Source: a virus
Reading direction: 5' to 3' (one strand)
Length of the DNA: 26,992 nt
Virus record (IMG/VR): IMGVR_UViG_3300014822_000040
Location: 1-26,992 of that record
This document shows, in pieces, positions 1-26,992 of this stretch (positions are counted from its first letter, which is position 1; each line of letters opens with the position of its first letter). Both the position numbers and the translations under genes were made by a program. The notes under the pieces are model-generated. The model had not been told where the DNA came from. It ran no database searches and saw nothing but the letters and a program-made list of their open reading frames with translations.

Positions 1-99
1 GGCGGCTGCTCGCCCGCCTTGCAGAAGCTGAGCCGAAGGTACTGGCAGGGGCTGCTGGTATATTCGGTGGGGCTCTGACAGGGGCTCTGACCGCGCTGA
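1..99. repeat. Terminal direct repeat, copy 1 (identical to 26894-26992); contig self-overlap showing a circular or circularly permuted genome
   Basis: Base-by-base comparison shows ggcggctgctcgcccgcc...ctgaccgcgctga at both ends. The match is exactly 99 nt and identity stops at base 100. Confidence 0.95.
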
Positions 100-134
100 C
101 AGCGTGGCTGCAATCCGGAGGAATCCATGGATAG
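1..134 (+). CDS. 3' end of the junction-spanning ORF (continuation of 26323..26992); C-terminal glycine-zipper membrane anchor, stop TAG at 132-134
   Basis: The frame carried over from 26992 (= base 99) reads ...LAGAAGIFGGALTGALTALTAWLQSGGIHG* with no stop until 132-134. Confidence 0.6.
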   Translation, partial: RLLARLAEAEPKVLAGAAGIFGGALTGALTALTAWLQSGGIHG

Positions 135-327
135 GAACCAGGCTTCAAGGGACAGGGAGAAGGCCCTGGCTGCGCTACGTGGCAGCCTTACCACAGCCCG
201 GGTGGAACTGCAGAGGGCAGAGAAGCTGCTTCTGCAGTTTGTCGAGGCAGAATCCAAAGCACCCCCCGTCAGGAAGCCTGACTCCCTTCATCCTTGGTTC
301 CCAGCAACACGCCCGAGAGCTGGCTGA
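127..327 (+). CDS. Hypothetical small protein (66 aa), N-terminal half predicted helical/coiled-coil
   Basis: GGAGGA at 117-122 lies 4 nt upstream of ATG 127. The start overlaps the end of the preceding ORF, suggesting coupling. The alternative frame 104..409 is Arg/Pro/Ser-rich and looks less protein-like. Confidence 0.45.
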   Translation: MDRNQASRDREKALAALRGSLTTARVELQRAEKLLLQFVEAESKAPPVRKPDSLHPWFPATRPRAG

Positions 328-490
328 CAGCCAGCCATCTTCCTCACGATGGGAAACCGAGGATCGTCCTCCTCCAGCACGAAGTGCGAGAAGAGGTCAC
401 CCCTGGTGATGAGGGTGACCCATACCCACGGTCTTGAAGTTGCAGTCAGGGATGTTCACGAGGTTCTCCGGATTCTATCTGCCCCAACGT

Positions 491-532
491 AAAACGAGAA
501 GAAGGCTCCTCCAACAAGCGGAAGGGCCTTCG
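491..532 (-). terminator. Candidate rho-independent terminator of the leftward replication operon
   Basis: The minus strand reads GAAGGCCC-loop-GGAGCCTTC followed by TTCTCGTTTT. It sits 33 nt downstream of the stop of the 30-aa ORF, in the convergent zone. Confidence 0.4.
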
Positions 533-564
533 TGTGCTACAAGCTGTGCTGGCTGGAACCCCAG

Positions 565-657
565 TCAGAGGAGGTAGGAGCTATACCCCCATAAGAACAG
601 CAGAAATGCTGTAAGGGTCAGGGCGATGTTGGCTGCGCCGATGAGGTTGTGCTTCAT
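565..657 (-). CDS. Small hydrophobic peptide, 30 aa (MKHNLIGAANIALTLTAFLLFLWGYSSYLL), single predicted TM helix
   Basis: It is below the ORF-track size cutoff. The minus strand reads GAAGGAG-ttccac-ATG, a strong SD with 6-nt spacing. It starts 31 nt after the replicase stop and is followed by the terminator hairpin. Confidence 0.5.
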   Translation of the reverse strand: MKHNLIGAANIALTLTAFLLFLWGYSSYLL

Positions 658-688
658 GTGGAACTCCTTCTGTGGAGAGGTGGGGAGC

Positions 689-2905
689 CTACCGGAACTT
701 TTCATTGTAAGTGCTGCCGAAGACCTTCTCATCCTCGGGATGGCCGTCCCTGACCCACATGCGGATCTTCCCCCGGCCGTCGATGAGCTTCCTCTTCTGC
801 GTGTACCCGGCGTTCCTCATGATGGCGGCAACCCTCATCTCGTCCCACCTGCTGATCTGACTGGTCTCCTTGCCGATGGCGTACTTCAGCAGGTCGCGGG
901 TGGTGAGCATGGTCATACCGCCGTACCCTGACTTCCGAGCGTAGGTCAGCACGTCCTCGGCCCAGGAGTCCTCGACGGTGCTCTCCTCCTGCTCCGGCTT
1001 GAGCAGCTTCTGCTCCTCCATCGTCAGGTAGCACCGCTCCCCCTGCTGAACGCGCTGGACTGCCTCTGCCCAGAGCTGCGGGGCGTCCTCCGTGAGGGCC
1101 TCCACGTCGATCACGCCGGGAACGTCCACGATCAGGAACCTACGGTTGCCCGTGCTGTCCTTGAGTGGAGTGCTCTCGTTTGTCGTCCCGATGAAGCTGC
1201 AGCTCCGAGGAACCTCCACGACGGTCTTGCCATAAGGAGGTCGGAATCGGTCTACTGTAGTCGTAAGGAAGTCCTTCACATCCTCGGTCTTCGCTCGACT
1301 CATCGCGGACAACTCAGGCAGCTCAACGAGGAAGACGCCCCCCAAGATCATCAGCGCGTCCTTGCTGGTCATGTCGCGGGAGAGCTGACCCGCCCATGCG
1401 CTCTTGAGTGCCAGGGCACGGACCAGCCTGGTCTTGCCGATGCCCTGCTCCCCCTTGAGCATCAGAGTCAAGTCCTGCTTGGCCCCCGGGCGGACCCCCC
1501 TGCGGGCTGCTCCAAGCATCCAGGTCCGCGCCTTGAGGCGGGTGGACTCGGAGTCCTCCACGCCGAGATAGGTTGTCAGCCAGGTATCCACGCGAGGCAC
1601 GCCGTCCCAGACGAGCTGCTCAAGGTGCTCCTTGATCGGGTTCCGGGGCTTCTTATTGCAGAGGAAGGCGACGGCCTCAGCGATCGTCTGGACGGCGTAG
1701 CTGCGCTGGTCCGACCGAGCGCGGCTCATGGCGACAGCCAGCTCCAAGTACAGAGCATCGTCCACCGGGGTATCACGGAGCATCGGCTTGTGGGACGTAG
1801 TGTCCAGCCAGAAGTCCCCGGACTCCAGGATCTTAATGGCGGTCTCCCGGGTGGGTGGGTCTTCCTTGGCCTTCTTTTTGCCCCCCTCATCGTCCCCACA
1901 GGCGTCCTCCGGGTAGGGCCTCCACTCGTGGCTCTGCTCCCCCCAGCTCGGACCGGAAGTCACCGTCACGTACCCCTCCTCCCCCTCGTGCCCGATCGCC
2001 ATCAGCATGAGGTTTCGCAGTGTCTTCTTGAGGTCGGGACGATCAGCGCGGACAGACCAGACGATCCCGTCATGCAGGGGGATCAGCGGGTAGAGGTCGT
2101 CCTTCGTGAAGACCTTCTTCTCCCAGCCGTCCACGATGTAGTCCAGAACACGATAGAAGGCGTCGGCCTCCACGGCCTGAAGGTAGCAACCCACCAGAGC
2201 GGACTTCCTGCGACGGTCCAGCCCGTCCCTGTTCGTCCCATCGGGGATTGTCCGAGTGCGAGCCTTGGTCTTCAGCTCGTAGCCAGCAGCGACGATCTCA
2301 GAGGACTTGGCCTCCTTCCACGCAGCGACCTTCGGCCACACCTGGGAGATCTGCTTGACCATCTCCGTGCCCTTGATCTTCACGCCGAAGGCCTGCCGGG
2401 CCTTCTTGGTGATGGTGAGCCCCGTTCCTCCGTTCAGCCAGATCTGCACGGAGAGCTTGGCAACCTTCCGGCAGATCTGGGGGTCGTCGATGCCGTGCCC
2501 CTGCAGCCAGGGGATCAGCTCCTCGTAGCTCTTGGGCTCGTCCCCGCTCTCCTCGATGGCGATGCGGAGGTGAGAGGCGGTCCAGTCTGTCACGACGATC
2601 ACCCTGCCAGGGTCGCAGATGCAGGCGCGAAGGGCACGGGGCAGTGACTGAATGAGGATAGGGTTGGTGCTCGTCAGACGGCCCGCGTAGTGGACACGGT
2701 AGGCCGGGTACAGCTTACCATCCCGGGCCTGCTTCGGCAGGTAGCGCCAGAGCGTCTTCTTGCTCCGGGAGAGGGTGGCGTAGCCCTCCTCATACGCGGA
2801 CAAGTCCAGGCTCAGGGGGTGGTCGAACAGGTTGACGTAGTGTGTGTCGTGAGCTACGGTCACCGTATCCTCTGGGTCTTGCAGGGTCTTAGAGGTGTGG
2901 AACAT
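689..2905 (-). CDS. Replicase: N-terminal minimal family-A DNA polymerase-like domain (aa ~1-330) fused to a VirE/D5-like SF3 P-loop NTPase (helicase) domain with a winged-helix-like C-terminus (aa ~380-738)
   Basis: 738-aa ORF. Pol I landmarks are YAGRLTSTNPILIQSLP, VVTDWTASHLRI (motif A), RKVAKLSVQIWLNGG (motif B), YLQAVEADAF and IPLHDG (motif C). VirE-type landmarks are LVWDGVPRVDTWL, Walker A GEQGIGKT, VFLVELPE, FIGTTN, NRRF and the C-terminal WDEMRVAAIMRNAGY. Confidence 0.8.
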   Translation of the reverse strand: MFHTSKTLQDPEDTVTVAHDTHYVNLFDHPLSLDLSAYEEGYATLSRSKKTLWRYLPKQARDGKLYPAYRVHYAGRLTSTNPILIQSLPRALRACICDPGRVIVVTDWTASHLRIAIEESGDEPKSYEELIPWLQGHGIDDPQICRKVAKLSVQIWLNGGTGLTITKKARQAFGVKIKGTEMVKQISQVWPKVAAWKEAKSSEIVAAGYELKTKARTRTIPDGTNRDGLDRRRKSALVGCYLQAVEADAFYRVLDYIVDGWEKKVFTKDDLYPLIPLHDGIVWSVRADRPDLKKTLRNLMLMAIGHEGEEGYVTVTSGPSWGEQSHEWRPYPEDACGDDEGGKKKAKEDPPTRETAIKILESGDFWLDTTSHKPMLRDTPVDDALYLELAVAMSRARSDQRSYAVQTIAEAVAFLCNKKPRNPIKEHLEQLVWDGVPRVDTWLTTYLGVEDSESTRLKARTWMLGAARRGVRPGAKQDLTLMLKGEQGIGKTRLVRALALKSAWAGQLSRDMTSKDALMILGGVFLVELPELSAMSRAKTEDVKDFLTTTVDRFRPPYGKTVVEVPRSCSFIGTTNESTPLKDSTGNRRFLIVDVPGVIDVEALTEDAPQLWAEAVQRVQQGERCYLTMEEQKLLKPEQEESTVEDSWAEDVLTYARKSGYGGMTMLTTRDLLKYAIGKETSQISRWDEMRVAAIMRNAGYTQKRKLIDGRGKIRMWVRDGHPEDEKVFGSTYNEKFR

Positions 2906-2938
2906 GAAGTCGTTCTCTCGTTGATGTGGGTGATCTGA

Positions 2939-2977
2939 CCCCCCCTGCCAGGAGAAGGGCAGGGGGGGTTTCTCTTT
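2939..2977 (+). terminator. Strong GC stem-loop (11-bp perfect stem CCCCCCCTGCC/GGCAGGGGGGG, 8-nt loop) with a T-rich tail only on the + strand; lies between two minus-strand genes
   Basis: The stem is 2939-2949 paired with 2958-2968, and tttctcttt follows at 2969-2977. On the minus strand the hairpin is preceded by AAAGAGAAA and has no U-tract after it. Confidence 0.45.
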
Positions 2978-2978
2978 G

Positions 2979-3326
2979 CTAACCCGCCAGCTGGTTTGCG
3001 AGACGCTGCAGGTAGCGGAACTCGGCAGCCTTCATCTTGTACTCCTCAGGAGCGTGGACCAGAGCTCCGTGAACCGTCCTCAACCACACGGCGAAGGTGT
3101 ACCAGGCAGCAGGGAGCTCCTCCCTATTCTCCAGCCAGATGTCAGACAGCAGCCTTGACGCCGTAGAAGCATACTGCATCGCGGTCTGATCCGTGTACCC
3201 CAGGTCCCTCAGCCAGTCCTGGAAGTCGTGAAGCGTGCGGAGAGGAACGAGGTTCAGGACAACGTCCCCATCTCGCCCCTTCACCGTGTAGTTCATAAGC
3301 TGGATATCGCCTTTTCTATGCAGCAT
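2979..3326 (-). CDS. Hypothetical protein (115 aa), first gene of the leftward operon; weak resemblance to an integrase core-binding/SAM-like helical DNA-binding domain
   Basis: The ORF has a purine-rich leader (gaagagagaagagagATG). The segment DFQDWLRDLGYTDQTAMQYASTASRLLSDIW resembles the F..wL...g.s..T...Y...l pattern of core-binding domains. No catalytic integrase domain is present. Confidence 0.6.
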   Translation of the reverse strand: MLHRKGDIQLMNYTVKGRDGDVVLNLVPLRTLHDFQDWLRDLGYTDQTAMQYASTASRLLSDIWLENREELPAAWYTFAVWLRTVHGALVHAPEEYKMKAAEFRYLQRLANQLAG

Positions 3327-3538
3327 CTCTCTTCTCTCTTCTTGGAAGAGGGGAATCAGTTCCCCACGTTCTATTCTTCTATACCACCTTTATAGGTCCC
3401 TGTAAAGAGGATGGGATGATCTTTGCTGAGAAAATCCTCACCTTCCCGGATCTGACTCCCGCCCGTCCTCCCTCCCGGCCGTGGTTCCTGCGGCAGGACG
3501 GTCCTCTCATGTCGAGGTAGAACCCCCGGTATCGGCCA

Positions 3539-3862
3539 GGACCAACCTTGAGGTCGGTGATACCAACCTTGTTTGGAGGTTGGTCAGTCCAGGATATGGT
3601 AGGTTCTACCTTATATATACTCTCTGGACCAACCTACTCTTCTTATTTTTAAAGAGTATTAGTAGTAGTATGCACATAGAAACGCTGCATAGAGCACACG
3701 AGCATATGCAAAATAGAGCTGCACACACGCCCTTATATATAAAAGTTTGGACAGGTTTTTAGCGGAGGTTGGTCCACGCCGATAACAGGCATTCAACGCG
3801 GGATATGGCCGGGACCGACCCCAAAAAGGGGTTGGGAACAGCGGTTGGTCCTGACCATATCC
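3539..3862. promoter_or_regulatory. Divergent control region / candidate replication origin: AT-rich core (~3611-3760) flanked by iteron-like repeats
   Basis: AGGTTGGTCC or its complement occurs at 3539-3548(-), 3562-3569(-), 3577-3585(+), 3626-3635(-), 3766-3775(+) and 3843-3851(+), with a degenerate copy at 3812-3820(-). GGATATGG occurs at 3592-3599 and 3801-3808, and its complement at 3855-3862. CCTTATATATA occurs at 3609-3619 and 3731-3741. No convincing ORF is present. Confidence 0.55.
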
Positions 3863-4078
3863 AGGCAGGAGAGGGCGCTACTACCGTCTCCTCTCGTCTT
3901 AGCAGTTCACATCTCACCTGCCTTAGAGACGTTTCTGTGGAGAGGGGGCAGGACTGGGAGTCCGGTGGGGTGTGAAGTCCGAGCCCAGACCACCTGAAAA
4001 TCAGGGTGAACAAAAAGGGGTGCAGGAGGAATAGTCGTGTTATGATAAGGGCATACGCCATGTAAGAGGAGCAACACC

Positions 4079-4342
4079 ATGGGGTACAAGGCTTTGGAGG
4101 AGGAGCGCGAGTCCACGGATCTTCTGTCTCCTGCTGCCGTCCGGGACATGCACGCGGTTCTCCTGGAGAAGCATGGTGAGCAGGAGCAGGCCTTGCGCGA
4201 AGCCCACGCCTTGCAGGACAAGCTGCTTGCTGAGCTTGCGGAGGCCCATGGAGAGGTGGCGAAGATTCGTAAGGAACTTACCACGCTTGGGCAGGCCCTC
4301 ATCGCTCTTGAGAGGCACATGCAGGCGCATCTTAGGGACTGA
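4079..4342 (+). CDS. Hypothetical coiled-coil protein (87 aa), first gene of the rightward operon
   Basis: AAGAGGAG at 4064-4071 lies 7 nt upstream of the ATG. The sequence is heptad-like and rich in Glu, Leu and Ala. Confidence 0.65.
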   Translation: MGYKALEEERESTDLLSPAAVRDMHAVLLEKHGEQEQALREAHALQDKLLAELAEAHGEVAKIRKELTTLGQALIALERHMQAHLRD

Positions 4343-4343
4343 C

Positions 4344-4652
4344 GTGGACGATGCTTCTTACCGGAGCCTGCGCGGGTCGATGGCGTTCCTACCCAAGAGC
4401 TTCGTCGAGGAGTTCGTCGTTGATCTGGAGAGGCGCATTCGTGAGCAGAGCGTGGGAGCCCCTGATGAGGGGTGTTCCTGCTCCGTCGCGAGGGAGTCCT
4501 TTCAGGAGATGCTGGAGGTGCTGGACATGCTGGAGAAGCTGCGGTCGATACTCTCCTCCTCGACTCGCAGCAGGCGAAGGCGAGACGAGCTGAGTAGGAT
4601 AGCAGGTGTCCTATTTCGCTGCCGGGAACGACTGGAGGCCCTTGATGAGTGA
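4344..4652 (+). CDS. Hypothetical protein (~102 aa; start uncertain, GTG 4344 or ATG 4380)
   Basis: The track ORF 4173..4652 only looks protein-like after ~4344 (..FLPKSFVEEFVVDLERRIREQ..EMLEVLDMLEKLR..). Its upstream part overlaps the 4079 gene and is Arg/Cys/Pro-rich. GTG 4344 follows the upstream stop directly, with AGGGA 5 nt upstream. Confidence 0.5.
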   Translation: MDDASYRSLRGSMAFLPKSFVEEFVVDLERRIREQSVGAPDEGCSCSVARESFQEMLEVLDMLEKLRSILSSSTRSRRRRDELSRIAGVLFRCRERLEALDE

Positions 4653-5094
4653 CGACGACGACACCAGGCCAGCCTGGGACATTACTTCCTGGCGCGCTCC
4701 CACGAGGGGGCGCACGTCCCGACTGACTCCCGAGGTGCAGCAGGCTTATTGCGAGATGATCGCGCATGGTGCTACGGGGACCCTCGCCGCGAAGAGGGTG
4801 GGCGTGGGAACGACCACGATCCGCAACTGGATTCTGCGGGGGGCGCGAGACATTCAGTCAGGGAAGGACTCGATCTACCGGACCTTCAAAGAGGCTGTGG
4901 ACTTCGCTGAGGCGCAGCAGGCAGCTCGTATGCTGAACAACATCGAGCAGGCTGCTACCCGCGACTGGAAGGCATCCGCGTGGATGCTGGAGAGGAGGCA
5001 CGGGTACACCCGGCCCCCGCACGTTGAGCGGAAGGAGAGCATCACTGAGGAGGAGATGGCCTTCCTGGCGTCCCTGGAGACGACGGATGACTAA
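4645..5094 (+). CDS. terS: Terminase small subunit (149 aa), HTH-containing
   Basis: GGAGG at 4633-4637 lies 7 nt before ATG 4645, and the start overlaps the upstream stop. There is an HTH-like segment (GTLAAKRVGVGTTTIRNWILRG) and the small-terminase-typical RDWKASAWMLERR. The gene sits just upstream of the large terminase. Confidence 0.7.
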   Translation: MSDDDDTRPAWDITSWRAPTRGRTSRLTPEVQQAYCEMIAHGATGTLAAKRVGVGTTTIRNWILRGARDIQSGKDSIYRTFKEAVDFAEAQQAARMLNNIEQAATRDWKASAWMLERRHGYTRPPHVERKESITEEEMAFLASLETTDD

Positions 5095-5470
5095 GGCAGA
5101 GGTCGAGAGACTGTTTACGGACATCCCGCCCAACGCGGAGACTGCTCCGAAGTACGCTCGGATCAAGGCAGCAGAGCACAAGCTCAAGCTGCAGCTCACT
5201 GAGATACTGCGGGGGACCGGACCGGACTTGCTCGCCCGGACCACGGAGAGCACGAGGGCTTTTGCCTATGTCCTCGTCGAGGAATCTCCTTCTTCTCCCG
5301 ATCTGTCGGCTGCTATCCGTTGTGTCCGCCTCGCCAGGGAGCTGGTGAACGAGGGGGTCGCTACGGGGCATCTCCACGAGGTGACGGAGCCTGCCTTTCT
5401 GCAGGTGACCTTGGCAAGGATGCAAGCCTGCGCTGCCATCGCTCTCGCATCGGGGGAGGACATCCAGTAG
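5087..5470 (+). CDS. Hypothetical protein (127 aa) inserted between the small and large terminase genes
   Basis: ATG 5087 is preceded by GGAGA with 7-nt spacing and overlaps the terS end by 8 nt. The longer track start at 5024 adds an Arg/Trp-rich extension inside terS. Confidence 0.6.
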   Translation: MTKAEVERLFTDIPPNAETAPKYARIKAAEHKLKLQLTEILRGTGPDLLARTTESTRAFAYVLVEESPSSPDLSAAIRCVRLARELVNEGVATGHLHEVTEPAFLQVTLARMQACAAIALASGEDIQ

Positions 5471-7050
5471 TGTCTGCTGTGAGCCAGGGGATTCGCACCT
5501 TTGGGAGCAAGGACCGGAAGACGTTCATCCGGGGCTTGTCGATCTACAACAAGAGGGCGAAGAAGGTCACCCGGTTCAAGCCCCGGCCGTACCAGGAGAA
5601 GATCGTTGACCTCGTGGACCAGGGGCACAGGCGCATTCTGGTAGTGAAGGCTCGTCAGCTCGGGTTGTCTACGATCATCCGGGCGATCTTCTACCAGAAC
5701 CTCTACGCGGCAACTGAGCCCATCCGGCACGCTGTCGTAAGCCACGAGGTGGGGAGCGCCAACGAGATCTTCGAGATGGACATGAGGTTCCACGAGAACC
5801 TCCCTCCTCCCTTCCGCCACAACCTGGACAAGGCCGCTACCCGAGTGACGAGGATCAGCGCGTCGGGGGCACAGTCCCAGACCTTCACCGCAAACAACTC
5901 CAAGGCATTACGGTCCTACGCCATGGAGTCAGCTCACCTCTCAGAAGGGGCGTTCTATCCTGACCTGATGGACACTCTCTCCATCGTGGACGCCTCCGTG
6001 GGTAGTGATGGGCTGATCATCCTGGAATCGACGGCCAACGGCTACATGGACGCCTTCCACAAGCTGGTCCTCGGAGCCCTGGCAGGGGAGAACGAGTGGG
6101 AGCCGGTCTTCATCGGGTGGTGGGAGAACGAGCTGTATACCATGAAGCCTCCTCCCGGCTTCAAAGCGACGAAGGCCGAGCTTCTTTACGCCGATCTCGT
6201 GGAGGAGAAGACCGGGCATCGACTGACACGAGAGCAGATCTGCTGGAGAAGGCAGAAGATCCGGTCGCTCAACAACGACATCCGGAGAGTGAAGCGGGAG
6301 TTCCCCTCCTTCGTCGAGGAGTGCTTCCAGTCCACGGAGAATGCTCACTATGACCCCCTCGCTCTTGAGGAGATCACCCCTACTCGTCTCGCTCGCACCA
6401 AGCCAGGTCCTTGCTACGAGGCCATCGCAGAAGAGCCAGAAGACGATGGGATGTATGTTGTGGCCGTGGACTCCGCACAAGGAGTAGGCCGTGATTATTC
6501 CGTGATCACCGTCATCAACTGCAGAACCCGTCAGCCTGTCTACTACTGGTGGTCGAATCGTTGGAGCCCCAAGCGATTCTCCGAGCAGATACTGAGAGTC
6601 TGCTACGAGTACGGCGAGTACAAGCTGCCAATCCTGGGGATTGAGAGTAACAACCACGGGCACGAGGTGCTGGGGTATGTGAGGGACGCGAAGTACCCGG
6701 AGAGGTTCCTGTGGAAGTACAAGAAGAAGGACTTCATCACGACCAAAGAGACTCGGCCGCTGATCTACGGCGCTCTCAGAGAGATGATCGACGAGGGCCT
6801 GATCCTTGAGCTGGAGGAAGCCTACCTGGACGAGATCAAGGCCATCGTCTCTGGGCCAGGTGAGCGCCCGGACCACCCGAAAGGTGGACGCGACGATAAG
6901 GTGATCTCCCTTGGCCTCGGGTACTTGATGCTCAAGGAGCTGCGTATCCCGATGGGTTCCCGGGAAGTGGCTCGAAAGCGGTTTGAGGATAAACTCATGA
7001 AAGCCCGTGCAAGGCGGAACTCCTCAGCTCTACCCTGGATAGCACGATGA
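5470..7050 (+). CDS. terL: Terminase large subunit (526 aa), ATPase plus RNaseH-like nuclease
   Basis: GTG 5470 is preceded by GGAGGA (5455-5460) and overlaps the upstream stop. There is a Walker-A-type VVKARQLGLST, then IILESTANG. Nuclease acidic motifs are YVVAVDSAQGVGRDYSVITV, LGIESNNHGHEV and GRDDKVISLGLG. Confidence 0.9.
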   Translation: MSAVSQGIRTFGSKDRKTFIRGLSIYNKRAKKVTRFKPRPYQEKIVDLVDQGHRRILVVKARQLGLSTIIRAIFYQNLYAATEPIRHAVVSHEVGSANEIFEMDMRFHENLPPPFRHNLDKAATRVTRISASGAQSQTFTANNSKALRSYAMESAHLSEGAFYPDLMDTLSIVDASVGSDGLIILESTANGYMDAFHKLVLGALAGENEWEPVFIGWWENELYTMKPPPGFKATKAELLYADLVEEKTGHRLTREQICWRRQKIRSLNNDIRRVKREFPSFVEECFQSTENAHYDPLALEEITPTRLARTKPGPCYEAIAEEPEDDGMYVVAVDSAQGVGRDYSVITVINCRTRQPVYYWWSNRWSPKRFSEQILRVCYEYGEYKLPILGIESNNHGHEVLGYVRDAKYPERFLWKYKKKDFITTKETRPLIYGALREMIDEGLILELEEAYLDEIKAIVSGPGERPDHPKGGRDDKVISLGLGYLMLKELRIPMGSREVARKRFEDKLMKARARRNSSALPWIAR

Positions 7051-8696
7051 CCCCTGAGACTGTTCGATACCTGACAGATCAGCACGACGCTCTCTGGGAG
7101 TCCCGGAAAGCCGACATGAGGAGGTGGCGCGCTTCCTACTTGATCGACTTCTGGAAGAAGTTGCCCCAGCGCAGCAACAAGATCCAGATCCAGACATCTG
7201 ACGGCTACGCCCACATCGAGTCCTACCAGGCGAGCCTGTTCTCCAGGAACCCCGCTGTCGTACTCAAGCCAGGACTGCAGGGGCTGGGGGACAGCCACAA
7301 GGCACAGGCCGTCTGCAACATGTTTCTCCGCAAGGCCAGGGAGCCGATCGAAGGGACCTCCCGCCTGGCTTTGATCTACCCCATGGCCTTCTTGAAGCTG
7401 ATCCCACAGGACGTGCCCGAGGTCTTCAGCCGGGTCCTGCCGGTCTCGCTCCCTCCGTGGGAGGTTATTCTTGATAGGGAAGCTCCTACCTGGAGTGCTC
7501 AGACCTACGTCGGCCACGTCTACCATGTGTCCATCGAAGACGCGAGGGCGCTGTGGGGGCGCAAGGTCTTCAACCCCATGCCAAAGAAGGACTACCTGGA
7601 CGAGCTTGAGACAGATGGGGACGAGAGGTTGGAAGGCACGAAGTCGCTCTCTGCCCCTGCGGACGAAGCCGCCTTCCAGTACATCAGGGTTACCGAGATG
7701 TACGACATGAAGACCGGGTCGCTGTACCTGTGGAGCCCGGGGTACTCCTCGGGACAGGACTTCATCTACAAGGAGAGCATCCCGTTCAGGAGCTACGACG
7801 ACTCGCCTGTTGTTCCCATCGCGCCGTTCTACTACAACAGGGTCCCAGACCGGCCCCTTGACGGCTACTCCGCCATGAAGCGGGTGTACGACCAGCTCTA
7901 CGAGAAGAACGTGACAAGGTCTTTTCAGGCCAACGCTGTCAGGAAGGCAGCCCGTCAGTGGTTCGCTCGTGCAGGCTCCCTGACCGATAGCGCGAAGGCG
8001 CTACTCGCAAAGGGCGAGGACGGTGCTGTGATCGACGTGGAGATCGGCCTGGACGAGAGCTTGTCGTCCATCATGGCCGCTGTTCCCCACAGCCCCAGCC
8101 GTCCAGAGGTAGAGGCGTACATCGGCCAGGTACAGAGAGAGCTGGATCGGGGGTCCGTCCTGGCTCCATTCACGAGGGGAGAGGCAACGAAGACCACGGC
8201 GACAGAAGCCGCTGCCCTCGCCGCCTACACCAGCAGCGAGGTCGGCAGGCTTGCACGGGAGCGCGATGCTGCGATCTCCCTGCTGTGCATGAGCTTCCTC
8301 TGCGTACTCAAGACCTACATCGGGGAGGAAGAGAGCTCCGCGCTGGTGATGCTGGAGGGTACTCCTACTTCAGTCACAGCGTCGGATCTGGCAGGCGACT
8401 TCGAGATCTACCCGTCGGACTCCAGCGCAACCCCCGTGGCTGACAGCGTGGCGACTCAGCGCCTGATCGACGTAGCTCCTCTGCTGGTCAAGCTGGGCAG
8501 CGACCCGAACGTGATTCGCAAGGAGATCGTCCGCAAGCTCCATCTCTCCGAGGAGCTGGCTGCCCCCGCTTCTCCGGGAGGCCCGGAGTCTGCTCCGAGA
8601 GTTCCAGCTCCCCCCGAGGCCCCTCCGACGCCTGACAGTGTCACGGCGAACCCGACGCCTTCCGGCGTAATGAGCATGATCAAGGGAGCAGGCTGA
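7047..8696 (+). CDS. Portal protein (549 aa) with a Pro-rich C-terminal tail
   Basis: It has an ATGA overlap with terL. The size and the position immediately after the large terminase fit a portal. The C-terminus is PASPGGPESAPRVPAPPEAPPTPDS. Confidence 0.75.
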   Translation: MTPETVRYLTDQHDALWESRKADMRRWRASYLIDFWKKLPQRSNKIQIQTSDGYAHIESYQASLFSRNPAVVLKPGLQGLGDSHKAQAVCNMFLRKAREPIEGTSRLALIYPMAFLKLIPQDVPEVFSRVLPVSLPPWEVILDREAPTWSAQTYVGHVYHVSIEDARALWGRKVFNPMPKKDYLDELETDGDERLEGTKSLSAPADEAAFQYIRVTEMYDMKTGSLYLWSPGYSSGQDFIYKESIPFRSYDDSPVVPIAPFYYNRVPDRPLDGYSAMKRVYDQLYEKNVTRSFQANAVRKAARQWFARAGSLTDSAKALLAKGEDGAVIDVEIGLDESLSSIMAAVPHSPSRPEVEAYIGQVQRELDRGSVLAPFTRGEATKTTATEAAALAAYTSSEVGRLARERDAAISLLCMSFLCVLKTYIGEEESSALVMLEGTPTSVTASDLAGDFEIYPSDSSATPVADSVATQRLIDVAPLLVKLGSDPNVIRKEIVRKLHLSEELAAPASPGGPESAPRVPAPPEAPPTPDSVTANPTPSGVMSMIKGAG

Positions 8697-9169
8697 TGCC
8701 CATCTACGAGTACACCGTTATCGACCCGAAGACCGGGGTCGCCCTTGGTAAGCGCGAAGAGCTGGTATCGCGTTCGATCGACGCGAAGCCCATCATCCAC
8801 CTGAAGGACAAGGACGGTAGGAAGCTGATCGCCAGGAAGGACGAGATCCAACTCTTCCAGCGCACCCCCGACACCTGGGGCAACGCTGGGTACTACGGTG
8901 TGAACGGCTTCTTCAACAGGGGCATTGGCCGGTACGTCTACTCCTACAAGGAGGCCGACAAGATTGCAGAGGCCCGGGGGTACGCCCCCCTGTCGGACTT
9001 CCCGAAGTATTATGTTGAAGACATGCTGGAGGCCGAGGACGAGGATAACGCCGCCTACGAGGCGGAGCTTCAGACCTACCTGGACAACCTGGATTACTAC
9101 GACGGTGACAAGGCCCTGGCTCTCACCGAGACCTACCCCGCCAACGTTCTCCTCGAAGAGGACGACTGA
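8696..9169 (+). CDS. Hypothetical head-module protein (157 aa), acidic C-terminus
   Basis: The start overlaps the portal stop (TGATG). The composition is protein-like and I recognised no family. Confidence 0.65.
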   Translation: MPIYEYTVIDPKTGVALGKREELVSRSIDAKPIIHLKDKDGRKLIARKDEIQLFQRTPDTWGNAGYYGVNGFFNRGIGRYVYSYKEADKIAEARGYAPLSDFPKYYVEDMLEAEDEDNAAYEAELQTYLDNLDYYDGDKALALTETYPANVLLEEDD

Positions 9170-9177
9170 GAGATCCC

Positions 9178-9696
9178 ATGCGTGCAGATCTTCTGCTTGC
9201 CGACAAGGAACCAATGGAGGCCGTCGTGGCCCGCCGTAAGGCCAAGGAGGCCGATGTTGCCCGTGACGAGGCTTACTCCAACCTGCTGACGGGAGACTTC
9301 ACGCCCCTCGCTATAGCGGACCTGGCAGACTCCGTGAATCCCATCCTGGAGCTGATAGGAGCCCCTCCCCTGGAGCTTGAGCCCGGAGGAGACCAGGTCC
9401 CTCCCGACCTTGCCGGCGCTGTAGCCATGATCATGAAGATGGCCAGCGATGCCGGCCTGGACCGCCTTGTGATGGATCCGACCCAGGTGAAGGACGACGA
9501 CGGTCTGACGATGCTGGCTGGGACCATCGACGCCCTGGCGAGGAACGACTCCTTCCGGGCGTTCATTCGGTCCCAGGCGGAGCCTGGGGCCAAGCCCCTC
9601 CATCCGCCTCCAGAGAAGGAGGAGACCGCTCAGGTAGGGGCTGAGGACGATGATCTGATGGACTTCGACCGCCTCGCGCTCGGTCGCATCGGATAG
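9178..9696 (+). CDS. Hypothetical head-module protein (172 aa)
   Basis: The ORF is on the operon strand with only an 8-nt gap after the previous gene. I recognised no family. Confidence 0.6.
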   Translation: MRADLLLADKEPMEAVVARRKAKEADVARDEAYSNLLTGDFTPLAIADLADSVNPILELIGAPPLELEPGGDQVPPDLAGAVAMIMKMASDAGLDRLVMDPTQVKDDDGLTMLAGTIDALARNDSFRAFIRSQAEPGAKPLHPPPEKEETAQVGAEDDDLMDFDRLALGRIG

Positions 9697-9725
9697 CGCG
9701 AAGAGACTGAGAAAAGGAGCTACCC

Positions 9726-10628
9726 ATGGAAAACGTAGAAGCGCAGAGCCCGGAGGCAGCCCACGAGGAAGGTGGAGGTGTCCCGTCCGCTGCCACTGGA
9801 AACAACCTCGCCATTCAGCAGGCCCTTGCTGCCGCGAAGGCAGAGGTGGCAGGGAAGACCGCCCCCCCGAGCAAGCCTACGATTGAGGCGCTCGGGGAGG
9901 TAGGGGACCCCGTGCTGGAAGGCGAAGGGAACCACCAGGGCCTGTCCTGGCAGCAGACTCTGGCCGAGCTGCCGGAGCCTGCGAAGAAGCTGCTCGCCAA
10001 CATGCGCGCTGACTACACGCGCAAGACCCAGGCCCTTGCGGAAGAGCGCAGGAAGTACGAGCAGGCGCTAACCCAGGCGCAGGCTCAGACCGAGGGGCTC
10101 CTGTCGTCGGACTTCATGAAGTCACTCAGGGAAGCTCCTTCCGGTGATGACCAGGCCCCGCCTACCGTGGACCCCTTCGACCCCTCTTCGATCCAGAAGG
10201 CGATCGACTGGCACGTCAACCAGAGGGTCAAGGCTCAGATGCAGGAGCTCCTGAGCCCCGTGGAGAAGGCGCAGGAGCTGTACAAGAACCAGCAGGCTGT
10301 TTTACGCTTCAAGGCCGAGAACCCTGACATCGACCGCAACTCCCCTCACTTCGACAAGGAGCTGACCATCGCCGTCGCGAAGAAGCTGAAGGAGACCCCG
10401 GGTCTCCGGCTCGCGGACGCCTACTGGATCGTCAAGGGCCAGAGGCTCCAGGCCCGGCAGGCCGAAGCCGATGCCGAGATGCAGCGGTACAGGGACGAAG
10501 CGAAGCGCGCGGGACTCAAGATTGGTGGTGCCCGGAGAGCCGGGGCAGAGCCCGAAGTTCCTGACTACGTCATGAGGAAGGGCGCGGCTGCGATCTACGC
10601 GTACCTCAAGCAGAAGAAGAAGGCTTGA
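9726..10628 (+). CDS. Probable scaffolding protein (300 aa)
   Basis: AAAGGAG lies upstream of the ATG. The sequence is helical, rich in Ala, Glu, Gln and Lys, and partly low-complexity. It sits directly upstream of the major capsid gene. Confidence 0.55.
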   Translation: MENVEAQSPEAAHEEGGGVPSAATGNNLAIQQALAAAKAEVAGKTAPPSKPTIEALGEVGDPVLEGEGNHQGLSWQQTLAELPEPAKKLLANMRADYTRKTQALAEERRKYEQALTQAQAQTEGLLSSDFMKSLREAPSGDDQAPPTVDPFDPSSIQKAIDWHVNQRVKAQMQELLSPVEKAQELYKNQQAVLRFKAENPDIDRNSPHFDKELTIAVAKKLKETPGLRLADAYWIVKGQRLQARQAEADAEMQRYRDEAKRAGLKIGGARRAGAEPEVPDYVMRKGAAAIYAYLKQKKKA

Positions 10629-10734
10629 TTTGACAAACGAAAAGTCGTCTGATATGGATGTGCTATCAGGGAACCCTGGAGGTCAGGCTACTCCCCGAAT
10701 GCACATAGGAAACCTCCAGACCTGAGTGTGAGAA

Positions 10735-11829
10735 ATGGCTACCATCAGCCCTGATGTCGCCTCCTCAACCCTCCGCCGGCTGGTCCCTCGGGCCGTCGAT
10801 CAGATCTTTATGGGCACCCCCCTCCTCCACCACATGACCGGTGGCAAGGTCGGCAGCGAAGGGGAGGGCGGCAAGAAGAACCGTGCGGTCGATGTGGTGG
10901 AGCTGGTCAGCGGCGGCAAGCAGGTGGACGTGGACGTGGTCGTCCGCGAGCACAGCAACATCACGCAGTACAGCAACGGCTACGAGAACACCAACCAGAC
11001 CGTCCGCGACGTGAGCGAGACGGCGGTCTACAACTGGTGCGACTACTCCGGGCTCGTGGCTCTCTCCAAGAAGGACGAGCTGTCCAACAAGGGTGAGGCT
11101 GCGCAGATCAAGATCCTGGAGAAGCGTATGAAGCGGGTGATGAGCCAGCTCAAGCGCGAGTATGAGAAGGCCAGCGTGGCAGGCCTCTCCACGATCTTGA
11201 GCGATCTCAACAGCCTGTACGGCCTGAACAGCGCGACCGGCTTCCTGGAGGAAGGGACCTACGGCACCGGCCAGAGCAACACCGTCGGTGGTCTGAGCAA
11301 GGCTGCCACCGCGTTCGGTGGGGCCTCGAACCCCTTCAACAACCAGTCGAAGTCCCACGACCTCAGCGGCACCGTGGACATCGACGAGGACATGACGGAC
11401 CTCTACCAGGACTGCCAGGACTACAGCCCTGACGGCTCGGTCCCGACCCTGGGGCTCTGCACGAAGGAAGCCTTCAAGGCGTACAAGGCGAGGCTGTTCC
11501 CCCAGGAGCGGTACGTCAACCCCAACGACAACACCATCTTCAATGCTGGTCGGCTGGAGCTGGCATTCGGCCTTGCAGGCATCCGTCGCAGCGTGGACCT
11601 GGACACTCTGTACTCCAGCATCACCACCAGCGGGCAGTTCCGTCCTCTGATGTACTTCATCAACGGGGAGTGGCTGAAGCCCTTCTTCGACGAGGATGCC
11701 TTCTTCGAGCTGATGGACTTCCAGAAGGTGTCGGGCAAGCTGGTGATGAGCGCCGACATCATCGTCCGCGTGCAGAACGTCGCTGAGCACCTGGGTAGCC
11801 AGGGCGTCCTCTACGACACCGTCCCGTAA
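10735..11829 (+). CDS. Major capsid protein (364 aa), HK97-fold type
   Basis: It follows the scaffold gene and precedes the decoration gene. The size fits, there is a long spine-helix-like segment (AAQIKILEKRMKRVMSQLKREYEKA), and the protein is Gly/Asn/Ser-rich. It follows a 106-nt intergenic leader. Confidence 0.8.
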   Translation: MATISPDVASSTLRRLVPRAVDQIFMGTPLLHHMTGGKVGSEGEGGKKNRAVDVVELVSGGKQVDVDVVVREHSNITQYSNGYENTNQTVRDVSETAVYNWCDYSGLVALSKKDELSNKGEAAQIKILEKRMKRVMSQLKREYEKASVAGLSTILSDLNSLYGLNSATGFLEEGTYGTGQSNTVGGLSKAATAFGGASNPFNNQSKSHDLSGTVDIDEDMTDLYQDCQDYSPDGSVPTLGLCTKEAFKAYKARLFPQERYVNPNDNTIFNAGRLELAFGLAGIRRSVDLDTLYSSITTSGQFRPLMYFINGEWLKPFFDEDAFFELMDFQKVSGKLVMSADIIVRVQNVAEHLGSQGVLYDTVP

Positions 11830-11856
11830 CCCTCCGAGCTTCAACAGGATCAAGAC

Positions 11857-12285
11857 ATGTCTGACATGATCTACCAGAGCCTGGCTACCAGTGACAACCC
11901 CCTTGGCCTGGAGGACCGGCAGCACGTCGTCACCTACAAGGCAGGGGGCGCTATCTCCGCTGGGGACGCGCTCATTTTCGACATCAGCGAGCCCATCGCA
12001 GCCAACCGGATGCGGGTCGTGGTGGCGCAGACCGTCCAGGGCACCGAGGCTCTGTTCGCCGGAATCGCCCTCTCGGACGCCGCCAGCGGGGAGCTGGTGG
12101 ATGTGGCTCTCGGCTACGTCGAGGCGGTCTCCGCCCACACCGACATCGACGCCGGCGACCCCCTGTACTTCCACACCACTGGCGGGATGGTGGCGCAGGG
12201 GCCCATTGGCACGCACATGATCATCGGTGTGGCCCTGACGGACGACTCAGGTGGCCTCTGCTCTGCGTACTTCTACCGGCGGTAG
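11857..12285 (+). CDS. Head decoration / capsid cement protein, DUF2190-like beta-barrel (142 aa)
   Basis: It lies immediately downstream of the capsid gene. The pattern AGGAISAGDALIF...FAGIALSDAASGELVDVALGYVE...AGDPLYFHTTGGMV...IIGVAL matches the DUF2190 consensus as I remember it. Confidence 0.55.
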   Translation: MSDMIYQSLATSDNPLGLEDRQHVVTYKAGGAISAGDALIFDISEPIAANRMRVVVAQTVQGTEALFAGIALSDAASGELVDVALGYVEAVSAHTDIDAGDPLYFHTTGGMVAQGPIGTHMIIGVALTDDSGGLCSAYFYRR

Positions 12286-12300
12286 TCAGCTCCTTTTCTA

Positions 12301-12360
12301 CTGCCCGCCCCGCAGTTCCTTCGTCGTCCCCAGGGGGCAGTGGGGCTGCGGGGCTTCTTC
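12301..12360 (+). terminator. Candidate attenuating terminator / structured element after the capsid-decoration genes
   Basis: A perfect 9-bp stem pairs GCCCCGCAG (12307-12315) with CTGCGGGGC (12346-12354) and is followed by TTCTTC. The 30-nt loop has its own G/C runs and is non-canonical. Confidence 0.3.
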
Positions 12361-12376
12361 GTGAATAGGGGGCAAG

Positions 12377-13657
12377 ATGAACCTGCAAGACCTTAGAAGC
12401 GGGATCAGTTCCCTCACCAAGTACAACCCGGACATCGACGAGGATCGAGTTGAGGTGGATGCCATCCTCAACTCGATCCTCGTTGAGCTTGGCGTTGAGC
12501 AGGAGTGGAGGTTCGCCCAACGCACCCGGAAGGTCAACGTCAAGGCGGACCAGGTTTTCACCGGAGTCACGCTGGTCCTCTCCCAGAACAGCATCACCCT
12601 GCCCGGGACGACGGACGGTAACTCTGAGGGCATGATCTGCGAGATCCGGGGGTCGAACGGGAACGACGGAGAGTACGAGATCGTCAGCAGGGCCAGCTCC
12701 ACGGAGATCTACGTCAAGGGCTTGGACGGGTCTACCCCGTCCTGGTCCGCTGCTACGGACGTGACCGTCACGATCAAGCACCGCTACGTGATCATGCCGG
12801 AGGATTGCGCTGAGGTCCTCGGTTTGGAGATACGGTCCTACAACGACACCAGGGGGAAGTTCTCCCCGATCACCCGTAGCGAGGATGAGGACTGGCAGCT
12901 CGACCTTGACGCCACGGGGACTCCGCAGGGCTGGGTCCCAGCAGAGGACAGGTTCGTACCTCCCCCGGTCACTGCCCCTACCCTCTCCATCAACAACTCG
13001 GGCGTGACCCATCCTGTCCCGACGACGGGCACCTACTACGTATGCTACACCTACGTCTGGAAGGACATCGAGAGTGGACCCTCCCCTGTTGCAGAGATCT
13101 ACGCGACCTCCGCCACGGAGGAGATCACAGTCTCTGGCATCCAGGACACGGGGACCGGCAGCGGTATTCGCAAGAAGATCTACGTCAAGGTTCCCGGCTA
13201 CCGCGCCTTCTACGCCTCAGACAACAGCGTCATTGACGACGACAGCACCAGCCTCGGGGGACCCATCATCATCCCAGGTACATGGCCTGTGGGCCAGAGC
13301 AGGTTGCACGAGGGCGGGGGGAACTGGAAGGCCGTTAGGCTTTACCCACGCCAGGACGAGGACTTGCAGCTCAGCGTTCGCTACCTGCACCGGCCGCGTC
13401 TTCTGATCGAGGACACGGATATCCCGGAGCTACCTCCGACGAACCACCGGCTGCTGCTCTTCCGGGCTGTGGAGGAGTGCCTGAACCGGCACGAGAGCCC
13501 CGAGCTGGCTGCGGTCTGGGGTCGGAAGGCAGACGCTCAGAAGGATAAGATGCGGCTCCGAGAGCTGAACACCCGGGCAAGGCGCGTCGTGAGAGGCAAC
13601 GCTTTCGAGGACAGCTCTCCTGACCCCTTCCGCACGATCACCTACGAGACCCCCTGA
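12377..13657 (+). CDS. Head-tail adaptor, T7 gp11 (tail tubular protein A)-like ends with a large central insertion (426 aa)
   Basis: The N-terminal DAILNSILVELGVEQEWRFAQ resembles the gp11 pattern (ILNKINRQIQSRGWTF). It lies directly upstream of the nozzle-like gene. It is about twice the length of T7 gp11. Confidence 0.55.
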   Translation: MNLQDLRSGISSLTKYNPDIDEDRVEVDAILNSILVELGVEQEWRFAQRTRKVNVKADQVFTGVTLVLSQNSITLPGTTDGNSEGMICEIRGSNGNDGEYEIVSRASSTEIYVKGLDGSTPSWSAATDVTVTIKHRYVIMPEDCAEVLGLEIRSYNDTRGKFSPITRSEDEDWQLDLDATGTPQGWVPAEDRFVPPPVTAPTLSINNSGVTHPVPTTGTYYVCYTYVWKDIESGPSPVAEIYATSATEEITVSGIQDTGTGSGIRKKIYVKVPGYRAFYASDNSVIDDDSTSLGGPIIIPGTWPVGQSRLHEGGGNWKAVRLYPRQDEDLQLSVRYLHRPRLLIEDTDIPELPPTNHRLLLFRAVEECLNRHESPELAAVWGRKADAQKDKMRLRELNTRARRVVRGNAFEDSSPDPFRTITYETP

Positions 13658-15750
13658 TGAAGGTCGCTGCCTCCCAGAGGTTCTCCCCCCTCGGGGGGTT
13701 GGACGAGAGAGCCGCCCACAGCCCCTCTGCCTTCGAGGTGTTGGAGAACGTGACCATCGACCCTGCTACGAAGGGTTGGTCTACCAAGCTGGGCTTCGAG
13801 AAGTTCTTTCCCGGCTCCACCCTCTATGCGCCGTTCAACTCGGACACGCGCATCCTGTCGATGTACGAGTGGAGCACTCACGGGGGGAAGGTCCGCTTCC
13901 TGTTGTACGAGGTGGACACTGGCAACGGCGCAGAGCTTCGGTACGTCAAAGGCAACCCTGGAGCGACGGAGACGTTGCAGACCGGGAGACACGTCCCTAC
14001 TCCGACCGAGGCTGGAACACAGTACATCCCCTTTGGTCGCTTCCTGATCATCGTCAACGGCCACGACCGGCCCAAGAAGTTCGACGGTCAGCGCTTGACA
14101 GACCTGGGGTGGTCCACAGTTCCCAGCGCCCCGCGCCCGTGGGGAGTAGACACGGATAACTCGAAGGGGCCTGACGAGCAGAACTTCGCTGTGACCTTCG
14201 GGTCGGACGGGCTGGGGCTGGGGTTCGCGAAGGGGGGCTCCGTCAACCGATACCGCTGGAAGGTGGCCTTCATCAGCGAGACCGGTAGCGTAAGCCCCAT
14301 CTCTGCGGCCACCGCGAACCTCAAGTGGACGACGGAACCCTCTTCCACCGGAGGGTTCTACGAGCAGAGGCGGCAGTGTGTCTACCTGGAGAACATGCCT
14401 ACGGGACCTGACGGGACGGTAGGGAGGATCCTCTACAGGACCAAGAACCTCGGGGACACGGACGATCTGAGCGAGGAGCTGTTCTACTACGAGCAGACCA
14501 TCTGGAACAACAACGAAAAGAGCGCAGTGAGCTGGGTACCGGACTCCAGGCTGGGGGCACTCGCCCCGGACGACGGGGACTCCGTGCCCCTGCCTACCCG
14601 TCAGCCATCGGGTGGCGTCGTCCACATGCAGACGCTCTTCCTGATTGGCGGCCCCTCCGATCCTACCAGCCTGTACTACTCCTCCCCCCTGCACCCTGAC
14701 GCCTTCCCCGCCCTCAACGTCTTTCAGGTGGGCCACCGGCGGGGTGGGGACATCAAGGCCGTGGTGCCCTACTACAACAACGTCCTGGTCTTCCGAGAGC
14801 ACAGCATCGAGGTCGTGAGAGGAGACCCCCAGTCAGGGTTCCGCATCACGCCCTTCGAGGAAGGGATTGGGTGCTCAAGCCCCTCCGCGATCGTCACGGT
14901 TCCGGGGGTCGGCGTAGTGTTTCCCGCTTCATCCGGGGGCATCTACGCCGTCTCCGGGGGCTTCGACGGTGGAGCAAGCCTGGTCACCCGGCGCATTTCT
15001 GATCCGATTCTGAGGAGCGTCAGAAGGTGGAGCCTCGGGGCGATGGCGAGGGCCACCGCGACGTACTCGGAGAAGTGGAGGGAGTATCATCTGTATGTCC
15101 CGGCCGATGGTTCGGAGATCCCCAGCCTCGGGCACGTCCTTCACCTGGATGCCCCGGGAGGACCTGCGTGGTCTACACGGGTGGGCTGGCCTGTATCTGT
15201 CTGCCTGACGGATCACCAGGGGGACATTCTCTTCGGTCACTCTGTAGGCAACGACGGCAGCGGTAACTTCGCTGCCGGGATCTTCGTCATCAGCAGGAAG
15301 AGGGTAGGAGGCTGGGGGTCATCAGGGGCCAACGCTGTCGAGGGTGACCCCCCCACCTCGCGGTTCCGTACCGTGTTCAACGACTTCGGAGACCCCATCC
15401 GACACAAGACGGTGAAGTACCTGTACCTGGAGTGTCTCGCGCTGGGGTCCACATCCGTCCAGGTCAGCACCCACGTCGGCGAGTCTTCTTCGGCTGCGAC
15501 GACCAGCAAGACCGTGAAGCTACAGAGGCCTGAGTTTCCCGACGAACACGTCCTCGGCACCACGGCAGTCTATGGCACTACGAGGTGGAAGCGTACTCCG
15601 GTTATGCACCTCGGCTTCGACATCCCGGATAACGGGGCTACTGTATGGGCCTGGTCCTTGGAGACCGACAAGGACTTCGTGCTGATGGGCTACACAGTAG
15701 AGCTGCAGGTCAGCGACCAGCGTAGAAGGTCTGGGAGGGGTACGGCATGA
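13657..15750 (+). CDS. Tail nozzle, T7 gp12 (tail tubular protein B)-like (697 aa)
   Basis: The N-terminal FSPLGGLDERAAHSPSAFEVLENVTIDPATKGWSTKLGF resembles the gp12 N-terminus (NLKGGISQQPD...QVNGWSSETEGL). The size, the beta-rich repetitive character and the position all fit. Confidence 0.6.
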   Translation: MKVAASQRFSPLGGLDERAAHSPSAFEVLENVTIDPATKGWSTKLGFEKFFPGSTLYAPFNSDTRILSMYEWSTHGGKVRFLLYEVDTGNGAELRYVKGNPGATETLQTGRHVPTPTEAGTQYIPFGRFLIIVNGHDRPKKFDGQRLTDLGWSTVPSAPRPWGVDTDNSKGPDEQNFAVTFGSDGLGLGFAKGGSVNRYRWKVAFISETGSVSPISAATANLKWTTEPSSTGGFYEQRRQCVYLENMPTGPDGTVGRILYRTKNLGDTDDLSEELFYYEQTIWNNNEKSAVSWVPDSRLGALAPDDGDSVPLPTRQPSGGVVHMQTLFLIGGPSDPTSLYYSSPLHPDAFPALNVFQVGHRRGGDIKAVVPYYNNVLVFREHSIEVVRGDPQSGFRITPFEEGIGCSSPSAIVTVPGVGVVFPASSGGIYAVSGGFDGGASLVTRRISDPILRSVRRWSLGAMARATATYSEKWREYHLYVPADGSEIPSLGHVLHLDAPGGPAWSTRVGWPVSVCLTDHQGDILFGHSVGNDGSGNFAAGIFVISRKRVGGWGSSGANAVEGDPPTSRFRTVFNDFGDPIRHKTVKYLYLECLALGSTSVQVSTHVGESSSAATTSKTVKLQRPEFPDEHVLGTTAVYGTTRWKRTPVMHLGFDIPDNGATVWAWSLETDKDFVLMGYTVELQVSDQRRRSGRGTA

Positions 15751-16361
15751 GCTTTGTACGACAGGAGGGGCAGCACCGCGTTGCGATGACCCCACAGTAT
15801 GACGAGTTCAACAACCAGTTCAACGCGATGGTTCAGACCCTCAATGGGTCTCTTGACCGGGAGAACCTCCCTACTTCCTGTATCGGCCGTGGGGAGCTGG
15901 CTACCCGGGCTGCATGGAGGGGGTCCATCACCGATGGTCTTATGCTGGACTCCAGCTACTACGACTCGCTTACCTCAGGGTACGAGGGTGTAGACTACGA
16001 TCTCTACCACGGCGGCTGGGTTACGCACAGCACGGCCCCCTCCATGGCCTGCAAGGAGGGGATGCTTCATGTGGAGTTCAACTGCTGGGCGTGGCACGAG
16101 TCCTCTTCCGTAGTTGGGTCGGCGGACATGTACTTCAGGTTCCAGCTCGTGATCCCCGGCCTGGGAGTCATTGCGCAGTCGGACAAGATCTACACGCACA
16201 TGACCTCTGTCTTCCTGGTCTCGGACATCCCTGTCACCCAGGGGTCTCACTCCGTCCAGATCCAGTGGCTCTGCCCGTCCCCGGACTCCGGTGCTTCCCT
16301 GACACAGAGGTTCTTCTGGTGGGAGGGGGGTAGCCTGCTGATGATAAACAGGTACAGGTAG
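15747..16361 (+). CDS. Tail-associated beta-sandwich protein, paralog-like set member 1 (204 aa)
   Basis: It has an ATGA overlap with the nozzle gene. It carries the N-terminal fibre-type motif FNNQFNAMVQTLNGSLDRENL, followed by a beta-rich, Trp/Tyr-rich body. Confidence 0.6.
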   Translation: MSFVRQEGQHRVAMTPQYDEFNNQFNAMVQTLNGSLDRENLPTSCIGRGELATRAAWRGSITDGLMLDSSYYDSLTSGYEGVDYDLYHGGWVTHSTAPSMACKEGMLHVEFNCWAWHESSSVVGSADMYFRFQLVIPGLGVIAQSDKIYTHMTSVFLVSDIPVTQGSHSVQIQWLCPSPDSGASLTQRFFWWEGGSLLMINRYR

Positions 16362-16364
16362 CCC

Positions 16365-17180
16365 ATGTCTCGTATCGACCCTACGACGTATACCCCAGCG
16401 GAGGAGAGCCTCATCTCCGCTACCGGTCTCACCTCGAAGTTCTCCGAGGTGGAAGTCGCTACCGCTGCCCTCGACGACGAGAACGTATCCGCCGAGGGGA
16501 TCGACGCGCGGAACCTGGACAGCCCGTTCGTCCTCTCCGCACTGAGGATGAACAACAACGCGGATGGCAGCCCTCACACCTACAGCTCCGTAGACGCAGC
16601 GCAGAGCTACGAGCTGACGCACGGCAACGGGATGGACTTCGCCTTCCCAGGGGGCTTGTCCCTGGAATCCGGGGACATCCTGCGCCTCCACTACCAGGTC
16701 TACATGGCGAGCCACAACGAGGCCCTGATCAATAACGCGGGGGCTCGGACCTTGTTCGTGGTCTACCCCATGTGGGACTTGACCAGCACCTCGCTGGTCA
16801 ACATGGAAGTGCTCCCGGAGCACACCGACATTCACTCATCGAGCAGCGTGCCCCTCAACACGCCCTACCAGCTTGAGGACTTTGACTCCTCCGGCGCCTA
16901 CAAGACCCACGGGTACGCTGTCTACCCTACCTACGGGTATCTCAGCGGCTCCCTCATCGAGACGCGCAGAGCACCCCACGGCGTCTGGAACTACAGGGTC
17001 CCCAGCGCCCTCACGCTGTACGGGTTCCGATTCTACTTCAGGGGTCCCTTCCTCTACCAGCACTACAGCAGCGGAGGAAGCGATTTCCGGGCATGGGTGT
17101 ATGCGACGAGCTATGCCATGAACGTGACCTTCGAGCGGGGTCAGGCCAGCTTCCTTGCTCTGAGAGGAGGTGCTACTTGA
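16365..17180 (+). CDS. Tail-associated beta-sandwich protein, set member 2 (271 aa)
   Basis: It starts 3 nt after the previous gene. The N-terminal segment is LTSKFSEVEVATAALDDENVSAEGIDARNL, and the body is beta-rich. Confidence 0.6.
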   Translation: MSRIDPTTYTPAEESLISATGLTSKFSEVEVATAALDDENVSAEGIDARNLDSPFVLSALRMNNNADGSPHTYSSVDAAQSYELTHGNGMDFAFPGGLSLESGDILRLHYQVYMASHNEALINNAGARTLFVVYPMWDLTSTSLVNMEVLPEHTDIHSSSSVPLNTPYQLEDFDSSGAYKTHGYAVYPTYGYLSGSLIETRRAPHGVWNYRVPSALTLYGFRFYFRGPFLYQHYSSGGSDFRAWVYATSYAMNVTFERGQASFLALRGGAT

Positions 17181-17818
17181 GCTACACGAACCCGAGCACC
17201 TTCACGTCCGGGGCCACGATCAACCCCGCTGATCTGCAGAACGCTCTGGACGAGCTGCAGAAGTACATCAATGGGGGCATCTCCGCAACGGACTTCTCCG
17301 AGACAGGCTGGGCAGAGGCCCGGCACATCGTCCGGGGGGTCTATGAAGCGCTCCCCCAGAGACATCGCTTCGTCACCGGGATGGTCGGGGGGCGCATCTT
17401 CACCGTGGACATGGAGCAGTTCTCTCTGCTGGGCAACGGCCCCACAAACAGGGCAGGAGGGGCTACCAAGACCCTCAAGGCTTGGCCGAACACCGGGTAC
17501 GACTTCTACCTCGCGCAGGAGTCATCTGTCCTGATCAGCTTCACAGCTTGCCCTATCGCAGTACCTGACGGGGGGGTCGCCGCAGCATCTAACCTTGCGT
17601 CTTGCACACTGTTCCTCGACGGGTCCCGCCTTCCCTATACCCGGCTGCTGACTCAGGCCGATGAAATCCCGGAGAGGGATAGGCACACCTGGAGCAGCTA
17701 CCACCTGGAGCTCGCGCTGTCAGAGGGCTGGCACAGTATCAGCCCGAGAGGGTACGCTGATGGGGCGATGAACTTCCTCACGGCATGGGGAATCTCTGTA
17801 GAAGCCTGGAGTGTATGA
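17177..17818 (+). CDS. Tail-associated beta-sandwich protein, set member 3 (213 aa), probable TTG start
   Basis: GAGAGGAGG at 17162-17170 lies 6 nt before TTG 17177, which overlaps the upstream TGA (cTTGA). The resulting N-terminus (M)SYTNPSTFTSGATINPADLQNALDELQKYINGGIS parallels members 1 and 2. The track start at 17093 adds a Cys/Arg-rich overlap. Confidence 0.55.
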   Translation: MSYTNPSTFTSGATINPADLQNALDELQKYINGGISATDFSETGWAEARHIVRGVYEALPQRHRFVTGMVGGRIFTVDMEQFSLLGNGPTNRAGGATKTLKAWPNTGYDFYLAQESSVLISFTACPIAVPDGGVAAASNLASCTLFLDGSRLPYTRLLTQADEIPERDRHTWSSYHLELALSEGWHSISPRGYADGAMNFLTAWGISVEAWSV

Positions 17819-18501
17819 TGGCATCGAAGAAGACCACCTCTGCCTTGCAGGGCGCTACCCTCGGGGGGACCGTCGGGTCTGCCTTCGGTCCCGTTGGCAC
17901 CATTGTTGGAGGTGGGCTCGGGGCCGGAATCGGGCTGATCTTCGGGGACAGAACCTCTGAGACCGAGAAGCTGCGGAAGGAGCAGCTCGAAGAGCTACTC
18001 CGTAGGCAGGAGGAGGGAGCCCTCGGCCTAACGGACGAGGAGCGGAGGATGATGGAGGCGAGCCTTGTGGACCCCATTCTTGCCGCTCGCAGGGAGCAGC
18101 AGCAGGCCAACATGGCTGCCCTCGCTACCCAGGACCTGGGGGCAGGGATGGCCTACAGGCAGCAGCAGGGGGATGTTCAGAGAGCAGCGCAGGATACTCA
18201 GGCCGCAAGGGCCGCGATCGAGAAGGCCCACCTGGATGAGCAACGGAGAGAGGAGAGGCAGATCCAGGACATGCTCAAGGACCAGCAGGCCCGTGAGGAC
18301 CAGCAGCGAGCTGCTCAGCTCGAAGCCGCGACTTCCCTGGCCGGAACCCTGGCCGCTGCCGGGTCTGATCTCATGACCCAGGCCGAGCAGCAGCAGATTC
18401 AGGAAGACCTCCTCAACGCCTCCGGGCTGGGAGACTTCCCCGATGCAGACTTCGACGAGCTGAACGAGCTGTTCGGCTTCGAGGCCCTTGGGGTCGTATA
18501 G
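17815..18501 (+). CDS. Internal virion / ejection protein candidate (gp14-like by position), N-terminal glycine-zipper TM plus Gln/Glu-rich coiled coil (228 aa)
   Basis: ATGATG at 17815-17820 overlaps the upstream stop, so the start is 17815 or 17818. The TM segment is GATLGGTVGSAFGPVGTIVGGGLGAGIGLIFG, followed by a long helical, charged, Gln-rich region. Confidence 0.55.
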   Translation: MMASKKTTSALQGATLGGTVGSAFGPVGTIVGGGLGAGIGLIFGDRTSETEKLRKEQLEELLRRQEEGALGLTDEERRMMEASLVDPILAARREQQQANMAALATQDLGAGMAYRQQQGDVQRAAQDTQAARAAIEKAHLDEQRREERQIQDMLKDQQAREDQQRAAQLEAATSLAGTLAAAGSDLMTQAEQQQIQEDLLNASGLGDFPDADFDELNELFGFEALGVV

Positions 18502-18509
18502 GAGCGATC

Positions 18510-20321
18510 ATGCCCACTCGCGGAGAGACCTACTACAGCGCCTTCCTGGAGAGGCAGCAGGCCAAGATCGACCGGGCTCTGGCCCAGGCCGAGCAGGATC
18601 TTCTGCTGGAACAGCGGACGGAGACGCAGCACAGGAAGGTTCTTCTCGATCTGATCAAAGACCTGGATGATCAGATCACCGCGCTGGAGAAGCTGAACCA
18701 GGGCGACGACCGAAGCTTCGACAACTACATCAAGGCCGCAACCGCGCTGGACCGCAGCGAGAGGGGGCGGGAGAGGACCGCTGCAGAGTTCGGGACGGCT
18801 GAGGGGGCCCCACCCGTGCAGCTCCCGGGTCCTGTCGTTGCCAAGATCGAAGCTGTGATGACGAAGTACAACTCCGCGCGCAGCAAGTACCAGCCCGGGG
18901 CCGTCTCCGGGGTGATGGTGGGGCGGGGTTCTCCGGGCTCCGCGCTCGCGGCTGAGCTGGACAACCACCCCACGCGTATTCGGGAGCTGGCGGCCGCAGA
19001 GCTGATGAGAAGGATGCAGAACGCGAGCGGCGGCAACCTTGTCCCCTCCGCGCTGGACCCAAGGACCACCTCTCTCTACGTCGATGCGGTCAAGACGATC
19101 GCTGCCGCGCTGCATGTGGACCCGATGCGCGTGGACCCGGCGAACCTGGAAGAAGCAGCCGCTCAGGCCGCCCAGGTCGCTCCTGCCGCCCCCTCGACGC
19201 GAGAGGGTAGGGAGGCCTTGAGGAAGGGCCTCGCGCGAGCTGAGGAGGACCTGGGAGGTACCGGCCTTACGGAAGAGGAGAAGCTCCTTGCGAGCTACCT
19301 CTCCAACGACGGGGTCATTTCGGAGGAGGAGTACAAGGACTTCGCCCGCCGTACCCTGACGAGCCCCATCACCCAGGAGCAGCTACTGGAAGCTCAGAAG
19401 AAGTATGGTCTGAAGTCTCTCGCGGACGCATCCAGGAAGCTCACCCAGGAGAGGCAGGCCAAGGCCAGGGAGCAGCTCAACACGCTGATGCAGGAGAGCG
19501 TGGACAATCTCTTCATCCGTAGAGCAGCGGAGCAGGGTTCCCTTCGGACTCGGAGGGACGAAGCCCTCAAGGCTCTGAGCCAGACCGGAAGGGGGGAGGC
19601 CCCTACTCGCGCAGAGAGGGCGGGGAAGTTACTCGCTGAGAACAGAGCACTGAGGCCGGGAGAGGTGCTGCGAGGGGGCGCTCGCCGTATTGCGGAGAGG
19701 GGCCGGGCCATGGCCCATGGGCGCCCCCCGGAGACGGCCGCTGAGAGGAGTGCTCGGATAGCTAAGAGCATGACTTCTGGACAGAAGCGGCTGATGAGGG
19801 CAGGGGTCCAGGCGCAGAAGATGCTCAAGGAGCACAAGGGCATCCCTGACCCGGTCGATCCCCTCATGGAGTTCCAGGCGGACTTCCTCTTTCGGGCTAT
19901 GCAGTCCGGGTCCACGCCACCTCGGGACATCCTCAGCGTGGCGGATGAGGTTGCCAAGAAGGAAGGAGCCCGCCCCGAGGACCAGGCTGTGTACACGGAG
20001 CAGGTTCTGACCCGGGCTCTCGCCAAGCAGCTTGAAGCTCTCCGCGCGAAGAAGCCCGTTCACGAGGTTGTGACGCCAGGACCGGAAGGCACCGTCCGAG
20101 GGGAGGGAGCGGAGATCGAGAAGGTCCTCCCCGAGAAGGACGCCGAGGACATGGGCAAGAGCTACGAGGAGCTGATCGAGGAAGGCAAGGACATCCTGGA
20201 CACGGCCCTGGAGGAGCAGAAGGAGAAGGAGGGGGAGCTTGGAGTGACCCATGAGGAGCCCTCCTCTCCGTGGGCGGTTAGCCACAAGAAGCGGAAGCGA
20301 CTCTTCCCCTGGCGGAGGTAG
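18510..20321 (+). CDS. Internal virion / ejection protein candidate (gp15-like by position), highly charged and helical (603 aa)
   Basis: AGGAG lies upstream of the ATG. Its size and place between the gp14-like and giant proteins fit. I saw no enzymatic motif. Confidence 0.5.
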   Translation: MPTRGETYYSAFLERQQAKIDRALAQAEQDLLLEQRTETQHRKVLLDLIKDLDDQITALEKLNQGDDRSFDNYIKAATALDRSERGRERTAAEFGTAEGAPPVQLPGPVVAKIEAVMTKYNSARSKYQPGAVSGVMVGRGSPGSALAAELDNHPTRIRELAAAELMRRMQNASGGNLVPSALDPRTTSLYVDAVKTIAAALHVDPMRVDPANLEEAAAQAAQVAPAAPSTREGREALRKGLARAEEDLGGTGLTEEEKLLASYLSNDGVISEEEYKDFARRTLTSPITQEQLLEAQKKYGLKSLADASRKLTQERQAKAREQLNTLMQESVDNLFIRRAAEQGSLRTRRDEALKALSQTGRGEAPTRAERAGKLLAENRALRPGEVLRGGARRIAERGRAMAHGRPPETAAERSARIAKSMTSGQKRLMRAGVQAQKMLKEHKGIPDPVDPLMEFQADFLFRAMQSGSTPPRDILSVADEVAKKEGARPEDQAVYTEQVLTRALAKQLEALRAKKPVHEVVTPGPEGTVRGEGAEIEKVLPEKDAEDMGKSYEELIEEGKDILDTALEEQKEKEGELGVTHEEPSSPWAVSHKKRKRLFPWRR

Positions 20322-20323
20322 GT

Positions 20324-23300
20324 ATGCCCAACCCCGACGGTACTCTGACTTGGGAAGAGCGCAAGGCGCTCCTCCAGGGGCTCGACCTGACAGAGCCCAC
20401 GGAGGAAGAGAAGCAGACTGCGGGCGGCGGTCCGGCCCTCTACGACCCTGCCGACGAAGTGGAGCCCGCTGCTGACGCGACGAAGACCGCACTCTACGAG
20501 GGGAAGCAGTCCGCTGGAGTCCCGTATAGAGACGCCCAGCTACAGGCCGCGCAGGAAGTACAGGAGATCATCTCTGCTCCCAGACCTGTCCAGTCCTTCG
20601 ACATCAACAGGATGGAGGGGGCATCCCGGCGCGGCGCGGTCGAGGAGAAGGAATCCGGAGTGGGGGCGATCCTCGAAGCCCTCAAGCCCCAGGTGATCTC
20701 CGAAGCTCCCGAGAAGGCGGAGACCCCGGACCGTGTGACCGACCTGCGTACCTCTGTCATGGCGGCGGCACAGAAGGCGGTGCCCATCGGCACTCCTGAT
20801 AGGCCTTCCGCTGTCAAGGCGGAGCTGCTCTCGCAGATCGAGAAGGCCAGGCAGGAGCAGATCTCGCGCCTCATGACCCCTGGCGAAGACCAGGTTCCCC
20901 TCATTGAGAAGATCTACGCAGAAAACGTCGGGGCACTTCCCGCCGACCCGCTTGAGCGAAGGAAGGAGCTGAACAACATGATGGAGGCCATCGTAGGGGG
21001 CACCCTGCGAGCCGCCTTCCCCACCATAGACATCGCCCAAGCTCAGCTTTCCGAGGACACCCCCATCTCCGTCCGTGCGGTTCAGGCTGCCCTCTCGTCC
21101 GAAGGGGAAGCGGGAGAAACCGTAGAGACCCCTATCGCCGCTGCGATGAGGGACCTTGGCGGAATCGCCCGTATCGCTGTTGACCCTGTGTGGAAGGGCC
21201 TGACCTACGAAGTGGATGAGCAGGGCAACCCTGTGGACCCGGAGGACATCAACTACAAGCTGGCCCAGGCCCAGGACCGATTCCTGCGAGGTAAGTCCAA
21301 AGGCGCAGCGGACTACCTTGCGGGGGCTGTGGGAGCTCGGTTCCCTGCCTTCACGCTGGCTAAGCAGTCCTCCAGACCCTCACAGGGCGTACTGGCCAAG
21401 GACATCGCTCTCTCGATTGCCAGGGGGCAGAGCCTCGGTGACGACCTGATGGAGCTCCCCGCCATGACCATGCTGGCAGAGCAGGCGGGGTACCCCGAGG
21501 CTCCGTTCTGGATAGGCATGGCAGGGGAGATGCTCCTCCCGGCGGTCCCCGGCCTGGGTACAGCAACGAAGACCGCGAGCCGGGCAGCGAACAAGCTCAA
21601 GCTCTCCAAGGTCATGGAAGATTTGAGCGAGGAAGCAGTCACCAGGGCCGTGGCGTCAGGAGGGAGAGTGGACCCCTCTACGCCTCTCGGCCGCATTGTA
21701 GGCGAGACCAGCAAGCAGCTTCGTCTTCTGCAGAGCAAGGAACTGTACCACAACGTGGACAACGTCAAGTCCTGGCTCCGGACTGCGTCCGGGCAGGAGC
21801 TAATCGGTCCCTTGATCAAGAAGGCGGCGAGCCTGGCTGAGGTAGAGGGGCTCACCTCCCTTGCCAAGACGCTGAGAGAGGCGAGGACCGAAGACGAGCT
21901 GACTGACGCCCTCATCGCGATGTCGAAGGAGCCTTTCTACATAGACGCGGTTGACGCTACTCTGCTCCAGTCCGCAATCAAGAGAGCAAGGGAGGAGGCC
22001 GCTAACGCAGCACCTCAAGACCTGATCTTCATCACGCCGACCACCGTCGTCCGCGAGAGCGCATGGGACGAGGTGGGGGACGAGGTCATGTCGGCAGCGT
22101 CCGACATCCTCAAGGTAAGCGATACCGGGCAGGGCAAGTCCTTCAAGCTGGAGAACCCTGCCCAGGTGAAAGAGGTGCTGGACCTGACACTGGGTCCCGC
22201 CAAGATAGCGCAGTCTCCCTTCTGGACGGAGGTCTCCCGGGCTCTGGAAGAGGGAAGGCCCCTGAACATCAAGCAGTACAGGTCTGTCCACGAGGAGGTG
22301 CTGGGAGCTCTCACCCGTCAGGCGACCCGGGACTCCGCGAAGCTCCGTTATACCGCTGAGGCATACAGGGCGGCGTCGGTTCCAGTGGCCCGAAGGAGCC
22401 CTGTAGGGAGGACCCTCAAGGTCTCAGCCGACCTCCTCTCCGATACTGCCTTAGGGAAAGGGGTTAGCAAGGTCCTGAAGAAGCTGGGCAAGAAGCGAGT
22501 CACCGGCTTTGAGCCGGACCCACGGGCACCCCTCCCTGTCAGGAGATGGGCAGAGGACATGAGGAACAGGCTGCTCCGGCTGGACGACGAGCTGAAGGCT
22601 GAGATCGCTGGCGCGAAAAACAGGCCTGAGAAGTTCAAGGAGATGCTCCTTGAGGAGCAGCGGCTGCAGACGGAAGCTGACATCGCCTCTGGGAGGTTCG
22701 CGCCCGAGCGCGCTCTGGAAGAGGTCGTCAGTATCTTCTTCTCTGGGGTCAAGGTCTCCGACAGGGAAATGCAGAGGGCACTTCCCATGCTCCCCCTCTC
22801 CCCCGAGGTCGTGGGCACCAGCCCCTCGGCATGGGCCGTGACCCCTACAAACGTAGCTCATGTGATCGAGACCTTGAGGGGGGCAAACAAGTCGCTCAGG
22901 GGGAAGGGCCTCGGGGGGCAGCTATCCGGGGACGACTTGTTCGCAGCAATGACGACCTGGCTGCTGCAGAGCAGGGCGAAGAGGGAGATCTCCAAGGCAG
23001 CCCGGGAACTGGAGAGCATGTACCCTGAGCTGACTGCCAGGATGACGCCGAAGGAGCTGGCAGCGTTCAGACACGCCTTGGACCACGTAGCCACTTCCGG
23101 CTACTACTTCGCATCGGGGTCCGTCCTTCTGGGGTACTCCGATTTCAGGGCTACACAGAAGGCCCTTGGGTTCGCTGAGAGCCTCGGCCTTACCGACTGG
23201 CCCCGTATTCCAGGCGAGTTCTACCCTACCAAGTTCTCTGCCCACCCTGAGCTGATCCACATCGCTGACAATATCCGGGTCACTGCGGACCCGGAGCTGC

Positions 23301-24820
23301 AGGCCCTCATCGACGCGGTGAAGTCCAGCAACTCACTGGCGGTGAACCTGGAGGCGCTGAAGCTGAGAAGTAAGACCGGGGCGGACTTCGTCTGGGGCCA
23401 GATCGGCAACATGTTCCGCTGGATCAACAGGACCGCAGTAGGGGGGCTGCTCGGAGGGTTCCCCCTGCCCAACGGCAGGTTCCTCGGAGCGAACATTCTC
23501 ACAGCTCCTCTGATCATGGCGGTGACCGTCCCGGGCTTCGTCCTCCGGTCGCTGCCCTCCTCTGTACGGAACCTCGCGGAAATGATCCCGAAGGCCCTCC
23601 CTCGGTCGGGGGAGCTGTTCACAGACCCGGCGGGTAAGGTCTGGACAGCGGAGATGCTGGAGGATGCGGTCAAGCGGAACAACATCCAATCTTCCCAGGC
23701 GAAGTTCGAGTTCCGCGACCGGGTGATCGAGGATATCCGAAGGACCGCGAGGATGACGGCGGACGGGTTTGAATCGGGTACGGTTAGGCAGGCGCTACGC
23801 TGGCTCCGGCCGGACAACATGAACATCTGGAACATGGTCGCAGAGGCCAGCGACAATGCCTTCCGCAAGGCCGTGTTCATGGAGGCGCTTAGAGTCGGGC
23901 TGACTGAGCCTGAAGCGGCTGATCTGGCAAGAAAGTCCCTTCTCGACTATGGGGCGATCCCCAGCACGGAGAAGGACACGGTTGCCCGGTACATGATGTT
24001 CTACGCCTTCCAGAGGCAGATGTTCATGGACACGCTGGGGGCTATGGTTCGCCCGGACGCCCTGGACAACCTACGCAAGATAGCGGTCCTCACCAAAGAG
24101 CAGCAGGAGTTCGAGGGGACGTGGTCCCTTGTGCCAGAGTACGCCCAGACCCGGATGTGGGCTGAACTGAAGGAGACCTACGACGGAGTCATGACGGGCC
24201 ACTTCGGTCCATCTGCTCCGCCCTTGGACTCTCTTAAGACCTTGGTTGACGCCCTCTATGCAGTCTATGACCCCTCCTCGTTCTCCCTGTCAGAGACAGC
24301 GGAGAGGATGAACGAGGCCCTGTTCGCGCTACCCTTGTTCACCCTCGTCCGTGAGCTTGGTCAGAGCCGAGGGGAGCTGGAAAGCCAGGGGCTATTCCCG
24401 GAGAGAGACGCCATGGCCCTCCAGGGGATCGGCCTGTGGCCTGAAGCAGTTCGCTTCTTCGACCTTGAGCCCGTCCCCCTCTCCCAGCGCAGGGCGGGGC
24501 GAGCTGCCTTCGTGGTCCCTGGAGTCGAGGGTCTGCAGCAGTGGAGGTTTGGTTCGGAGGAAGGCAGGAACCGCTACCTCATGACCCTGACGGCCTCCCT
24601 GGTGATGGGTCTTCAGAGGAATCTGAGGGACTACGGGCAGGTTGTCGCAAGGATGACGGGCACGGATGTGGACAAGATCGGCTACAAGCGGCTGGACGAC
24701 GGGAGCATCGTAGCCTTCTTGATCGGAGCGGACACGGTCATTCCCGTCCCATCGAAACTACAGCAGCAGGAGCGGCTGACCCAGGAGATCATCAGGGAGC
24801 TGAACCAGCTCAAGAGGTAG
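20324..24820 (+). CDS. Giant internal virion / DNA-ejection protein candidate (gp16-like by size and position; 1498 aa)
   Basis: It is the largest ORF and starts 2 nt after the previous gene. I saw no lytic transglycosylase, peptidase or polymerase signature. Confidence 0.5.
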   Translation: MPNPDGTLTWEERKALLQGLDLTEPTEEEKQTAGGGPALYDPADEVEPAADATKTALYEGKQSAGVPYRDAQLQAAQEVQEIISAPRPVQSFDINRMEGASRRGAVEEKESGVGAILEALKPQVISEAPEKAETPDRVTDLRTSVMAAAQKAVPIGTPDRPSAVKAELLSQIEKARQEQISRLMTPGEDQVPLIEKIYAENVGALPADPLERRKELNNMMEAIVGGTLRAAFPTIDIAQAQLSEDTPISVRAVQAALSSEGEAGETVETPIAAAMRDLGGIARIAVDPVWKGLTYEVDEQGNPVDPEDINYKLAQAQDRFLRGKSKGAADYLAGAVGARFPAFTLAKQSSRPSQGVLAKDIALSIARGQSLGDDLMELPAMTMLAEQAGYPEAPFWIGMAGEMLLPAVPGLGTATKTASRAANKLKLSKVMEDLSEEAVTRAVASGGRVDPSTPLGRIVGETSKQLRLLQSKELYHNVDNVKSWLRTASGQELIGPLIKKAASLAEVEGLTSLAKTLREARTEDELTDALIAMSKEPFYIDAVDATLLQSAIKRAREEAANAAPQDLIFITPTTVVRESAWDEVGDEVMSAASDILKVSDTGQGKSFKLENPAQVKEVLDLTLGPAKIAQSPFWTEVSRALEEGRPLNIKQYRSVHEEVLGALTRQATRDSAKLRYTAEAYRAASVPVARRSPVGRTLKVSADLLSDTALGKGVSKVLKKLGKKRVTGFEPDPRAPLPVRRWAEDMRNRLLRLDDELKAEIAGAKNRPEKFKEMLLEEQRLQTEADIASGRFAPERALEEVVSIFFSGVKVSDREMQRALPMLPLSPEVVGTSPSAWAVTPTNVAHVIETLRGANKSLRGKGLGGQLSGDDLFAAMTTWLLQSRAKREISKAARELESMYPELTARMTPKELAAFRHALDHVATSGYYFASGSVLLGYSDFRATQKALGFAESLGLTDWPRIPGEFYPTKFSAHPELIHIADNIRVTADPELQALIDAVKSSNSLAVNLEALKLRSKTGADFVWGQIGNMFRWINRTAVGGLLGGFPLPNGRFLGANILTAPLIMAVTVPGFVLRSLPSSVRNLAEMIPKALPRSGELFTDPAGKVWTAEMLEDAVKRNNIQSSQAKFEFRDRVIEDIRRTARMTADGFESGTVRQALRWLRPDNMNIWNMVAEASDNAFRKAVFMEALRVGLTEPEAADLARKSLLDYGAIPSTEKDTVARYMMFYAFQRQMFMDTLGAMVRPDALDNLRKIAVLTKEQQEFEGTWSLVPEYAQTRMWAELKETYDGVMTGHFGPSAPPLDSLKTLVDALYAVYDPSSFSLSETAERMNEALFALPLFTLVRELGQSRGELESQGLFPERDAMALQGIGLWPEAVRFFDLEPVPLSQRRAGRAAFVVPGVEGLQQWRFGSEEGRNRYLMTLTASLVMGLQRNLRDYGQVVARMTGTDVDKIGYKRLDDGSIVAFLIGADTVIPVPSKLQQQERLTQEIIRELNQLKR

Positions 24821-24927
24821 TGGCCCAGTGGTCTTGCATCGACTACTCTATCGGCAGGCCCCGGTATGGGCTGGAGGAAACAACCCGCACCTACACGGCT
24901 TAGGGCCGGGTGCGTCAGGAGATCGAC

Positions 24928-25860
24928 ATGACAGGTAAGAGCACCGTCCGCCCCCGCGAGATCAAGCTGCAGCTCGACAGGGGACGCACGGAAGCTATCA
25001 GCGCGGTCGCTGCTTCTTCCATTGCCAAGGAGTCCCTGGTCGCCGTCGTGGGTGACGTGCGCGACAGGATCTTGGTGTCTGGAGCTGACGCTGACTCGGC
25101 GGCGACCAGGGATGTGGTCATCCTCTGCGCCCCACGGTCGATTCCTTCGGGAAGCATCGGGGAGGTCTGCTCCTGGATGTTCGTCAGGGACGTGGACACC
25201 TCGTCGGCTAACGTGGGCGACCCTGTCTTCCTGTCGTCTACGGCCGGCGGGTGGACCCTGACTCCCCCTTTGGTGCCCCGCGTGGTGGGCATGGTGACCA
25301 AGGTAGACGCCTCCACCGGCTCTGTGCTACTGGCCCCGACCTTCTTCCAGGGCATCTACGGCTCCCCCTCTCTGTCCGACCCCACCCTGACGGGTACCCT
25401 GTCCGCTCAGGACGGCTCTCTCCTCCAGTTCCTGGGAGCTGGCGCCAGCACCGGGGATGTCATTTCCCGGATTGGTGCCTCGCCGTCCGAAGGTCTGGAG
25501 CTGGTCGTCTACGAGGAGACCATCTCCCCTGCGGCCATTGAGACCAGCGTCGTCAACGTCCCGGCCTTCTCCATGGTCCTGGCGGTCCAGTCGAACGTGG
25601 AGACCGCCCTGACGGGCGGGGGCACCACGGACAGCTACGGCATCGGCACCTCCGCTGATCCTGACAAGTACGGCAGCTCCTCTACTCTGACCCAGAACTC
25701 GAAGAGCAACTACATTGGCGCCACCCCCAATGCCTCCTCGGAGCAGATCGTCCTGACCGGTACGTCGGGTGGGGCCGTTGCGGGCGACACCGCTCTGACC
25801 GTCGGTTCCGTGCGAATCCGGGTGGTCTACTACACTCTGAGCAGCCTCGACAACGCCTGA
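24928..25860 (+). CDS. Fibre / receptor-binding candidate: N-terminal DUF2190-like beta-barrel plus a Ser/Thr/Gly-rich C-terminal domain (310 aa)
   Basis: AGGAG at 24916-24920 lies 7 nt before ATG 24928, so I prefer this start to GTG 24910. The segment VGDPVFLSSTAGGWTLTPP..VVGMVTKVDASTGSV parallels AGDPLYFHTTGGMVAQGP..IIGVALTDDSGG of 11857..12285. Its position matches that of the T7 gp17 fibre gene. Confidence 0.5.
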   Translation: MTGKSTVRPREIKLQLDRGRTEAISAVAASSIAKESLVAVVGDVRDRILVSGADADSAATRDVVILCAPRSIPSGSIGEVCSWMFVRDVDTSSANVGDPVFLSSTAGGWTLTPPLVPRVVGMVTKVDASTGSVLLAPTFFQGIYGSPSLSDPTLTGTLSAQDGSLLQFLGAGASTGDVISRIGASPSEGLELVVYEETISPAAIETSVVNVPAFSMVLAVQSNVETALTGGGTTDSYGIGTSADPDKYGSSSTLTQNSKSNYIGATPNASSEQIVLTGTSGGAVAGDTALTVGSVRIRVVYYTLSSLDNA

Positions 25861-25872
25861 TAGGAGCAGACC

Positions 25873-26001
25873 ATGGACACCTTCAAGAGCGCCCTCAAGT
25901 ACATCGTCCCTCTCATCGTAGGCATCTTCACGGGCATGGGCATCGACCTCGGGGTCTCCCCTACCGGCGAGTGCCCTCCTTGCGAAGAGGTCCCGGAGTA
26001 G
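25873..26001 (+). CDS. Small membrane protein, 42 aa (MDTFKSALKYIVPLIVGIFTGMGIDLGVSPTGECPPCEEVPE)
   Basis: It is below the ORF-track cutoff. AGGAG at 25862-25866 lies 6 nt before the ATG. It has one hydrophobic helix and a CPPC motif in an acidic tail. Confidence 0.45.
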   Translation: MDTFKSALKYIVPLIVGIFTGMGIDLGVSPTGECPPCEEVPE

Positions 26002-26057
26002 GGCCTGCTGGTATCAGGGGGCGAGAACAGAATCCAATGCAACCGTGTAGAGGCAAC

Positions 26058-26276
26058 ATGAGGACGGGTGGACAGAGCAGTAGGCTGAGGGGCAAGAGGA
26101 AGCTCATGGCCTACGGTATGTGCCTCGGCTACTTTCTGGCTCTCGCAGCTCTCTCCCGTGCCGGGGTCTCTGACGGGGTTCTAACCAACCTGGGGCTCTA
26201 CGGGCTTCTTTCTCTCGGCGCCTACTCCGGAGCGAACCTTGGGGTAGCCTATGCCAACTCAAAGGGCAGAGAATGA
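26058..26276 (+). CDS. Holin-like small membrane protein with two predicted TM helices (72 aa from ATG 26058, or 56 aa from ATG 26106)
   Basis: The TM segments are MAYGMCLGYFLALAALSRAG and LGLYGLLSLGAYSGANLGVAY. AAGAGGAAG precedes ATG 26106. The track start GTG 25971 overlaps the 42-aa ORF and adds an Arg/Gly-rich extension. Confidence 0.5.
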   Translation: MRTGGQSSRLRGKRKLMAYGMCLGYFLALAALSRAGVSDGVLTNLGLYGLLSLGAYSGANLGVAYANSKGRE

Positions 26277-26322
26277 AGACGCGCGGAGGGTCAGTTCGTC
26301 ACGCAGCCTATAGGGGGGAGTG

Positions 26323-26992
26323 ATGCCTTGGCCAGAAGAGACCCAGGATACATGTAAGTGGATTCGCGCCCTGCTGATCGACCACGACAAGAGCAGAGCG
26401 GGGCTCATCGCCCGGATGCTCAGGCTCTCTTCTGTTGCCGTTGACCATGAAGAAGACCTGCCATCAGCGCTGGCGCGGGTGAGAGAGCGAGAACCGGAAG
26501 ACCGCTATCAAGTGATCCTGGTGGACCTGGGGCACCTCTCTCGAACCTGGGAGTCCTTGCTGCAGGCTATCTCTGAAGCTGACCCTGCGGCTGTCCTGGT
26601 TGGGCTGTCCGACGTGTCGGGAGTAGTGAACATGCTTGGTGCCACGTCCGGAGAGAGGTACGGCGTGATCGTCTTACCGAGCTGTCCCGAGGAGGGGGCT
26701 GCGGAGACATGGGGGAGAGTCGTCGGTGCGATGCTGGTAGGAGAGGTGTCGAGGACCGCAAGCCCTGCCAGGAGGCTGGAGGCGCTACAGCGGCAAACGC
26801 TCGCGCTTGTCCGAGCCCTCGACCCTGTACTGAGGGACGCGCTGGCTGCAAGCCGAACCCCCGCTCCTGTCCCCCTGCCGGCGTCAGGGATTGGGCGGCT
26901 GCTCGCCCGCCTTGCAGAAGCTGAGCCGAAGGTACTGGCAGGGGCTGCTGGTATATTCGGTGGGGCTCTGACAGGGGCTCTGACCGCGCTGA
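26323..26992 (+). CDS. Junction-spanning ORF, 5' part (234 aa in total, ends at base 134 of the circle): CheY-receiver-like (beta-alpha)5 domain, helical/Pro-rich linker, C-terminal glycine-zipper anchor
   Basis: I translated it by hand and found no stop from ATG 26323 (or GTG 26320) to the window end. An in-frame TAG lies at 26311-26313. The sequence is IRALLIDHDKSRAGLIARMLRL..SVAVDHEEDLPSALARVRE..YQVILVDLGHLSRTWESLLQAISEADPAAVLVGLSD..YGVIVLPS. It is absent from the ORF track because no stop falls inside the window. Confidence 0.6.
   Translation, partial: MPWPEETQDTCKWIRALLIDHDKSRAGLIARMLRLSSVAVDHEEDLPSALARVREREPEDRYQVILVDLGHLSRTWESLLQAISEADPAAVLVGLSDVSGVVNMLGATSGERYGVIVLPSCPEEGAAETWGRVVGAMLVGEVSRTASPARRLEALQRQTLALVRALDPVLRDALAASRTPAPVPLPASGIGRLLARLAEAEPKVLAGAAGIFGGALTGALTAL
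26894..26992. repeat. Terminal direct repeat, copy 2 (identical to 1-99)
   Basis: It matches bases 1-99 exactly over 99 nt. Confidence 0.95.

Follow-up and report, generated by a model that had tools for sequence, protein, structure and literature searches.

The leftwards-transcribed replicase gene at positions 689–2905 of the window (the whole 26,992-nucleotide stretch analyzed here), as delimited in the ORF listing, codes for a 738-residue protein composed of a minimal PolA domain, a linker, a VapE-type SF3 helicase and a C-terminal domain. Its N-terminal third is a family-A polymerase core, with palm, fingers, a hairpin arginine and a two-helix thumb stump and without a nuclease domain, and this core is joined via the disordered linker to a VapE/D5-type SF3 AAA+ helicase. 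The protein is an unannotated new member of the TV-Pol type, a design already described in 2008. A full-length search finds it to be identical to the NCBI entry 'MAG: hypothetical protein D6722_25070 [Bacteroidetes bacterium]', and the database entries of its relatives are likewise 'hypothetical protein'. An earlier sequence-only reading had placed a mini-PolA at the usual primase position of VapE/D5 helicases, and this annotation is right; the novelty that it implied is lost, as both the architecture and the proposal that the domain replaces the primase and may serve to prime as well as to elongate were published for TV-Pol (PMC2579912).

Polymerase core and helicase of the fusion protein

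The polymerase domain spans positions 1901–2863 (about aa 15–335), as defined by PHROG_17, comparison of the family profile with Klenow, an AF2 model and Foldseek; all parts of the gene are given here in window coordinates and lie on the minus strand. Alone, the window protein matches PolA weakly (E 1e-4 to 1e-8), with matches to PHROG_17 'DNA polymerase' over aa 60–324 (E 8.6e-8), to an NCBIfam exo/polymerase family (E 2.8e-5), to an actinophage Pol I by tblastn (aa 76–322, E 5e-5), and to Pfam DNA_pol_A (PF00476; E 8.3e-5, 22.1 bits, below the gathering cutoff of 34.3). A profile built from 17 relatives matches Klenow with an E value of 2.4e-36, and the AF2 model of the domain (pLDDT 84.7, pTM 0.83) matches it in Foldseek with an E value of 1.5e-12 and a TM score of 0.63–0.66, such that the profile and structure searches called for by the sequence-only reading both return a polymerase fold. 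Neither Pfam nor PHROG identifies an AEP or TOPRIM domain in aa 1–400. A T7-like single-subunit RNAP was considered and rejected, the domain being too small at only about 320 aa and having no RNAP matches; RNAPs are absent among the best 60 PDB matches by sequence profile and the best 50 by Foldseek, all of which are DNA polymerases.

Residue equivalences were taken from the HMM alignment to Klenow together with the alignment of relatives, A2. The family-A motifs that had been read from the sequence are all present and in canonical order. A beta-hairpin (2663–2704; strands 68–71 and 77–81 in the AF2 model) carries R76, which is the counterpart of R668 in the Klenow TGRLSS motif and does not vary in 28/28 and 17/17 aligned relatives. 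The GRLxS-type element YAGRLTSTNPILIQSLP (aa 73–89) occupies 2639–2689, the range of 2639–2683 given for it previously covering only G75–P89. Motif A, VVTDWTASHLRI (2561–2596; aa 104–115), includes the catalytic D107 and has H112 at the position of the Pol I steric-gate Glu, and motif B, the O-helix RKVAKLSVQIWLNGG (2426–2470; aa 146–160), includes R146xxxK150 with Q154 in place of Phe762 and N158 in place of Tyr766. The motif 6 equivalent YLQAVEADAF (2156–2185; aa 241–250) contains Q243, equivalent to Klenow Q849, and the family-invariant E246, and motif C, IPLHDG (2066–2083; aa 275–280), contains the catalytic D279. D107 and D279 correspond to Klenow D705 and D882.

Ten residues (G63, R76, R93, D107, D122, R146, K150, G159, E246 and D279) are invariant across the relatives, the positions that never change being those of polymerase catalysis. 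Both metal-binding Asp residues, the hairpin Arg, the RxxxK and Q243 vary little or not at all even though the relatives are only 25–30% identical. Motif C is HDG in the window protein and HDE in most relatives; HDG, HDA and HDS variants recur in the family, and the Asp is always kept. The Pol I-like motif spacing proposed earlier holds for B-to-C (129 aa versus 124 in Klenow) but not for A-to-B (43 versus 53), which is short because the window protein has a deletion of about 10 aa in the fingers, following SGDE, that its relatives lack.

There are no matches to an exonuclease domain in the 738-aa protein (Pfam, PHROG, profile and model); the polymerase domain begins at about residue 15, and the hairpin Arg has only about 60 aa before it. 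The predicted absence of an exonuclease thus stands, but not the near absence of a thumb, which is present and reduced to a hairpin of about aa 18–60. This short helical hairpin (2720–2854; about aa 18–62 from DSSP of the models and the profile alignment) lacks the tip of the Pol I thumb, some 60 aa; the family profile aligns to Klenow residues 211–251 and then 311–603, skipping about 60 residues. DSSP assigns helices at 19–32 and 35–48 in the AF2 model and at 18–27, 35–48 and 52–59 in the full-length model, with pLDDT 70–78. The two models differ slightly, and we place moderate confidence in the antiparallel two-helix arrangement. The profile alignment also shows deletion of the last-thumb-helix segment of Pol I (E. 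coli 681–686).

The nucleotide pocket has been altered too. The steric-gate Glu710, Phe762 and Tyr766 of Pol I are not kept and are represented by H112, Q154 and N158 (Klenow E710, F762 and Y766, respectively), in accord with the steric-gate His and the loss of O-helix aromatics reported by the sequence-only reading. The replacements are family-wide, with Gln or Leu at the F762 position and an invariant Glu gained at that of A852; canonical PolAs from the same search retain E, F/Y and Y at the three positions. Judged from these alignments, the lineage has its own signature: the steric-gate residue is His, Tyr766 has become Asn, and Phe762 has no counterpart.

The inter-domain linker (1850–1900; about aa 336–352) is charged and disordered, with pLDDT below 50 at 338–348, and the full-length model has a pTM of 0.51. 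The VapE-like SF3 (AAA+) helicase core (980–1624; aa 428–642) is well supported and agrees with the VirE/D5-type SF3 NTPase of the sequence-only reading: Pfam VapE-like_dom (PF05272) matches aa 428–642 with an E value of 3.5e-66, PHROG helicase and primase families match at 1e-39 to 1e-81, the 'primase' matches being confined to the helicase half (aa 388–726), and PDB 7pds matches at 2.7e-35. The Walker A GEQGIGKT (1430–1453; aa 485–492), Walker B VFLVELPE (1313–1336), sensor 1 FIGTTN (1178–1195) and Arg finger NRRF (1136–1147) align with the motifs of 7pds, and the helicase half also matches the NrS-1 helicase 6k9e. The C-terminal domain (692–973; aa 645–738) has three helices and a beta-hairpin in a low-confidence secondary structure prediction (pLDDT 34–56), and is possibly a winged-helix origin binder by analogy with P4 alpha and the D5-family helicases.

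Relatives and genome context

Related phages and integrative islands have kept the fusion. An exhaustive search was needed to recover relatives of the polymerase domain, and it returned about 40 with N-terminal placement in most. In about 30 clusters (50% identity) the domain is N-terminal in proteins of roughly 700–1000 aa; Pfam DNA_pol_A matches 23 of 28 relatives at E <= 0.001 (best 2.3e-18), and their C-termini are DUF5906, Pox_D5, D5_N or VapE. Other approaches were less sensitive: a word-indexed homologue search with aa 1–354 alone returned nothing and one with the family profile only 3 PolAs, and the full-length search found only helicase-half relatives, at 46% coverage or less. A pattern scan of IMG/VR returned no relatives and one of GTDB genomes only two loci, on contigs already found for P0016 and P0023; alignment A2 is too diverse for pattern scanning. 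A tblastn match on the Desulfomonile plasmid pDESTI.01 is an ordinary PolA (DYSQAQLR, Pfam 6.5e-55) outside the family.

The relatives are found on phage contigs, in a resolvase island and in integrase islands. Three of the phages (L001, L006 and L007) have terL, portal and MCP in common with the window at 27–40% identity, and the fusion is retained within one phage lineage while the helicase type varies. The integrase–HTH_17–replication gene order of the fusion-bearing islands is one familiar from P4-like islands. In relatives, the small gene upstream of the replicase is an RHH/HTH gene, and there is no conserved partner. An artefactual gene fusion was rejected, as the architecture recurs in many independent assemblies.

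The window has a 99-bp terminal direct repeat (1–99, identical to 26894–26992), and the genome is therefore complete; the contig is a 27-kb podovirus-like phage genome. As noted in the sequence-only reading, no second polymerase or primase is recognizable in it using Pfam, PHROGs, NCBIfam and PDB, and the same searches identify no MP-like, SSB or OB-fold gene anywhere in the genome; neither a clamp-binding motif nor Zn-finger Cys/His patterns were found. Many of the ORFs have no detectable homologues, the orphans including ORFs of 1498, 697 and 603 aa, and a hidden primase or polymerase is therefore possible. Directly upstream of the replicase gene and in the same direction is a 115-aa ORF (2979–3326, minus strand) with no family match. 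Beyond this, between divergent operons, is a candidate origin or operator region (3517–3865), so designated from repeat clustering only, in which GGACCAACC repeats are clustered on both strands flanking an AT-rich stretch; all four exact copies in the genome are at 3539–3851, together with two copies with one mismatch.

Proposed role in replication

We lean towards the interpretation that the replicase gene codes for the phage replication initiator, in which the helicase opens the origin, the mini-PolA acts as a primase-polymerase, and the host performs bulk synthesis. The helicase would hexamerize and melt or unwind the phage origin, recognized perhaps via the C-terminal domain and perhaps at the GGACCAACC cluster, some 600 bp upstream. 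Tethered to it, the mini-PolA would fill the role of the AEP/DnaG domains in sibling proteins, starting or extending short strands on the exposed single strand; that it primes is plausible. Host enzymes would then be responsible for bulk synthesis, primer removal and ligation, a hand-off that we propose because so short a thumb cannot sustain processive synthesis, a clamp-binding motif is absent, and there are no other phage replication proteins. In this scheme, the model put forward by Iyer et al. (2008) for TV-Pol is extended to a further member.

Several observations bear on whether the domain is a prim-pol. The 681–686 equivalent is deleted, TV-Pol is predicted to be a prim-pol that displaced AEP, and CCPol-MP of SCCmec, the only PolA-type primase to have been tested, provides the only experimental proof of de novo priming by a PolA fold (Bebel et al. 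2020 eLife, PMC7581432; Rice 2023). On the other side, CCPol needs MP to prime, an OB-fold/SSB gene and a Zn finger were not found in this genome, motif C is HDG rather than HDE, and the fingers have the 10-aa deletion.

One alternative, which we consider possible although on the unlikely side, is that the mini-PolA only extends a 3'-OH provided by host DnaG, an RNAP transcript, a nick or a D-loop, with the fusion coupling strand-displacement synthesis to the helicase and no de novo priming. Without its OB-fold partner MP, CCPol is strictly primer-dependent, extending primers but unable to prime (PMC7581432), a ssDNA-binding partner and Zn finger are undetected in the genome and protein, and in other respects the catalytic core is of the ordinary PolA kind. 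However, the domain occupies the exact primase position of VapE/D5 proteins, three nucleotide-pocket residues kept by ordinary PolAs are replaced in the family, and the thumb ends in a helix cut short in the same way as in CCPol and T7 RNAP, where this is linked with room for the initiating triphosphate (Bebel et al.; Rice). The same pocket residues give rise to a more speculative and rather doubtful suggestion, that the His/Asn/Glu lineage is a partner-independent family-A primase, whose remodeled sugar pocket might let chains start with ribonucleotides and continue with dNTPs. It would be a living intermediate between a Pol I-type DNA polymerase and a T7-type RNAP, combined with a helicase of its own in a single chain and possibly of thermophilic origin, and the signature proposed for it includes the additional invariant Glu that neighbors the minor-groove Gln.

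It is improbable that the protein is a self-sufficient, single-polypeptide replicase, the headline of the sequence-only reading, that would carry out priming, unwinding and copying of all 27 kb with no help from a host polymerase. No other polymerase was detected in the complete genome, and Iyer et al. (PMC2579912) argue likewise for Sputnik V13, the sole replicative enzyme of that virus, but the proofreading domain and clamp-binding motif are absent, the thumb tip is missing, and thumb truncation in Pol I lowers both processivity and fidelity (Minnick 1996, as reported in a paper citing it). According to PMC4889955, small phage genomes generally use the host replisome, and the short thumb together with a 27-kb genome argues for a hand-off to it. 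We give very little credence to a catalytically dead PolA-like region that would bind DNA for the helicase or scaffold it, in the manner of the RRM-only remnants that are found paired with SSBs (Rice 2023). The divergence of the window protein, with its below-threshold Pfam score, the HDG motif C and the fingers deletion would fit such a vestige, but not the conservation of catalytic residues at such low identity, the recurrence of HDG/HDA/HDS in a family that never loses the Asp, or the full palm and fingers fold predicted with high confidence.

If the initiator does prime and extend alone, it would make a fused TV-Pol accessible to biochemistry for the first time, and would put to the test the 2008 prediction on family-A polymerases as primases, so far backed only by the two-subunit CCPol-MP. 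The three replaced Pol I residues police the sugar and the nascent base pair, and H112E, Q154F and N158Y are concrete mutants to make. The analysis also allows the replication module to be annotated in a lineage of podovirus-like phages of roughly 27–33 kb, and the compact polymerase-helicase might serve as a reagent; current concepts are unchanged by the finding.

Comparison with known systems

The domain shares its fold, motif order and catalytic residues with the canonical family-A enzymes (E. coli Klenow, Taq and phage Pol I), but has no 3'-5' or 5'-3' exonuclease, has deletions of the thumb tip (about 60 aa) and the 681–686 equivalents, and has His for E710, Gln or Leu for F762, Asn for Y766 and an invariant Glu for A852. 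The usual fusion partners of VirE-type helicases are DnaG or AEP primases, as documented by Kazlauskas 2016 (PMC4889955); the sequence-only reading had named the AEP type. The plan described there has a strand-initiating enzyme at the N-terminus, then a ring helicase of SF3, and a DNA-binding domain at the C-terminus, forming the sole replication protein of a small element. Such fusions (pRN1 ORF904, phage NrS-1 polymerase, P4 alpha, vaccinia D5 and SaPI Rep) have the same logic and the same helicase superfamily, but the N-terminal fold here is PolA, and neither AEP nor TOPRIM.

In CCPol-MP-Cch2, too, a mobile element pairs a helicase of the D5/primase-C-term type with an A-family polymerase that is exonuclease-poor and has a short thumb. 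CCPol, however, is made as its own polypeptide, retains the steric-gate Glu and Phe762 of Pol I and accepts dNTPs only, and the gene for the small OB-fold protein MP lies between those of polymerase and helicase. Here polymerase and helicase are one chain, Glu/Phe/Tyr are replaced by His/Gln/Asn, and an MP-like gene was not found in the genome.

The closest design is TV-Pol (Iyer, Abhiman and Aravind 2008, Biol Direct 3:39, PMC2579912), a minimal PolA fused to D5-like helicases, replacing AEP prim-pols and predicted to be a primase-polymerase; TV-Pol-D5 fusions include Sputnik virophage V13 and the 'Pol A-SF3' proteins of polinton-like viruses. Shared features are the minimal PolA core, bi-helical thumb, hairpin Arg, two palm Asp residues, fingers Asp and RxxxK, and no nuclease, and the corresponding R76, D107/D279, fingers D122 and R146xxxK150 are all invariant in A2. 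Also shared are the position ahead of an SF3 helicase, otherwise taken by an AEP prim-pol, the occurrence in small viruses and integrative elements, and the capacity to be an element's sole replication enzyme. The helicase partner in the window differs in being VapE-type (PF05272) rather than D5_N/Pox_D5, although relatives have D5_N/Pox_D5, and the host element is a tailed bacteriophage. The lineage is far closer to Klenow (profile 2.4e-36) than to Ma-LMM01 ORF 030, the one TV-Pol compared by sequence, with likeness to the others being drawn from their described features; common descent with the founding members is therefore no more than a possibility. Ma-LMM01 ORF 030, presumed to be of the founding type, aligns with the family in hhalign (E 5.9e-5, 65% probability, 83 columns) and shares its D-x4-H and K-x7-NG signatures.

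Domain composition of the replicase

The replicase ORF (689..2905, minus strand) encodes a 738-aa protein in which an N-terminal family-A polymerase domain is fused to a C-terminal VapE/D5-type SF3 helicase, and the PolA-helicase annotation is correct and useful for a product named 'hypothetical protein D6722_25070' in the deposited record, a metagenome-assembled 'Bacteroidetes bacterium'. All of the motifs quoted in the sequence-only reading are present in this ORF in the order stated, and most of their coordinates stand, the exceptions being two slightly short ranges (the first motif occupies nt 2639-2689, and motif C nt 2066-2083).

By itself, the window protein matches family A weakly, with hits to PHROG_17 'DNA polymerase' (aa 60-324, E 8.6e-8), NCBIfam exo/polymerase (E 2.8e-5), actinophage Pol I genes (tblastn, E 5e-5), Pfam DNA_pol_A (E 8.3e-5, under the curated cutoff), and Taq Pol I (phmmer, E about 0.03). 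A profile from the aligned N-terminal domains of 17 relatives matches Klenow at E 2.4e-36, spanning the motif-1 region through the final Pol I residue. The AlphaFold2 model from the same alignment (mean pLDDT 84.7, pTM 0.83) has Klenow, Bst, Taq, and apicoplast PolA as its top solved-structure matches (E about 1e-12, query-normalised TM about 0.63-0.66) and phage PolAs as its top matches among viral models; the proposed family-A identity thus survives both profile and structure searches.

There is no exonuclease domain, as had been proposed, but 'thumb-less' is better worded as a thumb reduced to a two-helix stump, since the models keep a short helical hairpin (roughly residues 18-60, pLDDT 70-78). 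In the profile alignment, Klenow chain residues 211-251 are followed directly by 311-603, so that ~60 thumb-tip residues are skipped, and a second deletion removes six residues (E. coli Pol I 681-686) leading into the last thumb helix. H112 pairs with the Pol I steric-gate Glu710 lineage-wide, the Phe762 position is Q154 in the window protein and Leu or Asn in relatives, N158 pairs with Tyr766 lineage-wide, and E246 is invariant where Pol I has Ala; canonical exonuclease-bearing PolAs from the same search have Glu, Phe/Tyr, Tyr, and Ala/Gly at these four positions. In the alignment of relatives, the earlier residue-level remarks hold for the entire lineage. Motif C is HDG in the window protein and HDE in most relatives, with HDG, HDA, and HDS recurring and the Asp kept in all. 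The A-to-B spacing is 43 in the window protein rather than about 53, because it lacks ~10 residues that relatives have after SGDE. Judged from these alignments, the nucleotide pocket is clearly remodelled, but sequence alone does not show which sugar it selects; the gate His could either exclude or accommodate a 2'-OH.

The VirE/D5-type SF3 NTPase is recovered strongly, with aa 428-642 matching Pfam VapE-like_dom (E 3.5e-66) and the helicase half matching the solved VapE-like protein 7pds (E 2.7e-35) in an alignment that pairs Walker A (GEQGIGKT), Walker B (VFLVELPE), sensor 1 (FIGTTN), and the arginine finger (NRRF). PHROG helicase and primase-helicase families match at 1e-39 to 1e-81, every match being confined to the helicase portion. 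The last ~95 residues are predicted, at low confidence, to form three helices and then a beta-hairpin, the pattern of the C-terminal winged-helix origin binders of P4 alpha and other D5-family helicases, and by this analogy may themselves be such a binder. Neither a clamp-binding motif nor a zinc-finger pattern was found in the replicase.

Relatives in phages and integrative islands

A word-indexed search with the N-terminal domain returned no homologues, and an exhaustive HMMER search over 1.8 billion representatives returned 44, about 30 of which share the proposed architecture, with the domain at the extreme N-terminus of a protein of roughly 700-1000 aa. Pfam DNA_pol_A is matched at E <= 0.001 in 23 of 28 N-terminal-domain relatives (best 2.3e-18), and the C-termini among the 28 include DUF5906 (13), Pox_D5 (8), VapE-like (7), and D5_N (4).

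The closest relative, P0015 (PolA and VapE), is on a 30.7-kb contig that has terminase, portal, major head protein, and giant protein genes in common with the window at 33-40% identity; the contigs of another fusion, P0070 (PolA and D5_N/DUF5906), are 30-33 kb and encode terminase, portal, and scaffold-sized proteins 27-34% identical to those of the window. Across the phage contigs L001 and L006/L007 (30-33 kb), terminase, portal, and head genes are 27-40% identical to the window's, and all carry the mini-PolA fusion, joined to either a VapE-like or a D5_N/DUF5906 helicase. As structural genes are common to contigs with either helicase type, the fusion persists in this small-phage lineage although the type of helicase varies, a pattern suggestive of exchange of helicase modules inside a single phage lineage.

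Another relative is on a 35.6-kb phage contig, one is on an alphaproteobacterial chromosome adjoining a resolvase and an HTH_17 gene, others are in islands ordered integrase, HTH_17, fusion, and variants with an additional N-terminal domain adjoin an integrase and a cI/Cro-like pair. The chromosomal copies (L002/L003, L008/L009, L014/L015) are in small integrative islands with a resolvase or integrase plus HTH_17 or the cI/Cro-like pair, and two border type I restriction-modification operons. Their layout resembles that of P4-like satellites or islands, and the PolA domain takes the place of the primase.

Desulfomonile tiedjei plasmid pDESTI.01 (26.9 kb) encodes a stand-alone exonuclease-less PolA of 569 aa (25204-26913) that has Gln at the steric-gate position (DYSQAQLR) and falls outside the present family. 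This may be a further truncated PolA serving as a plasmid replicase; genes for RNase HI and a PD-(D/E)XK nuclease are on the plasmid as well.

Genome organization around the replicase

An exact 99-bp direct terminal repeat (1-99 and 26894-26992) indicates that the contig is a complete genome, circularly permuted or terminally redundant, and makes statements on missing genes meaningful. The genome is that of a small tailed phage, encoding small and large terminase, a portal-sized protein, scaffold, major head protein, a cement or decoration protein, an SU10-type adaptor, internal virion proteins, and a 1498-aa orphan (20324-24820, plus strand) that matches nothing in Pfam, the PHROGs, or PDB sequences. 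The C-terminal ~500 aa of the orphan are 35% identical to a giant 1813-aa protein of L001, and the orphan is probably ejected from, or internal to, the virion. Sequence searches of Pfam, the PHROGs, NCBIfam, and the PDB find no second polymerase, primase, SSB, RNase H, or ligase, in agreement with the earlier remark on polymerases and primases, an absence that is not absolute because several large ORFs have no family assignment.

The replicase and a 115-aa ORF just upstream (2979-3326, minus strand) are transcribed leftwards, opposite to the structural operon. Pfam, the PHROGs, and NCBIfam give no match to the 115-aa ORF; every relative context examined has a small RHH or HTH gene upstream of the fusion, and the proteins at this position (RHH, NikA-like, or HTH_17) have no homology to each other or to the 115-aa product, which could be an origin/operator binder or a polymerase accessory factor. 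The 73-nt gap between this ORF and the replicase start contains a GC-rich hairpin (2937-2970; ACCCCCCCTGCC / GGCAGGGGGGGT) with a perfect 12-bp stem, an 8-nt loop, and a T-rich tail on the plus strand only, antisense to both genes; it may be a terminator against antisense read-through or a regulatory structure.

The gap between the divergent operons is the lowest-GC part of the genome and contains a repeat cluster on both strands (3517-3865). All four exact genomic copies of GGACCAACC are within about 310 bp here, at 3539(+), 3626(+), 3767(-), and 3843(-), with one-mismatch copies at 3578(-) and 3812(+), and they flank an AT-rich stretch containing two copies of CCTTATATATA (3609, 3731). By its sequence this cluster is a candidate for an iteron-type origin or for an array of operators.

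Replication mode and relation to TV-Pol

The searches and alignments establish what the two domains are, that they are fused, and that both the fusion and the catalytic residues are conserved; how the protein acts in replication is inferred. We favor, at somewhat better than even odds, a model in which the replicase would form an SF3 ring on the phage origin, its tethered mini-PolA would stand in for a primase by starting or extending short strands, and host enzymes would then complete replication. A polymerase that depends on primers supplied from elsewhere is rather unlikely, and a fully self-sufficient replicase distinctly more so. Least probable is a dead polymerase domain, as the 17 aligned sequences share only 25-30% identity and yet G63, R76, R93, D107, D122, R146, K150, G159, E246, and D279 are invariant, a set that takes in the hairpin arginine (R76), both metal-binding aspartates (D107, D279), and the O-helix RxxxK (R146, K150); this argues for an active polymerase and against a relic.

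VirE-type phage helicases often carry fused DnaG or AEP primases, as documented by Kazlauskas et al. (2016, PMC4889955); the sequence-only reading had stated a usual fusion to AEP prim-pol domains. The novelty implied by that reading does not stand, since architecture and functional inference coincide with the TV-Pol family and hypothesis of Iyer, Abhiman and Aravind (2008, PMC2579912). They described a minimal PolA-related domain of transposons, prophage remnants, and viruses, with a bi-helical thumb, hairpin Arg, two palm Asp, and fingers Asp plus RxxxK, which is never joined to nucleases and may stand alone, follow an N-terminal helical domain, or precede a fused D5-like helicase, as in Sputnik V13. 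They predicted a primase and polymerase role because TV-Pol displaces AEP prim-pol domains on D5-like helicases, and noted that it is the sole replication enzyme of Sputnik (PMC2579912). The term TV-Pol recurs in a 2024 survey of phage polymerases. The replicase shows all of the defining architectural features, and is a new and so far unannotated member of the TV-Pol-SF3 helicase class, known here from sequence and models; the concept itself is already known.

The CCPol of SCCmec, a TV-Pol, is a DNA polymerase whose de novo synthesis of DNA primers requires binding to the small protein MP, and no other TV-Pol had been characterised as of that paper (Bebel et al. 2020, PMC7581432). MP has an OB fold, and such polymerases are argued to derive from Pol I via repeated truncation (Rice 2023). 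Whereas CCPol has MP and keeps the Glu and Phe, family searches found no MP-like gene in the phage genome and the replicase has lost both residues; the replicase is therefore not of the CCPol-MP type.

ORF 030 of Microcystis phage Ma-LMM01 (506 aa), which adjoins IS-type transposases and is presumably a founding-type TV-Pol of Iyer et al. (2008), is the top, though weak, match of our profile in a 50-kb Ma-LMM01 stretch. With this single sequence, hhalign gives E 5.9e-5 and 65% probability over 83 columns, with the D-x4-H and K-x7-NG signatures in common. The lineage lies far nearer to Pol I than to ORF 030; it may form a distinct sub-lineage within the TV-Pol-SF3 helicase class, and may be either a Pol I-proximal TV-Pol branch or a separate truncation that reached this design by convergence.

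Follow-up and report, generated by a model that had tools for sequence, protein, structure and literature searches.

Receiver and pseudo-receiver domains rank among the most abundant signalling modules. True receivers keep all five active-site residues (DD1, DD2, D, T and K) at about 100%. Pseudo-receivers (PsRs), which have the receiver fold minus at least one of the five residues, carry a non-acidic residue at DD2 in ~80% of cases, and their mechanism in bacteria is largely unknown (Bourret et al. 2025, PMC12632262). No tail-anchored PsR was found in our literature searches. The protein described here is encoded by a phage and combines a predicted pseudo-receiver domain with a putative C-terminal membrane anchor, and its gene is located among membrane genes of the lysis type. 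The architecture of a membrane-anchored pseudo-receiver in such a setting has not been described before. This phage version of the fold with a membrane anchor in a lysis cassette would represent a compact and genetically tractable pseudo-receiver case.

The window, that is, the whole stretch of 26,992 nt that was analyzed, originates from a small podovirus-like phage of 26.9 kb with 62% GC. Bases 1-99 are an exact duplicate of bases 26894-26992, and the unique genome is therefore 26,893 bp. The duplicate at 1..99 is either a circularisation or a terminal-redundancy overlap, and the homologues presented below are colinear across it. An open reading frame starting with the ATG at 26323 runs off the end of the window, passes through the overlap, resumes at base 100 after 26992 and stops at the TAG at 132-134, giving 234 codons. 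The 5' part of this CDS (26323..26992, + strand) comprises 670 of the 705 nt (234 codons plus stop) and was assigned from the sequence, the overlap, the translation and the codon-position pattern. The last 35 nt (100..134, + strand), assigned from the overlap and the translation, encode the end of the putative TM segment, QSGGIHG and the stop codon. Since the frame runs off the contig end, the ORF is absent from the linear ORF list, as an earlier note on this DNA had remarked, and the 234-aa frame that the note proposed via the 99-nt overlap was reproduced by translation together with all the motifs it quoted (IRALLIDHD, YQVILVDL, AAVLVGLS, YGVIVLPS, TPAPVPLPASG and VLAGAAGIFGGALTGALTALTAWL). 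The gene is thus split solely by the opening point of the circular assembly. On the practical side, linear ORF calling misses genes that are cut where a circular viral contig happens to have been opened.

A Shine-Dalgarno-like run, GGGGGGAG, is located upstream of the ATG at 26323. An in-frame TAG at 26311-26313 prevents any N-terminal extension past the GTG at 26320, and therefore leaves no space for a signal peptide in the junction ORF. The junction ORF represents a genuine late gene, the penultimate one in a late rightward operon, downstream of the virion genes. The TerL encoded in the window shares only ~25% identity with known phage terminases, no tRNA was found in the phage by a tRNA scan, and scans for promoters, terminators and repeats around the junction gene were uninformative.

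Three homologues of 228-235 aa were identified on independent contigs. They share 43-49% identity with the window protein and align with it from end to end, including the part encoded by the overlap. Compared with the three homologues, differences were most frequent at codon position 3 (145-148), followed by position 1 (97-109) and position 2 (69-91), and synonymous codons were observed at 51-67 identical residues per homologue. Judged from these sequence comparisons, the junction ORF is a real gene and more than a chance open frame. The earlier claim that it continues across the junction as one gene is borne out by the colinearity of the homologues through this point and by the excess of third-position substitutions in this frame. 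Synteny is also kept at the junction, as the gene at 127-327 that follows has a positional counterpart at all three other loci. The family is very small, with four members identified among 5.8 billion protein clusters by single-sequence and profile searches. Only these four proteins came up when 1.84 billion representatives were searched with a single sequence, family-profile scans of IMG/VR, GTDB genomes and JGI metagenome contigs gave no related loci, and tblastn searches against INPHARED phages gave no relatives. No family could be assigned to the protein or its homologues by Pfam, PHROGs and NCBIfam scans; weak matches to phrog_731 and SseD were judged to be noise.

The N-terminal ~130 aa are predicted to adopt a CheY-like (beta-alpha)5 receiver fold (residues 14-143; 26362..26751, + strand), as supported by AF2, Foldseek, BFVD, PDB profiles and hhalign. 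The AF2 model, which was built on the four-sequence alignment and is of low confidence past residue ~145, contains strands at residues 14-19, 38-43, 64-68, 91-96 and 115-119, alternating with helices at 23-34, 46-55, 76-86, 99-113 and 126-143, with block-mean pLDDT values of 63-89 over residues 11-140. In Foldseek searches against the PDB, the best 50 matches were all response-regulator receivers, including PmrA (TMt 0.77-0.78, rmsd 2.5-2.6 A), NtrC1, DctD, PleD, RitR and PorX, and the best structural matches in BFVD were viral receiver domains. All seven matches in a PDB profile search were likewise receivers, with sub-threshold E-values of 0.2-2.2, while hhalign against five canonical receivers gave an E-value of 9.6e-5 and a probability of 59%. 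None of the four members matched Pfam Response_reg (PF00072), even at E<=10, and none of the other Pfam-A models matched, so that only structure prediction and weak profile matches led to the recognition of the receiver. Structure prediction thus gave the receiver-like fold that the earlier note had read from the sequence by eye, and AF2, Foldseek and the profile alignments agree on the register it had proposed.

Judged by the five-residue definition (PMC12632262), the domain is a pseudo-receiver, as every member lacks three of the five residues. The site equivalents in the window protein are D20 (DD1), H21 (DD2), D68 (D), G94 or S96 (T) and L118-P119 (K-P), of which D20, H21 and D68 were placed by hhalign on CheY D12, D13 and D57. 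IRALLIDHD therefore corresponds to the beta1 pocket, with DD changed to D-H-D, and YQVILVDL carries its Asp at the beta3 acceptor site, both as previously suggested. Across the four members, DD1 is D/D/E/D and DD2 is H/P/P/G, and the acceptor position is D/D/S/D, with the Ser found in P0003. The beta5 Lys position is L/L/L/V followed by the invariant P119, which matches the Pro after the CheY Lys and agrees with the proposed reading of YGVIVLPS as a strand having Leu in place of Lys but with the Pro kept. The Ser of AAVLVGLS, on the other hand, did not hold as the beta4 Thr/Ser residue: residue 96, at the strand end, is S/I/T/A and thus not conserved, and HMMER instead puts the invariant G94 on this site. 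What had been described as a 'receiver or pseudo-receiver' is consequently retained as a pseudo-receiver and given up as a receiver. With none of the four members having DD2, T or K, and one having Ser in place of the acceptor Asp, the pocket is incomplete and phosphorylation gating, which had also been put forward, is unlikely.

The receiver-like domain is followed, after a small gap behind alpha5, by a long helix (residues 148-178, PARRLEALQRQTLALVRALDPVLRDALAAS; 26764..26856, + strand), recognized from the alignment, AF2 and the identity by segment. In two of the three homologues this helix is 63-66% identical, compared to 38-40% for the receiver part. The next stretch (26857..26931, + strand), delineated by the alignment and the hydrophobic moment, consists of a Pro-rich hinge, TPAPVPLPAS (residues 179-188), an amphipathic helix, GIGRLLARLAEA (residues 189-200; hydrophobic moment 0.57, mean hydrophobicity 0.06), and the invariant P202-K203. 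This stretch as a whole is the best-conserved part of the protein, with identities of 96% and 76% to two of the homologues. At the C-terminus, residues 204-227 (VLAGAAGIFGGALTGALTALTAWL; 39..110, + strand, = 26932-26992 + 100-110) make up a hydrophobic segment and putative tail anchor in which 15 of 24 residues are G, A, S or T, and where G207, G214, A222, T224 and A225 are invariant. This segment is the sole hydrophobic stretch in each of the four members, with Kyte-Doolittle means of 1.4-2.3 and summed Hessa dG values of -0.7 to +2.3; in the window protein, the hydrophobicity of the tail is no more than marginal (Kyte-Doolittle 1.42, dG +2.25). It belongs to the less conserved parts of the protein (38-50% identity), below the long helix and the amphipathic segment. 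The Pro-rich linker and Gly-rich C-terminal membrane segment of the earlier note were accordingly recovered as a hinge and a single Gly/Ala/Thr-rich hydrophobic segment. The segment probably inserts into the membrane, and since the product has no signal peptide, the N-terminal domain is predicted to be cytoplasmic.

Two small hydrophobic products are encoded immediately upstream of the junction gene, consistent with its earlier description as directly following two small membrane proteins. The first is a 42-aa ORF (25873..26001, + strand) that has a Shine-Dalgarno site, GGAG, and encodes a single short hydrophobic segment (IVPLIVGIFTGMGIDLG). The second is a small holin-like membrane protein (26059..26276, + strand; candidate starts GTG 25971 and ATG 26038, 26059 and 26106) in which LMAYGMCLGYFLALAAL is the one clear TM segment and a second segment, rich in Gly, is weakly hydrophobic. 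This protein shares 52% identity over 65 aa with the product of L001 577-882, located upstream of the L001 homologue. The small membrane proteins of the window did not match any holin family in Pfam, PHROGs and further family searches. Among the window ORFs tested, neither an endolysin, in line with the earlier note, nor a kinase gene was recognized by Pfam or PHROGs. No family match ties any cassette gene of the window to lysis. Downstream, a 66-aa ORF (127..327, + strand) has an ATG that overlaps the stop of the CDS by 8 nt. Its product starts with MDR and contains a helix of ~40 aa rich in Arg and Glu as well as a Pro-rich tail, without a hydrophobic segment. Overlapping downstream ORFs of 64-77 aa, helical and Pro-rich and starting inside the end of the family gene, are found in all four loci, and this overlap with the start of a ~70-aa partner ORF in every locus suggests translational coupling.

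Apart from this module, the phages that carry the four loci have little in common and are unrelated. In L005/L006, an Amidase_2 endolysin (Pfam PF01510; phrog_1493, E 3.4e-15) is followed by 42-aa and 50-aa membrane proteins, the membrane protein UP and the homologue; L005 and L006 are the same phage, and the endolysin adjacency thus rests on one phage. The link to lysis made in the earlier note gains real support from this one homologous locus, with its Amidase_2 and small membrane proteins upstream. In L001, which belongs to a 48.8-kb contig (Logan SRR30352470_117022), a relative of the small membrane protein of the window, a 90-aa TM-plus-coiled-coil protein and UP precede the homologue, and the module is situated upstream of tail and baseplate genes and not at the operon end. 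UP is present in three of the four loci and absent from the window. A homologue search with UP retrieved itself only, sequence and profile searches against the PDB gave no match, and UP-based scans added L006 only. Its single-sequence AF2 model (pLDDT 43) was discarded.

The absence of DD2, Thr/Ser and Lys indicates that the receiver-like domain most likely is a phosphorylation-independent module for interaction or oligomerisation. As the most likely role we tentatively propose that the protein, tethered to the membrane and independent of phosphorylation, assists or regulates the holin (membrane) step of lysis. A lysis regulator, an antiholin or a decoy for host two-component signalling had been among the possibilities raised in the earlier note. 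The last C-terminal helix would tail-anchor the protein in the cytoplasmic membrane, N-in and with ~7 residues outside, and the anchor and the amphipathic helix may contact either the holin-like protein or the bilayer. Together with the small partner protein, the pseudo-receiver in the cytoplasm could then set or restrain lysis timing. If holin timing is controlled in this way, phage lysis control would gain a cytoplasmic-sensing type of regulator. A bolder version, which we consider speculative and unlikely, is a new class of lysis-timing device in which a receiver-fold sensor on a SAR-like, weakly hydrophobic tail anchor, acting with a partner that is small and Pro-rich, would make holin triggering depend on a cue from the cytoplasm, such as a metabolite, a signalling protein of the host or residual D68 phosphorylation.

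It is also unlikely that the protein is a membrane-anchored factor for host takeover, superinfection exclusion or signalling decoy, having no direct part in lysis and being carried in an accessory module that closes the late operon. The spread of the module over unrelated phages that share little else resembles that of mobile accessory genes, the window gene has no adjacent endolysin, and other viruses encode receiver-domain proteins, as seen from the BFVD matches. The location of the L001 module ahead of tail and baseplate genes, rather than terminally in an operon, points in the same direction. However, lysis genes are just as typically subject to mosaic exchange, the module is consistently found next to genes for small membrane proteins, accompanied by an endolysin in L005, and competition for the phosphoryl groups of host kinases is unlikely because DD2, T and K are lost.

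A role as the hole-former itself, either a holin or a pinholin, appears decidedly doubtful. Here, the small-residue, glycine-zipper-like C-terminal helix would oligomerise into a lesion, with the receiver-like domain acting in cis as an oligomerisation or timing domain. The five invariant residues of the tail and its G/A/S/T-rich, weakly hydrophobic composition, which recalls pinholin and SAR helices, are compatible with such a function, as is the lysis-cassette position of the gene. Dimerisation is common among receiver domains, and the fold matches to DctD, NtrC1 and the 3H5I coiled-coil fusion span both the receiver and the helical extension. Nevertheless, the TM segment is less conserved than the preceding helix and the amphipathic segment, separate small holin-like membrane proteins are encoded in the window, L001 and L005, and we know of no holin class that consists of a single tail-anchor TM and a 200-aa cytoplasmic domain.

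That the protein is a true phosphorylatable receiver, gating lysis through the action of host histidine kinases or acetyl phosphate on D68, seems very unlikely. D68 and D20 do occupy the phospho-acceptor and DD1 positions, and D22 could partly replace the missing second acidic residue. The substitutions at DD2 and K, the Gly or unconserved residue at the T site, the acceptor Ser in P0003 and the lack of a Pfam Response_reg match at E<=10 all argue against it. A peptidoglycan hydrolase with a C-terminal TM domain, of the Enc34/M4Lys type or a degenerate Amidase_3 as raised in the earlier note, would supply the endolysin that the window lacks, and endolysins with such a domain are documented (PMC8943055, PMC7143992). 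This is highly improbable, as the fold is receiver-like with no hydrolase among the 50 best PDB matches, no Amidase_3 or other lysin match was obtained in Pfam, PHROGs or NCBIfam, and the invariant residues include no His/Glu/Cys catalytic constellation. Moreover, the L005 phage encodes an Amidase_2 endolysin in addition to the relative, and a tail-anchored N-in topology would hold the domain away from the wall; the endolysin reading was hence rejected. Finally, a false join leaving a chimeric or truncated ORF, for which the 99 nt is a length that a k-mer assembler would leave, is essentially refuted by homologues of equal length on ordinary non-junction contigs, which are unbroken before, in and after the overlap-encoded residues and each have a small overlapping ORF of the same kind behind them.

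The general importance of the family may be limited by its rarity (4 in 5.8 billion clusters) and its origin from uncultivated phages. Compared to known lysis proteins, the antiholins and lysis regulators T4 RI/RIII, N4 gp62 and lambda S107 resemble the proposed function as non-enzymatic, membrane-associated modulators of a holin in a lysis cassette, a likeness by genomic position only; they have no sequence or fold kinship with the phage protein and are not known to contain a receiver fold or a tail anchor. The 'receiver domain' of N4 gp63 is just a name given to a cytoplasmic region. The endolysins of Hafnia phage Enc34 and Salmonella phage BSPM4 (M4Lys) are phage lysis gene products with a soluble N-terminal domain and a single C-terminal TM segment, but this N-terminal domain is a muralytic enzyme, whereas that of the phage protein is receiver-like and has no catalytic signature. 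Unimolecular spanins of the T1 gp11 type are likewise encoded in lysis cassettes and end in a C-terminal TM segment. The u-spanin architecture combines this TM with an N-terminal lipoprotein signal containing a lipobox Cys. In contrast, the phage protein has no lipoprotein signal or lipobox, its sole Cys (C11) is unconserved and not preceded by a hydrophobic signal, and its soluble domain is predicted to be cytoplasmic; with a hydrophilic N-terminus and no upstream extension, the u-spanin reading was rejected.

DctD, NtrC1 and PleD, whose structural matches rank with the best and longest, have a long helix soon after alpha5 as does the phage protein, but they are soluble true phospho-receivers with AAA+ or GGDEF outputs, while the phage protein has a membrane tail and no output domain. 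With the bacterial PsRs, of which the atypical regulator RitR is among its fold matches, the phage protein shares the CheY-like (beta-alpha)5 fold; it keeps DD1 and usually D, and is without DD2, T and K (Bourret et al. 2025, PMC12632262). It differs from them in being missed by PF00072 and all other Pfam-A models scanned, including the minor PsR families, and in being phage-encoded, with the DNA-binding or enzymatic output replaced by a helix and a Pro hinge that lead to an amphipathic helix and a putative membrane anchor.

The window begins and ends with an exactly identical run of 99 bases, so that the unique sequence amounts to 26,893 bp, and translation from ATG 26323 through this overlap to TAG 132-134 gives a 234-residue product. 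Just 5′ of the ATG there is an in-frame TAG (26311), and GTG 26320 is the sole other start, which leaves no room for an N-terminal extension or a signal peptide; the ATG follows a G-rich Shine-Dalgarno-like run. The gene is missing from the mechanical ORF list because its frame runs off the window end. An exhaustive phmmer search of 1.84 billion representative proteins returned a family of exactly four, the window protein and three homologues (P0002, P0003, and P0004; 228-235 aa, 44-49% identical), and no further members were found by word-indexed single-sequence and profile searches of 5.8 billion clusters. The homologues come from ordinary contigs, and their alignment with the joined ORF runs from end to end and takes in the overlap-encoded residues. 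This colinearity makes an assembly artefact improbable and, together with the identical ends and the 234-residue frame, confirms the hidden junction-spanning ORF proposed in the earlier note, whose quoted motifs are all present in the translation. Differences from each homologue fall mostly at codon position 3 (145-148), with 97-109 at position 1 and fewest, 69-91, at position 2, and 51-67 identical residues have synonymous codons; by this codon-level comparison, the frame is under purifying selection. At 0.66, GC3 in the ORF falls below that of the virion genes (0.75-0.90), which fits a mosaic accessory gene.

No family member matched Pfam Response_reg, even at E ≤ 10. A four-sequence profile searched against all PDB sequences gave seven sub-threshold hits (E 0.2-2.2), all of them receiver domains in a single consistent register, and an hhalign comparison with five canonical receivers (CheY, Spo0F, PhoB, NtrC, and OmpR) gave E 9.6e-5 and a probability of 59%, placing D20/H21 on CheY D12/D13 and D68 on CheY D57. 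The AlphaFold2 model, built from the four-sequence alignment, has block-mean pLDDT values of 63-89 over residues 11-140 and contains five strand-helix units (E14-19/H23-34, E38-43/H46-55, E64-68/H76-86, E91-96/H99-113, and E115-119/H126-143). In a Foldseek search of the PDB all top 50 matches were receiver domains, including PorX, NtrC1, DctD, PleD, RitR, FixJ, and PmrA, the last at TMt 0.77-0.78 and rmsd 2.5-2.6 Å. The best BFVD matches were phage and giant-virus receiver domains, covering the N-terminal domain alone. Register, alignment, and structure matches together support the receiver-like N-terminal fold read from the sequence in the earlier note and not Amidase_3, and the structural description of the protein is very probably correct.

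True receivers conserve five residues (DD, D, T, and K) at ~100% (PMC12632262). Across the four members, the first DD position is D/D/E/D and the second H/P/P/G, the phospho-acceptor position is D/D/S/D, and the T position is either an invariant G94, in the HMMER register, or S/I/T/A when taken at the end of the strand. The K position is L/L/L/V followed by an invariant P119, and K-3 is occupied by Val, not by an aromatic residue. In structure the domain is a pseudo-receiver, and it would work like one; three of the five defining residues are missing, and it has no sequence-HMM membership of PF00072. A true phospho-receiver is disfavoured by these residues, and Asp phosphorylation is unlikely to regulate the protein. 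The earlier interpretation of a receiver or pseudo-receiver thus holds in part: the fold and the pseudo-receiver option stand, and phosphorylation gating is unlikely given the losses at the second DD, T, and K positions.

Identity among members is 38-40% in the receiver part, helix 144-178 reaches 63-66% in two homologues, and the segment TPAPVPLPASGIGRLLARLAEA-PK is 96% and 76% identical in two. The stretch GIGRLLARLAEAE is amphipathic (hydrophobic moment 0.57, mean hydrophobicity near zero). The last 24-residue stretch is the sole hydrophobic segment in all four members, with 12-16 of 24 residues being G/A/S/T, a Kyte-Doolittle mean of 1.4-2.3, and a summed Hessa dG of -0.7 to +2.3; among the four segments, that of the window protein has the lowest hydrophobicity, and confidence in the AlphaFold2 model is low here. 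G207, G214, A222, T224, and A225 are invariant, as is the Lys before the segment, and about seven neutral residues follow it. Given this arrangement and the lack of a signal peptide, the simplest predicted topology is a tail anchor with the receiver domain on the cytoplasmic side.

The genome in the window is that of a small podovirus-like phage. Its plus strand encodes the small (4606-5094) and large (5320-7050) terminases, a likely portal (7047-8696) assigned by size and position only and without family match, a scaffold-like protein (9726-10628), the major head protein (10735-11829), a cement protein (11857-12285), an SU10-type adaptor (12377-13657), and internal-virion-protein-like proteins (13657-15750 and 17785-18501), the latter a 238-aa protein that weakly matches PHROG internal virion proteins and carries an N-terminal glycine-zipper motif (PF13488, E 2.5e-4, below cutoff). 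Two same-strand long ORFs in the tail-gene region (16365-17180 and 17093-17818) overlap by 88 nt, reflecting either a misplaced second start or an unusual overlap or frameshift. Within ORF 4173-4652, three overlapping GCTGGAG-like units spaced by 9 nt (4496-4546) code for a short peptide repeat of (M/V)LE type just 5′ of the small terminase gene. The prim-pol/VapE primase-helicase lies on the minus strand (689-2905); a perfect G/C-rich hairpin (2941-2966; CCCCCTGCC-AGGAGAAG-GGCAGGGGG) in the short gap that separates it from the upstream 115-aa gene is a possible terminator or regulatory stem-loop. No endolysin was recognisable with Pfam and PHROGs in the window ORFs tested. A 1498-aa (20324-24820, plus strand) and a 603-aa (18510-20321) late protein have no Pfam or PHROG matches; presumably they are ejection, internal-virion, or tail proteins, and they could possibly hide the missing muralytic activity.

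The pseudo-receiver gene is the last but one of a long rightward operon, and its upstream neighbours are a 316-aa protein that matched nothing informative, a 42-aa ORF containing a single short hydrophobic stretch, and, at about 26059-26276, a small membrane protein, which has a homologue (52% identical) in locus L001. At all four loci, a 64-77-aa ORF overlaps the family gene at its stop codon (window 127-327, L001 2480-2674, L004 1413-1646, and L005 3339-3551), encoding (M)DR at the N-terminus, then a ~40-aa helix rich in Arg/Glu and a tail rich in Pro; in the window this is a helical 66-aa ORF that starts at ATG 127, with an 8-nt overlap at the stop. This small protein ends in PPPEH and PPSEH in two loci. 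Of its three homologue copies, two are gene-called in their source contigs (as checked for L004 and for the L002 copy of locus L001), and it is uncalled in L001 and L005. At three loci, the window being the exception, the stop of an upstream membrane protein gene (UP; L005 1864-2670, L004 3-719, and L001 1205-1792) overlaps the start of the family gene. UP has one to three TM segments at its N-terminus and a conserved domain of ~150 aa in which many residues are invariant (WRRISY, GTTH, MPPR, GEYxDPERP, LPVYSVV, and DQRHGAxWERL); it has no match in Pfam, PHROG, or the PDB, its single-sequence AlphaFold2 model was unusable, and it is a second orphan family. Between the holin-like gene and UP in L001, a 90-aa protein (943-1215) that combines a TM segment at its N-terminus with a coiled coil and a Cys at its C-terminus is i-spanin-like in outline; no lipoprotein partner was seen. 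L005 and L006, from the same phage, encode in order a fibre-like protein, a 72-aa protein, an Amidase_2 endolysin (PF01510; phrog_1493 at E 3.4e-15), 42-aa and 50-aa membrane proteins, UP, the family member, and a 70-aa ORF, followed by a convergent ribbon-helix-helix-like gene. The four loci otherwise share almost nothing, which makes the module mosaic; lysis cassettes are typically mosaic.

From this context, in essentially one informative relative, we infer a function: on the best-supported reading, held tentatively and at something short of even chances, the protein would be a membrane-tethered, phosphorylation-independent accessory to, or regulator of, the membrane (holin) lysis step. The conserved helix, the amphipathic helix, and the anchor would engage the membrane or a holin-like protein, and the cytoplasmic pseudo-receiver would serve in dimerisation or partner binding, the translationally coupled small protein being the obvious candidate partner. 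Alternatively, the protein could itself form the hole through the small-residue face of its TM segment, or be an accessory factor without a lysis role. The fold matches speak against a cryptic tail-anchored endolysin, as does the Amidase_2 that co-occurs with a family member.

The family, at four members, is tiny, and the general importance of the finding may be limited. In our literature searches no account turned up of a phage protein at a lysis-cassette position that joins a receiver fold to a tail anchor. In phage N4 gp63, 'Receiver domain' is a label only, given to a cytoplasmic region. Enc34 and M4Lys are tail-anchored phage lysis proteins, but enzymes. The architecture described here is new, and the hypothesis is testable.
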